From assembly GCA_964422025.1 (NCBI GenBank), contig CAYQYZ010000007.1:458-64457 (forward strand): a stretch of DNA of 64,000 nucleotides, written 5' to 3'. A model generated the notes under the pieces. That model ran no database searches and was not told the DNA's origin. It worked only from the letters and a program-made list of their open reading frames with translations. Source of the stretch: an uncultured Gammaproteobacteria bacterium (GTDB lineage Bacteria; Patescibacteriota; Microgenomatia; UBA1406; HO2-37-13b). The position numbers were made by a program, and so were the translations under genes. How positions within the stretch are numbered: the first letter of the stretch is position 1; each line of letters opens with the position of its first letter. This document shows positions 1 to 64,000 of this stretch, piece by piece.

Positions 1-425
1 TGTGGATATCTGTAACCCATGATAATAGAGTGATTCATTTAAACATCTGGGGTGGAATTAGGAGTGCCGGAATTTCTCAAGATACTCAAGATTCTGTAAA
101 AGGACGAGGGACCGGAATTACCCATGCTGCTCGAACCGACAGAGTAATAGATTCACCCACCTGGATTACTGCGAATGTTCAAAGGGGAGGCTTTCAAAAT
201 GTCGATGTACAATTAATCCTGGCTGGAACGAATATTCAATTAAATACTCTTTGGCTACCTACTGGACCGTACAAAGGTCCAAGAAAACAAGTAAATATAC
301 GTGACGATAAGGCGCCTGATGGGAGGTATGAAAAAGGAACGGCTTCTTATACAACGGACAGGCTAAGAAAGCTCTGTGAGCCACTCTTGCCTTTTAGGAC
401 AGCGTCGCCATTAAGAATAAGATAG
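1..425 (+). CDS. hypothetical protein, 3' part (frame open to window edge)
   Basis: The frame of ORF 30..425 stays open back to nt 3, so the gene probably starts upstream of the window. No motif recognised. Confidence 0.35.
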   Translation, partial: WISVTHDNRVIHLNIWGGIRSAGISQDTQDSVKGRGTGITHAARTDRVIDSPTWITANVQRGGFQNVDVQLILAGTNIQLNTLWLPTGPYKGPRKQVNIRDDKAPDGRYEKGTASYTTDRLRKLCEPLLPFRTASPLRIR

Positions 426-448
426 TAAAAAATATTTCCCCAAGATAA

Positions 449-844
449 TTATCCAAAATAATTCGTTTCTGGATTTCTGTCGATTAGTTCAAATGCTTTT
501 TTCATTTCTTCTGGTGTATTGATGTGAATTATTTTGAATTTTCCTGAAGTTGTTTTATTTACGTAATCATGAGTTATCTCCAAGACATGAATAAGTCCCC
601 AATAAATCCACTTTCCATTTCTATTTTCGACTAGAAAATTTCGAACAGGAGGTTGCTGAAAATTTCGAATTTGTGGTTTATTTTTAAACTCAAAAATTCT
701 TTCTTCAAAACTCTCAGTCGAGTAAGGAGATTCTATATGTGTTTCTAAAACAAGCTCTGCAGGAAATCCTTGCTCTTTTGTAATCTGCAGTGTGTCGTTG
801 TTTTCTGTAAAGCTTCCCATGGATGTTATTATACACCGATTCAT
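449..844 (-). CDS. hypothetical protein
   Basis: 131-aa ORF filling the gap between neighbours. No motif recognised. Confidence 0.45.
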   Translation of the reverse strand: MNRCIITSMGSFTENNDTLQITKEQGFPAELVLETHIESPYSTESFEERIFEFKNKPQIRNFQQPPVRNFLVENRNGKWIYWGLIHVLEITHDYVNKTTSGKFKIIHINTPEEMKKAFELIDRNPETNYFG

Positions 845-889
845 TTATGAGTAATTGTAAATAATTCAAATTTTCTGTAACATAACGGT

Positions 890-2128
890 ATGTCCAAGAC
901 ATACACGGTAATATTTCTCGCTTTTATTCTCCTTCTAGCCTCAGTTTTTGTATACAAACTTTCTCAACCAACACGCAAAGATAGTCGTGCTGCAAATAAG
1001 CCTTCAAAAACATATCAAAATGACCCCGTTCTTGAAAAAGTTGTAGCGAAAACGATGAGTATGTCAAATAATCCCAGTAGCGCTATGAATCAATGGGATT
1101 GGGAATCGGGAATTGCGCTTGCAGGTTTAATGAAGGCGTATGAGATTAATAAAGACGAGGCGATTTTGAACTATGTCGACTCTTGGATGAAGCAAAGAAT
1201 TAATGACATGAGTAAACCCAGTGGACGAGTAAATCCTATTACGATGCCACGAATGTATTCAACGACTTCATGTGAGGATCCAAAATGGGCGAGTTATTCT
1301 GATTGGCAGCATCAGGAGTATTTAAAATATGGCTATTGGCATCCTAACCGAGCATCACCTGTTTGGGCATTAACGCTGCTTTATAAATACCGGCCTTCAA
1401 AGGATTATTTTAATACGATTTCAAATCATATGGACCTCATGTTGAACCAGGCGTGTTCGGAAAATGGAACAATATTGCATACAGGTCGACAAGTATGGGA
1501 CGACACGCTTGCTATGGAAATACCACTTATGGCTCAATATGGAAAAACATTTCACAAACCCGAAGTTATTGATCGAGCCGTAAATGAATACTTAATCCAT
1601 GCTCAATATTTACTTGACCCTCAAACGGGTCTATGGTATCACGGATACGATTTTGAAACTAAGACTAATCGTACTGCAGGGTTTTGGGGCAGGGGTAACG
1701 GATGGGTAGTACTTTCCGGACTTGAGCTATTGGACGTGCTACCAATTAATCATTCCAAGCGAGCGACTATTGAAAGAATTTTACAACGTCAACTTACTAC
1801 GTTAACTAAATTACAAAATGCAAATGGTATGTGGCACACTGTGGTTAGCCGACCCGATTTTTATGTAGAAACTTCCGGGACAAGTGCCATTACGGCTGGA
1901 TTATTGTACGCTTCAAAAATGAGCTGGCAAAATCCAGACTTTGCTGCATCAGCCCAGCGAGGTTATAGGGCCGCAACAAGTAAGGTGAGTTCGGATGGTA
2001 CTGTAACTGGCGTATCATCGGGAACAGGGTTGCCGCTACAATCAATTGATCAATATAACGGAATTCCTGCAACCGACATAAAACCATATGGTCAAGGAAT
2101 GTTTCTAATGATGATGGCCCGAAAATAA
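890..2128 (+). CDS. glycoside hydrolase, GH88/GH105-like (unsaturated glucuronyl/rhamnogalacturonyl hydrolase family), membrane anchored
   Basis: N-terminal TM helix. WDWESGIALAGL and GFWGRGNGWVV motifs are typical of YteR/UGL-type hydrolases. TTGTAA-N17-TAACAT-N6-ATG lies upstream. Confidence 0.7.
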   Translation: MSKTYTVIFLAFILLLASVFVYKLSQPTRKDSRAANKPSKTYQNDPVLEKVVAKTMSMSNNPSSAMNQWDWESGIALAGLMKAYEINKDEAILNYVDSWMKQRINDMSKPSGRVNPITMPRMYSTTSCEDPKWASYSDWQHQEYLKYGYWHPNRASPVWALTLLYKYRPSKDYFNTISNHMDLMLNQACSENGTILHTGRQVWDDTLAMEIPLMAQYGKTFHKPEVIDRAVNEYLIHAQYLLDPQTGLWYHGYDFETKTNRTAGFWGRGNGWVVLSGLELLDVLPINHSKRATIERILQRQLTTLTKLQNANGMWHTVVSRPDFYVETSGTSAITAGLLYASKMSWQNPDFAASAQRGYRAATSKVSSDGTVTGVSSGTGLPLQSIDQYNGIPATDIKPYGQGMFLMMMARK

Positions 2129-2129
2129 T

Positions 2130-4121
2130 ATGAAAACCAAAGGAGAAATTGCCACAACGCTCTCGGTAATTGCGCTTATTATAATGAGCATCGGTGCTTT
2201 AATTGGCATGCGACAAACAATGAAGCAGCAACGACTCCCTAATGCGTCGGCCCAATTTGATCCTCCGCTGGCTGAAATAAATGTAGCTCGTCATGGTAGA
2301 CTGACGATTCAAAAAGGATCGTACTCAGTTACGAATGGAGTTTTTACATTTTTAGTAGAAGGAACATTTACGGCGGGAAATACTGTTATTCCTGGTTTCC
2401 GAGAAGTAATTTCATTAACAAATTCATCAAACATAACGGGGGGGTATGGAGGAGTCAAAAGAACATACATGTTTCCAAGCGAGACTCGATCGTTTACTAT
2501 GACTTTTTTTACTCGTAAGGATTATGCGTGTTCATCGATACCAGTAACCCTATATGTTAAAGGACCGTCGCAAAATAAAGTTGGTGAAGTAACGTTTGAT
2601 TTGCAAAAAATATGTGCACCGGCTGTTACTCCATCAATTGTACCGAGTACTGTTCCCACAGTAATTCCCCCAACCATTACAACAGCGGTTGCTACGATTC
2701 CTCCACAAAATCTAACAGGCATTCCCGCACCGAGTTTGATTCCTGCACCCAGTGCGACGCCTTCTAATCCAACACCCACTGTTAGAGCAAAGCCGCGTAT
2801 TAAAGTAACGTCTACAATCCAGAAACCTGATTTTTTCATGGGTTCAGAAGAGATTACATTTTATCTCTTCGAGTATAACCCTAACACCAATTCTGCACTG
2901 GAAGCAGGAGCCAGGCAAATTGATGTGAATACAGGCGTACCATCTCCAGACGGTTATAGCATAATGCTCGAACATATATTTGATGATTTGAAGTTGGATA
3001 AAAAATATGTTGTATCTGCGGCCGTCTTAACCATACCAGCGAATGGGCTCCCGAGCTGGTATGTCGAGCCGCCATCAACGCGTTGCTTGCATCCAGTCAA
3101 TGCTCCTGCAATGACAGGTGTCCGAAAAAATAGTCCTGAAGATTACTGCATTGTAAAAGCAACAGCCGATGGTTTGCCCGGTCAAGATTTCGGAAAAATA
3201 ACAGAAGTTACTGGACAGTTGCGAATCGAGGGTAAGTCTAGTCAAATGGTTCAAGAATTCTATGAGTTTTGGCCACGAATGTATACGACTCAATATGATT
3301 ATGAATCAACTATTCTTCAAAAAGATCTATCATATACTAATTTTCTTATTCCCCAAAGCGATAGCATTCGGGGGCTTATTACTCATGTTATTGATAATAG
3401 TCTACCGGGGAAACCAGAGTCTGTAATATCTTTGGATTTTTCAAGAAACAAACGAATATATGAAGGAGATTTCGTTTCAATTGGAATGCACTACTTAGAT
3501 TTCACCGATTCAAGTAACCCCCCAACCCTTATGGCGACAAATGCCCAAAACCACGTATGTAAAAAACCTGATTTCGGCGGCCCGTATTGCACTTTTACGG
3601 TACCAAAAGGAGGACTACATTTGAAGTTTACAACTGGCAACGCAACTCCGATTCAACCGATCGTAAATTTTCTATCTTCACGAGGTGCGGGGAAAGTAGC
3701 GGGAACAATAACGGTAAAAGGAGTATGTAATATTAGTTCTCAGATGAACTCGAAAATTACCGTACAGGTATATAAAGAATTTTTCGACAAGACTAAGCAA
3801 AGACACCCAAGTAGATATGACATTGTCGATAGAACAATTGTGCTTGATGATAAAACGGCGGTTACAACAGGAAATAATAACTGTCAGTATACGTATGAAG
3901 TTGCTGACTTGGAAGCTAATGCCACATATGCAATTGGTGTGAAAAAACAAAAAGATAGCCCAGCTGGAGTAAGAATGCCTGTGTATGAGCAAACGGAATT
4001 ACTGTCACCGCTCCAATCGTGCGCAAATCCATTTATTCCAGCAAGTTTTCTCGAAGATTCGAAAAAATTCTGTAAGTTTTCCGCAAAAGAAGTAGCTCCG
4101 GTTATAGACTTTGTGCAATAG
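2130..4121 (+). CDS. membrane-anchored surface protein with Pro/Thr/Ile-rich linker
   Basis: 663 aa with an N-terminal TM helix and a low-complexity PT-rich segment (PSIVPSTVPTVIPPTITT...). It starts 2 nt after the upstream stop. No known domain recognised. Confidence 0.6.
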   Translation: MKTKGEIATTLSVIALIIMSIGALIGMRQTMKQQRLPNASAQFDPPLAEINVARHGRLTIQKGSYSVTNGVFTFLVEGTFTAGNTVIPGFREVISLTNSSNITGGYGGVKRTYMFPSETRSFTMTFFTRKDYACSSIPVTLYVKGPSQNKVGEVTFDLQKICAPAVTPSIVPSTVPTVIPPTITTAVATIPPQNLTGIPAPSLIPAPSATPSNPTPTVRAKPRIKVTSTIQKPDFFMGSEEITFYLFEYNPNTNSALEAGARQIDVNTGVPSPDGYSIMLEHIFDDLKLDKKYVVSAAVLTIPANGLPSWYVEPPSTRCLHPVNAPAMTGVRKNSPEDYCIVKATADGLPGQDFGKITEVTGQLRIEGKSSQMVQEFYEFWPRMYTTQYDYESTILQKDLSYTNFLIPQSDSIRGLITHVIDNSLPGKPESVISLDFSRNKRIYEGDFVSIGMHYLDFTDSSNPPTLMATNAQNHVCKKPDFGGPYCTFTVPKGGLHLKFTTGNATPIQPIVNFLSSRGAGKVAGTITVKGVCNISSQMNSKITVQVYKEFFDKTKQRHPSRYDIVDRTIVLDDKTAVTTGNNNCQYTYEVADLEANATYAIGVKKQKDSPAGVRMPVYEQTELLSPLQSCANPFIPASFLEDSKKFCKFSAKEVAPVIDFVQ

Positions 4122-4180
4122 AGTCGATGCGCTTTTTATTATAATTCAGGAAACGAAGTCTGATAGAATAGGGAAGCGAT

Positions 4181-4720
4181 ATGGATAAGAAATTACAAGA
4201 ACACCTATTGAACGTAATCACCCCTGAAATCATTGATAGCTTTGAACTCGATCGTTTTGTAAATCGAATTAATAAAGGAGATCTGCTGCGTGAAACAAAT
4301 CCAATCTCCCATTGCTGCGCTATGATTGTTGTATACGATGAAATAGAGCGAAAAGTTTTTGCTGTTAACCATCGAAAAGCTGGGATGTGGTTATTTCCGG
4401 GAGGGCATATTGAAGCGAATGAATTACCTAAAGAAAATGTAGTTCGAGAAATTAAAGAAGAGCTCGGTCTGGATATTGCTATCGCGGATATTAAGGGACC
4501 ATTTGGACTGCAAATTATTGATATAGAAAACCCGAAAGTTGCATGTAAAGAGCATTATGATTGTTTTTATGTTCTGGAAAAACCTGATCAAGAAATGGTA
4601 GTTGACGAGCGCGAAAGTTCAGATTCCGGTTGGTTTACGATTCCCGAGGCTCTTGAGAAAATAGAGGATAGTTATTACAAGCGCTCTGTTGAAAAGTTTG
4701 TAAAGTTTATGGGATGGTAA
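4181..4720 (+). CDS. NUDIX hydrolase
   Basis: Nudix box GGHIEANELPKENVVREIKEELGL (GX5EX7REUXEEXGU). Confidence 0.8.
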   Translation: MDKKLQEHLLNVITPEIIDSFELDRFVNRINKGDLLRETNPISHCCAMIVVYDEIERKVFAVNHRKAGMWLFPGGHIEANELPKENVVREIKEELGLDIAIADIKGPFGLQIIDIENPKVACKEHYDCFYVLEKPDQEMVVDERESSDSGWFTIPEALEKIEDSYYKRSVEKFVKFMGW

Positions 4721-4782
4721 GTGACGAATTAAGTGGTATAAAGCCATTTTTATGTTTTTGTAGCGCTCCAAACAAGTAAAAA

Positions 4783-4807
4783 TGTGACTTCTAGTCCGTA
4801 GACATTC
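4783..4807 (+). repeat. 25-nt exact repeat TGTGACTTCTAGTCCGTAGACATTC (copy 1)
   Basis: Identical to the reverse complement of 37974..37998. Contains the GACT-TCT-AGTC tri-loop hairpin followed by C-GTAG and a TAGACA -35-like box. Confidence 0.8.
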
Positions 4808-4836
4808 ACGGTTTCATTTATTACAATCCGGGACAT

Positions 4837-5004
4837 ATGAAAAACGATGTAATATTGCACGATTGTCCGGTTTGCCGAGTGTTAAATCAGGCAGAAAATA
4901 ACCGCCAAGATATTTCACTAGTCGAGCTTAAAATCTCATTCAAAAGCTCTCACGATGATTTTGACGATGATATGGATTGGGTAAATGATACCCCGGAAGA
5001 TTAA
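4837..5004 (+). CDS. small hypothetical protein (55 aa, CPxC motif, acidic tail)
   Basis: Not in the ORF track (<60 aa). TAGACA-N17-TACAAT lies 9 nt upstream. Its stop overlaps the AAGGAG ribosome-binding site of the next gene. Confidence 0.3.
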   Translation: MKNDVILHDCPVCRVLNQAENNRQDISLVELKISFKSSHDDFDDDMDWVNDTPED

Positions 5005-5015
5005 GGAGTATACTG

Positions 5016-6230
5016 ATGAATATGACAGCGCACGAATTACGCACTAAATTCGGCAAAAAAGCAATTGTCACTCTGTTGGTTACGGGAGTATTGATTGCAT
5101 CGACTGGATTTTTTGCACGCAGAACACTTACATTAAACTCCACTGTTTCCATTCTACACGCAAACGAACGATCTCTTGCAGACAAACTCTCTATTACCCT
5201 CAGCAGTCTAAAACAATCTCAACAAGAACTTGCCGATCTTCAAAATCAGGATCAATATAAAATAAATCAAGATTTAGAAAAAACTATCATGGCAATAGAA
5301 AGTTCGTATAAAAAAAGCGTGGCTGTGTACGAATCGTTTATCAAGCTCAAAGAGAGTGGGGTAAAAACTGCAAAATTAGATGATACATATGTTACGGCTC
5401 TTAATCACCTAGTAAAAAGAGAGTATGCGTCCGCGGAGGCAACGCTTGCAAAGCTCCAAAAAGATATTGCTAGCCAACAAGCTAGTATTGCTTCATCATT
5501 CTCAATTCCAGCGAATGTAGTTGCAGATAACGCTCCTCCAGGTGCCGGATACCGTCGTCAAAAAGTTTCGGCGGATATTGGAGAATATTTAGTCGATATT
5601 ATTTCGGCCGACCTAAACTCCACACGGGTTATAGTCGACACTGCTTCTGACGGTGATTGTAAGGATAATTGCCCTGTACTCTCACTCGCCGAGTACGCTG
5701 CACGAAGTGGTGGATTTGCGGCAATTAATGGTCCGTACTTTTGCCCTGCGTCGTACCCAGGTTGTGCGGGAAAAACGAACTCTTTTGATACTCTCATAAT
5801 GAATAAAGCAAAACATTACTTTAACTCAGACAATAATGTGTACAGTAATGTTCCTGCAGTTATTTTTTCGGGCGGTTCTGCACGATTTGTAGGGCAATCA
5901 TCACAGTGGGGTCGCGATACGGGTGTGGACGCGGTTATAGCCAGCCAACCCATGCTTCTTTCGGGTGGAAATATAGTTTTTGGTGGTGATGGCGAACCTA
6001 AACGGGGAAGCAAAGGCCCACGAAGCTTTATTGGAGCAAGTGGGTCAATCGTTTATATTGGTGTCGTTCATAACGCCACGGTTGCTGAAGTTGCGCACGT
6101 TTTAAAGGCTCTGGGTTTGCAAAACGCACTTAATTTAGACAGTGGCGCTTCAACCGGTTTATGGAATGGCGGGTATGTAATCCCACAGGGACGAACGACT
6201 CCGTTTGGAATTATTCTACAAAGAAAATGA
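5016..6230 (+). CDS. phosphodiester glycosidase (NAGPA/DUF2233) family protein, membrane anchored
   Basis: N-terminal TM helix plus a coiled-coil region. AINGPYF and NALNLDSGAS motifs are typical of DUF2233. AAGGAG SD lies 7 nt upstream. Confidence 0.7.
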   Translation: MNMTAHELRTKFGKKAIVTLLVTGVLIASTGFFARRTLTLNSTVSILHANERSLADKLSITLSSLKQSQQELADLQNQDQYKINQDLEKTIMAIESSYKKSVAVYESFIKLKESGVKTAKLDDTYVTALNHLVKREYASAEATLAKLQKDIASQQASIASSFSIPANVVADNAPPGAGYRRQKVSADIGEYLVDIISADLNSTRVIVDTASDGDCKDNCPVLSLAEYAARSGGFAAINGPYFCPASYPGCAGKTNSFDTLIMNKAKHYFNSDNNVYSNVPAVIFSGGSARFVGQSSQWGRDTGVDAVIASQPMLLSGGNIVFGGDGEPKRGSKGPRSFIGASGSIVYIGVVHNATVAEVAHVLKALGLQNALNLDSGASTGLWNGGYVIPQGRTTPFGIILQRK

Positions 6231-6248
6231 TCCGCCCGCCAGCGGATC
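6229..6248 (+). terminator. GC-rich stem-loop overlapping the stop codon (GATCCGC-N6-GCGGATC)
   Basis: Perfect 7-bp stem read from the sequence. There is no clear U-tract, so terminator function is uncertain. Confidence 0.35.
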
Positions 6249-6270
6249 TTGTCAGGACAATAAATACCTC

Positions 6271-6298
6271 TTGACAATGCGTTGCAATGAGCTATACT
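6271..6298 (+). promoter_or_regulatory. sigma70-type promoter TTGACA-N16-TATACT
   Basis: Near-consensus hexamers about 165 nt upstream of the response-regulator start. Confidence 0.5.
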
Positions 6299-6328
6299 AT
6301 GGGCGGTTATTGAGACTATTCGTTTCAC

Positions 6329-6463
6329 ATGACAAACTCGTCGGATAATAATCGATACGGCGTATATCTTCTCTTACTCTCCCTTGTATTCCTAAAAATT
6401 TCTCCTACACCCGGGCAGAAACCTCTGGACGGCGCCTTTATTAAAATTCCCATTATTCACTGA
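6329..6463 (+). CDS. possible 44-aa leader/small membrane peptide
   Basis: ATG..TGA ORF MTNSSDNNRYGVYLLLLSLVFLKISPTPGQ... with one hydrophobic helix. Its stop lies 1 nt before the regulator ATG. Speculative. Confidence 0.25.
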   Translation: MTNSSDNNRYGVYLLLLSLVFLKISPTPGQKPLDGAFIKIPIIH

Positions 6464-6464
6464 T

Positions 6465-7130
6465 ATGAATATCCTCCTTATTGAAGACACCAATAAGGAG
6501 GCGCTTGCAATTAAGCAAGAACTTGATCGTATGTACGCGACTACGTTGCTTTCGGGGCATGCGAGTTTTCGGTACATGCATTTTATACGCAATTTCGACC
6601 TAGTAATTGTGAATTATTTATTTTGTAAAACCGACAAAATTAGTATTTGTAAAGCGATTCGAAATTACGATCCTAATATTCCAATAATGGTTTTGGGGCG
6701 AACATACAATGTTTCTTATAAAGTTTCATTACTTGATTCCGGGGCGGATGATTTCTTAATAAAACCGTTTGCTGTTGCAGAGCTTCATGCGCGGGTACGA
6801 GCGCTGCTTCGCCGACGTAAAAAAAGTAGTGTTCATACGCTTTTGCGCGTTCAAGATTTGATTTTTGACACGGCTACTAAAAAAGCGTTTCGTGGGAAAA
6901 AGTATTTGCCAATGCGACCAAAAGAGATTAAGATTCTAGAATATTTGCTTGAGAATGCAGGACGAGTTATCTCGCGCGGGATGATTTTGGATCATGTATG
7001 GAATGGAGACTATGAAACATACGAAAATGTGGTAGCCGTGCATATGAAACACTTACGCGATAAAATCGATGGTGGGTTTCCAAATAAACTTATTAAAACC
7101 GTGTATGGATTTGGTTACACAATCGAATAA
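6465..7130 (+). CDS. OmpR/PhoB-family response regulator, atypical receiver (Asn at phospho-acceptor position)
   Basis: Receiver domain plus winged helix (LIKTVYGFGYTIE). By-eye alignment to PhoB puts DLVIVNYLF opposite DLILLDWML (D->N) and VLGRT opposite MLTAR (T->G). The conserved Lys (IKPF) is kept. Confidence 0.85.
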   Translation: MNILLIEDTNKEALAIKQELDRMYATTLLSGHASFRYMHFIRNFDLVIVNYLFCKTDKISICKAIRNYDPNIPIMVLGRTYNVSYKVSLLDSGADDFLIKPFAVAELHARVRALLRRRKKSSVHTLLRVQDLIFDTATKKAFRGKKYLPMRPKEIKILEYLLENAGRVISRGMILDHVWNGDYETYENVVAVHMKHLRDKIDGGFPNKLIKTVYGFGYTIE

Positions 7131-7579
7131 GTCGCAAGAATTTTTTCTGTCCAACTTTCAAGTAAGTTATTATGAAGCGTTTCATCTCTATAGTAGCTGT
7201 CAATACGTAATGAAGGGGATAGGAGTATACCACCGTTATCTTTTACAAATCGCTCAAGTCGCTCCACAGCGCCACAAAAGTACAAATAGGTGCTGTCGCC
7301 CAGGCCAAATACAGCGCATTTCTTGCCTTTTAGAGAGCCGCCCGAGTAATTTTGTACAAATTCTTTAAAACTTGTTTGTAATTCTCCTTCGGCGCCTTTG
7401 TAGTTCCAACTAGGGGAAGCGAAGATGATCAGGTCATACTCTTTGAGAGCGTTTGAAGATAGCTCTTCGATCTCTTTGCAAGTCACAGTATGTCGTTTGC
7501 TTTTAAGCGCATTTTCAACAGTTTGAGTAGCAAAAAATGTTCCTCCAGAATTAGTTGCGTAGGCAATAAGAACCTTCAT
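7115..7579 (-). CDS. flavodoxin
   Basis: MKVLIAYATNSGGT FMN-binding N-terminus, plus IFASPSW and FGLGDS motifs. Confidence 0.7.
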   Translation of the reverse strand: MKVLIAYATNSGGTFFATQTVENALKSKRHTVTCKEIEELSSNALKEYDLIIFASPSWNYKGAEGELQTSFKEFVQNYSGGSLKGKKCAVFGLGDSTYLYFCGAVERLERFVKDNGGILLSPSLRIDSYYRDETLHNNLLESWTEKILATYSIV

Positions 7580-7586
7580 TCATTGA

Positions 7587-8690
7587 TTATACCCCAATCT
7601 TGAATTCGACTACATCACCATCTTTCATAATATAATCTTTTCCAGCAAGTGTGACTTTTCCTTTTTCGCGGGCACCAACCCAGCCTTTAAGCGCCACAAA
7701 GTCGGCAAAAGAAGAAATTTCAGCTTTAATGAAATTTTTCATAAAGTCAGTATGAATTTCTCCACTGGCTTGCACGGCGTTTGCGCCACGTCGAATGGTC
7801 CATGCTCGAACTTCTTTTTCACCTGCTGTTAGAAATGAGATCAAGCCAAGTAATTCATATGTTTTTTGAATGAGGCGATTAAGTCCGGTCTCTTGCAGAC
7901 CATATTGATTCAAGTACTCCTTTTGCTCTTCAGGGGCAAGTTCTACAATATCGTTTTCGAGTTTGGCGCAGAGGTATAAATACTCCGAGCTACCCTTGTC
8001 ATCCTGAACTTGTTTCAGGATCTCCGCTATCTTAATCTCTGTCCCTTCCTTATCTTCCAACTGGCCCTCAGACGTATTAAATACAAACAAAACTGGCTTC
8101 ATGGACAGTAAATTCAATTGTTTAATCGCTTCTTTTTCATCATCTTCTAACTCAACATTGCGAGCTGATGTTCCTGCATCAAGCGCGGTTCGAAGTTTTT
8201 TTACAACCTCGAAGGTTGCTAGGTCTTCTTTAGACGCATTTCCCTTAGGTTCCTTGTATTTCTCAAGTGTTGCCAAGTCTGCCAGTATAAGCTCGGTATT
8301 AATCGTTGCAATGTCCGAAGACGGATCGATTTTATCGGAAACGTGGGTGATTGTAGAATCTTCAAAAATTCGAACTACATGGACTATCGCTTCCACTTCA
8401 CGAATGTGTGATAAAAATTTATTTCCGAGTCCTTCACCTTTGGAAGCTCCAGCCACAAGCCCTGCTATGTCGTAAAATTCAACAACAGCTGGTACGAGTG
8501 GGGGGTTGTTGGGGAAAACGGTTGCCAGAGCCGCCAGGCGATCATCGGGGACCTCAACAATACCCACATTAGGCTCAATGGTTGCAAACGGGTAATTAGC
8601 CGCATACGCGACCTGTTTCTTTAAGAGAGCGTTAAAAAGAGTACTTTTTCCAACATTTGGGAGTCCAATAATTCCACAAGAAAGTTTCAT
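7587..8690 (-). CDS. ychF: ribosome-binding ATPase YchF
   Basis: GLPNVGKSTLFNAL P-loop and YchF-type C-terminus. Start placed at Met8 because TATAAT (8700..8705) lies between Met1 and Met8. Confidence 0.9.
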   Translation of the reverse strand: MKLSCGIIGLPNVGKSTLFNALLKKQVAYAANYPFATIEPNVGIVEVPDDRLAALATVFPNNPPLVPAVVEFYDIAGLVAGASKGEGLGNKFLSHIREVEAIVHVVRIFEDSTITHVSDKIDPSSDIATINTELILADLATLEKYKEPKGNASKEDLATFEVVKKLRTALDAGTSARNVELEDDEKEAIKQLNLLSMKPVLFVFNTSEGQLEDKEGTEIKIAEILKQVQDDKGSSEYLYLCAKLENDIVELAPEEQKEYLNQYGLQETGLNRLIQKTYELLGLISFLTAGEKEVRAWTIRRGANAVQASGEIHTDFMKNFIKAEISSFADFVALKGWVGAREKGKVTLAGKDYIMKDGDVVEFKIGV

Positions 8691-8790
8691 AGTGCTTGAA
8701 TTATAGCACAAAAACGGTCTAAGCCGGATTAGGACTAGCCTAAGGTTTCGACCGACCGCGAACGCCAGTCATTTTTTGTATAATCATGAT

Positions 8791-9339
8791 ATGAAACAGT
8801 CAATAACTTTTATTACGGGTAACCAGCATAAAGCAAATCAACTAGGTAAATATTTGGGTGTTCCAATTGATCACGAAAAAATTGATCTTGACGAAATTCA
8901 GTCAATGGATTTGAGCGAAATAGTAGCACATAAGCTTAAAGAGGCGTTTAATCATATAAAGTCTCCGGTTATTGTCGACGATGTAGCCTTATCGTTTGAT
9001 GCGCTTAATGGATTGCCTGGACCATTTACTAAATTTTTTGAAAATCAGTTAGGTTTGGACGGAATGTGTAAACTCATGTCACATTACGATGATAAATCTA
9101 CCCAAACAACGGTTGCTATTGGATATTATGATGGAGAGCATAAGGAAATTTTTGCCGGCACTGTTGAAGGTACTATCTCAGACTCACCACAGGGTAGCGG
9201 TGGATTTGGTTTTGATCCAATATTGATTCCTAATGGATATTCCCAAACTCGCGCAGAAATGAATGAGACTGATTATGATGCAACGAGTCCTCGAAAGTTT
9301 GCACTGGAAAAACTTGAGAAATATTTGAAGTCAAAGTAG
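8791..9339 (+). CDS. rdgB: non-canonical purine NTP pyrophosphatase (RdgB/HAM1 family)
   Basis: ITFITGNQHK N-terminus and FGFDPI motif. TGTATAAT lies 6 nt upstream of ATG 8791. Confidence 0.85.
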   Translation: MKQSITFITGNQHKANQLGKYLGVPIDHEKIDLDEIQSMDLSEIVAHKLKEAFNHIKSPVIVDDVALSFDALNGLPGPFTKFFENQLGLDGMCKLMSHYDDKSTQTTVAIGYYDGEHKEIFAGTVEGTISDSPQGSGGFGFDPILIPNGYSQTRAEMNETDYDATSPRKFALEKLEKYLKSK

Positions 9340-9345
9340 ATCTTC

Positions 9346-10530
9346 TTAAAACGCAGATTCTTTTCGAATTCCAGGTTTAAGTATTTTGAATGAAAGTAAG
9401 AAACAGATAAAAACCAAAACTGCTCCGGTTAAGAATGGATATGGAATTGCAATGGTTGCAACAGCTCCGCCAAGAATTGGCCCTACAATCATACCAATAC
9501 TTTGATATGAAGCGTTGAGTCCCATAATTGTTCCTTGTGATTTTTCGTCAGCTTCTTGTGAAAGAATAGTGGGAAGTAATGTCTGAACAATGCTATTTAC
9601 AAGTCCTAGTGCAATCAGGCCAGGAATAAATAACCACAGAGTTCGTGAAAAGAACATTGTTAAAAATGCTACAGCAGTTATTAATATTGACATCGAAAAT
9701 GCTTTTTTCATTCCCAATGCTTTTGTTACGTTCCCTACAATAAACGTTTGCGAAATAAGACCAAGTATGCCAAAGATGGTAAAGAGCGTTGCGTTTTGCG
9801 ATGTTGAAAGATTGAGAACGTTAGTGGTAAATGGTTGGAATCCGTAAATGAGAGCACAGGCAAACGCCATAAAGAAAATAAGTGAGATTATAAAAGTAAG
9901 ACCCACGTTGGGATCAAATAGTGTATGCCACATTTTTTTAAAATCGAATAGATGTCCTTTTTTTACTTCTCCCATGTGTATATTTGTTTCAGGCAAATAT
10001 AGGTACGTTAGCAGAGCAGCGATTAGAGTGATAACACCTGCAATTACGAATGGCAATGCTTCACTAATTCCAACGGTGAAGGCAGCAATAGCGGGACCAA
10101 AAATAAAGCCAAAATTAAAGGCGGCTCCCACCAGTCCGAATGCTTTTGCGCGTTGTTCAGGTTTTGTGGAATCTGAAATGACGGCGAATACAACGGGAAT
10201 ATTTCCGGCAGTAATTCCATCAAGCGCTCGAGCTAAAAATAAGAACCAATAGTTTGGCGCGAATGCCATTAGGAAAAATGAACCGGCAGTTCCCAAAATC
10301 GAGATGAGTAATAATGGACGGCGGCCATATTTGTCGGACATACGACCAATAATTGGCGTTGAAACGAATTGGCATATTGAAAAAACAGCAAAAAGGAGAC
10401 CGTTGTCAAAGTCGGAAAGGCCAAATTTTTTTGAGTACGCGTAAAGAATGGGGATGATGATTCCGTAGCCGAGCATGTTTACCATGGCAACGAGGGCGAC
10501 AATGAGGATATTCTTATTTTGCTTAAACAT
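9346..10530 (-). CDS. MFS transporter
   Basis: About 12 TM helices. GRMSDKYGRRP is MFS motif A. Confidence 0.85.
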   Translation of the reverse strand: MFKQNKNILIVALVAMVNMLGYGIIIPILYAYSKKFGLSDFDNGLLFAVFSICQFVSTPIIGRMSDKYGRRPLLLISILGTAGSFFLMAFAPNYWFLFLARALDGITAGNIPVVFAVISDSTKPEQRAKAFGLVGAAFNFGFIFGPAIAAFTVGISEALPFVIAGVITLIAALLTYLYLPETNIHMGEVKKGHLFDFKKMWHTLFDPNVGLTFIISLIFFMAFACALIYGFQPFTTNVLNLSTSQNATLFTIFGILGLISQTFIVGNVTKALGMKKAFSMSILITAVAFLTMFFSRTLWLFIPGLIALGLVNSIVQTLLPTILSQEADEKSQGTIMGLNASYQSIGMIVGPILGGAVATIAIPYPFLTGAVLVFICFLLSFKILKPGIRKESAF

Positions 10531-10574
10531 GGCAATTCAGTATACCAGGAAACAGAATCTTTTTGACGAAGAGG

Positions 10575-11537
10575 TTATGAAACGGAAGATTCGATAGTCT
10601 TTTTTAGTGCATCGAGAGATTCAGCATCTAAAACAGAACAGGTGAGTATTGGCTTTTTTAACGATTTTAGCTTCGAAATTTTTGCTTTTATTTCTTTTTC
10701 AGTTACCACATCAGTTTTAGTGAGAATAATAATCTCTGGTTTATCTAGAAGCGTTGCGTCATAAGACTCTAATTCATGCCGGATGGTTTTGTAATCTTTA
10801 AGGGCGTCAGGAGACTCAATGTCGATACAATGAACAAGCAATTTAGTTTTGCTAATATGTTTTAAGAATCGTACTCCCAGCCCTTTTCCTTCGTGAGCTC
10901 CTTCAATAAGACCAGGAATATCGGCTAAAATGAGATCGTTCATTTTTCCTAAATTTGGTTCGAGCGTAGTGAATGGATAATTTCCAATTTTTGCTTGGGC
11001 GTTGGTGAGGGCGTTTAGCAAACTGCTTTTTCCGGCATTGGGAAGTCCGATAAATCCAATGTCAGCAATAAATCGTAAGTTAAGTTGTAGCGTTGTTGAT
11101 TGTCCAGGTTTTCCGGGAAGTCCAGCCGGAGGAGCTTGATTGCTGGCACTTCGTAATTCAAAATTTCCTCTTCCACCATTGCCCCCTTTGGCGATTAATA
11201 CTTTTTGATCAACCTTTTCAATTTCGATGGTTTTATTGGATTGCAAATCAATAATGCTGGTTCCAATAGGAATGCGAATAAGCAAGTCATCTCCGCCTTT
11301 TCCTTCACATTTTTTAGCTGCTCCGGCTTTGCCGTCTTCGGCTTCAATCTTTTTTTTGGACTGGAACTGTAAAAGGGCACCAAGGTCGGAAACCCCAATA
11401 AAATACACATCTCCGCCTTTTCCTCCGTTGCCGCCATCGGGTCCACCACGGGGAATAAATTTCTCACGACGGAAGGAAGCGGATCCATGACCGCCACTAC
11501 CTGCGTACACATCAATAATAACTTCGTCGATAAGCAT
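10575..11537 (-). CDS. obg: GTPase Obg (short form, no C-terminal domain)
   Basis: Gly-rich Obg fold (GGHGSASFRREKF..GGPDGGNGGKGG), G1 GLPNAGKSS and G3 DIPGLIEGA. Confidence 0.9.
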   Translation of the reverse strand: MLIDEVIIDVYAGSGGHGSASFRREKFIPRGGPDGGNGGKGGDVYFIGVSDLGALLQFQSKKKIEAEDGKAGAAKKCEGKGGDDLLIRIPIGTSIIDLQSNKTIEIEKVDQKVLIAKGGNGGRGNFELRSASNQAPPAGLPGKPGQSTTLQLNLRFIADIGFIGLPNAGKSSLLNALTNAQAKIGNYPFTTLEPNLGKMNDLILADIPGLIEGAHEGKGLGVRFLKHISKTKLLVHCIDIESPDALKDYKTIRHELESYDATLLDKPEIIILTKTDVVTEKEIKAKISKLKSLKKPILTCSVLDAESLDALKKTIESSVS

Positions 11538-11560
11538 GCCTGTATTATACTCTATTTTGT

Positions 11561-11615
11561 CAACCTAAGAGGTTGAACGTGCCTGTTCTCCGCCAGCTGG
11601 CGGACTGGAAGGTTG
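11561..11615 (+). repeat. REP-like hairpin array (CAACCT-AAG-AGGTTG, linker AACGTGCCTGTT, second unit interrupted by palindrome TCCGCCAGCTGGCGGA)
   Basis: Read directly from the sequence. It lies between the divergent obg and sigma-factor genes. The last arm abuts TATAAT 11616..11621. Confidence 0.8.
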
Positions 11616-11627
11616 TATAATACCTAT

Positions 11628-12179
11628 ATGCTTTCAGAAAAGGATTCTGCAGTACTCTCTCGACTACTCGGCCGCGATGAGCGGGCGCTTAAGAGTTTTT
11701 ATGTGCTTCATAAGTCCTCTTTGCTCTCATTCATACAAAAAACAATTGCAGATTCCGAAGAAGCCGAAGAAATCATGCAAGATACATTTTTAGATTTTAT
11801 TGAAGGATTACGTGACTTTCGAGGGCAATCAAGCCTAAAAACATATTTGTATTCAATTACAAAGCATAAAATCATTGATAAACTCCGACGAAAAAAAATT
11901 CGCAGAATATTTTTCTCGCATGTTCCGGCATTCATTATTAATTCTTTTGCAACGGTTTTTTTTGACGATGAACTTGATAAAGAGCAGGTGGTAAAAAAGA
12001 TTGAAAATGTTCTTGGAAAACTTCCACATGATTATGCCCATGTTTTACGACTAAAGTATGTAGATGGTCGTTCGGTAAAGGAAATAGCTGTTGAAATTGA
12101 GTTGCCATTTAAGACAGCTGAAAGTCTGTTGTTCCGAGCGAGAAAAGCATTTATTCATTCCTATGAAGCATATGACTGA
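11628..12179 (+). CDS. RNA polymerase sigma-70 factor, ECF subfamily
   Basis: Sigma2 (EEIMQDTFLDFIEGLRDFRG) and sigma4 (VLRLKYVDGRSVKEIAVEIELPFKTAESLLFRARKAF) regions. Start moved to the ATG 6 nt after TATAAT. Confidence 0.85.
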   Translation: MLSEKDSAVLSRLLGRDERALKSFYVLHKSSLLSFIQKTIADSEEAEEIMQDTFLDFIEGLRDFRGQSSLKTYLYSITKHKIIDKLRRKKIRRIFFSHVPAFIINSFATVFFDDELDKEQVVKKIENVLGKLPHDYAHVLRLKYVDGRSVKEIAVEIELPFKTAESLLFRARKAFIHSYEAYD

Positions 12180-12420
12180 TACCACATTACAATTATTGCA
12201 GAACAAATTACACGAAACATATGAGCTAAAACCAAATCGGTTTGACTCTGCACTCGCCAATACTCTCTTTACTACCGTAGCAAAGCAGCTAAAGACGTTT
12301 CCATTTAAATGGTATATTCCTGCGGCAGTATTATTTACGTTTTTCTGCTGGTCCCTTTCTAAGTTAACAAACTTCGGATTACTTACCCGGCTTGCAAGTA
12401 TTCTGCAATATGGATTCTAA
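12172..12420 (+). CDS. putative membrane-anchored anti-sigma factor (single TM)
   Basis: ATGACTGA overlap with the sigma-factor stop and one TM helix. The call rests on position only, with no zinc-binding motif. Confidence 0.4.
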   Translation: MTDTTLQLLQNKLHETYELKPNRFDSALANTLFTTVAKQLKTFPFKWYIPAAVLFTFFCWSLSKLTNFGLLTRLASILQYGF

Positions 12421-13015
12421 TAAAAGTTTACTGACTCAGACCCTAGCTACTTCAATACTAGTGCTCAATAACTTTTCTGGACTTATCTTTTCTCCGTATA
12501 AAGTAATGCGGAAAATCTCGCATGTATTCGACCAAAAGCAGGTTATGTTAATTTTCTTTTTAGTTTTTGCATATTTTTATTCAGTGAGTTTTATGTTCGG
12601 CCACAACATATTAAATTTTTTATATTTCTTGGGCTCATTTTTTTTAACAATAGTGTTCTTTTATGGAAGTGGACGCTTGTGTAGATACCAAGTTTCGCTC
12701 TCTTCGTTAATCTCTACGTGGAGTTACGGGTTACTACCAACGCTGCTATGGTTTTTTTTGACTGCCATTTTATTTGCTCTTTTTCCACCTCCTCGCACTC
12801 AGTCGCTCATGGGCACGGTATTAAGCATACTTTTTGTAGGTATTTCAGTTTCACTGTTATTATGGAAAATTACTCTTATTTACCTGGCGATTCGATTTAG
12901 TTTAAAGACAAATGCGATTATGACCGGATTTTTTATGATTATTTACGGAGCGTGGTTTTTGCCATACACATATGCACTATATTTCTTCTCAATTTCACGG
13001 GTGCCGTTTATTTAA
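12410..13015 (+). CDS. polytopic membrane protein
   Basis: ATG overlaps the upstream stop. About 5 TM helices. No family recognised. Confidence 0.55.
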   Translation: MDSNKSLLTQTLATSILVLNNFSGLIFSPYKVMRKISHVFDQKQVMLIFFLVFAYFYSVSFMFGHNILNFLYFLGSFFLTIVFFYGSGRLCRYQVSLSSLISTWSYGLLPTLLWFFLTAILFALFPPPRTQSLMGTVLSILFVGISVSLLLWKITLIYLAIRFSLKTNAIMTGFFMIIYGAWFLPYTYALYFFSISRVPFI

Positions 13016-13423
13016 TTAGTCAGTACCGACTCTGCCTCGAGAAGGAGGTTTTGTAGGAGCTGCATTATCTTGGAGCGTGGGCAGAGTAAATTGAATTCCA
13101 TTGTTGAATCGAATAATTCCAAACAAATTTCCAACGATGTAGCTAAATATGGTCAAAGAAGCAACAACGATTAGAAGTCCGAGAGCGGCATTTGTCATTT
13201 TATCTTTGGCCCCATCAAGTTTTTCTCGCTCACCGCTTGACTGGATCCAATTAAGTCCACCCCACAGTAAATACACGAAAAAAACAGCTGCAGTAGCAAT
13301 CAAAAAAAGCTGAATACCAACAGTTAGTAATTTACTTAAGCCTGCAACCGGAGACGCATTATATAGCCCCGGTGGGGGAGTGACTTTTCCAAATAATTCA
13401 TCTACTTTTTGTGCAAGTATCAT
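13016..13423 (-). CDS. TrbC/VirB2-type 'T4SS pilin'-like protein
   Basis: Two hydrophobic helices flank a short polar loop (LLWGGLNWIQSSGEREKLDGAKDKMTNAALGLLIV), the layout of CPR pilin-like proteins (PF18895-like). Assigned by eye. Confidence 0.6.
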   Translation of the reverse strand: MILAQKVDELFGKVTPPPGLYNASPVAGLSKLLTVGIQLFLIATAAVFFVYLLWGGLNWIQSSGEREKLDGAKDKMTNAALGLLIVVASLTIFSYIVGNLFGIIRFNNGIQFTLPTLQDNAAPTKPPSRGRVGTD

Positions 13424-13716
13424 AGAGGGATTGCTACATTTGTAATAAATCCAATGAGTTTTGTCAAGAAAAAGCTTGCTGCAATGAGTCCAAATCCCAG
13501 AACTGCCCAGAATAACAGCTCCTGCACTTTCTGGAAATTTTCACTACTATCGCCGGCCTGCAACATTTTAATACCGCCCATCATAAGCATGGCGAGAAGT
13601 AAAACAGCCGCTATAATTAGAATAAGAGGAATGGCTACATTTAGTAACGACGAGATTGAACTAAGACGAGCCGGGGCAAACGTATCTTGATTTATTTCAA
13701 TCGCATGAACATTCAT
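13420..13716 (-). CDS. TrbC/VirB2-type 'T4SS pilin'-like protein (paralog)
   Basis: Same two-helix layout (LLAMLMMGGIKMLQAGDSSENFQKVQELLFWAVLGFGL). Start set at Met13 because the TTG 'start' of the ORF track is the -35 box. Confidence 0.55.
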   Translation of the reverse strand: MNVHAIEINQDTFAPARLSSISSLLNVAIPLILIIAAVLLLAMLMMGGIKMLQAGDSSENFQKVQELLFWAVLGFGLIAASFFLTKLIGFITNVAIPL

Positions 13717-13723
13717 TAAATTG

Positions 13724-13752
13724 AGTGTAATATAAATGATTTTTACTGTCAA
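13724..13752 (-). promoter_or_regulatory. promoter TTGACA-N17-TACACT, 7 nt before ATG (leaderless layout)
   Basis: Hexamers and spacing read directly from the minus strand. Confidence 0.55.
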
Positions 13753-13768
13753 CTACGACTAAAATAAT

Positions 13769-14461
13769 ATGGACAATCTTCCAAAGCATATTGCTATTAT
13801 TTGTGATGGAAATCGGCGATGGGCGAGAGCGCATTTTGTACCTTCACTAATAGGGCATCAAAAGGGTTTTGAAGCATTTTTGAAGGTGAGTAAACATTTA
13901 CGCGCCCGAGGTGTCCACACTCTCACTGCATGGGGTTTTTCAACGGAAAATTGGGATCGAAGTACCGAAGAGATTAATTATTTAATGAAGTTATTTGAGA
14001 GAATATTCGACGATATGATTGAAGATATAATCGCGGATAAAGTTAGAGTTGTTCATTTGGGACGTAAAGATCGATTACCCCAGAGTCTTCTAAAAAAGAT
14101 CATCTCAACTGAAGAGCGAACTAAGGATTTTACAAACCATGTATTTAATGTAGGGCTGGATTACGGAGGACAGGACGAAATAGTACGCGCAGTGCAAAAA
14201 ATTAAAGACGATCCGAAAGCTTCTGAGCGAGTAAATGCTGAAGTATTCTCATCATACCTCGATACAGGCAACCAGCCACATCCAAATCCTGACATGATTA
14301 TTCGAACGGGCGGCGAACATCGGCTTTCTGGGTTTTTATTATGGCAGATAGCATATGCAGAGCTTTTTTTTCCAAAAGAAACGTTGCCTGATTTGACTCC
14401 GACACTCGTTGATCAGCTTCTTGAAGAGTACTCCACTCGTCATCGCCGCTTCGGAAAATAG
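13769..14461 (+). CDS. uppS: isoprenyl transferase (undecaprenyl-diphosphate synthase family)
   Basis: HIAIICDGNRRWA and IRTGGEHRLSGFLLWQ motifs. Confidence 0.9.
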   Translation: MDNLPKHIAIICDGNRRWARAHFVPSLIGHQKGFEAFLKVSKHLRARGVHTLTAWGFSTENWDRSTEEINYLMKLFERIFDDMIEDIIADKVRVVHLGRKDRLPQSLLKKIISTEERTKDFTNHVFNVGLDYGGQDEIVRAVQKIKDDPKASERVNAEVFSSYLDTGNQPHPNPDMIIRTGGEHRLSGFLLWQIAYAELFFPKETLPDLTPTLVDQLLEEYSTRHRRFGK

Positions 14462-14488
14462 AATTGCGGTTCGTGTATAATATTTTCC

Positions 14489-15532
14489 ATGTTCAATCCT
14501 TCATATAAAATCACTAATTCAATTCTTAAGAACATTGGATCTATTGAAGCTGCTCGTGAAGTAGTTTCGGGAGCTCCATTGCTGCCTTTGTGGGAAAAAC
14601 GATTTCGAGAAGACGCTATTATTCGACAAGCGCACCATGGAACGCATATTGAGGGAAATAAATTGAACCTCTCCGAGGCTAAGGATGTGTTGTTGGGGCG
14701 GGACGTATTGGGGCACGCCCGTGATGTGCAAGAAGTCATTAATTATCGACGCGTTCTGGAAGTTATTGAAGATGAAACGGATCGAGAAGTTGAACGAGTT
14801 AATGAAGCCCTTATTAAAAAATTACATCGAGTTGTAGTGAATAAAATTTTGCCCGATGAACAGGCTGGGGAATATCGATCGAAACAGGTGGTGATTCGAA
14901 ATAGTGAAACGGGTGAAATTACGTTCCGTCCGCCGTCGCCGGTGGAAGTGCCATTTTTAATGCGAGAATTTTTGTATTGGTTCAATAAACAAAATGATGA
15001 TGATTTGCATCCGATATTAAAAGCGGGAATTTCACATCATGAGTTAGTCCGAATTCATCCGTTTATCGATGGAAATGGGCGAGTTTCTCGAGGGGTTGCG
15101 ACGTTAGTTTTGTTTCTGGGGAAATATGATATTCGCCGATTTTTTTCATTGGAGGAGTTTTATGACAAGGATGCGTACGCGTATTACGAAAATCTCAAAA
15201 AAGCGTCGGATGGCGATTTAACATCGTGGCTGGAGTACTTCACGCTTGGGGTAGCGATAGAGTTTGAGCGCATAAAGACGAAAGTCTTGAAACTCTCTAA
15301 GGATACTTACTTAAAGGAGAAGCTTGGTGGTAAACAGGTATTTTTGACGGAACGACAAACAAAAATCATTGAGTATATTCAAAGTATTGGGTATTTACAG
15401 AATCAGAGCTTTGGAGAAGTATTTAGCGATGTTTCTGATGATACAGCGCTTCGAGATTTAAAAGATTTAGTTGAAAAAGGGATTATAAAAAAAATTGGAA
15501 AAACAAAAGCTGCTCGGTACGTGATGGTATAA
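14489..15532 (+). CDS. Fic family protein (AMPylase-type) with C-terminal winged-helix
   Basis: Fic motif HPFIDGNGRVSRG. N-terminal THIEGN segment resembles the inhibitory helix. GTGTATAAT lies 7 nt upstream of the ATG. Confidence 0.85.
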   Translation: MFNPSYKITNSILKNIGSIEAAREVVSGAPLLPLWEKRFREDAIIRQAHHGTHIEGNKLNLSEAKDVLLGRDVLGHARDVQEVINYRRVLEVIEDETDREVERVNEALIKKLHRVVVNKILPDEQAGEYRSKQVVIRNSETGEITFRPPSPVEVPFLMREFLYWFNKQNDDDLHPILKAGISHHELVRIHPFIDGNGRVSRGVATLVLFLGKYDIRRFFSLEEFYDKDAYAYYENLKKASDGDLTSWLEYFTLGVAIEFERIKTKVLKLSKDTYLKEKLGGKQVFLTERQTKIIEYIQSIGYLQNQSFGEVFSDVSDDTALRDLKDLVEKGIIKKIGKTKAARYVMV

Positions 15533-15539
15533 TAGGGGA

Positions 15540-17267
15540 ATGAAATTCCATGATTTAGCCGTATATTTTGACAAAATTGAACAAACTGCTTCGCGGGTTG
15601 AAATGACAAAGATTTTAGCGGAACTATTCTCTACGGTGTCCGCCGATGAGATTGACAAAGTCCTCTATTTACTTCAGGGAAGAGTAGTGCCGTTATACGA
15701 AAAAGCCGACTTTGGACTTGCTGAAAAACTCCTTATAAAAGCGTTTGTAACGGGTTTGCAAATCGATGAGAAAGTATTCATGAATGCATATAAAAACTCG
15801 GGGGACTTGGGAAAAACGATTGAAAGCTTACGTTCATCAGTCTCAACCATTGGGGAGAGCGATCTGAATATCGTACAAGTCTACGATAAACTGTATTCAA
15901 TAACGCAAGCTTCAGGCACCGGTTCCCAAGAAGTAAAACTAAGCATTATTACCGATCTTATTCAAAGCCTCGATGCCCTTTCCAGCCGATTCATTGCCCG
16001 TATTCCCACAAATACGCTTCGATTAGGATTTTCCGATATGACCATATTAGACGCGTTTTCATGGATGGCCACCGGCGACAAATCGCTACGGCCCGCAATT
16101 GAGAAAGTTTACCAAGTGAACCCAGATCTTGGTTTTATTGGTAAGGTTATGAAAGAAAAAGGCGTTAAAGGACTCTCAACGGTCGGTCCTACGCTCTTCA
16201 CCCCTATTCTTATGATGAAAGCTGAACGACTCTCGTCACCCGAGTCAATTTTGGAAAAGGTTCCTGCGGGAATTATTGAGCCAAAATATGACGGGTTCCG
16301 TTTGCAGATCCATCATAATAAAAAAGATACACGTCTTTATTCCCGCGGCTTGGACGATGTTACTCATATGTATCCCGATGTGGTGCTTGGAATCCAAAAA
16401 GAAATTAAGGCTCAAGAAGTTATTCTTGAAGGCGAAGCCATTGGGTTTGATATTCAAACGGGTGGATTTTTGCCATTCCAAGAAACGGTACAGCGAAAAC
16501 GAAAATATGATATTGCATCAAAAGCTTTAGAAATTCCGCTCCGTTTATTTGCGTTTGACCTTCTTTATTTAGATGGCACAAGTTTGATTGACCAACCACT
16601 CACGCACCGACGCAAACTCCTTAATCAGACGGTAAAACTTACTAACGACGTAGCCAAAGACACCATTCTCCTTTCCCCTGAAACTGTTATAACAACTGCT
16701 TCTCAAATCGAAGCAGAGTTTGACGAAGCAATCGCCAAGGGGCTTGAAGGAATTATGGTAAAACGTGCCGACGGGCCATATCAACCCGGCGCCCGAGGCT
16801 GGAACTGGATTAAGTATAAACGTAGCTATAGTAGTAAAATTGACGACACAATCGACTGTTTAGTAATGGGCTACGATTACGGCAAAGGCAAGCGTGCCGG
16901 ATTTGGTTTAGGAGCAATTCTAGTGGGAATTTATGACGAAAAAGAGGATAAATACAAAACGGTTGCCAAACTTGGAACCGGACTTACGGATGATGAATGG
17001 AGATTAATGTTTGAGCAATCTGAGAAGCTCAGGTCAGATACAAAGCCCATACTCTACGAGGTGACCGACCTTATGAAAGCTGACGTATGGGTAAAACCAA
17101 AAATTGTTTTGGAGATTAAGGCGGATGAACTTACCAAGTCACCATCTCACACGGCTGGCTACGCACTGCGTTTCCCTCGGCTCGAACGAATTCGTGATGA
17201 TAAACGACCCGAAGATGTGACAAGCATGCAAGAAATTGAGGAGATTTTTGCATCGCAAAAAAAGTAA
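15540..17267 (+). CDS. ATP-dependent DNA ligase (archaeal/eukaryotic Lig1-like, with N-terminal DNA-binding domain)
   Basis: Adenylation motif I EPKYDGFR, motif EGIMVK, and C-terminal OB fold ending in RFPRLERIRDDK. Confidence 0.9.
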   Translation: MKFHDLAVYFDKIEQTASRVEMTKILAELFSTVSADEIDKVLYLLQGRVVPLYEKADFGLAEKLLIKAFVTGLQIDEKVFMNAYKNSGDLGKTIESLRSSVSTIGESDLNIVQVYDKLYSITQASGTGSQEVKLSIITDLIQSLDALSSRFIARIPTNTLRLGFSDMTILDAFSWMATGDKSLRPAIEKVYQVNPDLGFIGKVMKEKGVKGLSTVGPTLFTPILMMKAERLSSPESILEKVPAGIIEPKYDGFRLQIHHNKKDTRLYSRGLDDVTHMYPDVVLGIQKEIKAQEVILEGEAIGFDIQTGGFLPFQETVQRKRKYDIASKALEIPLRLFAFDLLYLDGTSLIDQPLTHRRKLLNQTVKLTNDVAKDTILLSPETVITTASQIEAEFDEAIAKGLEGIMVKRADGPYQPGARGWNWIKYKRSYSSKIDDTIDCLVMGYDYGKGKRAGFGLGAILVGIYDEKEDKYKTVAKLGTGLTDDEWRLMFEQSEKLRSDTKPILYEVTDLMKADVWVKPKIVLEIKADELTKSPSHTAGYALRFPRLERIRDDKRPEDVTSMQEIEEIFASQKK

Positions 17268-17269
17268 TT

Positions 17270-18031
17270 ATGAAAACATTATTAAGTATTGTAATCCCAA
17301 CTCTTAACGAGGAGAAATATCTACCGCTTCTTTTAGGAGATTTAGCTCATCAGTCCAGGAAAGACTTCGAGGTGATTGTTGTTGATGGAAATTCTGAAGA
17401 CACGACTATTCAAAAAGCCCACGATTTTAAGAAAAAACTGACGCTTCATGTAGAAAAAGTTATTCGTCGAAATCTTTCATTTCAAAGAAATACTGGTGTA
17501 GACTTGGCTAAGGGAGAGTACGTTTTGATTTTAGATGCAGATACTCGAATTGATGATTCATTTGTAAAAACTGTCACTGATGAAATCAAGAAAAATCGAG
17601 CGCTTATATATTTACCGATAATTCTTCCCATAACAACAAAGCTACTATATAGGATTATATTTAAGATCTCAAATCTACTTGTTGTACTGTCGCAACATTG
17701 GAGTCGGCCACTTCCAACTCAGGCCGCTATGATATTTAATAGGGATTTCTTCATTTCATTAGGAGGTTATAGAGTACATAATACTCAAGATAATAAGAAG
17801 TATTTCCCGGAAGATCATGATATTATGCAAAGAGCAAAAAAAACAGGGGTGCAAGCAAAGGCGTTGCAAGAAGTACAGGTGAAAGTTTCCCAACGTCGAT
17901 TTGATCAGCGAGGAGCATTAGTAATCATGTTTACCTATCTTATTTCCGCGATTCAAATGACGCTGTTTGGAAAGATGAAAAATTCCCGCATGGATTATGA
18001 AATGGGTGGGCACGTGTACGGCCATCAATAA
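17270..18031 (+). CDS. glycosyltransferase family 2
   Basis: SIVIPTLNEEKYL N-terminus and DADT (DXD) motif. Paralogous to the next gene. Confidence 0.8.
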   Translation: MKTLLSIVIPTLNEEKYLPLLLGDLAHQSRKDFEVIVVDGNSEDTTIQKAHDFKKKLTLHVEKVIRRNLSFQRNTGVDLAKGEYVLILDADTRIDDSFVKTVTDEIKKNRALIYLPIILPITTKLLYRIIFKISNLLVVLSQHWSRPLPTQAAMIFNRDFFISLGGYRVHNTQDNKKYFPEDHDIMQRAKKTGVQAKALQEVQVKVSQRRFDQRGALVIMFTYLISAIQMTLFGKMKNSRMDYEMGGHVYGHQ

Positions 18032-18069
18032 ATGGTATACTATACATAGATTAATATAGCTTGCTACAT

Positions 18070-18891
18070 ATGGATCAACAACTGATTTCGATCGTTATCC
18101 CCACACTCAATGAAGCAAAATTTCTTCCCAAGTTGTTGCAGGACTTAGTTGTACAACTCGATAAGGATTTTGAAGTGCTCGTTATAGATGGCCATTCAAC
18201 CGACCAAACTTTCGAAAATGCGATTGTATTTAAAAAAAACTTACATTTATCTATACATGAAGTGCAAAAAAGGAATGCAGCATTTCAGCGAAACTATGGA
18301 GCTCAAAAAGCAACAGGTAAATATGTTGTGTTTATTGATGCGGACACACGACTTGCTAAAAACTTTATAAAAAATTTACGCGCAGATCTAAAAAAAAATC
18401 TTCATCTAATTCTTATTCCTCAATATTCGTCATATGAGAAGTTTTTTCAATCTAACGCAGTACTTTCGGCGCTCAATTTACTTATAGAAGCATCCCAAAA
18501 GACAAATAAAGCACTCGCCATAGCGGTCTGTTTAATATTTGAGCGTAATTATTTTTTACACTTACATGGTTTTGATGAAAAGGTTGTATTTGCAGAAGAC
18601 TGTGAAATTGTGAGAAAAGCGAAAAAAGCTGGCGTGAATGCTCGCATATTGAATAAAACAATTGTCATGCTTTCATTGAGAAGATTTCAAAAAGAAGGCA
18701 TCGTAACATCGCTTGGTAAAAGTCTTGTGGGTACCATACAAGGATTAGGGCAGGATGGTTTGAAAAAAAAACTATTTGAGTATGAAATGGGAGGAAATGC
18801 CTACTCAGAGAAGGAACTCAAGCAAAAATCACTGGAAGAAGAAATAAGAGATTATGTGAAAAAACTAAAGCAGAAGATGGGTACTAGTTAG
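18070..18891 (+). CDS. glycosyltransferase family 2 (tandem paralog)
   Basis: SIVIPTLNEAKFL and DADT motifs. Shares the C-terminal EYEMGG motif with the upstream paralog. The ATG at 18070 is preferred over TTG 18061. Confidence 0.8.
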   Translation: MDQQLISIVIPTLNEAKFLPKLLQDLVVQLDKDFEVLVIDGHSTDQTFENAIVFKKNLHLSIHEVQKRNAAFQRNYGAQKATGKYVVFIDADTRLAKNFIKNLRADLKKNLHLILIPQYSSYEKFFQSNAVLSALNLLIEASQKTNKALAIAVCLIFERNYFLHLHGFDEKVVFAEDCEIVRKAKKAGVNARILNKTIVMLSLRRFQKEGIVTSLGKSLVGTIQGLGQDGLKKKLFEYEMGGNAYSEKELKQKSLEEEIRDYVKKLKQKMGTS

Positions 18892-18989
18892 GCTGGTTTT
18901 AGTCTTCGTTCGACTACTCACACGTTATCCACACGAGAATTTTAAAAGTATAAATCCTTTCATAACGCTCTAAATATGGGTACATAGAC

Positions 18990-19005
18990 TATAGGGCGCC
19001 CTATA
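18990..19005. promoter_or_regulatory. perfect 16-bp palindrome TATAGGGCGCCCTATA
   Basis: Read directly from the sequence. Followed by the inverted pair CCTATAA...TTATAGG and the promoter at 19031. Confidence 0.5.
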
Positions 19006-19030
19006 ATAAGGTACTTTTTTGTTATAGGAC

Positions 19031-19059
19031 TTGACAAATGAATAGGGTAGATTTAACAT
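19031..19059 (+). promoter_or_regulatory. promoter TTGACA-N17-TAACAT, 6 nt before ATG 19066
   Basis: Preceded by TATAGGAC. The 14-mer TATAGGACTTGACA is identical to the helicase promoter at 56890..56903 (opposite strand). Confidence 0.5.
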
Positions 19060-19065
19060 GTATCT

Positions 19066-19218
19066 ATGGCAATGAAAAAGATAGTTACACGACTGGCAGT
19101 ACGAGTTGCAGATAGTGGAGTGTACGATGTACAAGAAGCATATATATTTGCACGAGATCAATTCAAAACACTAGCAAAGAAGAATCTTCGAGTTCCGGTA
19201 ATAACAGTCCGACTCTAA
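19066..19218 (+). CDS. small hypothetical protein (50 aa)
   Basis: MAMKKIVTRLAVRVADSGVYDVQEAYIFARDQFKTLAKKNLRVPVITVRL. Has the full leaderless promoter layout. Not in the ORF track (<60 aa). Confidence 0.4.
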   Translation: MAMKKIVTRLAVRVADSGVYDVQEAYIFARDQFKTLAKKNLRVPVITVRL

Positions 19219-19228
19219 AAAGTTTCAC

Positions 19229-19286
19229 AAAAAAAAGAGCATCACTACCGTTCGTATAAAAGGGGCACGACGTATAGTAATGCTCT
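19229..19286 (-). terminator. rho-independent terminator (minus strand)
   Basis: On the minus strand, AGAGCATTACTA...TAGTGATGCTCT forms a stem followed by T8. Confidence 0.55.
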
Positions 19287-19318
19287 TCGTGGAACTCCCC
19301 ACCTCATCGGCAGGGTAT
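19229..19318 (-). ncRNA. candidate ~90-nt small RNA (promoter TTGACA-N17-TATTGT at 19325..19353, terminator at 19229..19286)
   Basis: Promoter and terminator lie on the same strand with no plausible ORF between them. Alternatively this is just the 3' UTR of the DUF2298 gene. Confidence 0.25.
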
Positions 19319-19403
19319 CCAATAACAATATCAAACCGTTTAAAACTTGTCAAGGACTTTCTATATTTTAGTGGGTTTTAGGGCTTGGCAGAGCCTCAAA
19401 GTA

Positions 19404-21563
19404 TTAATTCTGAATTTTAAGAATGTAGCTTGGACTTGCAGTGCTAGCTTCAGAGCTTGAGAACACGATATTTCCTAATTGTCGCAGGGTATCTTCATTT
19501 AAATTGGTGTATTTGGTCCGCTCATTAGGACCAATAATAATATATTCGATCGCATGTTTTTTTAGCAACGCCCTCATAGTGACCACATTGGTTCCTTCAT
19601 AAATTCCCTGAATATCAGGAATTAAATTCCCAATTACATTTGAGTCTCCGCGCCATAACCACTCATGCACCCACCATCCACCCACGGTAGGGAGGCCAGT
19701 ATATGAGGAAACCATATTAAAGTCAGTATATGAATCGCCTTGAGCTTCAAGAATCGTTGGTTGTCCGACTACATTAGTATTTAAATACGTAATTATTTTC
19801 TCATATGTTGGATAAGTAGGGCGTATCCACGCCGTTCCATTGAGCTGAGGCTCCTTTTTAAGTTGGCCGTAGTACGACGTGATTGCGAAAGTGGGGTAAA
19901 TAGCTACGAGCACAAAAAGAGGAATAAAGAGGACTAAATAAGTAATTGAGATTACATTGAACTTTCTCAAGCCCTGTTTCAATCTAAAAAAGGTGTATGT
20001 TGAAGCGATACCCATCATCATGAAGGCCTGGTACCCAAGCTTAAACATGGTGTTTGCTCGGAAATGTGCAGGGTAAATATCTTTAATATAGAAATATTCA
20101 GGTATGATAAGGAGCGCAGTGCCGATGGTGAATAAAATAAGCATAAAATGATCGGTTCGGGTGAGTGCGAACGAGGTCTTATTATCGGTCTCCTTTTTAC
20201 TCATGAAATACTGATACAGCGTAAGGAAAAAGAAGTGAAAGAAGAAAAATCCCCATAAAACCAGAAGCATCCATATTGGTGACATTTGGCAATTCCCTTG
20301 TTCGAACATAAAAGGGCCAATTTTTTTGAATTGGACTAGGTAGTCGGGCGCGCAATTCACTCCAATACCTGAAACAAACGGTACAAAATGAGATGAAAAT
20401 GGGTAGGTGAAAGCCAAAAACCCGAGCGCAGTGATGACTCCATTCACCACCAGCCTCTTCGAAATACCAAAAAGGTATAAAAAAACCGACATTCCAATGA
20501 GTAAATAAATAGGACCGTCAAATGCGTTCGTCATGAAATGAATAGCGCATAGGAAAGCTATAGTTATGGATGGGTACAGGTCGTACAATACTTTTTGCTT
20601 TCGTGAAAATCTCTCGGACGTAACGATGGTAAATAGAAATGCGAGAGTAAGAAGAACAAAGGGAATATCGAACACATGTCCGTGCAGATCAGCTACAACA
20701 TATGAATATATCGGGAATTCATGGATGGTAAATGGAATAAAGCGGGTGGCGTTTGGGTACCAGTATGATGTTGGGGTGAATTTCGTTAGAATGTTCCAAA
20801 ACGGAACTGGTTTTTCAGCATTGTATCCAGACGTAAAAGCATAGATTGAATGTAGATTTCCACCGATATTTACTAAGAAAGTGCCTAGAATTCCTGCTAA
20901 ATATGATAGTCGTAATTTACTCCCAAACGCTTTATACATAATATTGAAGCATAAACTGAACGTTTGCGTTATTCCCATGGCAAAAATAGTTGCCAAAATG
21001 AGGTTGTACCCGTAATTTGATGCGATGTTTGAAAGTTTAATAAGAACAGCGCCCGTGAGGTGTCCAAAGTAGTAATAATTAATTGAATGCCCGGCCAGCC
21101 ACATGTCTTTAGGAGGGAAGTACTCGCTTTTAAGAATCGAATTCATGAATCCGAAATCCATAAATTTTTCAAGGCCGTGAATGGAAGGTTCCTGACCACG
21201 CACTTTTACCCAGAGAAAAAGGCTGGCAATAAAAAGAATTTCTTGGAAAATAATAATAAGAAGTTGATTCCGGGGAAGAACAATTGCTTTTGTCTGATTT
21301 TTACGTAGAAAATACGCTCCCACAAGACCTAGGAGTCCGGTCAGGAACAGCAGACCTCCTCGAGAGAATGGAAGTATGTGATACATTCCCAAAACAAGCG
21401 TGCTGTAGCTAACAATTAAAAGTCCGATTGCTTTTGAGAACGAATATCCGACATCAAAAAATGACCCGAAAATCTTTTTAGTAACAGGGAGCGCAACAAT
21501 TCCCAAAAGTAGCAAAAAAAAGTACCAGCTCGTGGTTTGCGTTATCCAGTTCATATAATTCAT
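19404..21563 (-). CDS. DUF2298 ('YYY') polytopic membrane protein, GT-C-like
   Basis: HSINYYYFGH motif and more than 15 TM helices. The ATG at 21563 has an AAAGGGG SD about 10 nt upstream. Position 21596 is a TTG. Confidence 0.8.
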   Translation of the reverse strand: MNYMNWITQTTSWYFFLLLLGIVALPVTKKIFGSFFDVGYSFSKAIGLLIVSYSTLVLGMYHILPFSRGGLLFLTGLLGLVGAYFLRKNQTKAIVLPRNQLLIIIFQEILFIASLFLWVKVRGQEPSIHGLEKFMDFGFMNSILKSEYFPPKDMWLAGHSINYYYFGHLTGAVLIKLSNIASNYGYNLILATIFAMGITQTFSLCFNIMYKAFGSKLRLSYLAGILGTFLVNIGGNLHSIYAFTSGYNAEKPVPFWNILTKFTPTSYWYPNATRFIPFTIHEFPIYSYVVADLHGHVFDIPFVLLTLAFLFTIVTSERFSRKQKVLYDLYPSITIAFLCAIHFMTNAFDGPIYLLIGMSVFLYLFGISKRLVVNGVITALGFLAFTYPFSSHFVPFVSGIGVNCAPDYLVQFKKIGPFMFEQGNCQMSPIWMLLVLWGFFFFHFFFLTLYQYFMSKKETDNKTSFALTRTDHFMLILFTIGTALLIIPEYFYIKDIYPAHFRANTMFKLGYQAFMMMGIASTYTFFRLKQGLRKFNVISITYLVLFIPLFVLVAIYPTFAITSYYGQLKKEPQLNGTAWIRPTYPTYEKIITYLNTNVVGQPTILEAQGDSYTDFNMVSSYTGLPTVGGWWVHEWLWRGDSNVIGNLIPDIQGIYEGTNVVTMRALLKKHAIEYIIIGPNERTKYTNLNEDTLRQLGNIVFSSSEASTASPSYILKIQN

Positions 21564-21625
21564 TACTAGCGTACCCCTTTTAGATTGAAATATCAACCAC
21601 TTTTTGATATGATGACGCTACTATT

Positions 21626-23722
21626 ATGGACACTAAATTTATACCTGCCGACCACGAGAAAAAATTGTACGATTTTTGGGAAAAAAATGGGTACTTTGAG
21701 GCGAAGGTAGATTCCAAGAAAAAACCGTTTTCGATTATTCTCCCACCTCCAAATGCAAATGCCGATCTTCATGCAGGACATGCAATGTATGTATATGAAG
21801 ATATCTTAATCCGTATGAAAAAACTTCAAGGCTTTTCCACATTTTGGCTTGCCGGAGCGGATCACGCTGGTTTTGAAACGCAATATGTTTTCGAAAAACA
21901 TTTAAAAAAAGAAGGAAAAAGCAGATTCGACTATGATCGTGACACCTTGTATAAGATGATTTGGGACTTTGTAGTGAAAAATAGAGGTACGATGGAAAGT
22001 CAACTACGAGCTTTAGGATTTTCACTAGACTGGAGCAACACGCTCTTTACACTCGATGAGAAAATAGTGGGAACAGTTTATAAAACATTCAAAAAACTAC
22101 ATGAGGATGGATTAGTGTATCGCGGTTCAAAATTAGTAAATTATTGCACTCATTGTGGAACTGGTTTTTCGGATTTGGAAGTAAAAGATGAAGAAGCAAC
22201 TGGTTCACTTTACTCTCTTACATACTCAATTAAAGAGGGAGGTAGTGTAACGGTAGCAACAACGCGCCCGGAAACAATGTTTGGCGACACCGCAATTATG
22301 GTGAACCCGAAAGATAAAAGATATGTAGATTTAATAGGGAAGACGGCCATAATTCCTATTATTAATAAAGAAATTCCCATTATTGCAGATGAATATGTGG
22401 AAATGGAATTTGGAACAGGTGCTGTGAAAGTTACGCCGGCTCATGATTTCAATGACTTTGAAGTTGGAACACGTCATGATTTACCTTCAGTCCAGGTAAT
22501 TGGATTTGATGGGAAAATATATGGAACCGGAACTGAATATGATGGACTTCGAGTTGCCACTGCACGTCCTAAGCTTGTTGAGGAGCTCTCATTACAAGCT
22601 AAAGAACATACAATGGTGGTCAAAACATGCTATAAGTGTTTTAGAACGCTCGAACCACTTCCTTTAGATCAGTGGTTTGTAAAAGTTGCGCCGTTAACAG
22701 ATGCCGCGATTAACGCTCTTCACACGGAGGAGACCTCTGTGGTTCCAAAACGCTTTGAAAAACGGGCACTTGATTGGCTGACAAATTTTCATGATTGGAA
22801 TATTTCTCGGCAGATTGTGTGGGGAATCCGAATTCCTGCATGGAAATGTGAAGATTGTAGTGAATGGGTAATAACTGAAGGGGAGGCTCCAGACCAGTGC
22901 TCAAAATGCGCAAGCAAAACTCTTAAACAAGATGCTGATACGTTTGATACCTGGTTCTCATCGGGTCAGTGGCCTGCGGCAACGCTTAAAGCCTTGGGAG
23001 ATGAGTATTTTGATTATTATTACCCAACTTCAGTTATGGAGACGGGGTACGATATTTTGCCATGGTGGGTGTGCCGCATGATGATGTTAGGTATTTATAT
23101 GACGGGTAAATCTCCGTTTACCACGGTATTCTTGCATGGCATGGTTCGTGACAGCAAAGGTGCGAAAATGAGTAAAAGCAAAGGAAATGTGGTGAATCCG
23201 ATGTTGATGGTTGAAAAATATGGAGCTGATGCGCTTCGAGCATCGCTTATTTTTGGAAATTCAGAAGGAAATGATGCTCCTTTTTCCGAAGATAAAGTTC
23301 GGGCCATGAGAAATTTTGCGAATAAAATGTGGAACGTGGGAAGGTTTATTGGGATGATGAAGGAACCGAAAGAGACTCTCTCTGAGAAGCCCAAAGACGT
23401 AAGTTCACTCCTGGCCGAGCTTGAAAAAGAGTTTGTCACGCTTCAAAAACAAACGATTAAAGACATGGAAGCGTATAAATTTTCCCAAGCTTTCAACAAT
23501 TTATATGAATTCCTGTGGCATCGATTTGCTGATTATTATATTGAACAGTTGAAAAGTGAGGCTCAATCTGGTAATATTGACGTAGTAAAAAAACTTGAAG
23601 AAGTGTATTTATCAACGCTTGTTCTTCTTCATCCGTTCATGCCCTTTGTTTCCGAAGCTGTATACAAAGTATTTAACGGTGAAAAAATAAGCATTTTAGA
23701 CAGTAAGGAATTACAAAATTAA
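21626..23722 (+). CDS. valS: valine--tRNA ligase (short form lacking C-terminal coiled coil)
   Basis: [14 protein letters not shown] (HIGH), KMSKSKGN (KMSKS) and [14 protein letters not shown] motifs. Confidence 0.9.
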
Positions 23723-23730
23723 AAAATCTC

Positions 23731-23880
23731 ATGACCAAACGAACATATCAGCCTAAAAAACTCAAACGCGTACGAAAACATGGATTTCTAAAACGTATGC
23801 TTTCTGCTGGCGGACAAAAAGTTCTTGCTCGACGAAGGCTTAAGGGCAGAATCCGATTAGTAGTTGGCAAAACGCAATAA
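23731..23880 (+). CDS. rpmH: 50S ribosomal protein L34
   Basis: [45 protein letters not shown]. Not in the ORF track (<60 aa). Confidence 0.9.
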
Positions 23881-24713
23881 TGAAGCCAACCGCTCCGCTC
23901 GCTCCCATCGCCCCTAGTTTATTTAATACCATTTTAGTTATTCCGGTTGTTAATACGCTTCTTTTCTTTAATTTTATATTTGCATCGATTCATTTGCCCG
24001 GTTCTTTTGGATTCTCAATTATCGCTTTAACCGTCGCTATTCGATTATTGCTCAACCCTGCTTCCAAACAACAATTGGAGCTAGCAAAACGAATGCAAGA
24101 AGCCAAACCACACCTCGATAAACTCACCGAAAAGCACAAAGATGATAAAAAGAAACTCCAAGAAGAACAGATGAAGCTCTATAAAGAAATGGGAGTTAAT
24201 CCAGCCGCAGGATGTTTGTATGCATTGGTACAAATTCCTGTTTTTATCGGATTATACAACGCGCTTAATTTGTTCTTAGCTCACGGAACATTCGATAAGG
24301 TCGCTGGTGCAATTAATAAAGTTGTTTATTTTGATTTCTTAAAAACAGCTTCAATCAATCCGTGGTTTTTTGGATTTAATGTGGGTATTGCTCCAGCAAC
24401 ATTCCAACAGAATGGCGTACATTATTTAATTATTCCCGTTATTACAGCCATATTACAATATTATCAAGTAAAAGTTACTACCGCCCAACAAGGAACTGTC
24501 GTTGTCAAAAAAACAAATGCAAAGGAACTCGAAAAGAAAGCTGACATGCAATCAATGATGTCGTCACAAATGCTGTACATATTCCCACTGATGATTGGAT
24601 ATTTCGCATACGCACTTCCGGTTGGACTTTCGCTATATTGGAACATTTTTTCACTCTTTACTATTTTTCAATACAAGGGTAGTCCCTTAACCATATGGAA
24701 GAACAGGAAGTAA
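23880..24713 (+). CDS. yidC: membrane protein insertase YidC (short form)
   Basis: Motif ALTVAIRLLLNPASKQQ...MKLYKEMGVNPAAGCL. The start overlaps the rpmH stop by 1 nt. Confidence 0.9.
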   Translation: MKPTAPLAPIAPSLFNTILVIPVVNTLLFFNFIFASIHLPGSFGFSIIALTVAIRLLLNPASKQQLELAKRMQEAKPHLDKLTEKHKDDKKKLQEEQMKLYKEMGVNPAAGCLYALVQIPVFIGLYNALNLFLAHGTFDKVAGAINKVVYFDFLKTASINPWFFGFNVGIAPATFQQNGVHYLIIPVITAILQYYQVKVTTAQQGTVVVKKTNAKELEKKADMQSMMSSQMLYIFPLMIGYFAYALPVGLSLYWNIFSLFTIFQYKGSPLTIWKNRK

Positions 24714-25189
24714 TTAAACAAATAATGACCGAGTTGCTTGAGAAGATGGGTTTTACCAACGAGGTAACTGTTACGCAACAGGAAAATTTATGGATGGTTC
24801 AGATTTCAGAAAATGATGAAAGCCCACTACTGATCGGTAAATTCGGAATGACGTTACGATCATTGCAGACTATTTTGGAAACTGCTTTGTTTAAGAAGCT
24901 GGGCAAAAAAGTTGAATTGGCAGTAAATATTGGTGATTATCGAGAACGTCAAAAAGAGCGTTTGGAAGAAATTGCAGAAAATGTCGCGACTCGAGTAAAA
25001 GCTGAACATCGACCAGCGGCTTTGCGATCGTTTAGCGCGTACGAACGAAAACTGATTCATGAATACGTAAGTCAAAAGCATCCTGATTTGAGAACAACGT
25101 CAATGGGAGAAGGGAAAGAACGCCGACTAATCATCTCACTGCTTAGTGATGACTCAGAGTCATTAGATCCCTTCGAACAAGTCGCTTAA
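24695..25189 (+). CDS. jag: Jag-type RNA-binding protein (KH + R3H domains)
   Basis: R3H motif (YERKLIHEYV). Conserved position after yidC. Confidence 0.8.
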   Translation: MEEQEVIKQIMTELLEKMGFTNEVTVTQQENLWMVQISENDESPLLIGKFGMTLRSLQTILETALFKKLGKKVELAVNIGDYRERQKERLEEIAENVATRVKAEHRPAALRSFSAYERKLIHEYVSQKHPDLRTTSMGEGKERRLIISLLSDDSESLDPFEQVA

Positions 25190-25381
25190 TGGCACTTGTA
25201 GCCCCTTGGAAAGCTTTACAATCGTTTTGAACGTTGGGTTTGCTCGCCCATTTTCGATTCGACCGATAAATGTTCGATCCATTTCACATGCGACCGACAA
25301 ATCTTCCTGCGACATTCCCGCTGTATGACGACATTCTTCAATGTGACTTCCTAAGCGTTTATATATGAAATTGCCTTTCAT
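25163..25381 (-). CDS. XRE-family helix-turn-helix transcriptional regulator
   Basis: HTH_3-like MSQEDLSVACEMDRTFIGRIENGRANPT. Confidence 0.8.
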   Translation of the reverse strand: MKGNFIYKRLGSHIEECRHTAGMSQEDLSVACEMDRTFIGRIENGRANPTFKTIVKLSKGLQVPLSDLFEGI

Positions 25382-25432
25382 AATGGTCTAAAACATAGTC
25401 TAGAATTTATAACATCGCGGCTACTATACAGG

Positions 25433-25546
25433 TCAATTATTAAATTCTTATTAAATTTGTGAAAATCCTTTTTTGATAATTTTGGCAACCTGGTGATATT
25501 TTGACAACCTGGAAGGTTGGTAGTGCCTGTTCAACCTGGAAGGTTG
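25433..25546 (+). repeat. REP-like cluster: 24-nt AT-rich flank + partial unit + two perfect CAACCT-GGA-AGGTTG hairpins joined by GTAGTGCCTGTT
   Basis: Hairpins lie at 25505..25519 and 25532..25546. The flank TCAATTATTAAATTCTTATTAAAT (25433..25456) is identical to 37227..37250. Confidence 0.85.
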
Positions 25547-25774
25547 TATTAAGATTATCTCGATTGGCAATTAGCCACCTTGTGTGCTATACTTATATTC
25601 GTTACAATGTTTGTACGATGAAATTCTTAATCGATCGTTTCAACATTGGGAAAACCCCCGGAGTGTCTCTGGCACGCAAGCCCTTCTCTTTTTCAAAATT
25701 CTCGATTACGACTCACCGATCTTTTGATTTACTCTCTCATAGCTCATCGCAGGTTATAAGTTACAACAATACTT

Positions 25775-28700
25775 ATGTCACCTGAAACTGAAGGACGAAT
25801 TCCGGAAAATTTGATTCCCCCAGATAAAAAGGGAAACGCATTGTGGGAATGGCTGAAAAAGGTGCTGAAAAAAGCAGCTGAAAAGTTTGCCGATGCTAAT
25901 GCGGCTAAAGATGATCCGGATAAGAAAACTGGTAAAGATGTAGTGAAGAATTTAAGTAAAATTGCTGAAAAAGTTAAGGCTGAGCAAGCCGAAGCTGCTG
26001 CTCGTGGCGAAACTCCTGACGAAGATATACATGCAAAGTTCCCTCCACATTTACTTGATGTAATGGAGGCAATACAAAAAGGTGGATTGCTCGATAAGTA
26101 CGAAAAACAAATCATTGAGAAAGTTGCGAATGTTGCAAGTGGTGCTTTAGGAGTTGATAAAGCTATTATTCAGCTAGGAATGTTGATTGTTCGTGAAAGT
26201 AAGCTAGATAGAGCGATCGCAAGAAAAGTCTTGCCGAAAATTAGACAAGCCATTACCGAAGCGATGGGTAGGGTAAAGTTGAATCAAGGAGTAAGCGCTA
26301 CAGAAGAGGATGTTACGCAAGCAGAAAGTGTTACGAGTGAAATGGAAAATATCTTACAAACAGAAGCCCAGCAGCGTCCTCCTGATGAACAACAAAACGG
26401 ACGTGAAACAGATGATGGACTTGATTATTACACCAGTCAAGACCAGAAAAACTTAAAAACTCGTTTGAGCGCAGGTATGAACGAAGATGATATTAAATGG
26501 TTTGAAGCACTCAAAACTCCTGAAGCTTTCGCAGACCACTTTGACAAGCGTATAGAAGCTGTCAAAGCAAAAGCAAAAGCTGCTTCCGCTCCGATTAATG
26601 ATGTTGAGGCACAAAAAAAAGTTTCGCAAGAAGCTACGGAATTTGTTATGAATGCTCTTATGACTGTGTATTCCCCAATTCTTGACGAAGAACCAAGTCA
26701 ATTTTTCGATAAGCAAGCAATGGCAGCGGGAAATCAATATACAAATCCATACACTGCTGCAAAAACATTCTCCAAGATGCTTAATACTCTGCGTGAAAAA
26801 GCAAAGATCGCTGGAATGGCTACTACGACTGAAGGTAATAAGGTACGGGAAAAAAAGTACGCGCGACTTGCCAAAGAAAAACAAGTCGTTAAAAATGATA
26901 AATCAGGTCAGCTTGAAGAAGTTCTATTGGCTACTACTACGCTTGAAGCAGTTTCGGTAGGAGATTTTGCAGAATATTTGCGTGAGGCCTTTGATTCCGG
27001 AGAAGGAACCATTGAATTTGGACACAATTTCAAACTATTGACTGCCCAGGGACCCAAAGAAGAGCGGGGTGAACCTGGATCGTTTTTTAAATCAATTGCA
27101 GATTATGCGGGGCAAAAATTTACATCAGATGCTATTGATACGGCATTCCGGTTGCCTCACAACGACATTGTTCAGGCAGCAAAACAAAAGTTCCAATCAA
27201 GTTATGCACGAATGTTGCTTGATAATGGTTGGCAAAAAGATCCGCAAATTGCAGAAAAATTTCTTCAGTCGATGCCTGCTACTGAACGTAGAGTAAAAGA
27301 AGAATTACGAGAGCAATTTAAAGGTCAAGATGTTCCGGATTGGGCAATTGAATGGGCGTTTCAAATGGGTCGAACCATGTATTTTGGACTTGATTTTGGA
27401 TTCCATGAAATTATGTCGTATGCTGACCCAGATTTGAAATATGACGGAAACACAACATTTATTGGAATGGGTCATATGCGAGGATATTTTGACATGTGGG
27501 AATCGGCAAAGTTGCTAAATACGCAGCGAAAAGATTTGCATTTGGCAAAGGCAGTTTGGTTGCCCTATACAATGGAGCTTGGTGATAGAAAATACGATCA
27601 TGAAGAATGGACTAAAGAAGGTCAAAGCAAGTGGCGCGAATCGTTTACCATGGGAAAAATGAGCTTTGCAGGCTCATTCTTAGATGGTCATAAACTGTTT
27701 ATTGACATGGGAAACGTTACGGGCGCCGGAGGATGGGGAACGAACCAGGGCTGGCGTGTTCGTGAAGGATACAATTCCTGGCTAATGGATGAGTTTACGG
27801 GAAATACGTCAAACAGGCTCGAAATTGGAGCAGGTGATGAAGATAAATTTGTTAATTCATGGAAGCGGCTTGAAAACATTGGAATAACAATTAGTGAAAA
27901 TTTTATGCAGCAATATGTGTTTCCGACTGCACTGGGTGATAAGCCTAAATCGGATGCTTACATGGCGGCTGTTGGTAAATTAAGCGACTTCTTCTATGAC
28001 CGGTACTTTTCGGATGAGCGTGGGAATATGACAGACATAGGAAGAGAATTACTTAAAGATATTAAGCGTGTGGATAGTCATGGACATGCGTTAACAGACA
28101 AAGCAGCGCTTGCCTATCATATTAAGCATGTAATTAAAGAACATCCGGGCGAGCGAAAAGACGCCTTGTTTAAAATAATGCACAAGATCTCTACGGTTCA
28201 AACATTCGAGCAAATGCCCGCAATGTTCATGACTATGGAAAAACAGCGTACGACTGAATATGGAGTAACAATGCTTTCGGAAATGCAGGATCACTTTCTA
28301 GCGAAAGAAAGTGGAGATACTAAAAAAGCAAAAGAAAGAAGTGATCATGCACTGGGTGATCTTATTTATGCCCAGGAACAAATGCGTATCGATGTAAGTA
28401 AAGATATGGAAGCGAATTTAAAATCACCTCATAAGAATTTATATGGTAATTTGAAGGATCCATTAAGCAGTGTTCGTGGCGGCAAGGGTAACAAAATTGA
28501 TGAAGAATATATAGACCGGGTGCTAAAAAATCGATTTTCGGAATACGATGAAGCGGAGAGAAATAAAAGAGTTGCAGATGCAAAGCATGCATATAAATTT
28601 ATCAAGCAACGACTAACGGAGCGGGTAACCATGGACGATATTCGAAAAAATGCAGAACTGGTACGAGTAGAAAAAAAAGATGCCGCGCGATTCAAAGCCA

Positions 28701-29584
28701 TTGAAAAGAAAGTAGCCAATGGTGAAGTTAAAACCCGCGTTAACTGGTGGGCGAATGCACTCGATGAAAATATATTTGGACACGCCGTAACACAGCCAAG
28801 CGTAGCTATGAAGTTTATTAACACTGCCGCCACAGGCCCCGATACCGTTAAGCGTGATGCAATACAAGCGGCAGACACTGCAGAACTTATGCATACGGTT
28901 TCACAAAATTTATATAGCGCTGTTAAAAAAGCAGCATTTACTTCGCATGACAAAGGTGATCATGCAGGATTTGAAGAGCTTTCCGAATGGATACGATCAT
29001 ATAAAGGCAAGGTACAAGGAGAGTTGGGGAGTGAAGTTTCATATACAACTGTTTTCCGAACGGCACAATTGATTGATTTATTTTTCAAAAAAGATGATGA
29101 AGCGAATAAGTGGTGGAAATTAGGACCACAACGCTATTGGTCTGATGTTAGAAAAAGATCGGTTTCTGATTCGCTCATTGATGAAGGAGCTCCGGTATGG
29201 GCATGGGACAAAGATTTGGAACATGCATGGGCAGAACATTTGCATCATAAAGGACAATTAAAGAGAAAACCATCTACAGGAGAAAAGCATAAAGAAATTC
29301 CTAGAACAGATTGGGAATACAAGATTCTTAAGAGAATTCCTTTTATTAAAAATAAAATAAAAGATACGAAACTTATACATGATAATGTCAATACTATTTC
29401 CTATCATTCATTATTTGAGTGGAGTAATTCCGGATACAATCAATTAATTATATATCATTATTTTCCTACGCTTATTGGACTATTGATTGCGATAGGTGTT
29501 CTAGCTGCTAAAAAAGGAAGTGAAGATTTGGAGAGTGGTGGAGGCGGGGGCGGTGGTGGTGGTGGACATGGAGGTCATCACTAA
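25775..29584 (+). CDS. orphan 1269-aa protein, C-terminal TM anchor and (Gly)10-His-Gly-Gly-His-His tail
   Basis: Long uninterrupted ORF with a charged, coiled N-terminus. One TM helix (FPTLIGLLIAIGVLAA) sits near the C-terminus. No P-loop or other catalytic motif seen. Confidence 0.75.
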   Translation: MSPETEGRIPENLIPPDKKGNALWEWLKKVLKKAAEKFADANAAKDDPDKKTGKDVVKNLSKIAEKVKAEQAEAAARGETPDEDIHAKFPPHLLDVMEAIQKGGLLDKYEKQIIEKVANVASGALGVDKAIIQLGMLIVRESKLDRAIARKVLPKIRQAITEAMGRVKLNQGVSATEEDVTQAESVTSEMENILQTEAQQRPPDEQQNGRETDDGLDYYTSQDQKNLKTRLSAGMNEDDIKWFEALKTPEAFADHFDKRIEAVKAKAKAASAPINDVEAQKKVSQEATEFVMNALMTVYSPILDEEPSQFFDKQAMAAGNQYTNPYTAAKTFSKMLNTLREKAKIAGMATTTEGNKVREKKYARLAKEKQVVKNDKSGQLEEVLLATTTLEAVSVGDFAEYLREAFDSGEGTIEFGHNFKLLTAQGPKEERGEPGSFFKSIADYAGQKFTSDAIDTAFRLPHNDIVQAAKQKFQSSYARMLLDNGWQKDPQIAEKFLQSMPATERRVKEELREQFKGQDVPDWAIEWAFQMGRTMYFGLDFGFHEIMSYADPDLKYDGNTTFIGMGHMRGYFDMWESAKLLNTQRKDLHLAKAVWLPYTMELGDRKYDHEEWTKEGQSKWRESFTMGKMSFAGSFLDGHKLFIDMGNVTGAGGWGTNQGWRVREGYNSWLMDEFTGNTSNRLEIGAGDEDKFVNSWKRLENIGITISENFMQQYVFPTALGDKPKSDAYMAAVGKLSDFFYDRYFSDERGNMTDIGRELLKDIKRVDSHGHALTDKAALAYHIKHVIKEHPGERKDALFKIMHKISTVQTFEQMPAMFMTMEKQRTTEYGVTMLSEMQDHFLAKESGDTKKAKERSDHALGDLIYAQEQMRIDVSKDMEANLKSPHKNLYGNLKDPLSSVRGGKGNKIDEEYIDRVLKNRFSEYDEAERNKRVADAKHAYKFIKQRLTERVTMDDIRKNAELVRVEKKDAARFKAIEKKVANGEVKTRVNWWANALDENIFGHAVTQPSVAMKFINTAATGPDTVKRDAIQAADTAELMHTVSQNLYSAVKKAAFTSHDKGDHAGFEELSEWIRSYKGKVQGELGSEVSYTTVFRTAQLIDLFFKKDDEANKWWKLGPQRYWSDVRKRSVSDSLIDEGAPVWAWDKDLEHAWAEHLHHKGQLKRKPSTGEKHKEIPRTDWEYKILKRIPFIKNKIKDTKLIHDNVNTISYHSLFEWSNSGYNQLIIYHYFPTLIGLLIAIGVLAAKKGSEDLESGGGGGGGGGGHGGHH

Positions 29585-29623
29585 GTATTGGGAATTGCAA
29601 ATTTTTATGGTTATAATGAATCT

Positions 29624-30415
29624 ATGAGATTTATTAAAACGTTTATCTTTTTGAGCGTCATATTCCTTCAATATGGAGCACAGCTTAGTTATGCCGATAT
29701 TACACCCAATCCAACTACCTTACCGGCATTTTTAGTACGCGAATGTGGTTATTCTGAAGATCCAAATGCAAATAAGTGTTGCTCAAAACTTGATTTTGAA
29801 AAGACAGTTGCTGGACCTGCGAGGTTTGTATTTAGAGCTGCTCTGCCAGATCTTTTAGCAAATGCTGCAGTAGATGTAGTATCCAAAGCATACGAATATG
29901 ACCCAATTCACAAAAAAATGGAAGTGAGTTGTTATACAGGATTTGAGAAAAAAATTGATGTAAAAAATTCTACCACTGGGAAATTAGAAAAGGCATGTTT
30001 TTGTTCAGATGAAGCATATCAAAAAAAAGCTGTTACCTCGGTAGCTGCCCAGGGGTCTCAGATTATAAAAATTTGTAATAAATATATCGATAATAAGAAA
30101 GAATGGAATGCATGCCGAGCATGTGCTCAGAGGGAAGCATTTATGACTGGGCTAGGATGTATTCCGACAAATTTTTCAGAATTTGTTACAAATTTTTTGC
30201 TAAAGACTGGAATAGGGTTCGCAGGCTTGTTCTCATTAGGATGTATAATTTATTCTGCTATCATGATTCAGACATCTCAGGGTAATGCTGAAAAAATTAG
30301 TGCATCTCAAGATCAGATTAAGGCGTGTATATTCGGATTATTATTAGTGATGTTTTCCATCTTATTACTTCGAATAATAGGAGTAGACCTACTTGGATTA
30401 CCGAGCTTCGGGTAA
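29624..30415 (+). CDS. Cys-rich secreted domain fused to TrbC/VirB2-type pilin-like module
   Basis: Signal peptide, then about 12 Cys in the N-terminal ~150 aa. C-terminal two-helix pilin layout (GFAGLFSLGCIIYSAIMIQTSQGNAEKISASQDQIKACIFGLLLV). TATAAT lies 6 nt upstream of ATG 29624. Confidence 0.6.
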   Translation: MRFIKTFIFLSVIFLQYGAQLSYADITPNPTTLPAFLVRECGYSEDPNANKCCSKLDFEKTVAGPARFVFRAALPDLLANAAVDVVSKAYEYDPIHKKMEVSCYTGFEKKIDVKNSTTGKLEKACFCSDEAYQKKAVTSVAAQGSQIIKICNKYIDNKKEWNACRACAQREAFMTGLGCIPTNFSEFVTNFLLKTGIGFAGLFSLGCIIYSAIMIQTSQGNAEKISASQDQIKACIFGLLLVMFSILLLRIIGVDLLGLPSFG

Positions 30416-30509
30416 GTGAAAAGATTTAGTAATTAAGGGATAATTTGGGGGTACTAATAACTTACCGAAATCTATTCAATGTGATATTTTGATCAATAGC
30501 TTTTTATTT

Positions 30510-32213
30510 TTATAAATTCGTCATTCTCTCTTGATCACTTCCACCATGACTTCCGCCTCCGTGTCCGCCACCTTTCATCTTCCCAGTTATCCATCCTTTA
30601 ATTCGATCAAGGCCAGGCAACTCTCCTTGGCCACCAGCCAATCTCGAAAGAGTATGGACTTGTGAAGCAGCACCCATAGCGGATCCGGCGAGTATACCAG
30701 CTCCACCTAAGAGTAAGCCTGCACCGCCTTTAACGGCAGGTTCACCCGCGATTCTTTTTACCATATCTTTTACAATATTCGGAATTGCGAATAACATCGC
30801 GCCCGATATGACCATCGCCATAACATCTGTGTCAAAATCATACAAAAGAGGCATAGAAAAAGCATCTTGCCCGCCGTTGAAGCCTATTCCTTGTATTACC
30901 TGAATGACCAAAATGAGGGTGATAACTGCAGGAAAAACCAAAAGATTCCCAATAAGTTTTTTAACCCATGAGCTAAAGCCATCCTGGCCGGGTACTGCGA
31001 CAAGTATTAAAAAAACAGGAGCAAACATAACGTTGATTATGATTTGGATATATGCGCCAATTAGTAAAAAAACTATTCGAAAATACAAAAATAACACGCC
31101 TACAATTGCAACTATTAAGAGTAATGAGTAGACTGCAAAAGTTGCCGTGCCAAGGCCAAGCATGAGGCTCATAAATGCTCCAATAAAACTACCTGCATCA
31201 ATAATGCCGTTTGCACTGCCTAAAACTCCGACACTAGCTTGAAAATGACCAAAAATTGCTTTCGCCGCAGTTACATTGTTGTTTGCTAAACGGAGCCCAA
31301 TGAAGGTTGTTGCGAACGTCAAAATTGCTCCTATGGAGACTTGTAACCACGGTGGAATCAGGGTGATCACATTGATTAACGCTTTGTAGTACAGTTGACC
31401 AGTAAATGCCGTAAATTGACCTGAACCACCGAAGCTCAATATGTTTGATGTTAAGTATTGGTCTTGGAGTTGTTGGGGATCCATATTCGGCAAGCCCGAT
31501 GAATGAAAGATTTGAAATATAAGCAAAATTATAACGTATGTTAAATCTATTAAAAGACCAGCCATTGCATATGAAAACGTAATGGCGAGAAGCGCTACTA
31601 CAATACGAGGAAGTGCATTTTGCACAGAAATAATCGTATGGGAATCAATTTTATATTGAAACATAATCATGAAGCCCGTTGCTATAATAATGAGCACTAA
31701 GACCATATAGGTCATATTTCGAAATGCTTTCCAAACACCAAGAAATGGGCGTAGGCTTGCAAAACCAACTCCTTCAGCAGCATTCGCTTGAGTTATGAAG
31801 CCTGCATCTTGAATGGATTGGTGAATATACGCAATACCCGACGCGGGGGGGTTCATGATTGGTGCAACCATTATTCTTGAAGCATGCCCAAAAAAACTTT
31901 TTGGGAAATTTTTTATTTGGTCTTCTGAATTATTTGAACAAAGCGAACCAATAAGACTGCAAAATATTCTTTTTTGAACAATTGCGATCTGTTTACCTAC
32001 TTGTGTTTGATATTGGGGTTGTTGAAATGTTTTGGTCAGTTTTTGTTCTTGTAGTTGTGAAATCTGAGAACCCGAAAGAATATTTTGTTCTGTTTGTGGA
32101 AATCCCCATTTCATGAAAAGACCAAAAGTTATGAATAAAACTGTAGTAATAATAGTTAGTCGTACGAAGTATTTAGAATACTGAGCTAAGAGGGCGCGAA
32201 AATAAATCCACAT
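30510..32213 (-). CDS. polytopic membrane protein, possibly TrbL/VirB6-like, Gly/His-rich C-terminus
   Basis: About 10 TM helices and the C-terminal tail KGGGHGGGSHGG. Start set at Met14, since the track's TTG is a -35 box. The family call is tentative. Confidence 0.6.
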   Translation of the reverse strand: MWIYFRALLAQYSKYFVRLTIITTVLFITFGLFMKWGFPQTEQNILSGSQISQLQEQKLTKTFQQPQYQTQVGKQIAIVQKRIFCSLIGSLCSNNSEDQIKNFPKSFFGHASRIMVAPIMNPPASGIAYIHQSIQDAGFITQANAAEGVGFASLRPFLGVWKAFRNMTYMVLVLIIIATGFMIMFQYKIDSHTIISVQNALPRIVVALLAITFSYAMAGLLIDLTYVIILLIFQIFHSSGLPNMDPQQLQDQYLTSNILSFGGSGQFTAFTGQLYYKALINVITLIPPWLQVSIGAILTFATTFIGLRLANNNVTAAKAIFGHFQASVGVLGSANGIIDAGSFIGAFMSLMLGLGTATFAVYSLLLIVAIVGVLFLYFRIVFLLIGAYIQIIINVMFAPVFLILVAVPGQDGFSSWVKKLIGNLLVFPAVITLILVIQVIQGIGFNGGQDAFSMPLLYDFDTDVMAMVISGAMLFAIPNIVKDMVKRIAGEPAVKGGAGLLLGGAGILAGSAMGAASQVHTLSRLAGGQGELPGLDRIKGWITGKMKGGGHGGGSHGGSDQERMTNL

Positions 32214-32222
32214 GGTAGGTTC

Positions 32223-32252
32223 ATTGTAGAACAATCGTGAAGATGGTGTCAA
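32223..32252 (-). promoter_or_regulatory. promoter TTGACA-N18-TACAAT, 9 nt before ATG 32213
   Basis: Read directly from the minus strand. Confidence 0.5.
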
Positions 32253-32257
32253 ATGTA

Positions 32258-32791
32258 TTATTTTTCAAAACCTTCATCAGGTTCAGGGAGATCTTTGACG
32301 GTAAAACTATATGTGAATGGAGTGGAAAGTCTTTTACCACTGAGCGATTCGGATTCAGCATAAACAGTAATAGTATTAACTCCAAAGGTCCAAATATTTT
32401 TAGGGGTAATAATAATACTGTTGCCATCGGAGTGAATTAAAGTAGGTACGGAAGGATCGACTTTATAATAAAATGCACGTTCTTTGATAGGTTCTGAAAA
32501 TGTTATAGATACTTGTAATGCTGGTGATTGGTCAATGGAACCATCTTGGGGGTTGATAGATACTAATTGAATGGCGTTGTCAGTCGGCTCGGTTACTATA
32601 TCTTCGTTAGAAGAATTTGAACTTGTTGGAATAAGCAACTCTGCACTCGTGGGCGCTGGTTGCGTGTCTTGTGTCACTTTCTCTTTTGTTGTAAAAGCAG
32701 ATATAACGATAAGAACAAAAAATATGAAGCCGATAAATGCAACAATTCCAATAATTAGTAATTTTTTTCTATCAATCATTATGGAAAGCAA
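32258..32791 (-). CDS. membrane-anchored protein with Ig-like (SbsA/Big-type) beta domain
   Basis: N-terminal TM helix. The C-terminal ~100 aa resemble bacterial Ig-like folds (VSINPQDGS...ITFSEPI). Assigned by eye. Confidence 0.5.
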   Translation of the reverse strand: MLSIMIDRKKLLIIGIVAFIGFIFFVLIVISAFTTKEKVTQDTQPAPTSAELLIPTSSNSSNEDIVTEPTDNAIQLVSINPQDGSIDQSPALQVSITFSEPIKERAFYYKVDPSVPTLIHSDGNSIIITPKNIWTFGVNTITVYAESESLSGKRLSTPFTYSFTVKDLPEPDEGFEK

Positions 32792-33516
32792 TAATAACTA
32801 GTGGCCGACTTCCAGCCACCCTGATTAATTTGTATATGTACATGGTCGCACCCTTGTTGTTGACAAACCCGTGCTCCTACTTGTCCTGATTGAGCTTCTT
32901 TGCCGATTCCAATTCCAGATCCAAGCTGTGTGTGGTGTAAAGTAACTATATATGCCTTTCTATTCACATTAGCTTGATATTTTTGAATTCCGTTCCTTGT
33001 TGCAGCATAATGATACCAAATTACGTTTTGCCCCTCAATAGGAGGAAGTAAGATTGGCTGGCCTGGTTTCATGCTTATGTCAATGGCATATGCTGTTCCC
33101 CATATTTCAGCTCTGTTTTCACGATCGCAACTGTTTACTTGTTCGAACGTATTATAATTGAGCCCGCAGTGACCACAATTCGCTCGTGGGGTAGAACGAG
33201 AGCCGCATAAGTAAGCTCCTCCTCGCGGCGCACAGGCGCCTGGAACTGGTGGCATAGCAGTTGGCATTATTTCAGGAGTCGGATATGGTGGGGTGGGTTG
33301 AAGTGGATAAGGAGTCGGTTGATTGGGGTCGGGAACTCCTTGAGTGCAACTAATTCTAAAAAGTGCACATAAAAGATTCGGAAGGATATTTAAATCCTTT
33401 TCTTCAATTTTAGTGAAAGGATCGGCATAGGCGGGAGTGGTAAGACGAGAAATAACCACAAATAAAATTAAGAAACTAGAAAATAGTATAAATATCGAAG
33501 ATATATTTTTTCTCAT
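32779..33516 (-). CDS. secreted LytM/M23-like protein (partly degenerate motifs)
   Basis: Signal/TM segment, a Pro-rich linker, an AIDIS...GQPILLPPIEGQNV block and a C-terminal DHVHIQI (HxH). Start at Met10 gives an ATGA overlap with the upstream stop. Confidence 0.45.
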   Translation of the reverse strand: MRKNISSIFILFSSFLILFVVISRLTTPAYADPFTKIEEKDLNILPNLLCALFRISCTQGVPDPNQPTPYPLQPTPPYPTPEIMPTAMPPVPGACAPRGGAYLCGSRSTPRANCGHCGLNYNTFEQVNSCDRENRAEIWGTAYAIDISMKPGQPILLPPIEGQNVIWYHYAATRNGIQKYQANVNRKAYIVTLHHTQLGSGIGIGKEAQSGQVGARVCQQQGCDHVHIQINQGGWKSATSYYCFP

Positions 33517-34244
33517 TCTGTCACGCCTGCCTTTTTTGCCCAATAAGCGCCTGAACGGAATAAGCTTTCAAAAGTGCCGGCGTCGGACCAAAACCCATCA
33601 ATTTCTGCCCATTTCATTTCACCCCGTTCAATGTATTGGTTCTGAAGATCGGGAACTTCCAGCTCGCCTCGATCGGATGGCTTAATAGTGCGAATAAAAT
33701 CGAAGCAGCGATTGTCGAAAATATATAATCCAGTACTTGCGTAATTGGACTTTGGATTGGCGGGTTTTTCTTCAACTTTGATGATCTTTTTAGGGTCAGT
33801 AGGGTCAAAAACGGGCACTCCAAATCGTTGTGGATCAGAAACTTCTTTCAAAAACATCATAGCCCCTGACTCGAAATTCTTAACCGCACCTGAAATATCA
33901 GCATCGGTAGTGTTGTCTCCTAGAATGACTGTGATAGGCTCATTATTGGCAAAATCTTCAGCATACATAATGGCGTCACAAATTCCACCTTTTGGATTAC
34001 CTTGAAATGCGTATTCTAAGTGGGTAATTCCCAGTTCTTTTCCGTTTTCAAGAACGCGAATAAAGTGACCAGCGTAGGGGCCAGAGGTGAGAATTAAAAT
34101 CTCGGTTATCCCGGCGTTTACCAAGGTCTGAATCGGGTAGAAAATCATGGGTTTGTCGTAAATAGGAAGCAAATGCTTATTAGTAGCATGAGTTAGAGGA
34201 TAGAGTCGTGTTGCAAGTCCGCCAGCAAGTATTACGCCTTTCAT
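33513..34244 (-). CDS. sugar-phosphate nucleotidyltransferase (glucose-1-phosphate thymidylyl/uridylyltransferase-like)
   Basis: MKGVILAGGLATRLYPLTHATNKHLLPIYDKPMI N-terminus. Confidence 0.85.
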   Translation of the reverse strand: MKGVILAGGLATRLYPLTHATNKHLLPIYDKPMIFYPIQTLVNAGITEILILTSGPYAGHFIRVLENGKELGITHLEYAFQGNPKGGICDAIMYAEDFANNEPITVILGDNTTDADISGAVKNFESGAMMFLKEVSDPQRFGVPVFDPTDPKKIIKVEEKPANPKSNYASTGLYIFDNRCFDFIRTIKPSDRGELEVPDLQNQYIERGEMKWAEIDGFWSDAGTFESLFRSGAYWAKKAGVTE

Positions 34245-34256
34245 ATGTTGATTATA

Positions 34257-34511
34257 CTACTTTAATAACACTGTTTTCAATAAAAATAGCGCGGTTGCGC
34301 TGAGTAAAATATACTCCAACACCACCGATAAACGCAAGCTGTTGTCGATAATGTGGTGCAAAATTCCCCAGATAACGTAAATGGCTACAAAAAGGGAAAC
34401 GATATAGAATTGGACTTGATTGTTTCCACGAGAATAATACAGGGCAACGAGGAGGAGTGCTGCTATGCTTCCTAATACCAAATACCAGGCGTGATGTTTT
34501 TGTTTTTTCAT
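34257..34511 (-). CDS. small membrane protein (3 TM)
   Basis: 84-aa hydrophobic ORF within a minus-strand operon. Confidence 0.45.
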   Translation of the reverse strand: MKKQKHHAWYLVLGSIAALLLVALYYSRGNNQVQFYIVSLFVAIYVIWGILHHIIDNSLRLSVVLEYILLSATALFLLKTVLLK

Positions 34512-34521
34512 AGTTACTGAG

Positions 34522-34542
34522 ATCCTTCGCTTTGCTCAGGAT
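34522..34542 (-). other. intercistronic stem-loop within motif GATCC...TCAGGATGACA
   Basis: ATCCT/AGGAT stem. Shares the flanks GATCC and TCAGGATGACA with 39692..39729. Confidence 0.4.
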
Positions 34543-34551
34543 GACAGGTAC

Positions 34552-35520
34552 TTACAATATTACTCCATTTGCCGCGATTAACAAGCTCAGTAAAATAAAT
34601 GCGACGAAAATAAAATGGGCTAGGTGTTTTCCGACAACTCGATAGGTTTTAAGCTTGTAGCCGTAATAAAAGTCGAGCAGAAGTGTTGCAAGCAGCATTC
34701 CAAAGAGCGTGAATGTTGCGGCTTTAGGCAGCGAACGCATGAGGCCAGCAACGAGTCCGGGTTTGGCGGTGGTTGATGCTTGAAGGCCAGATACAATAGT
34801 GGCGGGGGAAGGAGAGATGGACTCTTCTTGAGCGACTACAGTCGGCTCAGGAGTAGGCTCTGATGTAGGTTGTGCGGTGGGTAAAGCGGGACGACGGGTC
34901 GGAGCAGGTTCCTGGGCGTTTGCCGCAGTCGTGAAGGAAGTCGCAACGGTGCTTCCTGATGGTTTTCCAAACATTTGAACAACGACAGTAGTTTCTGAAC
35001 CAGTTAGTGTGCCGTTACAGGTGGCAAATCCAACATCTTGGTATTTTCCATTTAATATGTTGGCGGCGTGCGTTGGGGAAGCCATCCAGGCGTTTACGAC
35101 GCTGTTTGAATCGTTAAAATCTTTTGCTAAATTCTCACCGGCTGTTTCGTATTTGTATCCGGATTGTCCTATGAAAAACCAGGGCGTGGTTCCGTCGGGG
35201 GCGTAGTGCGACCAAAAGTTATCGGCGAGCATTTTTCCACATTTGCCGGCAGCCGCTGATGAAAGTTGTCCATTTAAATTAAGTGCGGGAAGTCCGCTAT
35301 TGGTTCGTTGTTGATTGGTTAATGAAAGAAGAGCGCCGACGTTGATGTCTTGGGCAATTCCCAAAACTGACCCGGCCGGAAGAAGCGCATTGCTTGAATA
35401 TGAAAATGACAAAACAAGTGCGCCAATGAGGTATACGGTGAGTGAGCTAATATGGAGTCCATGAGCCCGGTAATTATTATGGTGGGATGGGATAAAAAAG
35501 CGGTGTAGGAATGATTTCAT
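34552..35520 (-). CDS. CAP (SCP/PR1-like) domain protein with PT-rich linker and C-terminal TM helices
   Basis: NQQRTNSGLPAL...AGENLA...WMASPTHAANIL are CAP/YkwD-type motifs. Confidence 0.8.
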   Translation of the reverse strand: MKSFLHRFFIPSHHNNYRAHGLHISSLTVYLIGALVLSFSYSSNALLPAGSVLGIAQDINVGALLSLTNQQRTNSGLPALNLNGQLSSAAAGKCGKMLADNFWSHYAPDGTTPWFFIGQSGYKYETAGENLAKDFNDSNSVVNAWMASPTHAANILNGKYQDVGFATCNGTLTGSETTVVVQMFGKPSGSTVATSFTTAANAQEPAPTRRPALPTAQPTSEPTPEPTVVAQEESISPSPATIVSGLQASTTAKPGLVAGLMRSLPKAATFTLFGMLLATLLLDFYYGYKLKTYRVVGKHLAHFIFVAFILLSLLIAANGVIL

Positions 35521-35924
35521 AACAGATATTTAGTAACAAATCGAAGGTTACTTTTTATATAGTACCAGATAATCATAATCCCTGCAAAATCGATGACTAC
35601 ATCGCGCAGTTTCCCCTCACGGGTTGGAACAAGGGTTTGATGGTATTCATCGGAGATGGCATATAGGAGAGTGAGGAGAATAGCAGCGAGAAGGGTGTTT
35701 TTTTTGGGAATGATGTTTGTTTGATGCAGGGCGCGGAACCAGAGGTAATACAGGAATGCGTATTCGACCATGTGAAGTGTTTTGAATAGAATGAAATCAA
35801 ACGTGGTTTGTTGAACGAGGGAAAAGTGTGGGTGCGACGAAAAGTAATAAATAGCGCTCATCCAGGCGACCAAGGGAAGCCAATAGAGGAAAATATTTTT
35901 GATCGAAAATGAATTGGGGGCCAT
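35517..35924 (-). CDS. VanZ family membrane protein
   Basis: DEYHQTLVPTREGKLRDVVIDFAG motif. The alternative start at Met22 (35861) gives an ATGA overlap with the upstream gene. Confidence 0.7.
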   Translation of the reverse strand: MAPNSFSIKNIFLYWLPLVAWMSAIYYFSSHPHFSLVQQTTFDFILFKTLHMVEYAFLYYLWFRALHQTNIIPKKNTLLAAILLTLLYAISDEYHQTLVPTREGKLRDVVIDFAGIMIIWYYIKSNLRFVTKYLL

Positions 35925-37207
35925 ATTTTCATTCTATATAAAATGTAGATGATATTCAGTAAGGAAATGCCGGCTGCGCTGGTAGCTCCGGTTTTGATGA
36001 AGCTTTCTAGGGATGGGTGGCGGAACATGTTGCTAGGAAAGTTGAGGGTTCGGGCGGGTTCGTGTTGATAGTCGGTTTGTTGGGGAAAGGTTGAATCGTG
36101 ACCGATGCCTTGGAAAGCGGTAACGGAGATATCGGTAGGGTAGGAAGAGTCGTCTGAGCTTTCTAAATCAGTACCTAGGACCGTTGCTATATCGCTCTCA
36201 TCCTCTCCCACGAGCTCTCTTTGGGCTGCGCCGATTATGTTTGTTGTGCTTGTAGGGCCAATAATGCATGAGCCATTAGAGTCATTTTTTGTAGGAAGAG
36301 CAATACAAATTTCATGTGAGTTTAAATCGTTTCTCGAAATACTTTTTCCTTGTTGGGCTCGAGAATAAGAAAAATAGTCTTTTTGCATTCTTTCATTGTC
36401 TAGCAGGCGGACTGAGTCGCCGTCGTTGTTAAAAAGTGCCGATTGCATGTCGATTGTGGCGTACGATTTTGGATTAATGGTGAGGGTGAACGCTTGAGGG
36501 CTACTTCCCGCGTTTTCAATGTCGTCAATGAACCAGGAGTTTAGAGTGATTGTGTGGTCATTATTGTTGAAAAGTTCGACCCATTCATGTTGGCCCGATT
36601 CGGGGGTCGTGAGGGCTTCGGAAATGAAGATGTTGTCGGCGCCGCCCAGAGAGCTCTGCCCGGCGGGAGATGGAGTAGGAGTGGGTGCGCCTGTTGGCGA
36701 AGGTGTACTCTGCGTTGTTGGAGTAGGTATTGGGCTGGTTCCGCCAGCTGGCGGAGGAGTTGGAAAGATAATGCTTATTGGAATTGCACTCGCTTCTGCT
36801 TCAGAACTCGTGTAACTTCCAGAAGCCGTGTAGCGACGAATTCTTAGGAAAAAAGAGTTTGAAGTGCTCCAGTTGGGTGGAATGCTCGTGAGTCTTGCGG
36901 AGATGGTTGCTAGTTGCATTTCTGAGCTAGCGATGTCGATTGGGGCGTATTTGGTGCCATCTTCTCCGTTATACCACTCTTGGCCGTTGTAGGTTTCACC
37001 GGCGTAGTCTGTTGAGCCTTCTTTATATAGATCAACTCGTAGGTAGTTTTTACCGGCTTTTGCACCGGTAATACTGATGGTTATTGCAAAAGGGTCTTGG
37101 GAGATTGAACTAGGGGATTGGGTGAGGGTTGTGGTGACTGCGTGCACACTCCTTGTAGAGAAAAATAAAAATAGGAAAATGGTGAAAAAATTGAGAAAAA
37201 TTTTCAT
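35858..37207 (-). CDS. secreted protein with lamin-tail domain (LTD)
   Basis: Signal peptide, a PT-rich linker, and an LTD-like HEWVELFNNNDHTITLNSWFIDD...GDSVRLLD block. Confidence 0.65.
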   Translation of the reverse strand: MKIFLNFFTIFLFLFFSTRSVHAVTTTLTQSPSSISQDPFAITISITGAKAGKNYLRVDLYKEGSTDYAGETYNGQEWYNGEDGTKYAPIDIASSEMQLATISARLTSIPPNWSTSNSFFLRIRRYTASGSYTSSEAEASAIPISIIFPTPPPAGGTSPIPTPTTQSTPSPTGAPTPTPSPAGQSSLGGADNIFISEALTTPESGQHEWVELFNNNDHTITLNSWFIDDIENAGSSPQAFTLTINPKSYATIDMQSALFNNDGDSVRLLDNERMQKDYFSYSRAQQGKSISRNDLNSHEICIALPTKNDSNGSCIIGPTSTTNIIGAAQRELVGEDESDIATVLGTDLESSDDSSYPTDISVTAFQGIGHDSTFPQQTDYQHEPARTLNFPSNMFRHPSLESFIKTGATSAAGISLLNIIYILYRMKIWPPIHFRSKIFSSIGFPWSPG

Positions 37208-37226
37208 GGCATGCCTAGCATATCAC

Positions 37227-37308
37227 TCAATTATTAAATTCTTATTAAATATGGCGAGTATTTTGGCAACCTGTCAGGTGGACAGTGCATTGGTAACCTG
37301 TCAGGTTG
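37227..37308 (+). repeat. REP-like cluster (24-nt AT-rich flank + two CAACCT-GTC-AGGT(T/G)G hairpins, linker ACAGTGCATTG)
   Basis: Hairpins lie at 37267..37281 and 37294..37308. The cluster ends 2 nt before the RAYT stop codon. Confidence 0.8.
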
Positions 37309-37309
37309 T

Positions 37310-37948
37310 TTAGTGGAAATCATCCTCTACAAATTCTTTATACTTATTCAAATCATTATTGAAATATTTTAAGACTGGTTCGGTATATGTCAAAGCTAGT
37401 AGATCGGGATTGTTGCCTAGGTAGTCTTTATATGAACTCCATGGATATTCACGAAAAGAATCTCTAAACGTCGCTTTATGTGCTATTGGATTTCGATGCA
37501 CATAGCGGGAAACATTGAGGAGTTGTTGTTCGGTGGTTATAGGAACATCATGAAAGGGACTGAGAAAAAGAGGACCTTTTCGCTCGTGTTGTGTATTATA
37601 TGCTCGAGTAAAAGAATTTGTAATATTTGAAATGAAATCGTGAATTCCGTCTGAAGTACTCTGCTTGAGTATAAAGTGGAAGTGATTTGGCATAAGACAA
37701 TAGGAAATAATTTGAACCCGAAATTTAGCTGTATTATTTAATTGCTTTTTAATTTCACTCTTTTGGCGTGTGTCAAGTCGTTTCCATTTAGAGAAACTTA
37801 ATTGTAGATCGGAAGCTCTGTAATAAAATACGGTAAGAAGGAATCTATTACAAAGGGAAGTATCGAGAAATGGAGTTTTACTATCAACGGTTTTATTAAA
37901 AATATGGTAGAAATTGCCATTTAAAAAATCTCTTTTTTTGGAAGACAT
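37310..37948 (-). CDS. REP-associated tyrosine transposase-like protein (HUH/Y1 transposase, IS200-like fold)
   Basis: HUH motif YCLMPNHFHFIL and Tyr motif SRYVHRNPI. 212 aa, single domain, with no tnpB partner. Confidence 0.8.
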   Translation of the reverse strand: MSSKKRDFLNGNFYHIFNKTVDSKTPFLDTSLCNRFLLTVFYYRASDLQLSFSKWKRLDTRQKSEIKKQLNNTAKFRVQIISYCLMPNHFHFILKQSTSDGIHDFISNITNSFTRAYNTQHERKGPLFLSPFHDVPITTEQQLLNVSRYVHRNPIAHKATFRDSFREYPWSSYKDYLGNNPDLLALTYTEPVLKYFNNDLNKYKEFVEDDFH

Positions 37949-37973
37949 GCCGTACTATGACATATTTCAATCA

Positions 37974-37998
37974 GAATGTCTACGGACTAGAAGTCACA
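37974..37998 (-). repeat. 25-nt exact repeat (copy 2, reverse complement of 4783..4807) in the RAYT promoter region
   Basis: Supplies TAGACA as the -35 box, followed by N17-CATAGT, 5 nt before the RAYT ATG. Confidence 0.8.
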
Positions 37999-38059
37999 AA
38001 AACATATATTTAGAATGTTGTGACAGTATAAAGAAGTGCTTATAGCAGTTAGTTACTGG

Positions 38060-38101
38060 CAACCCGTCAGGTGGACGGTGCCTATTCAACCTGGTAGGTT
38101 G
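38060..38101 (+). repeat. REP-like hairpin pair (CAACCC-GTC-AGGTGG, linker ACGGTGCCTATT, CAACCT-GGT-AGGTTG)
   Basis: Read directly from the sequence. Lies between the RAYT start and the ftsX stop. Confidence 0.8.
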
Positions 38102-38111
38102 TATTTCTCTT

Positions 38112-39008
38112 TTAAATGTATTTACTCGTGGCGAAGTAGTTTCCAAGAAGTCCAATTATCATGCCAAAAGCGACGGTTAATGTATAGGAAAGAATAATGA
38201 AAACCAGGCTTGGTGGCCACACAGTGAGTTGTAGGTGGGTCAGTCCGTAAAATGAAAGATTAGGAATGCTGCCTAAATAAGAACTTAAGAATGGTTTGAC
38301 TGCAAAAAACGTTCCATAAAAGGTTGCGAATGCTAGTGTTCCACTGACTAATCCAAAAAAGATTCCTTCTTCTAGAAACGGCTTTCGGATATAGAATTTG
38401 GAAGCTCCTAGTAAGCCAAGCAGCTCAATTTCATCCTTTTTAAGTGCGATTTTAAAAGCGGTTGTCGTAACCAAAACAACGATAGACGTAAACATTAAAA
38501 ACGCAAAAATACCAGCGGACACTCCTCGTAATACATTCGTTAATGTATGTAATCGATCAACAATATTTTTTTGAAAGACGACTTCATCTACACCTGGCTG
38601 TTTTTGTAGAAATGCTGCAATTTCTTTTAAATACTCAGGTTTTTTTGCACTAATTTCCAAAGATGCGGGAAGTGTTTCGGCCGAAACAAGTTCCTGCAAC
38701 TGCGGTTCATCGCGACTTATTGAAGTTCGATAAATTTTTAAGGCTTCTTCGCGTGATACGTATTTAATTGAATCAGCTTTTTGAGATTGAAGAATTGCTT
38801 CTTTTAATCGATTGATTTGCTCAAGTTGAGTTGTTGATTCAAAATATACGGTTACTTGCGGACGAGTTTCTACATAGCTCAACAAGCTCGAGAAAAATGA
38901 GGTGAGTGTGAAAAAAAATACGGCCATGAACAAGGTGAAAAACAAAATCATGAACGAAGCGAGTGATTGATAGGGGGTTCGTTTGACTGATTGCACGAAT
39001 GATCTCAT
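38112..39008 (-). CDS. ftsX: cell division permease FtsX
   Basis: Four TM helices with a large extracytoplasmic loop. Overlaps ftsE by 4 nt. Confidence 0.85.
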   Translation of the reverse strand: MRSFVQSVKRTPYQSLASFMILFFTLFMAVFFFTLTSFFSSLLSYVETRPQVTVYFESTTQLEQINRLKEAILQSQKADSIKYVSREEALKIYRTSISRDEPQLQELVSAETLPASLEISAKKPEYLKEIAAFLQKQPGVDEVVFQKNIVDRLHTLTNVLRGVSAGIFAFLMFTSIVVLVTTTAFKIALKKDEIELLGLLGASKFYIRKPFLEEGIFFGLVSGTLAFATFYGTFFAVKPFLSSYLGSIPNLSFYGLTHLQLTVWPPSLVFIILSYTLTVAFGMIIGLLGNYFATSKYI

Positions 39009-39682
39009 AAGTGATATCCTCCGCCGCGTTGATCTTTTATGATCTTTCCATCGGTGAGCGTAATAACGCGTTTTTTGAAGCTATTTACAATCTCTACATT
39101 ATGGGTAGCAATAATAATCGTTCGTTTTTTTTCTAGTTTCTTAAATAATTTCATAATATCCCACGTGGTTTTTGGATCTAAATTTCCAGTGGGTTCATCA
39201 GCAAGTAAAATGTTTCGATCGCCAATGATAGATCGAGCTATTGCAACACGCTGTAACTCTCCAGCAGAAAGTTGTAACGGGAACATGAATTTTTTCTCCT
39301 CAAGTCCCACCAGTGTTAATAATTCTTCAACACTCTCCTTAATCTTTTTATCAGACGTGCCGGTGACTTTTAAACCAAGTGCAATGTTCTCGAACACATT
39401 ATTATTGGTCAGTACTTTAAAATCCTGAAACACCATGCCGATTTTTCGGCGAAGTTTTACGATGTCACTGAATTTTTTATCGGTAATATCTTGGCCATCG
39501 ACCATTATTGAGCCGGCGGTAGGCTTGAGCTGTTTCATGATGAGCTTCAGAATGGTTGTTTTTCCAGCGCCCGACGGACCGACTAAAAAAATAAAGTCGT
39601 TATCTTCTACTTCAAACGAAATATCGGTGAGACCACCGCTGCCGTAAGAATAATTTTTGGATACAGAATCGAATGTGATCAT
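39005..39682 (-). CDS. ftsE: cell division ATP-binding protein FtsE
   Basis: Walker A GPSGAGKTT, ABC signature LSAGELQR and Walker B ILLADEPT. Confidence 0.9.
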   Translation of the reverse strand: MITFDSVSKNYSYGSGGLTDISFEVEDNDFIFLVGPSGAGKTTILKLIMKQLKPTAGSIMVDGQDITDKKFSDIVKLRRKIGMVFQDFKVLTNNNVFENIALGLKVTGTSDKKIKESVEELLTLVGLEEKKFMFPLQLSAGELQRVAIARSIIGDRNILLADEPTGNLDPKTTWDIMKLFKKLEKKRTIIIATHNVEIVNSFKKRVITLTDGKIIKDQRGGGYHL

Positions 39683-39692
39683 ATATGTATAG

Positions 39693-39725
39693 ATCCTGAT
39701 CCGCCACTGGCGGAAAGTTCAGGAT
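39693..39725 (-). other. intercistronic nested stem-loop (ATCCTGA[TCCGCC-ACT-GGCGGA]aagtTCAGGAT)
   Basis: 7-bp outer and 6-bp inner stems. The inner palindrome is a 1-nt variant of TCCGCCAGCTGGCGGA. Confidence 0.5.
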
Positions 39726-39737
39726 GACAAAAGGGCA

Positions 39738-40211
39738 TTAATCTAATACCTCTACAAGTCCAACGTCCATAAGCCATCCGGCCTTTTCAGCTGCAAATGT
39801 TTGGCCCCACACGGTTACTTTATGATCTAGGAATTCCCCAAGATCAACAGTACTTGAAGTTATGTATACATTTTGAGATTTTCCACCGGGCCGTTCCAAA
39901 TGATGACTTCCTTCACCCTCAAAGCCTCCTTCTTTTAGAATTCCTGTTGCTGAATCTTTGAATGTTTCTTTATCTTTTATTCCTGCAGTGTCTTTATGAG
40001 ACTCTTTTTTAGAGTCGGTAGAAGTGGAAGTAAGTGATTTTGCCCGCATGACTGATTGTACCTTGCTGATTCCAAAGCCAGTTATCGCTCCTAGTACAAT
40101 CAAACCCACGAAAATACCCACTAATTTTTGTGTAGAAAATTCAGGCGTTTGTGTGTTTATAGATACAGTATCAGCGTCGTCCATTTTGTGCACTGGCGTT
40201 ACATCGTCCAT
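39738..40211 (-). CDS. hypothetical single-pass membrane protein
   Basis: 157 aa with one TM helix (LVGIFVGLIVLGAITGFGI). No family recognised. Confidence 0.5.
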   Translation of the reverse strand: MDDVTPVHKMDDADTVSINTQTPEFSTQKLVGIFVGLIVLGAITGFGISKVQSVMRAKSLTSTSTDSKKESHKDTAGIKDKETFKDSATGILKEGGFEGEGSHHLERPGGKSQNVYITSSTVDLGEFLDHKVTVWGQTFAAEKAGWLMDVGLVEVLD

Positions 40212-40242
40212 AAAGCTATGGTACCAAATTTAAAAAACAATA

Positions 40243-41244
40243 TCAATGTTTCAAATATGTTTCGATAAATTTGTCAATATTACCTCCTAGAACGCTCTCT
40301 ACATTAGTCTCTTCGTACCCGGTACGAGTGTCTTTGATGAGTTTATACGGATGTAACACGTAGTTGCGGATTTGCATTCCCCATGAAGCCATTTTTGCCC
40401 CTCGCAAGGAATCTAAATGTTTGTTTTTGGAATCTTCTTCGATTTGCCATAATTTAGCTCGAAGGAGTTTGAGCGCATTTTCGCGATTTTGCTCTTGCCG
40501 ACGCTCTTGCTGACAGGTAACAATAATACCGGTTGGCTTGTGAATTAATCGAACAGCAGTTGAAACTTTATTTACATTTTGACCACCATGCCCCCCCGCT
40601 CGATAAAACTGCCATTCAATATCTTCATCTTTAATCTCGACCTCACGTTCTTGAATGATAGGGAGGACCTCCACGAGTGCAAAGGAGGTTTGGCGTAGAT
40701 CATTTGCATTAAATGGAGATTGTCGAACTAAGCGGTGAACTCCAGCTTCTGCATGCAAATATCCGTACGCGTATGGACCTTCGATATTGAGCACAACACT
40801 CTTAATTCCAGCCTCTTCACCTTGAATATAATCAACAATTTCGATTTTGTAACCCTTCTTTTCAAAATAGCGCATGTACATGCGATACAGCATTTCAGAC
40901 CAATCCATGGCCTCTGTTCCACCTTGGCCGGCGTGGATTGCAAAAATAGCATCACCAGAATCGTAGGGACCTGAAAGGAACAGAAGAATTTCATAATCAT
41001 CGAGCATTTTTTCCAAGTCTGTAGTATCTTCCTCGCCCAACATCAGCTGCATAAGTTCAATATCGTCGACTTGTTTTTTAAGCGCGGTAATTTCTTTCAT
41101 AACCTTGCCTGATTCTTCCGGATTGCTCCAAAAAGACGCGTCGTAGGTTTTTTTCTCAAGATCTGCAAGGTGAGTCTTTTTCTCAGTAAGATTGACTTTG
41201 GTAATAAGCGCGTTCACACGCTCTTCTAATTGTGCTTTGTCCAT
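40243..41244 (-). CDS. prfB: peptide chain release factor 2 (contiguous ORF, no programmed frameshift)
   Basis: SPF tripeptide (RQSPFNAN) and GGQ motif ([10 protein letters not shown]). TATAAT lies 6 nt upstream of the ATG. Confidence 0.9.
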
Positions 41245-41266
41245 GGGAGTATTATACCTGAACTGA

Positions 41267-41308
41267 CAACCTCTTAGGTTGGTAGTGCGTGTTCAACCTC
41301 TTAGGTTG
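41267..41308 (+). repeat. REP-like hairpin pair (2 x CAACCT-CTT-AGGTTG, linker GTAGTGCGTGTT)
   Basis: Both hairpins are perfect. They lie between the stop of the 487-aa gene (41313) and the prfB promoter. Confidence 0.85.
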
Positions 41309-41312
41309 AAAA

Positions 41313-42776
41313 TTATTCAAAGTCGGTTCCTACGATAATTATCACATCTGAAGCCTCGTCTGCATCAAGCGCGGTGGATTTGGTGAGTTTTACATTTTCG
41401 CTCAGATCCTTTTTCAGAATTTCGAAAATTGCTTTTTTATCATCCTTCACTTGTACTTCTGTTATTTTGTAATCAAATTTATCAGCATTTGCGGTTAGAA
41501 TATCTACATATCCGGCTTTTTTCAAAATGTCTTTGACTTCGCTTGCTTTTCCAACAGTTCCAGAGCCGTTTAGAATTTTAATGCGAACATCTTCTTTTTT
41601 AAATGCAGGCGTAGGAGCTTTGCTTGGTTCCACCTTTTCTTTAGGAGCCTCGGTAGGAGCTAAAACGATTGGCTTAGACGTATCTCCTTGATTACTAATT
41701 GAATTCAGCACCTTTGGCCCGAAATAAATGAGCGCAAATGAAAGTAAAAATGAGGTTATAAACATGAACATATCGCGCTTTTGAACGGACAACGAAGGTA
41801 ATGATAGTCGTTTACCGTTGTCATTTCCACTTATCTTCATAGGTTTAAAATTTCCATCACCTAGAATCGAAAATTGTGGGTTTTCAGTAGCTAAAATAAA
41901 TCCTCCTAGTGGGGCATCGAATTTCAAAAATGGCAACTCGCCCTTATCAGGAGTAACAAGAAGTTTTAAGTAATCCTGATAAAAGTTAACGACGATTTTC
42001 TCAAGAGGATTTGTCCAAATTCCCACTTTTTTAGTAAATAAATCTTGTCGAACTGTTTTTGATTTTTCACCCGAAAGCACCAAGCGATCAACTTTTTGAA
42101 CTTTTTCTTTTAATTCATCAGCTTTTTTCTTGAGCGTTCCTTCCATATCGGAAGATAAATCCATACGAGTATCCTCCAAGAGTCCTAAGGAGTCATAATG
42201 GAACGCAAATGATTTTTTTTCATCGTACGATGCGTAAATAATACGTTCTTTTTTGTCTTTTTTGAGCGTTTTTTCAAATAATTTAAAGTACCCAACCGTT
42301 TCAGGAACAACCGATTTAATATTCAGTCCAAGCAAGCTAAATACTTCTTGGAATTTAGCGAATGATTCCCTTTGAACGGCAAAAAATTGAACAGCCGATT
42401 CATTCTGCATGCGCAAAACAAGGTAATTGTAGAAAGATGAGTCAAGGTCAAAAGGCAAGCTTGAACGAGCTTTATCTTTAATAAACGGAATAATGGCGCT
42501 TTCTTGAATATCTGCGGGAACGCTGTAGCGGGCAAATGCAAATAACTCTTGGGGGAGAATTAAATACACATCATGATCCTTAACCTCGGTAGGAGTGGCC
42601 CCTGTTATTGCCTCTTTAATCGCGCTCGCCAGAACATCTACGCTCCCAACTTGGCCATTTGTAAGCAAATCAACCGTGTGAGTTTTCTCGAAAGTCGACA
42701 GATTATACTGTCCGAGCATTGTTTTGGAAAGAGAAACGAGTTCGATGGTGTTGGAACTGATAAATAAATAGATCAT
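41313..42776 (-). CDS. membrane protein with PilM/actin-like N-terminal region and LytR_C C-terminal domain
   Basis: The C-terminal block VRIKILNGSGTVGKASEVKDILKKAGY is LytR_C-like. One central TM helix. The N-terminal resemblance to PilM is weak. Confidence 0.5.
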   Translation of the reverse strand: MIYLFISSNTIELVSLSKTMLGQYNLSTFEKTHTVDLLTNGQVGSVDVLASAIKEAITGATPTEVKDHDVYLILPQELFAFARYSVPADIQESAIIPFIKDKARSSLPFDLDSSFYNYLVLRMQNESAVQFFAVQRESFAKFQEVFSLLGLNIKSVVPETVGYFKLFEKTLKKDKKERIIYASYDEKKSFAFHYDSLGLLEDTRMDLSSDMEGTLKKKADELKEKVQKVDRLVLSGEKSKTVRQDLFTKKVGIWTNPLEKIVVNFYQDYLKLLVTPDKGELPFLKFDAPLGGFILATENPQFSILGDGNFKPMKISGNDNGKRLSLPSLSVQKRDMFMFITSFLLSFALIYFGPKVLNSISNQGDTSKPIVLAPTEAPKEKVEPSKAPTPAFKKEDVRIKILNGSGTVGKASEVKDILKKAGYVDILTANADKFDYKITEVQVKDDKKAIFEILKKDLSENVKLTKSTALDADEASDVIIIVGTDFE

Positions 42777-42868
42777 AGCTGTAAATTCATGATACCGCGT
42801 GCAAATTCAAAAGGCAAGAGGATCTTTTGCTCAAAAATAGCCTGGTGACTGGTATAATATGCATCATA

Positions 42869-42951
42869 CCAGGGATGCCGGAGTGGCCAATCGGAACAGA
42901 CTGTAAATCTGTCGTCGCAAGACTACGGAGGTTCGAATCCTCCTCCCTGGA
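42869..42951 (+). tRNA. tRNA-Tyr (GTA), type II with long variable arm, no encoded CCA
   Basis: Acceptor CCAGGGA/TCCCTGG, anticodon arm ACAGA-CTGTAAA-TCTGT and T arm GGAGG-TTCGAAT-CCTCC. Closely parallels E. coli tRNA-Tyr. TGGTATAAT lies upstream. Confidence 0.9.
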
Positions 42952-42967
42952 CACAATTTGATGAAGT

Positions 42968-43585
42968 ATGAAACTCTTTCTCGCGTCTGAAGCTAAACAC
43001 CCAGAATCAATAAAAAAGCTTGATGAATTTGTTGGTGGATTTGAAGGAAAACGAATCGCATACATTCCCACTGCAGCTAATGGTGAGCAAGGCTGGGAAT
43101 CATGGAAAGAAGGTGGATCATGGAAAATAGTAAATACACTCGGTGCAGATATAACCGTTTTTCAGTTGGAAGAATATCGAAATCAGAATATGCAAACAGT
43201 TTTAGAAGGCTTTGATATAATCTGGTTCGCCGGCGGTATGCCGGGCTATTTAATGTATTGGATAAAAAGTGTCGGGCTAGATAAATCTCTCAAACTGCTC
43301 CTCGAAAAAGGTGCTATCTACGTCGGCTCAAGCGCCGGTGCAATGGTGGCAAGTAAATCGCTCGATGTTGCAACATGGGGTTTTGTTGATAATGATTTAG
43401 GAGCAGAAAATATGCCAGGCTTAGGACTGGTTGATTTCGATATTTACCCGCATTATGAAGATTCTTTGCATGAGAAAATTAAGCGTAAATTCAACGGAAA
43501 CAAGCTCTATTTATTGAAGAATAGTGAAGAAATTATTATTGATAATGGGAATATGCATGTTATTGGTGAAGAGAGAGTCATTTGA
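42968..43585 (+). CDS. peptidase S51 (dipeptidase E-like)
   Basis: IAYIPTA, WFAGG and VGSSAGAMV (catalytic Ser) motifs. Confidence 0.75.
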   Translation: MKLFLASEAKHPESIKKLDEFVGGFEGKRIAYIPTAANGEQGWESWKEGGSWKIVNTLGADITVFQLEEYRNQNMQTVLEGFDIIWFAGGMPGYLMYWIKSVGLDKSLKLLLEKGAIYVGSSAGAMVASKSLDVATWGFVDNDLGAENMPGLGLVDFDIYPHYEDSLHEKIKRKFNGNKLYLLKNSEEIIIDNGNMHVIGEERVI

Positions 43586-43796
43586 GAGTAATAATTCCAA
43601 ACATATTCACCCAGCCTGGACACAATTTTCAAGCTTTCAGGAAAGACTATATATCAGCTTAGGCGAACTTCTTGATACATTCTCACGAGGGGCAGTAAAT
43701 TAAAAAATACACAAAAATTTTGCAGAATTGACTATTTTAGCCTATCCAAATAATCCGATATAAATATTACTATACCTATAGTATAATATCAGCTAT

Positions 43797-44405
43797 ATGA
43801 GTTCACCAATAGAACGTCGTCGAAATCCCTTTACACCTGTATTGCCGGTTACGCCAGAAGTAGTAGCGAGGGGATACGAAATTATAGCTGCAAATCAAGA
43901 AGCAGCATTGAAATTAGAACTCAAGCATATTGCAGCTTCTAATCCGCATCTTGCTCGACATATTTCGGCGTTTGCGAGAGCCGTAGGAGAAGTTGTATTG
44001 CCCCAATTTAAAGCAGATATATTCGAAGGAGCAGCCTGGGCACATTTACTACTTAGGTTACAGTTGCAGAAAAGTTCTGGAGCGCAAATGCTTTCACAAG
44101 AAAATAGAAACGCATTACCGCGAATAACGGAAGGGCAGCGACAACAACATTCTGATGCGTTTAAAAGGAGCGGAGAATTATCGGGTCTTGATCTGTACAA
44201 TTTTTTTGTTGCACGAGGCGCTCTGTTAGAAAGCTTTGACCCAGGATTGTCGACTGCAATGGATCAACTAACGGCAAATAAATTTCCCATGCTTCAACCG
44301 TCTGAAAGTGACCAGATGGACAATATTCCATCACTGCCTATTTTACTAAAATTTGGAGCATCAGAAGTATATTTCCTTGTATACGGAGCGGCATATAATC
44401 GGTGA
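43797..44405 (+). CDS. hypothetical protein
   Basis: 202-aa ORF with TAGTATAAT 9 nt upstream. No motif recognised. Confidence 0.5.
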   Translation: MSSPIERRRNPFTPVLPVTPEVVARGYEIIAANQEAALKLELKHIAASNPHLARHISAFARAVGEVVLPQFKADIFEGAAWAHLLLRLQLQKSSGAQMLSQENRNALPRITEGQRQQHSDAFKRSGELSGLDLYNFFVARGALLESFDPGLSTAMDQLTANKFPMLQPSESDQMDNIPSLPILLKFGASEVYFLVYGAAYNR

Positions 44406-44469
44406 AATACAATAATCCTTTTTTTTGGAAATGGGCTACTAGTCGCCGAATCGTAAAAATAGAATTATT

Positions 44470-44636
44470 GGAATAGAAATCTCGAAACATTGCATTTCCC
44501 CACCACCAGCGTTTCCAAAAGGCCGGTTTTTGTAAGAATTCAAAGTCAATTTTAGTTGGGGTATCGATCATAAGCCCACATATTTCTTAGAACAATCGGA
44601 TCATCTTCCATTCGCAACATGTAACACTATGGCCTG
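44470..44636 (-). pseudogene. decayed partial copy of the 3' half of gene 45270..45695
   Basis: Encodes LRMEDDPIVLRNMWAYD and MIDTPTKIDFEFLQKPAFWKRWWWGNAMFRD in two different frames. It has lost the native stop and the N-terminal half. Confidence 0.65.
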
Positions 44637-44702
44637 TCATAGCAACGTATTATACATCTATTCTTGACATCCTTTCTTCTATATATTATTGTTACTTTAA
44701 CC

Positions 44703-44972
44703 ATGCATGATTCTGTAAAATCGGTTCTCTTCGCTCTGAGTGCATTCGTTGTACATATGATCCTTTTTGGAGGATTTATTGCCGGCATTTTAGCTCTTGT
44801 TGGAGTATTTTTCGGATATAAAGCGTATAACGCAAAAATCGTGCAAATTCCTTTGCCATTTTCGGTAAATATTTCAGGTAAAAAAAGGAAGAAGGCAGAG
44901 GTGCTTATTTCAAGCAAAAATCTAGCCCTAGGAGGAATTATTTTGAATGTAATTGCGCTGTTGATGATTTAA
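44703..44972 (+). CDS. small membrane protein (2-3 TM)
   Basis: ATG at 44703. The TTG 'start' at 44664 is the -35 box of TTGACA-N17-TATTGT. Confidence 0.45.
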   Translation: MHDSVKSVLFALSAFVVHMILFGGFIAGILALVGVFFGYKAYNAKIVQIPLPFSVNISGKKRKKAEVLISSKNLALGGIILNVIALLMI

Positions 44973-44979
44973 TAAGCAT

Positions 44980-45207
44980 ATGCCAAAACGAAAAGTTTCC
45001 AAAACTCAGCTCGCCAAACACAGAGTATTCCATCGTTCGGTCAAAAACAAAGTTCTTGCTGGCGTTTGTGCTGGTATGGCAGAGTATTTTAATATCGATC
45101 CACTCATCGTGCGATCTATTTTTATTGGCCTTGCATGTATTGATGGAGCTGGAATTGTATTATATGTTCTACTGTGGATTTTTACTCCAGTGGCAGGTAA
45201 AAAATGA
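44980..45207 (+). CDS. PspC domain-containing protein
   Basis: KVLAGVCAGMAEYFNIDPLIVRSIF followed by a TM helix. Confidence 0.8.
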   Translation: MPKRKVSKTQLAKHRVFHRSVKNKVLAGVCAGMAEYFNIDPLIVRSIFIGLACIDGAGIVLYVLLWIFTPVAGKK

Positions 45208-45269
45208 CACATGCCCCCCCATTTTGGTAATTTATTTTCAGTATATGAGGAAGAAAAAGTAATTTAGTT

Positions 45270-45695
45270 TTAGAATACGTACTCTCTAAACATCGAATTC
45301 CCCCACCACCATTTTCTCCAGTATGCAGGTTTTTGCAAGAATTCGTAGTCTATGTTTGTTGGTGTATCAATCATAAGTCCAATTACGTTTTCAGGAATAT
45401 ATTGTTCCCAAATCCATACATTGTCATTTGGGTCATACGCCCACATATTTCTTAAAATAATTGGGTCTCCTTCAAGGCGTAGAACCGTTACTTTTCCTCC
45501 ATTAAAGTCTTGTGGAAATACCTTACCGCCTTTTACGGTTAATACCCATTTCATGTCACCACCAAATTCAGGTGATGTAACGACTTGTAAAACGGAGTTG
45601 TTGACTGATTGAGCATGCGCAGTAGTTGCGGTGACACCAAGAGCGATACTTGAGATAAGCGCAAGACTTAGGAGTGCTTTTTTAATGAAATTCAT
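45270..45695 (-). CDS. secreted hypothetical protein
   Basis: Signal peptide ending AHA-QS and a Trp-rich C-terminus (YWRKWWWGN). A paralog fragment lies at 44470..44636. Confidence 0.6.
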   Translation of the reverse strand: MNFIKKALLSLALISSIALGVTATTAHAQSVNNSVLQVVTSPEFGGDMKWVLTVKGGKVFPQDFNGGKVTVLRLEGDPIILRNMWAYDPNDNVWIWEQYIPENVIGLMIDTPTNIDYEFLQKPAYWRKWWWGNSMFREYVF

Positions 45696-45743
45696 GTCTA
45701 TAGTATACAGTATGTAAGCTTGGACTGCAAATTCGCGGAGAAT

Positions 45744-45962
45744 TTACTTTTTTGAAGAAGTCTTATTTACTTGAACAATCATAAGTATCCCTAGTACGAT
45801 GCCGGCTATTCCATAAATTGAGGATGTGGTCTTGCTAAAATCAAATAGTTGATCATACCCAAGAACATAGCTGAATCCAGTAATAATGACATATAAAAAG
45901 TAAAAATATTGCATGTATATGAAAATCTTTGATTGGTTTTTATTCATATGAAAATTGTACAC
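45744..45962 (-). CDS. small membrane protein (2 TM)
   Basis: 72-aa hydrophobic ORF. Confidence 0.4.
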   Translation of the reverse strand: MYNFHMNKNQSKIFIYMQYFYFLYVIITGFSYVLGYDQLFDFSKTTSSIYGIAGIVLGILMIVQVNKTSSKK

Positions 45963-46002
45963 TTTTTGAGAAATGTTGATAACTTTATACTATAATTAGT
46001 AG

Positions 46003-46182
46003 ATGAAATGTGCAAAATGTAATGGAGAAATGGAGGAGGGCATGGTCAAAGGTAGTAGTGGGCATGATGCTGGGCAAAAATGGGGAAAAGAAATTAATTG
46101 GCGGGGAAGAGTAAAAAATGGAAAAGATATAGTTGTTTATCGATGCACTTCCTGTGGCTATTTGGAAAGCTACGCAGTCTAA
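46003..46182 (+). CDS. small zinc-ribbon protein (59 aa)
   Basis: MKCAKCNGEMEEG...YRCTSCGYLESY has two CxxC pairs. TATAAT lies 6 nt upstream. This replaces the antisense ORF 45985..46218. Confidence 0.5.
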   Translation: MKCAKCNGEMEEGMVKGSSGHDAGQKWGKEINWRGRVKNGKDIVVYRCTSCGYLESYAV

Positions 46183-46255
46183 ACTCATATTCCTCCCCAT
46201 ATACTCTTCCCTCCACATCTGTTACTATGTTCGCATAGTCGGGGGGTGAAATATT

Positions 46256-46630
46256 ATGTCGCTAGAAGTTCCGGTTGAACATCCTGTTCGAGTATACAAA
46301 CAGAAAAAGGTAATCTTCCGCACGTATCAAATTATTTGGTACCTGTTGGGAGTAGTAGAAGTGCTGCTAATCTTCCGAATTGTGCTTAAAATGCTTGGCG
46401 CAAACACAAATAGTGGTTTTACGTCGATGATATATACTCTCAGTGCGCCATTTGCAGTGCCGTTCCAAGGGATTTTGAATATTAGTTATGCAGAAGGTCA
46501 TGTGTTTGAATGGACTACGTTTATAGCAATGATTGTATTTGCAATTCTTGCGTATGGATTGGTCGAACTATTTCAGTTGATTAAGCCCACAACCCCTGAA
46601 GAGGTTGAGAATGTGGTTGATAATCAGTAA
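46256..46630 (+). CDS. YggT family membrane protein
   Basis: Two-helix YGGT-like repeat and a GGGGGTGA SD upstream. Confidence 0.6.
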   Translation: MSLEVPVEHPVRVYKQKKVIFRTYQIIWYLLGVVEVLLIFRIVLKMLGANTNSGFTSMIYTLSAPFAVPFQGILNISYAEGHVFEWTTFIAMIVFAILAYGLVELFQLIKPTTPEEVENVVDNQ

Positions 46631-46668
46631 AACGTGTTACTAATTAATCGAAAGAAGGTGAACAAACT

Positions 46669-46914
46669 ATGGGAATAATTTTATGGATCATATTCGGAGC
46701 TATCGCAGGGTGGATTGCTTCGATGATTATGGGTTCAAACGGTGATACAGTAATGGATATAATTATGGGAATCGTTGGAGCGGTAGTTGGCGGATTTTTA
46801 ATGAATGCATTGGGCTATTCTGGCGTTACGGGATTCAATTTATACAGTATGGCGGTTGCTGTACTTGGTGCAATTGTGGTAATTTACGTTGGTCGAATGC
46901 TAAGAAATAGATAA
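46669..46914 (+). CDS. GlsB/YeaQ/YmgE family stress-response membrane protein
   Basis: ILWIIFGAIAGWIASMIMG motif and a GAAGGTGA SD upstream. Confidence 0.8.
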   Translation: MGIILWIIFGAIAGWIASMIMGSNGDTVMDIIMGIVGAVVGGFLMNALGYSGVTGFNLYSMAVAVLGAIVVIYVGRMLRNR

Positions 46915-47235
46915 TTAGTAGGCAACAACACACACAAGTCCGAGTACAAAAAGTCCTAGCCACATCGCGGTTTGTAAAACGATGGTGGCAGGTGCCTTAA
47001 AGTCTTTTTTCTGGGTGTAGAGTTTGATTGGATAATAAAACACAATCATACTGCATATTAAAGCCGATGTCGAAAATAGAGACATTGCCAGAAGTGGGGC
47101 TAAATAGTGTGGAGAATCATTGTCGTGTCCTTCGGTAGCGAATGCAAAGAAAACTATGATAGAAATGTAACCAATGATTCCAAGCGCTTGAAAAAAAGCA
47201 ACTTTTGACGGTGAAAATGGCTTTTTGACTACCAT
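46915..47235 (-). CDS. small membrane protein (3 TM)
   Basis: 106-aa hydrophobic ORF. Confidence 0.45.
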   Translation of the reverse strand: MVVKKPFSPSKVAFFQALGIIGYISIIVFFAFATEGHDNDSPHYLAPLLAMSLFSTSALICSMIVFYYPIKLYTQKKDFKAPATIVLQTAMWLGLFVLGLVCVVAY

Positions 47236-47299
47236 GTATTGAGTATATCACATCCGATTCTCCTAGCTTTTCCCCCTGTTTTCTGGTACAATTGCCCCT

Positions 47300-48451
47300 A
47301 TGACAGTCATAAAAAGTGAATTTTATTTAGCCTTACAACAAGTCGCGACCGAGCGGGGAATTAAGCCCGAGGAAGTTATTGCGTCAATTAAATCGGCAGT
47401 TTTAGCTGCCTATCGAAAAGATTATCATCCTGAAGTTCCTGAAGATAAAGAAATCGAAGAAGTATTTGCCGTGAGCCTTGATGAAAACACTGGTGAAACC
47501 AAAATTCTGGAAGAGGGGAAAGATATTACTCCTGCCGGATTTGGTCGTATTGCGGCCCAAACTGCTCGCCAGGTTATTATGCAAAAAATTCGAGAAGCTG
47601 AAAAGAAAACCATTATTGGTCATTATCAAACACTTGTTGGGACTCTTGCAAAAGGTCGTATTATCCGATTTGAAGGCAAAACAGTCATTATCGATATCGG
47701 AAAAGCCGAAGGCGTTATGCCTCCTGAAGATCAAATTCGAAATGAGAACTATGATTTGAACGTACAATTAACCTTTTATATTAAGGAAATTCGTGAAGAT
47801 GATTTCCGTGGTCAACGGATCATTGTTTCTCGTGCGCATCCAAAGTTGGTTGAAGAATTATTCCGAAAAGAAGTTCCAGAAATTGCAAATGGTGCAGTTA
47901 CGATGAAAAATGTTGTTCGAGAACCGGGTGATCGTGCAAAAATCGCAGTTTACTCTGACCAGAGTGGAGTAGACCCTGTTGGTGCCTGTGTAGGGCAACG
48001 AGGAATGCGTGTTAAAGCCGTTACGGATGAACTTGGCGGAGAAGAAAAAGTTGATATTATTCAATATCAAACTGATGAAGCATTTTTTGTTCGAGAAGCT
48101 CTATCACCTGCCAAAGTTACTTCCGTGGAACTCGACAAAGATAAAAAATATGCAAAAGTTATCGTTGACGCTTCACAAGCTCCTTTGGCGATTGGTCGTG
48201 GTGGAGTAAATGTGAATTTAGCATCACGATTAACCGGGTATGAAATTGATATTGTGCAAGTTGGCGGACTTGAAGAGGCGCCTAAAGAGGAGGAAGCTGT
48301 TGAAGCTCCTGAAACTCCCAAAGAACCAAAAGTCGTTAAAGCTAAAAAAGCAAAAGAAGATGAGAAAGAGATCCTGAAACCCTCCTCGGAGGACAAGCAA
48401 GTTCAGGATGACAATACTGAAGAACCAGAAGTAACTACTGAAGAAAAATGA
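47300..48451 (+). CDS. nusA: transcription termination/antitermination factor NusA
   Basis: N-terminal domain, S1 domain and two KH domains (GACVGQRGMRV, AIGRGGVNV), with an acidic tail. TGGTACAAT lies 7 nt upstream of the ATG. Confidence 0.9.
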   Translation: MTVIKSEFYLALQQVATERGIKPEEVIASIKSAVLAAYRKDYHPEVPEDKEIEEVFAVSLDENTGETKILEEGKDITPAGFGRIAAQTARQVIMQKIREAEKKTIIGHYQTLVGTLAKGRIIRFEGKTVIIDIGKAEGVMPPEDQIRNENYDLNVQLTFYIKEIREDDFRGQRIIVSRAHPKLVEELFRKEVPEIANGAVTMKNVVREPGDRAKIAVYSDQSGVDPVGACVGQRGMRVKAVTDELGGEEKVDIIQYQTDEAFFVREALSPAKVTSVELDKDKKYAKVIVDASQAPLAIGRGGVNVNLASRLTGYEIDIVQVGGLEEAPKEEEAVEAPETPKEPKVVKAKKAKEDEKEILKPSSEDKQVQDDNTEEPEVTTEEK

Positions 48452-48501
48452 TTATGAAAAGCATATTTCTTACGTAAACTCCGGCTCTTCTTACCAATTA
48501 T

Positions 48502-49962
48502 ATGAATACACTAAAGGATCGTTCACCAGTCGTGGTTGTGCTCGGGCACGTTGATCATGGAAAGACAACGCTTTTAGATTACATTCGAAGCTCGAATCGG
48601 GCTGCGCGTGAAGTTGGTGGTATAACCCAAAGTATTGGTGCGTATGAGGCTAAAATTGAGTCAAAAGAGTATCCGATTGACACGATTACGTTTATTGATA
48701 CTCCGGGCCACGAAGCATTTTCACAGTTACGCTTGCAAGGCGCAAATGTGGCTGATTTGGCCATACTTATGGTCGACGGTGTAGATTCATTGATGCCTCA
48801 AACTATGGAATCAATTTTTCATATTCAAAATGCAAAAATTCCCTATATTATTGCGGTAAACAAAATGGATCTTCCAGGTGCAAGTATTGAAAAGGTAAAA
48901 AAAGACCTCTCCATTAAGGGTGTACTCGTTGAAGGCCAGGGTGGAGATGTTCCAGTTGTTCCTATTTCAGCAAAAAAAGGGGAAGGTGTACAGGATTTAC
49001 TTGAAACAATCCTAGTTCTTTCTTCGCTCAATAAACTCACATACTCGGAAAGTAATCCGCTACAGGCGTTTATTATTGAATCAAGAACTACTAAGGCTGG
49101 AATTGCACTCTCCGTAATCGTAAAAGATGGGGTATTGCGGGTAGGCGACACTGTTTTCGCCGGTAATTTGCAAGCTAAAATTAAAGCGCTCGTGACTGAT
49201 TTAGGGGAAAATGTGAAAGAAATTTTGCCATCACGACCGTGTGTGGTGTTGGGATTTAGCGAGCTTCCAGAAATTGGACTGAGCTTAACTAAAGCTGCTG
49301 CGGCAGGTGAAGAGGTAGCTAAAGCGCACGTTGAAGAGCAAAAAACGACCGCTTCATTCTTTTCTGAGCCGGTTGAAGAGGCTAAAAAACTCAAAGTTAT
49401 ACTTAAAACCGATACTCAGGGATCTCTTGATGCACTCCTGGGCACTCTGGTTAAAAACGATACAATCGAGGTTGTCCTCTCGGGACTCGGCGAGATTACC
49501 AAGAGCGACATTTTTCTGGCTAAAGTAAGTAAAGCAATTATTATTGGTTTCTCGATAACAATCAATAAAAGCACTGAAGCATTGGCCAAAGAAGAGCGAG
49601 TAGTAATAAGAACCTATAACATTATTTATGAGCTGCTTGACGAGCTTACGGAAGTGTCGGATTTAATGGCTGAAAAAGAACAGAAAGAAAAGAGTGTTAA
49701 AAGTGAGTCTAAAATCGTGGCAACATTCATTATCGAAAAAGAAAAGATTGCTGGAATCAATATTCTAAAGGGTAAATTGAATATAGGCGATGCTGTCGAG
49801 CTATATCGAAATGAGAAACTTATAACAAACTCCAAGATCGTATCGCTTCGACAACGTGCAAAAACCGTGCCTGAAGCCAAGAAAGGTGAAGAAGCAGGCG
49901 TGCTTTTTTACCCTCAACTTGACTTTATAGTGGGTGATGTGATAAAATCTTATAGTATATGA
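48502..49962 (+). CDS. infB: translation initiation factor IF-2 (lacks N-terminal extension)
   Basis: GHVDHGKTTLLD (G1), DTPGHEAF (G3) and NKMD (G4). Confidence 0.9.
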   Translation: MNTLKDRSPVVVVLGHVDHGKTTLLDYIRSSNRAAREVGGITQSIGAYEAKIESKEYPIDTITFIDTPGHEAFSQLRLQGANVADLAILMVDGVDSLMPQTMESIFHIQNAKIPYIIAVNKMDLPGASIEKVKKDLSIKGVLVEGQGGDVPVVPISAKKGEGVQDLLETILVLSSLNKLTYSESNPLQAFIIESRTTKAGIALSVIVKDGVLRVGDTVFAGNLQAKIKALVTDLGENVKEILPSRPCVVLGFSELPEIGLSLTKAAAAGEEVAKAHVEEQKTTASFFSEPVEEAKKLKVILKTDTQGSLDALLGTLVKNDTIEVVLSGLGEITKSDIFLAKVSKAIIIGFSITINKSTEALAKEERVVIRTYNIIYELLDELTEVSDLMAEKEQKEKSVKSESKIVATFIIEKEKIAGINILKGKLNIGDAVELYRNEKLITNSKIVSLRQRAKTVPEAKKGEEAGVLFYPQLDFIVGDVIKSYSI

Positions 49963-50960
49963 ACAATGACGGTGTAATTCCATCAATTATTAAGATTTTA
50001 GAAACAAAATCGGTTTATTCGATTGTGTTGCCAGCTAACCCTACGCCTGACGCGGTATCGGCTGCTGTGGCTTTATATTTGGCCCTCATTAAGATTGGGA
50101 AAAGCGCGAGTATTGCCTGTTCTACCCCGGTTGACCCTGCTTTGGGCATTATTGGTGCTGATAAAATTCAAAAAGAACTCGTTGCTAGTGGTGACAATTT
50201 AGTCGTCTCATTTCCATATGAAGATGGTGCAATCGACAAAATTACGTACAATATTGAAGGAAATCAGTTTAATTTGGTTATTGCTCCTAAAGAAGGTAAG
50301 GCTCGACTCGAGACAAACAATGTCAAATATAGTTATAAAGGTGGAAAAGGTGAAGTAATTTTCACGATTGACGCTCCTTCGCTCGCTTCATTGGGCGATA
50401 TTTACACGAATCAAAAAGACATGTTTACGGGTGTTGAAATTATTAATGTAGATCGACACTTAACAAATGGAAACTTTGGATCGATTAATTTAGTCGAAAA
50501 ACAACGATCTTCAACATCGGAACTGGTTTTTGCATTGCTTAATGCGCTCTCACTTGAGATCGATAAAGATAGCGCTACCACGCTTTATGGTGGAATCGTT
50601 GCTGCAACGAATAATTTTACGTCATATTCGGTAAATGCGAATACGTTCGAAGCCTGCTCAAAGCTACTCTCATTAGGGGCCGTTAAACGTGCACCCGCTC
50701 GCCAACCGATGAATATGTATGCGCAACCGGGTGGAATGCCACAGATGAATTCTATGCCAATGGCTCCAACGCAGCCATATAATCAACCTGTTCAACAACC
50801 GGTTCAACCAATACAGCAACCCGTTCAAGCCCCGCCTGCGTTTAATGAAGCGATTTCGGTTGCTCCAGAAACCATGGAAAATGCAGAAACTGATGATAGC
50901 GATGCGTCTTCTACGGAATGGCTAAAGCCTAAGATCTTCAAAGGCGGAGGATTAGTTTAA
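49959..50960 (+). CDS. DHH-family-like protein with degenerate catalytic motifs and P/Q-rich tail
   Basis: NrnA-like order of motifs, but ANPTPDAVSA replaces HxxPDGDAxGS, DRH replaces DHH, and no GGGH/DHHA1 is present. ATGA overlap with infB. Confidence 0.6.
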   Translation: MNNDGVIPSIIKILETKSVYSIVLPANPTPDAVSAAVALYLALIKIGKSASIACSTPVDPALGIIGADKIQKELVASGDNLVVSFPYEDGAIDKITYNIEGNQFNLVIAPKEGKARLETNNVKYSYKGGKGEVIFTIDAPSLASLGDIYTNQKDMFTGVEIINVDRHLTNGNFGSINLVEKQRSSTSELVFALLNALSLEIDKDSATTLYGGIVAATNNFTSYSVNANTFEACSKLLSLGAVKRAPARQPMNMYAQPGGMPQMNSMPMAPTQPYNQPVQQPVQPIQQPVQAPPAFNEAISVAPETMENAETDDSDASSTEWLKPKIFKGGGLV

Positions 50961-50972
50961 TCTCCCTATCTA

Positions 50973-51057
50973 CTCCGCTCGATATCGTGTTTGTCGACTC
51001 GAGTGAAGAGTTGCTTCACGCTTCAACTCGTCTCCAAACAGATATCTCGCGCCGTAT
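50973..51057 (+). repeat. 85-nt hairpin element, conserved ends CTCCGCTCGATAT / ATATCTCGCGCCGTAT (copy A)
   Basis: The ends match copy B (54246..54332). The 56-nt core differs from copy B but is self-complementary (GTTTG/CAAAC, GTGAAG/CTTCAC). Confidence 0.75.
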
Positions 51058-51091
51058 GATCTCTGAGTCCTAATTAAGTTATAATGAATAC

Positions 51092-52069
51092 ATGGATCTC
51101 TACCTTATCATCGGTATAATCGTTATTCTCTTCGCAATCTCACTCTTCCTCATCCGTTCGTGGTTAACAAGCGCAAAGGCCGGAAATTCCGATGAACTTA
51201 TTGCGTGGCTTAAAGATGTTTCTACCCGAATGGAGAATCAGGCGGTGCAAACTGATCGTAAAATGGCGCAAAACATGACCACATTTAACGAACGAATCGA
51301 TAAGACTTCCCAAGTAATTTCCCAAGTGCAAAAAAACATCGGGGAATTTGCTGAAATTGGACGGGGAATGAAAGAATTGCAGGAATTTTTAAGTTCACCC
51401 AAACTTCGAGGAAACATTGGTGAACAAGTTCTTAAGGAGTTACTTTCTCAATTTTTACCTGCAAAAACGTACACTCTACAGCACACATTCAAGAGTGGGG
51501 AGAAAGTCGATGCGATCGTGAAAACTTCCCGAGGACTCATCCCAATCGATGCTAAATTCCCAATGGAAAATTTTAAACGGCTTATGCAAGAAGAATCGGC
51601 AACGCTGCGCGAAGTTCACCGAAAAGAGTTTATACGCGATGTAAAAAAACATATTACGGATATTTCCAAAAAATATATTTTAGTTAACGAAGGAACGGTG
51701 GATTATGCGCTTATGTATATTCCGTCTGAATCTATTTATTACGAAATTATCGTGCTTGAAGAGCTGCAATCGTACGCTGCAAACAAGCGAATTATGATTG
51801 TGTCGCCGATGAGTTTTTATGCATATTTGCACGCAATTTTAATGTCATTTGAAGGTGAAAAAATCCAGTCACGCGCACAAGATATACTCCTCGCGCTCCG
51901 AGACCTGAAGAAGGATTACGACGCAACCAATGACTCTTTTGGCGTTCTCCACAAACATCTCACTAACGCGTATAACCAAGCTGGTCAGGTAACCAAATCA
52001 TTTAACTCATTTGGAAACAAACTTGAGGCTACTAAGTTGCTTGAAGAGAAGGTTGAGGCAACTACCTAA
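51092..52069 (+). CDS. rmuC: DNA recombination protein RmuC
   Basis: N-terminal TM helix, a coiled coil and an RmuC nuclease-like C-terminal region. TATAAT lies 6 nt upstream of the ATG. Confidence 0.8.
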   Translation: MDLYLIIGIIVILFAISLFLIRSWLTSAKAGNSDELIAWLKDVSTRMENQAVQTDRKMAQNMTTFNERIDKTSQVISQVQKNIGEFAEIGRGMKELQEFLSSPKLRGNIGEQVLKELLSQFLPAKTYTLQHTFKSGEKVDAIVKTSRGLIPIDAKFPMENFKRLMQEESATLREVHRKEFIRDVKKHITDISKKYILVNEGTVDYALMYIPSESIYYEIIVLEELQSYAANKRIMIVSPMSFYAYLHAILMSFEGEKIQSRAQDILLALRDLKKDYDATNDSFGVLHKHLTNAYNQAGQVTKSFNSFGNKLEATKLLEEKVEATT

Positions 52070-52076
52070 TTCCCCC

Positions 52077-52106
52077 TTGACACGGTGTTCATAATTCCTC
52101 TATCAT
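52077..52106 (+). promoter_or_regulatory. promoter CCCCCTTGACA-N18-TATCAT, 6 nt before ATG 52113
   Basis: Read directly from the sequence. Shares the CCCCCTTGA prefix with the promoter at 52977. Confidence 0.5.
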
Positions 52107-52112
52107 GAATGA

Positions 52113-52970
52113 ATGGATTCCGATTTGCACAAAATGCGACGATATATGCTTCATCACCGAATTGCTACGTATGCGATCGTACTTTTTTTAATGCTCATGA
52201 CATTTATTCTTATTAGTATTTCTCGACAAATTCAGAATGAGCAAGCGCTCGTACTCGACTCCCAAGCCGCCAGTGCGCGTCCAAATGGGCTAGCGCAAGG
52301 AACATGTCCGGCAAATGGTATTCCCTTTCGAATGACATATAATGGCGCATCGTCATGTTATTTTGGCCAGTATCGATCCGTTTCGGTTCGATGTACTGAT
52401 GGTGCTCGCGCGCAAATAATTAACTCTTCTACTACAGGATCGTTTAGCGTATGTGCGGATAAAACTGCTCTTGAAGCTGCTGCAAAAGCTCGTTGTGGAT
52501 GCACGGGGGGTGGGCAAGGAGGTCCAGGCAATCCAGCACCAACAGGTGGGACGGGAACAACTCCTGGTCAACCTGCTCCAACATTCCCAAGTGGGGGAGT
52601 TGATCCATTGCCATCAAGTGGCCCAACTACATCTGTAATTAAAGTACCCAGTGCTACTCCAGCAATTAATATTATCACGGGTGCTCCTGGCGAATTGGTT
52701 CCTGCTGTACCGATGTGTCCTCGAGGAGTTAAGATGGTCTCGGGCCAATCAGAATGTGGAACTAATACCCCGGCAACATTTGCATCTGCTTCATATGCTT
52801 GTGTATATAGATATAAAGGTACTATTTCTGGGAAAGGTACGTGTAGAACAATGACGTATTTCCAAGCCCAAGCAGAACTGTTGTGTAAAAATGATGCGCG
52901 ATGTGCGTCTCTACCATACCCTACTTACAAGGCGCCGACTTCTATTCCCACAGGTCCTCCTACTGAATAA
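52113..52970 (+). CDS. secreted/membrane-anchored protein with two 6-Cys modules and Gly/Pro/Thr linker
   Basis: N-terminal TM helix. Two modules have similar Cys spacing (CP.G...C...C...C...C..C). Confidence 0.55.
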   Translation: MDSDLHKMRRYMLHHRIATYAIVLFLMLMTFILISISRQIQNEQALVLDSQAASARPNGLAQGTCPANGIPFRMTYNGASSCYFGQYRSVSVRCTDGARAQIINSSTTGSFSVCADKTALEAAAKARCGCTGGGQGGPGNPAPTGGTGTTPGQPAPTFPSGGVDPLPSSGPTTSVIKVPSATPAINIITGAPGELVPAVPMCPRGVKMVSGQSECGTNTPATFASASYACVYRYKGTISGKGTCRTMTYFQAQAELLCKNDARCASLPYPTYKAPTSIPTGPPTE

Positions 52971-52976
52971 ACCCCC

Positions 52977-53005
52977 TTGATAGTGAACGATCGTTCTTTT
53001 ATACT
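52977..53005 (+). promoter_or_regulatory. promoter CCCCCTTGATA-N17-TATACT, 6 nt before ATG 53012
   Basis: Read directly from the sequence. Confidence 0.55.
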
Positions 53006-53011
53006 GTGTGC

Positions 53012-54232
53012 ATGATGCGTCAATTTATTCTGCATGTCGATGGGGACTCTTTTTTTGCAAGTTGTGCACAGGCAGTGTATCCGCATTTAAAAGGAAAACC
53101 AGTTGTTACGGGTAGCGAGCGAGGAGTAGTAACTGCCGCATCTTTGGAAGCCAAAAAACTGGGAATTTCGAGGCAAACGTCGATGTATGAGATAAAGAGA
53201 TATTTCCCACAGTGCGTTATTGTGAGTTCGAATTATGAAATGTATGAACTTTTTTCTCAGAAAATGTATACGATTCTGAAAAAATATTCTCCGGATGTAG
53301 AACAATATTCAATTGATGAAGATTTTGCGTGTTTGAATAGTGTGGCCCCGTCAGAGTACGCGGCGACACAGATTGCACAGCAAATAAAAAACGATATTGA
53401 ATCGGCACTTGATATAACCGTTTCGGTTGGATTGTCGGTGAATAAAAGTTTGGCAAAATTGGCTTCAGATTTTAATAAGCCGAGTGGATTTACGGTGGTG
53501 CCATTTGAAAATATTGAGAGTTTTTTAAAGGAGATCGCTGTGGAAGATATTTGGGGAATTGGGCGGGCGACTACAAAGTTATTACAAAATTATCGAATTA
53601 AAACAGCGTATGATTTCTATAGTAAACCGGAAAAGTTTATACAGGCGGTTTTGACAAAACCAGGAATTGAGATTTGGAAAGAATTGCATGGGGAGTATAT
53701 TTTTAAGTTGGATTCTGCGCCTAAAACATTATTTCAATCGATTTCTAAAACGCGAACGTTTAGTCCGCCTTCAAGCGATAAGAATTTTATTTTTAGTCAA
53801 CTGATTACAAATTTAGAACGGGCGTGTCATAAAGCGCGCCTGTACGGATTGTATACAAATCGGTTTAGCATTTTTTTAAAGGGTCAAGATTTTTCATATG
53901 TATATGGGGAAGTTGAATTGATGGGAAGGACTGCGAGTCCCACGGTGGTGTTAAAAAAAGTACGACCAGTTTTTGAAAAGCTTTTCGTGAACGGGAAAGA
54001 ATATCGGGCAACGGGTGCCATTCTCTTGAACCTTGTACCGTATGGTGATGAGCAGGAATCGATATTAGAGAATCATGTAAAAAAAGAAAAATCGCGGGCG
54101 ATTTTTGAAAGTATCGATATTCTCTCAAAACGCTACGGGGAACGAGTGGTGAAAACGGGAGCAACGATGTTTATGAAAAAGATAGTTCATACGAAAAGAA
54201 TTAATTTGCCGCGGTTTGAAGCGAGAGTGTGA
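53012..54232 (+). CDS. dinB: Y-family DNA polymerase (DinB/Pol IV-like)
   Basis: ILHVDGDSFFASC (the DxD catalytic region), YSIDEDF, and a little-finger C-terminus. Confidence 0.85.
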   Translation: MMRQFILHVDGDSFFASCAQAVYPHLKGKPVVTGSERGVVTAASLEAKKLGISRQTSMYEIKRYFPQCVIVSSNYEMYELFSQKMYTILKKYSPDVEQYSIDEDFACLNSVAPSEYAATQIAQQIKNDIESALDITVSVGLSVNKSLAKLASDFNKPSGFTVVPFENIESFLKEIAVEDIWGIGRATTKLLQNYRIKTAYDFYSKPEKFIQAVLTKPGIEIWKELHGEYIFKLDSAPKTLFQSISKTRTFSPPSSDKNFIFSQLITNLERACHKARLYGLYTNRFSIFLKGQDFSYVYGEVELMGRTASPTVVLKKVRPVFEKLFVNGKEYRATGAILLNLVPYGDEQESILENHVKKEKSRAIFESIDILSKRYGERVVKTGATMFMKKIVHTKRINLPRFEARV

Positions 54233-54245
54233 CTTTTGCTTTATG

Positions 54246-54332
54246 CTCCGCTCGATATGCTGATTCTCAAGTCGGGTTGCACAGACGTTTGCAGGTGCAA
54301 ACGACTCTCGAATCACATATCTCGCGTCGTAT
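54246..54332 (+). repeat. 87-nt hairpin element, conserved ends CTCCGCTCGATAT / ATATCTCGCGTCGTAT (copy B)
   Basis: The core forms GATTC/GAATC, AGTCG/CGACT and TTGCAC/GTGCAA stems. Confidence 0.75.
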
Positions 54333-54380
54333 ATATCGAAATAATTCTGCGCAAACTTCTTCTCGAATAATAATCACTCG

Positions 54381-54986
54381 CTACTTATATTTCTGCAGAA
54401 TCTTAAAATCATTCAATAAATCCACTTTTTTACTCGCTCCATATAAAGCAACTGCCGGGTGAAATAAGGGAATTATTTTTACCGTTCCCCAACTCGATTT
54501 TGCTTCAAAAATTTGCCCATGCAGCTTACTAATAGGACCCGTCTCAGAGGCGAGTCCAAACTTATCCATAATATATTTCATCGAAAATCTGCCAAGTGTT
54601 GCAATAACTGCGGGTTGAATAATATTGATTTGCCGATCTAAAAATGGGGCATACAGTTCAATCTCTTGCGGGGTTGGATCGCGATTTTCAGGGGGACGGT
54701 CTTTAACAATATTACTGACATATACATCTTCACGTTTTAAGTTTATAGAGCGAAGAAGTTCGTCGAGGATTCTTCCCGATGCGCCGCAAAATGGTTTTGC
54801 GGTAAGTGCTTCATTTTTGCCCGGGGCTTCTCCGATAAAAATAATTTTTGCATAGTGACTTCCTTCGCCAACAACGGGGTGATAATTGTTTTCTGTTCGG
54901 TGCTCATAGAGCGGAGATTTTTTGAAATTAACAAGCTCATCATGAATTTGTTTGAGGGCGATAAGGCGAGCGTCGGAGATGCTCAT
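54381..54986 (-). CDS. uracil-DNA glycosylase, family 4
   Basis: GEAPGKNE motif A and FHPAVALY motif B. Confidence 0.85.
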   Translation of the reverse strand: MSISDARLIALKQIHDELVNFKKSPLYEHRTENNYHPVVGEGSHYAKIIFIGEAPGKNEALTAKPFCGASGRILDELLRSINLKREDVYVSNIVKDRPPENRDPTPQEIELYAPFLDRQINIIQPAVIATLGRFSMKYIMDKFGLASETGPISKLHGQIFEAKSSWGTVKIIPLFHPAVALYGASKKVDLLNDFKILQKYK

Positions 54987-55321
54987 TTTACAAACTGTTC
55001 AAGAAGCATGTTGACGACGGAAAGAACAAAGCTAAATGCAAGCGCCCACCAGAAGCTGTCAACAGTGAAGTTGTTTACGATTGAGCCAACGAGGAGGATA
55101 AGGAGGGCATTGAGAATGAATGTAAACAATCCAAGCGACATTACGTTAATAGGAAGTGTGAGAATGAGTAAAAGTGGCTTTAAGAGGGTGTTAATGAGCC
55201 CTAATACGATCGCTACTAACACGGCGGTTTGTAAGTCGGGAATATGGACACCGGTAGAAAGAAGCCATCCAGCAATGTATACGGAAAGTGAATTTACGAA
55301 TAGTGAAATAAGCATTCCCAT
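54983..55321 (-). CDS. phage holin family (4-TM, PF04020-like) membrane protein
   Basis: 112 aa with 4 TM helices, similar to the widespread YvlD-type family. 4-nt overlap with the UDG gene. Confidence 0.6.
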   Translation of the reverse strand: MGMLISLFVNSLSVYIAGWLLSTGVHIPDLQTAVLVAIVLGLINTLLKPLLLILTLPINVMSLGLFTFILNALLILLVGSIVNNFTVDSFWWALAFSFVLSVVNMLLEQFVK

Positions 55322-55359
55322 ACCACCATTATTGAATAATAAACAGGGAATGTCAAGGA

Positions 55360-56622
55360 TTATACAAATGTCAGCGCAATGCCTTTTTTGTTTGCACGAC
55401 CGGTTCGGCCGATTCGGTGAATATAATCTTCGTAGCTTTCAGGGGCATCGAAGTTAATCACGTGAGTAATATCGTCAATATCCAATCCACGCGATGCTAT
55501 GTCGGTGGCAATTAAAATATCAATTCGATTATCTTTGAACGCATCAAGCGCTTTTTGACGTTGAAATTGGCTTTTGTTTCCATGCAATGCATCGACTTTA
55601 AATCCGCGTACATGTAATTCATTTGAAAGTTTTTCAATTCCCCATTTGGTTCGACCAAAAATGAGTGTTTTTTTAACTTCATCGGTAATCAATAAATCGT
55701 GCAATACTTCAAGTTTATTTTTTCCATTAAGTCGCACAATATCTTGATCGACATTGTTAGTTGTTTTATTTGAATTAATTGAAACGGTTATTGGATCTTT
55801 CAAGAACGAACTCATAATGTCTTTTACATTACTTGGAAGCGTGGCTGAAAAGAACAATGAGTGACGCTCTTGCGGGAGTTTTGTAATAATTTCACGAATG
55901 GCATTTACAAATCCCATATCAAGCATTCGATCAACTTCGTCAAGAACAATGCTATTATATTTTGCAAAATTAATTGCATGTCGCATTTCCAAATCCTTAA
56001 GACGTCCTGGGGTTGCAATTACAAAATGTGGATTTCGTCGCATGTTTCGAATTTGATTCGAAATACTTACTCCTCCAATACATAATGCAGAAAACATTCC
56101 CATTCCTCTTGAAAATTCTCGGAATTCATCGTCGATTTGAACAGCTAACTCTCTAGTAGGTGCAATAATTAACACGCTATCATTTTTGTTTGTTACCAAT
56201 TTATTGATAAGTGGCAATAAAAATGCGGCAGTTTTTCCGGTTCCGGTGTTTGCGATGCCAACAACATCTTTACCCTCTAAAAGCAACGGAATTGTTTGAT
56301 CTTGAATTGGTGTAGGAGTTACGTATCCTCGTCGTGCAATATTTTCTTTTAATTTTGCATCAAAAGCAAAATCGGCAAATGTGTGTGTTGCAACATATGC
56401 TTCTTCGGTGCTTTCAACAGCGCGTTTTACAAAAAGTTGTGGATCGAGTACTTTAACTCTGCGACCGCCACCACCGCCGCGACCTCCGCTAAAGCGTGGT
56501 GCTGAGCCAGAGCGATCTCCTCCTCGAAAGCCTCCGGTACTAGGTCGAGAAGACCCGTAACGGGAACTACTGCGAGGTGCATTTCCGAAACTTCCTTGTG
56601 ATCGATTGTTATTTTGGTACAT
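55360..56622 (-). CDS. DEAD-box ATP-dependent RNA helicase with N-terminal RGG-rich extension
   Basis: Q motif (FADF...PTPIQ), AxTGTGKT, DEVD, SAT and HRIGRTGR motifs. The first ~65 aa are Arg/Gly/Ser-rich. Confidence 0.9.
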   Translation of the reverse strand: MYQNNNRSQGSFGNAPRSSSRYGSSRPSTGGFRGGDRSGSAPRFSGGRGGGGGRRVKVLDPQLFVKRAVESTEEAYVATHTFADFAFDAKLKENIARRGYVTPTPIQDQTIPLLLEGKDVVGIANTGTGKTAAFLLPLINKLVTNKNDSVLIIAPTRELAVQIDDEFREFSRGMGMFSALCIGGVSISNQIRNMRRNPHFVIATPGRLKDLEMRHAINFAKYNSIVLDEVDRMLDMGFVNAIREIITKLPQERHSLFFSATLPSNVKDIMSSFLKDPITVSINSNKTTNNVDQDIVRLNGKNKLEVLHDLLITDEVKKTLIFGRTKWGIEKLSNELHVRGFKVDALHGNKSQFQRQKALDAFKDNRIDILIATDIASRGLDIDDITHVINFDAPESYEDYIHRIGRTGRANKKGIALTFV

Positions 56623-56866
56623 ATTAATTTAGTCAATAAAGTTCAATAAAATAGAACTGCCTAAAAATGAAAAAAAACTGGGTTTTGCTTATGGGGAAAA
56701 GACACGAATATTAAAAAGTATGCGGGGTATCTTTATCTAACCATTTCAAAACTAATTTTACTATCACTTCGTCGTCTCCAGCTAATCTTTTTAATGGCTA
56801 ACGACTTCGAGAAAAAACATCTTAAGCAGATTTATTTCATTGAAATATTTCTACTTGACTAGAGAT

Positions 56867-56907
56867 AGTATAACACATGATATTCGTTGTGTCAAGTCCT
56901 ATAGGAC
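56867..56907 (-). promoter_or_regulatory. promoter TTGACA-N17-TATACT preceded by 12-bp palindrome GTCCTATAGGAC; ~238-nt 5' UTR to helicase ATG
   Basis: Hexamers lie at 56890..56895 and 56867..56872 (minus strand). The palindrome is at 56896..56907. Confidence 0.55.
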
Positions 56908-56912
56908 AATAT

Positions 56913-57296
56913 CTACTTTTTCCACAGTGCATATTTACATGAAAAAAGATCTTTAAAGCCTTGTAGCAATAAATTCTTCACTTTCATATCTTCGTACGCG
57001 GTGTAAATAATGACCATGGAACTAACGGAAATTGTGCATAAAATAACATATAAATATGATTCTAATTTTACTCCGGTTGGTAATGCTGGTAGCGTTGTGG
57101 TACTTCCATAGGTCCAAGCTTGAAGATATAATCCAAACGGTTCACTAAATGACACAATTACTACAGCACTTACAACCGTTAAGAATATAGAAACAATTTC
57201 TCGCTTTAATATATGATAAAAAAATAACCATTCGATCAGAATAAATGGAAGTGCCAAAATAAGTGTCGAATATAAGTATGAAAATTTGCCAAACAT
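56913..57296 (-). CDS. lycopene cyclase domain-containing membrane protein (CrtYd-like half)
   Basis: 127 aa with 3-4 TM helices. Paired with the upstream 100-aa gene. The family call is tentative. Confidence 0.45.
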   Translation of the reverse strand: MFGKFSYLYSTLILALPFILIEWLFFYHILKREIVSIFLTVVSAVVIVSFSEPFGLYLQAWTYGSTTTLPALPTGVKLESYLYVILCTISVSSMVIIYTAYEDMKVKNLLLQGFKDLFSCKYALWKK

Positions 57297-57299
57297 ACG

Positions 57300-57602
57300 T
57301 TACTTTCTTGATTTTTCTCTAATAACTAATAGGATGCTTGTGGCAAGTAGTGGTGTAAGAATCGTAAAAATCCACTCTTCAAGCGGTAAATGCCAAAAAA
57401 TGATACCCAGGTTTTTGTTAACAGGGAAAGACCACATACCCGTTTTCACTGCATATATATCCCATGGCACATGAACCAAAAGTGCAAATACAATAATATA
57501 CCCAATTGTTTTTCGATATTTCCATAGCACATCGAAATATTTGAGCGTTATAGCGATGATAGGAATTCCTGCAGAAACAAAAAGCCAAATTGTATAATCC
57601 AT
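57300..57602 (-). CDS. lycopene cyclase domain-containing membrane protein (CrtYc-like half)
   Basis: 100 aa with 3 TM helices and HLPLEEWIFTIL, which resembles the PxE(E/D) motif of heterodimeric cyclases. Confidence 0.5.
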   Translation of the reverse strand: MDYTIWLFVSAGIPIIAITLKYFDVLWKYRKTIGYIIVFALLVHVPWDIYAVKTGMWSFPVNKNLGIIFWHLPLEEWIFTILTPLLATSILLVIREKSRK

Positions 57603-57690
57603 TGTAAGAATAATATCAAAAGATTAATCACTTATAAAGACTGAGAATATACTTGCATTACCTGTCAATATCTGCTACTTTTTAGGTAGT

Positions 57691-60312
57691 ATGAATTACC
57701 CTGTGACGAATTTTTTTAAACGGCATGCGCTTTTAGTAATAGTACTATTCTCGCTTGTGGCTTTTGCCGCATTTTTTGCCCTCATTCGACTCCAGGGCAG
57801 CCTTGATCCACGATCGCAAGCGGCAATTACAAATCCAGGCGGAACTTTAGAGATGAAAAAAGCGCCACCTGTTGCTCAGGCTTCTGAACGTATGTTTGGG
57901 AATCTGGAAAGTTATGAACAGTATAAAGCAGGGCAGACACAGCCAGCAACTGCTCAAGTGAATATTTTTAGCGATACACAAACGGGTGGAGGTACCGATG
58001 ATGATTCTGGCGATGTGGGCTTTATTTCAAGCCTTGCAGTGCCAATGACAATTCTGACAACAAAAATAATCTGTCCGCTTGAATCTAAAGCTGCCGATTG
58101 CCAATATTTTGGCGGTGATGGTATCCAAAAAGCTATCAACGATTCTCCTGCAGGATCATCCACGAAAGCGACGCAACTATTATTGAAGGCAGGCTATTAT
58201 TTTCGAGATATTCCAGAACAATTTGAAGTGTTCGATGAAAATCGAAAACAGCAGTTAGAGTCTGCGAACTTTTTGGTTGGAGGTATAGATGGAAAAGATA
58301 AAAAGTCGATAATATTTTCTCCTTTCGAGAATAATAATGGAGTTACTCTATATGGGTCATTAATGGACCCGGCAAATGGACTGGTAGTTACAGGTGGAAG
58401 AGTTGATGTGCGGGACTTAAGTGTTTCGTCGTTTAGCAAATCTACATGCGATGACAGACGAAATTGCAAAGGAGGGGCAGGCGTAATGGTTTTAAATAAT
58501 GCAAAGTTGCATGTTGAGAATGTGCGACTAGAAGGTAATAGGGTTGGAATTAGTATTTTTGACAACGCTGTGGGATATATTAATAATGCAAAGTTTAAAT
58601 TTAATAATCTGACAAGCATGGAATTTGCTGGTAACTCACGCGTTGAAATTTCTAACGTCACTGTAGAAGGTGGGAAAAATGGAATCTTTTTTGGCGACTC
58701 TACAGTCGCTGCGATTACTCATACTTCTTTTAAGCGGCTACAGGTGAAAGCCGCTCAACTTTTACAGCGGTCGAATGTAGTAATGTATAAAATCTCAATC
58801 GAAGATACTGGTGAAGGAATAGTTACATATGAAGATTCAAAAGCAACTATTACAGATGTTACCCTCAAGAAAGTGCAAGACAATATTGCGGCAATCGATA
58901 AATCTCAAATTACCATTACTGGATTAACTATTGACGGCGGTAATTCGGGAGTTTCGTCGCATGTCGAATCAATGATAACTGTTGCAAGAGGTGACTTAAA
59001 GAATATATCGAATAATAATGTCGGAATCTATGATAAGTCACACATGAGTGTTTCCAGATTAGTAACAAGTGGTGGAATTGCGGGGGTGGCTCTTGATACT
59101 AATGCTTCTGCTAAAGTGTCAAATAGTACGTTCTACGGAAACACGGAAGTGGGTATAAATTTGGGATGTCACGGGAGTGTTGGTCGTCAATCTGTTGATC
59201 TGGTGAATAACATTGTTTTTGGAACAAAAAAACAATTTAACGCGTGCGGGTCAGGAAGTGCATATAACTTTGGTGGAAAAGCTGCAAAACAAACAATCGA
59301 TGTAAAAGATTTCCGTGCAAATTGGGCATTCAATAGTTCATCCAACGATTTTGGTGGATTTGAAAAGTTTACACAGTGGCTTGCATCGGATAAATTAAAT
59401 CGTGTTGCGGACCCACAGTTCATGAATGCTGCGATTGGTGATTTTCATTTAAAACCTGGTTCACCCGCATTAACTGCTGGAATTGACGGAAAAGAAGTGG
59501 GGGCATTTGGGCAAGGCGATGGTCCGGTCGAACCGCTTAAACAAAAAACGGTGATTACGTTAGTTTCCCAAGATGGATCGACTGCTTATTCTCGAGAATG
59601 CGAAGGGCAACGGGGAATTGTTGATACAGGCGCTTGCGGCCAATGGGTAACGTATGATTTAAGTGCTATTCGGGTAGGTGTACCGGCAGGACAGACGTAT
59701 TCAGGAATTTCTAGCATTGTTTACAAAGAAGGCGACAGTACAAAAGTATTGCTTCAATCTCTTCTTGATAAAAGTTCTTCAAAAGCATGGTACCGACGAT
59801 GTCGATTTAAGGCGCGAGAAGATGTGCACTATCGAAATTGTTCGGATTGGTCGGAAGTCGATACGGGAACTATTGAAGGTATTACAAAGAAAACAATTGG
59901 AATTGAAGGGTATATTGAGGCAACGGGGCACGCAAATTATTATGTGCAATCATTATTATCGGATGATGGGATAACTGCGTTCAGTCGAACATGCGAACTG
60001 ACGAATCGTGAGATTTTATTTAGGGACTGTTTAAGATATAAGAAAGTTAATCTTTCAGGAATAAGATTGGCTGAAGATTCAGTGCTTACATTTACAGATC
60101 TAGATTCATGGTATTCATCAACGCATTACAATCAGTCGATATTATTGAGCGATGGAATGCATTACATGTTTAGAAGCTGTACGTTTGGCGGATCTGGAGT
60201 AAATTTCCGTCAATGTAGTCCGTTTACCAAGTATTCTATTAGTGACCACGACAATAATTGGAATAAGGAATGGCGAGTAGCAGGAATTGATTCTTTTACA
60301 TACGAATATTAA
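57691..60312 (+). CDS. large secreted protein with parallel beta-helix repeats
   Basis: N-terminal TM/signal segment. Repeated ~22-aa N/G/V-rich turns (VENVRLEGNRVGISIFDNAVGYINNAKF...) resemble pectate-lyase-like folds. The C-terminal ~270 aa are Cys/Trp-rich. Confidence 0.6.
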   Translation: MNYPVTNFFKRHALLVIVLFSLVAFAAFFALIRLQGSLDPRSQAAITNPGGTLEMKKAPPVAQASERMFGNLESYEQYKAGQTQPATAQVNIFSDTQTGGGTDDDSGDVGFISSLAVPMTILTTKIICPLESKAADCQYFGGDGIQKAINDSPAGSSTKATQLLLKAGYYFRDIPEQFEVFDENRKQQLESANFLVGGIDGKDKKSIIFSPFENNNGVTLYGSLMDPANGLVVTGGRVDVRDLSVSSFSKSTCDDRRNCKGGAGVMVLNNAKLHVENVRLEGNRVGISIFDNAVGYINNAKFKFNNLTSMEFAGNSRVEISNVTVEGGKNGIFFGDSTVAAITHTSFKRLQVKAAQLLQRSNVVMYKISIEDTGEGIVTYEDSKATITDVTLKKVQDNIAAIDKSQITITGLTIDGGNSGVSSHVESMITVARGDLKNISNNNVGIYDKSHMSVSRLVTSGGIAGVALDTNASAKVSNSTFYGNTEVGINLGCHGSVGRQSVDLVNNIVFGTKKQFNACGSGSAYNFGGKAAKQTIDVKDFRANWAFNSSSNDFGGFEKFTQWLASDKLNRVADPQFMNAAIGDFHLKPGSPALTAGIDGKEVGAFGQGDGPVEPLKQKTVITLVSQDGSTAYSRECEGQRGIVDTGACGQWVTYDLSAIRVGVPAGQTYSGISSIVYKEGDSTKVLLQSLLDKSSSKAWYRRCRFKAREDVHYRNCSDWSEVDTGTIEGITKKTIGIEGYIEATGHANYYVQSLLSDDGITAFSRTCELTNREILFRDCLRYKKVNLSGIRLAEDSVLTFTDLDSWYSSTHYNQSILLSDGMHYMFRSCTFGGSGVNFRQCSPFTKYSISDHDNNWNKEWRVAGIDSFTYEY

Positions 60313-60449
60313 AGTTAGTGTATAGAAAACTTTCATATTGATGCTCATTGTAATTGCCGGGGTCGTTGCCAATCGCGATGGACGAGGAAGTGAAAATGAA
60401 GGTGATGATAAGATAATAAAGATTAAACTAAATGCATTATAATAGACTC

Positions 60450-60791
60450 ATGAAATATGTTGATGCGAAACTCACTCTTGATGAGATACTGCAAATAAGA
60501 AAAGACTTTGGAGATTATGTGAAAGTCACCGTCGACATACTTAATAATAGACTCATTGTGGGCTGTGAACTCCATGCAGATGGCGAAGCAATTCTCCTTG
60601 AAAAAGGAGGGAAACAAGACGATATTTGGGGAGGTGGGGTAGATTTCACCAATAATTCTATAAAAACATTTGCGATGCTTAATATACGACCTCGGTTAGA
60701 TAACGATAGTATGGAAATACTCGACAGTAAAATAAAAGCTGAGTTTAATAAGGTGGTTAAAGATCTTTTTGAAAATCTATGGACAATATAA
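60450..60791 (+). CDS. hypothetical protein (DUF5674-like)
   Basis: TATAAT lies 6 nt upstream of ATG 60450. The family call is from memory and has low certainty. Confidence 0.45.
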   Translation: MKYVDAKLTLDEILQIRKDFGDYVKVTVDILNNRLIVGCELHADGEAILLEKGGKQDDIWGGGVDFTNNSIKTFAMLNIRPRLDNDSMEILDSKIKAEFNKVVKDLFENLWTI

Positions 60792-61018
60792 AATACAGTC
60801 ATTATGCCGACGGAATTGGGTATTTATATAGAGCTGCTTTTGAGATGGCCAAAGGTCGTAAAGAACAGGCGCTGTCATTTATTCAGATAGCAGAAGGAAA
60901 GACTCAAAAAAAGTTTGATTTACCATGGGATAGAAAGGATATTGTTGTAGCGGAAAAAATTCTCGATAAATATACCGAGTTAATGAGCGAATTCATGAGG
61001 TCTGTTTCTCCTCGATAA
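60779..61018 (+). CDS. hypothetical protein
   Basis: 79-aa ORF overlapping the upstream gene by 13 nt. Confidence 0.4.
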   Translation: MDNIKYSHYADGIGYLYRAAFEMAKGRKEQALSFIQIAEGKTQKKFDLPWDRKDIVVAEKILDKYTELMSEFMRSVSPR

Positions 61019-61235
61019 GTTCAAACCGGGGAACTTTTTTCCCATTTATTACTACTTCTTCCAAAAACATTTTTAGCGGTCGAACCCATATTTTACTGCG
61101 AGGATTTTCATAGAGACATTCGTATACAGCTAAATCCTCAAGTGTTTCTGAATGTTTTGCGAGTGCTATAACCCTATACAAATTCCCCGATTTTGAATGT
61201 TTATAGGTGCCGCCAATAACCAGTTTTTTATGCAT
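60993..61235 (-). CDS. DUF1653 domain-containing protein
   Basis: YKHSKSGNLYRVIALAKHSETLEDLAVYECLY motif. Confidence 0.65.
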   Translation of the reverse strand: MHKKLVIGGTYKHSKSGNLYRVIALAKHSETLEDLAVYECLYENPRSKIWVRPLKMFLEEVVINGKKVPRFELIEEKQTS

Positions 61236-61249
61236 AGATATATGTTCTA

Positions 61250-62275
61250 TTATTTCAAGTACGTATCAAAAAAATCAATCGATCTTTGCATGGCAGTATT
61301 AAAATTCGCTGCTAAATTATGATCATCACCTTGGTAGGTATAAAGTTCAACAGTTTTTCCTACGGCTTTCATTTGCTGCGCAAGTTTTTCTGAGAATTCA
61401 ACGGGCACCGATTCGTCTGCAGTTCCATGGTGCAATTGTAATGGTCCAGAAATGTCGCTCAAATATGAATTTGCCGAAATTGAATTCCAAAATTCGGGGT
61501 TTTTTTCTGGGGTACCATATTGTTGCGCTAACATAACTCTCCAGCTGCGGGATCCGGTAGGTTGAACGCGTGTCGGTCCATTACGTCGCCAATTATTTAA
61601 TAGATCCGGATATGAAGCAACAACACCGGCCCAAATAACACCGGCTTTGACATCCTTATTTGCAACCATGTTTCGAAGTGTTATGTATCCGCCCATTGAA
61701 TGTCCCCACATACCAATTTTTGCAGGGTTTGCATCGGGGAGTTTTTTTATTGAAGCCACAGCATTTAGTACGTCAATGGTGTAGCCATTCGATCCGTACG
61801 CTCCCGATGGTTGACCTTCTGATTTATCGTGCCCGCGATAATCGGACCGCAAAACAATGTATCCGTTTCGGGCAAAACCATCGACGTACGCAATGTAACG
61901 CTCAGTCGTTCGATATTCCGCTGGTGGAATATATCCGTGATTAAAAATAATAACAGGGAATCCCCCCGTCGGCTTTTCAGTTTTTGGAATAGTTAGAAGC
62001 GCCCGGATTTTTAATCCTTCTGATTGGTACGAAACAATTGAACGAGTATAATTTGAACCAGGTGTTAATGCCTCCTCAGTGACCAGTGGACTTCCAGGGT
62101 AGTTTCCTTTTTTGAGTACATCAATGGTAAGCGGATTTATGTCGATGGCGCCCATTTCATTATCGGCGCTATTTGCCATGTCGGTAGACAGGTTTGTGGG
62201 AGGGGACTTTCGAGCGTATGTGTAAATTCCGACGGCCGCAATTATTCCCAAAAAGATGAGAACAAACTTTTTCAT
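61250..62275 (-). CDS. alpha/beta hydrolase (S9 peptidase / dienelactone hydrolase-like), membrane anchored
   Basis: GHSMGG nucleophile elbow, HGTADESVP and a terminal DDH. Confidence 0.8.
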   Translation of the reverse strand: MKKFVLIFLGIIAAVGIYTYARKSPPTNLSTDMANSADNEMGAIDINPLTIDVLKKGNYPGSPLVTEEALTPGSNYTRSIVSYQSEGLKIRALLTIPKTEKPTGGFPVIIFNHGYIPPAEYRTTERYIAYVDGFARNGYIVLRSDYRGHDKSEGQPSGAYGSNGYTIDVLNAVASIKKLPDANPAKIGMWGHSMGGYITLRNMVANKDVKAGVIWAGVVASYPDLLNNWRRNGPTRVQPTGSRSWRVMLAQQYGTPEKNPEFWNSISANSYLSDISGPLQLHHGTADESVPVEFSEKLAQQMKAVGKTVELYTYQGDDHNLAANFNTAMQRSIDFFDTYLK

Positions 62276-63192
62276 ATTTTCTTCGGAAAAATTACTGAAA
62301 GAATCATGGAAGCTGCAAACGCTCCAACAATAATTAAAAGGGAAGTAATTGAAGAAATGTGAATGTTAAAAATTCCGGCAAGCATTTTTGCACCGATGAA
62401 AATAAGAATAAATGAAAGCCCTTTTTGTAAATGATGGAATTTGTGCAGCACGCTCTCAAGAAGGAAGAATAACGCCCGCAAACCCATAACTGCAAAAACA
62501 TTTGATGTAAAAATAATAAATGGATCCTGAGTAATTGCAAAAGCGGCAGGAATTGAATCGATTGCAAAAATGATATCAGTTGATTCCACTAACAATACAA
62601 TCATGAAAAGCGTCGTAAAAACACGTTTTCCGTTTTCGATTACCGTAAATCGGCCCGCATGCTCGACTGAAGAAAAGGGAAGGTATTTTTTTGCTGCTCG
62701 AAATACATGATTTTTTTCAAGATCAACGTGTTCTTCCTTTTTGTCGGCAAAGAGTTTAATTCCGGTATATACAAGGAGTGCTCCAAAAATGTACAGTACC
62801 CATGCGAATTGGCTAATAATGAGTCCACCAACTCCAATAAAAAGAGCTCGAAAACCTATTGCTCCCAAAATTCCCCAAAATAGTACCTTGTGATGGTATT
62901 TTTCTTCTAAATTGAAGAAATTAAAGATTAAGAGTATGACAAATAGATTGTCTACCGAAAGCATTTTTTCAGTAACGTAAGCGCTCATGAATTCTGCGGC
63001 GGCTTCTTTGCTCATGAATAGGAAAATGAGGAATGCAAATGCGAATGAAATTGCAACCCAAAAAAGAGATTGAATAAGTGCAGAACGGGGAGTAATTGCA
63101 ACAGCCTTTTTATTGAAGTAACCGAGGTCAAACACTAAAAAGGCGCCGATAATTATCGTAAAAAGTGCAAATAATTCAATTTGAATATCCAT
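62272..63192 (-). CDS. TerC family integral membrane protein
   Basis: About 8 TM helices with TerC-type LSVDNLFV and DSIPA motifs. Confidence 0.8.
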   Translation of the reverse strand: MDIQIELFALFTIIIGAFLVFDLGYFNKKAVAITPRSALIQSLFWVAISFAFAFLIFLFMSKEAAAEFMSAYVTEKMLSVDNLFVILLIFNFFNLEEKYHHKVLFWGILGAIGFRALFIGVGGLIISQFAWVLYIFGALLVYTGIKLFADKKEEHVDLEKNHVFRAAKKYLPFSSVEHAGRFTVIENGKRVFTTLFMIVLLVESTDIIFAIDSIPAAFAITQDPFIIFTSNVFAVMGLRALFFLLESVLHKFHHLQKGLSFILIFIGAKMLAGIFNIHISSITSLLIIVGAFAASMILSVIFPKKI

Positions 63193-63193
63193 G

Positions 63194-63529
63194 TTATTCT
63201 TGGACTTTCTTTAGTTGGTCATTTACCCATTCCAATTCTTCTTCCAAATATTTCTTTTTTGCTTCTAAATGCTCTTTGTCTGAACCGTATTCTTCATTGC
63301 TACAACAACCGTCGCTTCCGCAACCATCTTTTTCGTTGTCGTCACAGCAGCCTTTTTTAGAACCGCATTTTTCATCGTTGCAACAACCTTCTTTATCGTC
63401 ATGTTCACATTTGTCGTCGCAGTCGCATTTGCATCCGGTTTCCTTTGTGCATCCACAGCCTCCGTCCATACATGAACATTTTTTGTGTTCGTGTTTTTCG
63501 TCAGTGTCGTTATGTGAGTGATTATGCAT
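63194..63529 (-). CDS. Cys/His/Asp-rich metallothionein-like protein with C-terminal coiled coil
   Basis: 16 Cys in the first ~76 aa (CSC, CGC, CKCDC, three CC pairs) and 6 His in the first 15 aa. GGGGGA SD upstream. The stop lies 1 nt before the TerC ATG. Confidence 0.7.
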   Translation of the reverse strand: MHNHSHNDTDEKHEHKKCSCMDGGCGCTKETGCKCDCDDKCEHDDKEGCCNDEKCGSKKGCCDDNEKDGCGSDGCCSNEEYGSDKEHLEAKKKYLEEELEWVNDQLKKVQE

Positions 63530-63593
63530 AATAGTTTCCCCCTTTCAGAGTAATGGTACCATATTTTTGACTTCGCAGCAACCCTCTCTTTTT

Positions 63594-63662
63594 CAACCTG
63601 GAAGGTGTGCAGTGCCTGTTCAACCTTCGAGGTTGGTAGTGCGCATTCAACCTAAGAGGTTG
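63594..63662 (+). repeat. REP-like three-unit array (loops GGA, TCG, AAG; linkers GCAGTGCCTGTT, GTAGTGCGCATT)
   Basis: Hairpins lie at 63594..63608 (right arm degenerate), 63621..63635 and 63648..63662. Confidence 0.85.
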
Positions 63663-63664
63663 TT

Positions 63665-64000
63665 TTATTCGAGGAGTCTTTTCTTAAATTCATCCAATGT
63701 CCCATCGTTTTTCATTCGTAAAATATCCGTAACAAATTCGCTTCCCAAGAATTTTGGCCCCAAGACTATCTCAATAAACTCGTCAAACGTGCATTCGATA
63801 ATCTCGATTTGCTCTCCGACATCGAGCTTTTGTTCGCTTACCTTTTTACAATCTTTCGCAATGTAAATTGAAACATCCCAGTCGATTTTATGAAGCGGTT
63901 GGTATGTTTTATACTCTTCCCACGAATCGGACCGGAATCCTCCTTCTTCTAAAAGCTCTCGTTTTGCCGCAACCGAATACTCCTCATCTTTATCTACTCG
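63665..64000 (-). CDS. NUDIX hydrolase, 3' part (5' end beyond window)
   Basis: Minus-strand frame is open from nt 64000 to the TAA at 63665..63667. It encodes ...AAKRELLEEGGF (Nudix box end). Not in the ORF track because no start lies in the window. Confidence 0.7.
   Translation of the reverse strand, partial: RVDKDEEYSVAAKRELLEEGGFRSDSWEEYKTYQPLHKIDWDVSIYIAKDCKKVSEQKLDVGEQIEIIECTFDEFIEIVLGPKFLGSEFVTDILRMKNDGTLDEFKKRLLE

Follow-up and report, generated by a model that had tools for sequence, protein, structure and literature searches.

In the 64-kb window, i.e., the whole stretch of DNA analyzed, which comes from a bacterium of the Microgenomates/CPR with a small genome, a gene for a RAYT-like protein is located between the genes for FtsX and an LTD protein and has a doublet of short hairpins on either flank (Table 1). 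As proposed in a sequence-only reading of the locus, the ORF is intact and contains the HUH motif (YCLMPNHFHFIL) as well as the tyrosine motif SRYVHRNPI, and no tnpB gene was found beside it. The residues in question are H89-F-H91 and Y149-x3-N153-P154 (Y149-VHR-N153-P154), accompanied by an N-terminal YHIFNK and a WSSY motif. In an alignment of 44 homologue sequences, H89, H91, Y149 and N153 are invariant, and P154 is conserved in at least 90%. An mRNA started from the promoter-like element in front of the gene would have little or no leader; the CATAGTAC box of this element is also present in a sister species (L085) and in L087.

The RAYT-like protein scored 32.7 bits against Pfam Y1_Tnp (PF01797), the family to which it had been assigned from its motifs, and is thus above the gathering cutoff of 23; against NCBIfam NF047646 (REP_Tyr_transpos), it scored 59.1 bits, which is under the equivalog cutoff of 80. 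Because a search of PDB sequences with the single sequence gave only marginal matches to ISDra2 (E ~0.3), a family profile was needed. Among solved structures, this profile matched 4ER8 (E. coli TnpAREP) with an E value of 4.6e-7 and ISDra2 with 1e-4, and the regions around H89/H91 and Y149 align to PEHMH and DYIYINP of 4ER8. With an AF2 model (pLDDT 91.8) as the query, the top PDB match in Foldseek was also 4ER8 (E 7.7e-8, TM 0.72, rmsd 3.3), making E. coli TnpAREP the best match by both profile and fold; the top 18 PDB matches were TnpAREP, IS608 and ISDra2, all with the HUH fold. The C-terminal tail of ~40 residues is helical in the model, and no HTH domain (Bac_DnaA_C-, HTH_23- or HTH_28-like) was found in the protein by Pfam at E≤1.

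Y-x3-NP is the signature of class 2 TnpAY1 proteins and Y-x3-Q that of IS200 (PMC6006769); by this signature, the protein appears to be a class 2 TnpAY1 (TnpAREP/RAYT). The family consensus (MPNHFH, GPLF(Q/L), SRYIHLNP and YPWSSY) matches the motif set of TnpAY1 subclass 2.1 (NH[YF]H, FQ, Y[IV]HLNP and "SS" in the proximal tail; Table 1 of PMC6006769). This subclass (Quentin et al. 2018) is equivalent to the Bertels group 1 RAYTs and to the TIRYTs (Di Nocera et al. 2013). By inspection of motifs only, the protein would therefore belong with subclass 2.1/Bertels group 1 and not with the E. coli group. The proteins of this family are 212 to 230 aa long, compared with a median of 238 in subclass 2.1. 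In subclass 2.1, the terminal inverted repeats are long and contain GGGGWSAS, a C-terminal, DnaA_C-like HTH is frequent, and REP-like sequences were reportedly absent nearby (PMC6006769). In contrast, the gene in the window has short cognate hairpin doublets at its flanks and its product no Pfam HTH; moreover, no GGGG[AT] run was seen by eye in or beside the flanking arrays.

The hairpin unit is CAACCT-N3-AGGTTG, i.e., a perfect 6-bp stem with a 3-nt loop, and the units are arranged head to tail in doublets or triplets with a period of 27 nt and a conserved 12-nt spacer (GTAGTGCCTGTT). CAACCTNNNAGGTTG, allowing at most one mismatch, has 11 matches in the 64-kb window versus 0.12 expected, and none of 100 shuffles reached 11. 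Six of the seven hairpin sites are intergenic, while the non-coding fraction of the window is ~10%; folds of the single-stranded hairpins gave z-scores of −3 to −5. The copy number is modest, with seven sites in 64 kb. Besides the two flanks, we recovered the four intergenic sites mentioned in the sequence-only reading and a further perfect copy within ychF. It is uncertain whether the latter belongs to the hairpin set; an origin as an in-frame insertion could not be demonstrated, and the copy reads as ordinary coding sequence. All seven sites have the same orientation, and the GC skew is positive over the whole window; this uniformity is confounded by nearly all adjacent genes being on the (−) strand, and L085 is not uniform.

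Both doublets at the RAYT-like gene are, as first described, in direct orientation on the (+) strand, and the 5' doublet lies 111 nt from the ATG and 10 nt past the FtsX stop codon. Three of their four hairpins contain one to two mismatches. In two of these three, an alternative hairpin, CYGTC-CACCT-GACRG, is better, and it has a compensatory C:G to T:A difference between one flank and the other. The AT-rich box adjoining the 3' doublet is native to the sequence upstream of the LTD gene and is present in L138, which is without the RAYT-like gene; a second copy lies at 25433..25459 beside a REP array. At the other sites, the triplet starts directly past the stop codon of the upstream minus-strand gene, the second hairpin of the doublet at obg is split by a 16-nt palindrome (TCCGCCAGCTGGCGGA), and the doublet at prfB is found at the same site in strain L001 and in L085, where it looks inverted. 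A metagenome scan with AGGTTGNNAGTGCNNNNNCAACCT gave 49 matches; because none of them had flanking half-hairpins, we regard these matches as chance. A search of the window with Rfam at the gathering threshold gave one tRNA and nothing else.

Table 1. Features of the RAYT-like locus and hairpin sites in the 64-kb window
Feature	Position	Strand	Remarks
RAYT-like ORF	37310..37948	(−)	212 aa, ATG start; intact, predicted class-2 Y1 HUH endonuclease (RAYT/TnpAREP-like)
Promoter-like element, TAGACA-17-(TG)CATAGT	37954..37982	(−)	Ends 5 nt before ATG; consensus match only
Hairpin doublet 3' of RAYT-like gene	37267..37308	(+)	1 nt past its stop; CAACCTgtcAGGTGG-ACAGTGCATTGG-TAACCTgtcAGGTTG
Hairpin doublet 5' of RAYT-like gene	38060..38101	(+)	CAACCCgtcAGGTGG-ACGGTGCCTATT-CAACCTggtAGGTTG
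AT-rich box, 27 nt	37227..37253	(+)	Adjoins the 3' doublet
Dispersed doublet	41267..41308	(+)	Units 41267/41294; loops CTT/CTT, spacer GTAGTGCGTGTT; between LytR_C stop and prfB −10 box
Dispersed doublet	25505..25546	(+)	Units 25505/25532; loops GGA/GGA, spacer GTAGTGCCTGTT; divergent intergenic region
Partial hairpin unit	25484..25498		Near doublet 25505..25546
Dispersed triplet	63594..63662	(+)	27-nt period; units 63594/63621/63648
Dispersed doublet	11561..11616	(+)	Between divergent obg and ECF sigma-factor gene
Lone perfect CAACCTcgaAGGTTG	8204..8218	(+)	Within ychF coding sequence, encodes ..ATFEVV..

The canonical REP tag is GT[AG]G at the 5' side of the hairpin foot (PMC6006769, PMC3733652, PMC8266576). 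Using a distance of 0 to 2 nt from the foot on the 5' side, this tag is absent from the window hairpins, the 5' flanks of which are TTGR/YRTT on the (+) strand and CYRY on the (−) strand. The best hairpins had previously been described as directly followed by GTAG, and a parallel to E. coli TnpAREP had been drawn. GTAG does directly follow the hairpin in three copies, and only in these; however, the parallel does not hold. The tetranucleotide is part of the conserved 12-nt spacer, on the 3' side of hairpin 1 and with 8 nt separating it from hairpin 2, and it never occurs after the last hairpin of an array; at the hairpins of relatives, it was not seen. Its position and lack of conservation rule out GTAG as a guide of the E. 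coli type.

The E. coli REPtron (TnpAREP, i.e., YafM/RayT, with REP/BIME; group 2/subclass 2.2) has in common with the system in the window a single-domain Y1 HUH protein with Y-x3-NP, a single-copy and vertically inherited gene, and palindromes of its own that flank this gene and are also dispersed between other genes. However, E. coli REPs are longer and bulged, depend on an essential 5' GTAG, form inverted pairs and occur in hundreds of copies, whereas the window hairpins have perfect 6-bp stems, tri-loops, no 5' GT[AG]G and a low copy number, and are joined head to tail in doublets across a conserved 12-nt spacer. The proteins differ in length (212 versus 165 aa) and are ~15% identical. 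The REPtron Sm of Stenotrophomonas maltophilia (group 3/subclass 2.5) also has a REP that is a short, perfect palindrome closed by a 3-nt loop; palindrome and loop, and not a bulge, are the basis of its recognition (PMC8266576). It differs by an 8-bp stem with a 5' GTAG, by being cleaved at CT and by its very high number of copies (PMC8266576), and by the motifs DH[LF]H, WQ and YI[VI]ANP compared with NHFH, F[QL] and Y[IV]H[LR]NP in the family in the window.

The pairing of gene and hairpin extends beyond the window. The family is large: at E≤1e-30, the profile matched 3,568 clusters (50% identity), and species-representative genomes yielded at least 554 loci. Members with informative source-record names are mostly from Patescibacteria. 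The same perfect hairpin (5-bp stem, 3-nt loop) is present on both flanks of 45 of 81 homologue genes but in only 3 of 5646 random intervals. Where one locus contains paralogues, each of these has a stem of its own, and the stem sequence co-varies with the protein clade: protein identity is 50% in pairs with the same stem versus 39% in pairs with different stems (permutation p<0.0005). The association of hairpin and gene is a general feature of the family and greatly exceeds the random control. Because most homologue loci have just the two flanking hairpins within 20 kb, proliferation of the hairpins is the exception; of the 46 hairpin-flanked genes in the loci examined, 16 also have copies away from the gene.

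In L085, the gene order LytR_C-prfB-..-FtsX-RAYT-LTD is kept, with doublets at the same three sites. Between the two species, the neighboring proteins are 88 to 97% identical and the RAYT-like protein 65%; its ORF is intact, with dN 0.23 and dS saturated. Between strains at 96.7% nucleotide identity, the ORF differs by only two synonymous changes. Based on these comparisons, the gene, which is present in one copy in the window, appears to be vertically inherited. Hairpins and gene are also missing together in relatives, which agrees with a check proposed in the sequence-only reading: in the small sample of L137, L138 and L139, neither the gene nor such hairpins were found in L137 and L139, and L138 has no RAYT-like gene between FtsX and LTD and one degenerate hairpin remnant upstream of prfB. 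REP positions kept despite saturated synonymous divergence imply either very low mobility or host selection on the sites. Two observations hint at turnover of the hairpins by doublet inversion and cassette gain at arrays. At two of the three orthologous sites, the interiors of the doublets look inverted in one species relative to the other (loops and spacers, by eye), and in strain L001 a 181-aa ORFan bracketed by doublets is present at a site that has just one doublet in the window. No Pfam domain was detected in the 181-aa ORF, and a search of 5.8 billion proteins gave only two relatives.

Altogether, we consider it probable that the locus is a REPtron-like unit, in which a vertically inherited single-copy class-2 Y1 HUH endonuclease with subclass-2.1-like motifs acts with a cognate REP-like element. 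The earlier proposal of a RAYT-type protein with REP-like hairpins in a CPR genome thus stands, based on the residues, the match to 4ER8, the family-wide pairing, the co-variation of stem and clade, the synteny and kept REP positions in the sister species, and the joint absence of hairpins and gene in the small sample of relatives. The comparative evidence supports that gene and hairpin are functionally paired, and the system may be catalytically active and mobile. By analogy with IS608 TnpA and the TnpAREP proteins of E. coli, S. maltophilia and Marinomonas, we infer DNA binding, the active strand and the cleavage site as follows. The protein would bind the hairpin that is extruded when the DNA is single-stranded, most likely in the lagging-strand template at the replication fork; this single-stranded, lagging-strand logic of IS200/IS605 elements is plausible for the window system too. 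Tyr149, with a metal held by His89 and His91, would cleave nearby to give a 5'-phosphotyrosyl intermediate, and the protein would then rejoin the strands. As an outcome, hairpin units may be duplicated, moved or inverted, or may provide sites for recombination. The palindromic stems could also allow a doublet to fold into a single long nested hairpin, similar to a REPIN.

Alternatively, the doublet-gene-doublet unit of ~835 bp could be an autonomous minimal IS200-like insertion sequence, with the gene-less doublets being MITE-like derivatives or excision footprints. The HUH/Y1 fold is shared with the TnpA proteins of IS608 and ISDra2, and the hairpins bracketing the gene, in direct orientation in many homologues, resemble the subterminal hairpins of IS200/IS605 elements, which are often in direct orientation. 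L138 cleanly lacks the unit in the interval from FtsX to the LTD promoter box, homologues occur in many differing genomic contexts, and the low identity of the RAYT-like protein between species relative to its neighbors could reflect replacement by a related element. However, IS200/IS605 elements are multicopy, near-identical within genomes, non-syntenic between species and often associated with tnpB, whereas the RAYT-like gene is present once in 64 kb, has paralogues in other loci that are only ~30% identical, and occupies the same site in the same orientation in two species with saturated dS. Its location within long contigs is unusual for a multicopy insertion sequence in short-read assemblies. 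In addition, IS200 TnpA is shorter (~130 to 150 aa) and has Y-x3-Q instead of the class 2 signature (PMC6006769), and the best structural match is TnpAREP and not IS608 or ISDra2. We therefore consider an insertion sequence improbable.

The palindromes could also be mainly host regulatory elements (duplex operators, promoter-proximal sites or mRNA-stabilizing 3'-UTR hairpins), with the HUH protein being a regulator or bystander that does not process DNA at them. Four of six arrays start 0 to 10 nt past a stop codon, five lie 20 to 120 nt upstream of a minus-strand start, those at obg and prfB are ~8 nt from a TATAAT box, and array positions are kept in the sister species; in many homologues, moreover, the upstream hairpin is followed by TTGAC and a half-stem, forming a −35-like box. 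This reading is the least likely of those considered, given that a pure DNA binder would not need the HUH and tyrosine residues that are invariant family-wide, that the stems follow the protein clade while neighboring host genes vary, and that the orientation of the doublet relative to prfB differs between species. Two specific regulatory roles were rejected: the hairpins have no T-run at their 3' side on the coding strand and a scan found no intrinsic terminator for the flanking genes, and a spacing of 7 to 8 nt to TATAAT does not fit a −35 box.

To our knowledge, the biochemistry of RAYTs to date covers only three proteobacterial systems, all of which depend on a 5' GTAG. The locus bears on the cellular role of RAYTs and on the spread of REPs. 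RAYT genes are reportedly found mainly in large genomes, and subclass 2.1/group 1 is said to be the largest group and to be without REPs; as far as we know, the published surveys did not cover CPR genomes. In a literature search for RAYT/REP in CPR/Patescibacteria, we found only an annotation-level mention, and the pairing of gene and hairpin, which recurs across relatives that are mostly CPR, seems undescribed there. Building on the REPtron-like reading, we tentatively speculate, at somewhat less than even confidence, that the family is an undescribed REP/RAYT branch. Its members would be class-2 Y1 endonucleases, each with a private minimal tri-loop hairpin, no GTAG tag and a hairpin-spacer-hairpin (or half-site) layout, and the arrays would be long-lived recombination points for doublet inversion and cassette gain or loss.

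In genomes of ~1 Mb, a 2.1-like clade thus has a clear, statistically strong pairing with perfect hairpins of 13 to 15 nt, and the minimal substrate together with the small protein would be convenient for in vitro study. Our findings suggest that the GTAG-centered definition underestimates how widespread and how varied systems of the REP/RAYT type are. If the speculation of an undescribed branch is true, the family would extend REP/RAYT biology to bacteria whose genomes are among the smallest.

A minus-strand ORF, 37310..37948, starts with ATG and encodes a 212-aa RAYT-like protein containing YCLMPNHFHFIL and SRYVHRNPI. It scores 32.7 bits against Pfam Y1_Tnp (cutoff 23), and H15, N18, H89, H91, Y149, and N153, including the catalytic residues H89, H91, and Y149, are invariant among 44 aligned homologues; positions with ≥90% conservation include P154 and both serines of WSSY. 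Thus, the intact HUH/Y1 transposase proposed in the sequence-only reading was confirmed. So was the lack of a tnpB partner. The gene lies between those for FtsX and a lamin-tail-domain (LTD) protein; proteins of matching or closely related contigs are named 'Microgenomates group bacterium' in one source. The NCBIfam model REP_Tyr_transpos gives 59 bits, under its equivalog cutoff of 80, and the NCBIfam IS200 model only 13.6 bits. Based on the family profile, the best solved relative is E. coli TnpAREP 4ER8 (E 4.6e-7; alignment spanning PEHMH, DYIYINP, and WPFSTF), with the ISDra2 and IS200 transposases weaker (E 1e-4 to 0.5). Similarly, Foldseek with a confident AlphaFold model (pLDDT 91.8, pTM 0.89) retrieves 4ER8 first (E 7.7e-8, target TM 0.72, rmsd 3.3 Å), above IS608 and ISDra2. 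Class 2, TnpAREP-type enzymes have a Y-x3-NP signature and IS200 enzymes Y-x3-Q (Quentin et al. 2018, PMC6006769); because it carries Y-x3-NP, the protein belongs in class 2 and not with IS200. Of the other class 2 characters, the gene has palindromes of its own on both flanks, a single copy in the window, and a position kept in synteny, whereas the canonical GT[AG]G tag is absent and the NCBIfam score stays below the equivalog level.

The hairpin unit CAACCT-N3-AGGTTG, with at most one mismatch, occurs in 11 copies in the 64-kb window compared with 0.12 expected, a number that no shuffled window reached. In arrays, units follow each other with a 27-nt period. With ~90% of the window coding, 6 of the 7 sites are intergenic. 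Two ORFs seemingly covering arrays were rejected as spurious (TTG start, opposite or between real genes). As the sequence-only reading had it, arrays in identical orientation lie on both sides of the gene; its dispersed intergenic copies comprise four further arrays, and a further, lone candidate copy lies inside ychF. Loops are usually identical within one doublet and differ from site to site, a pattern suggesting that doublets were duplicated or homogenised locally and not copied from one master doublet.

Hairpin sites in the window
Feature	Position	Context
Lone perfect hairpin CAACCTcgaAGGTTG	8204-8218	inside ychF coding sequence
Doublet	11561	intergenic
Doublet	25505	intergenic; adjacent hairpin remnant 25484-25498
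Doublet	37267	1 nt past stop codon of RAYT-like gene
Doublet	38060	111 nt before ATG of RAYT-like gene
Doublet	41267-41308	intergenic
Triplet	63594	intergenic

The ychF copy encodes ATFEVV in the helical domain and is followed by CTAG; ~0.004 exact copies of its sequence are estimated by chance. In the doublet at 11561, a perfect 16-nt palindrome, TCCGCCAGCTGGCGGA (11589-11604), splits the second hairpin; it recurs within the LTD gene (36740-36755), and two copies in 64 kb are close to chance expectation. Directly downstream of the triplet lies the gene for a 111-aa protein (63194-63529) with a very high content of Cys, Asp, Glu, and His and no Pfam hit.

The pairing of gene and hairpins is a property of the RAYT-like family. 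The family profile collects 3,568 clusters at 50% identity (E≤1e-30), and species-representative genomes contain at least 554 loci; among those with informative names, many records having placeholder names, most are Patescibacteria (Daviesbacteria, Beckwithbacteria, Levybacteria, Roizmanbacteria, and others). In 80 fetched loci holding 81 genes with complete flanks, a hairpin with a perfect 5-bp stem and a 3-nt loop, the stem being the same on both sides, flanks 45 of the 81 genes versus 3 of 5646 random intervals from the same loci. The upstream hairpin typically lies 30-60 nt from the gene and the downstream one 1-30 nt. Stems vary among genomes (CACCT, CACCC, AACCT, AAGGT, AGGGT, and others), and paralogues in one locus each have their own. 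Protein identity is 50% for pairs sharing a stem versus 39% for other pairs (permutation p<0.0005), with one stem clade of [CA]ACC[TC] and one of A[AG]GG[TC]. Flanks are found in both direct and inverted orientation; in the more distant clade they are often inverted doublets making one long, REPIN-like hairpin. TTGAC plus a half-stem follows many upstream hairpins by 8-12 nt, and about one-third of the hairpin-flanked genes have hairpin copies away from the gene.

The locus has persisted. Four metagenome contigs encode an identical protein at this position, and between strains of ~96.7% nucleotide identity the ORF has only two synonymous differences. In the sister species (L085, GCA_964413645.1), the gene order LytR_C-prfB-..-FtsE-FtsX-RAYT-LTD-CAP is that of the window, and CAACCT-N3-AGGTTG doublets lie at the same three sites. 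Doublet interiors seem inverted at 2 of 3 orthologous sites (loops CTT versus AAG); compared by eye, spacers match at 7/12 positions inverted versus 3/12 direct. Neighbouring proteins are 88-97% identical to those of L085 and the RAYT-like protein 65%; dN is 0.23 for the gene versus 0.025-0.045 for its neighbours with synonymous sites saturated, so the protein is constrained yet fast-evolving. Its non-synonymous rate (37310-37948 versus L085:5214-5858) is 5-9 times that of FtsX, FtsE, PrfB, and CAP. With pS at 0.80 versus 0.48-0.68 for its neighbours, the divergence could reflect allele replacement and not faster drift alone. Among relatives found via FtsX homologues, L138 (88% FtsX identity) has the LTD gene directly after FtsX, lacks a RAYT, and shows just a degenerate remnant upstream of prfB, while L137 and L139 (78% and 63%) have neither a RAYT within ±10 kb nor hairpins of this kind. 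In this small sample, the presence/absence test suggested in the sequence-only reading supports the coupling of gene and hairpins. Elsewhere, three adjacent genes for proteins of 254, 177, and 580 aa form a hypervariable block (29588-33543; L001, a related strain, 14409-17416; L085 9562-12571), 31-61% identical across strains and species with flanking genes at 95-99%, and possibly encode surface proteins. Segments 44480-44608 and 45283-45473, ~800 nt apart and sharing 79-83% identity across 99 and 41 nt, are probably tandem paralogous genes.

That the unit is an autonomous IS200-like element is unlikely: its clean absence in L138 and the fast divergence of the protein would suit such an element, but it persists in synteny across species, is single-copy in the window, carries Y-x3-NP, and matches TnpAREP more closely. 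Purely regulatory palindromes are more improbable still, because, although four arrays begin 0-10 nt past a stop codon, two end ~8 nt from a TATAAT box, and array positions are conserved, the catalytic residues are invariant, neither terminator nor -35 geometry fits, and the orientation with respect to prfB differs between species. The main REP/RAYT explanation leaves room for a secondary host benefit, e.g., from 3'-UTR hairpins. At obg, prfB, and RAYT, a TATAAT/CATAGT box lies 5-6 nt before the ATG (11537-11560, 41244-41266, and 37946-37982) and no Shine-Dalgarno sequence is present, which suggests that these mRNAs are leaderless; the prfB arrangement is kept in L085, L137, and L138.

The arrays bear signs of turnover. 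L001:6010-6690, orthologous to 41267-41308, holds an ORFan of 181 aa with REP doublets on both sides; it has no Pfam domain, and a set of 5.8 billion proteins contains 2 relatives. A single doublet occupies this site in the window and in L085, reflecting either the gain of a cassette where a REP lies or a deletion between direct doublets. A 27-nt AT-rich box, TCAATTATTAAATTCTTATTAAAT, occurs twice (25433-25459 and 37227-37253; 96% identity), each copy adjoining an array. The box is also present in L138, as the native region upstream of LTD. As this box and the adjoining ..CAGGTTGCCAAAAT hairpin end are duplicated beside the array at 25433-25546, a REP-associated event may have moved flanking DNA along; given the native box in L138 and the hairpin remnant, the 25433 copy looks transduced together with a REP.

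Y1 HUH enzymes (IS608/ISDra2 TnpA and the TnpAREP of E. coli, S. maltophilia, and Marinomonas) bind hairpins on ssDNA, choose where to cleave through a tetranucleotide on the 5' side of the hairpin foot, and cut with the tyrosine before rejoining the strands (PMC3333891, PMC3479197, PMC8266576). By analogy, the RAYT-like protein would use the same chemistry, binding the hairpin on ssDNA, cutting with its tyrosine, and rejoining the ends. As ssDNA, doublets fold into two small hairpins or one nested hairpin (dG -9 to -16 kcal/mol, z-scores -3 to -5). GC skew is positive in each 4-kb bin of window 1-64000, whatever the gene strand; therefore, the window probably lies within a single replichore. 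This skew and the single orientation of all seven hairpin sites fit processing on the lagging-strand template, an orientation argument confounded by nearly all adjacent genes being on the minus strand and by L085 not being uniform. The suggested parallel between GTAG and the E. coli tag did not hold: the canonical tag is a 5' GT[AG]G 0-2 nt from the hairpin foot (PMC6006769, PMC3733652), whereas the GTAG here sits in spacer GTAGTGCCTGTT, on the 3' side of the first hairpin and 8 nt 5' of the next; it is present in only three copies, never comes after the last hairpin, and is not conserved in relatives.

Gene and hairpins would work like a REPtron. By motifs only (NHFH, F(Q/L), Y[IV]H[LR]NP, and SS), the protein matches subclass 2.1 (PMC6006769 Table 1), which is Bertels group 1 (PMC5581495). 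This group reportedly lacks REPs and instead has long inverted repeats with GGGGWSAS and, frequently, an HTH at the C terminus (PMC6006769); in contrast, the system here has REP-like hairpins, and neither such repeats (by eye, flanking arrays) nor a C-terminal HTH (Pfam) was found. Head-to-tail dimers, the arrangement of the doublets here, are seldom seen in the REPs described so far (PMC3733652). Earlier RAYT surveys covered complete genomes without CPR and found the genes mainly in large genomes (PMC6006769); our literature searches for REP/RAYT systems in CPR gave no paper describing them, in line with the earlier statement that they have had little or no study there. The pairing is not categorically new; rather, it widens the range of REP/RAYT systems to hairpins and genomes of minimal size, and the minimal hairpin is a simple substrate for experiments.
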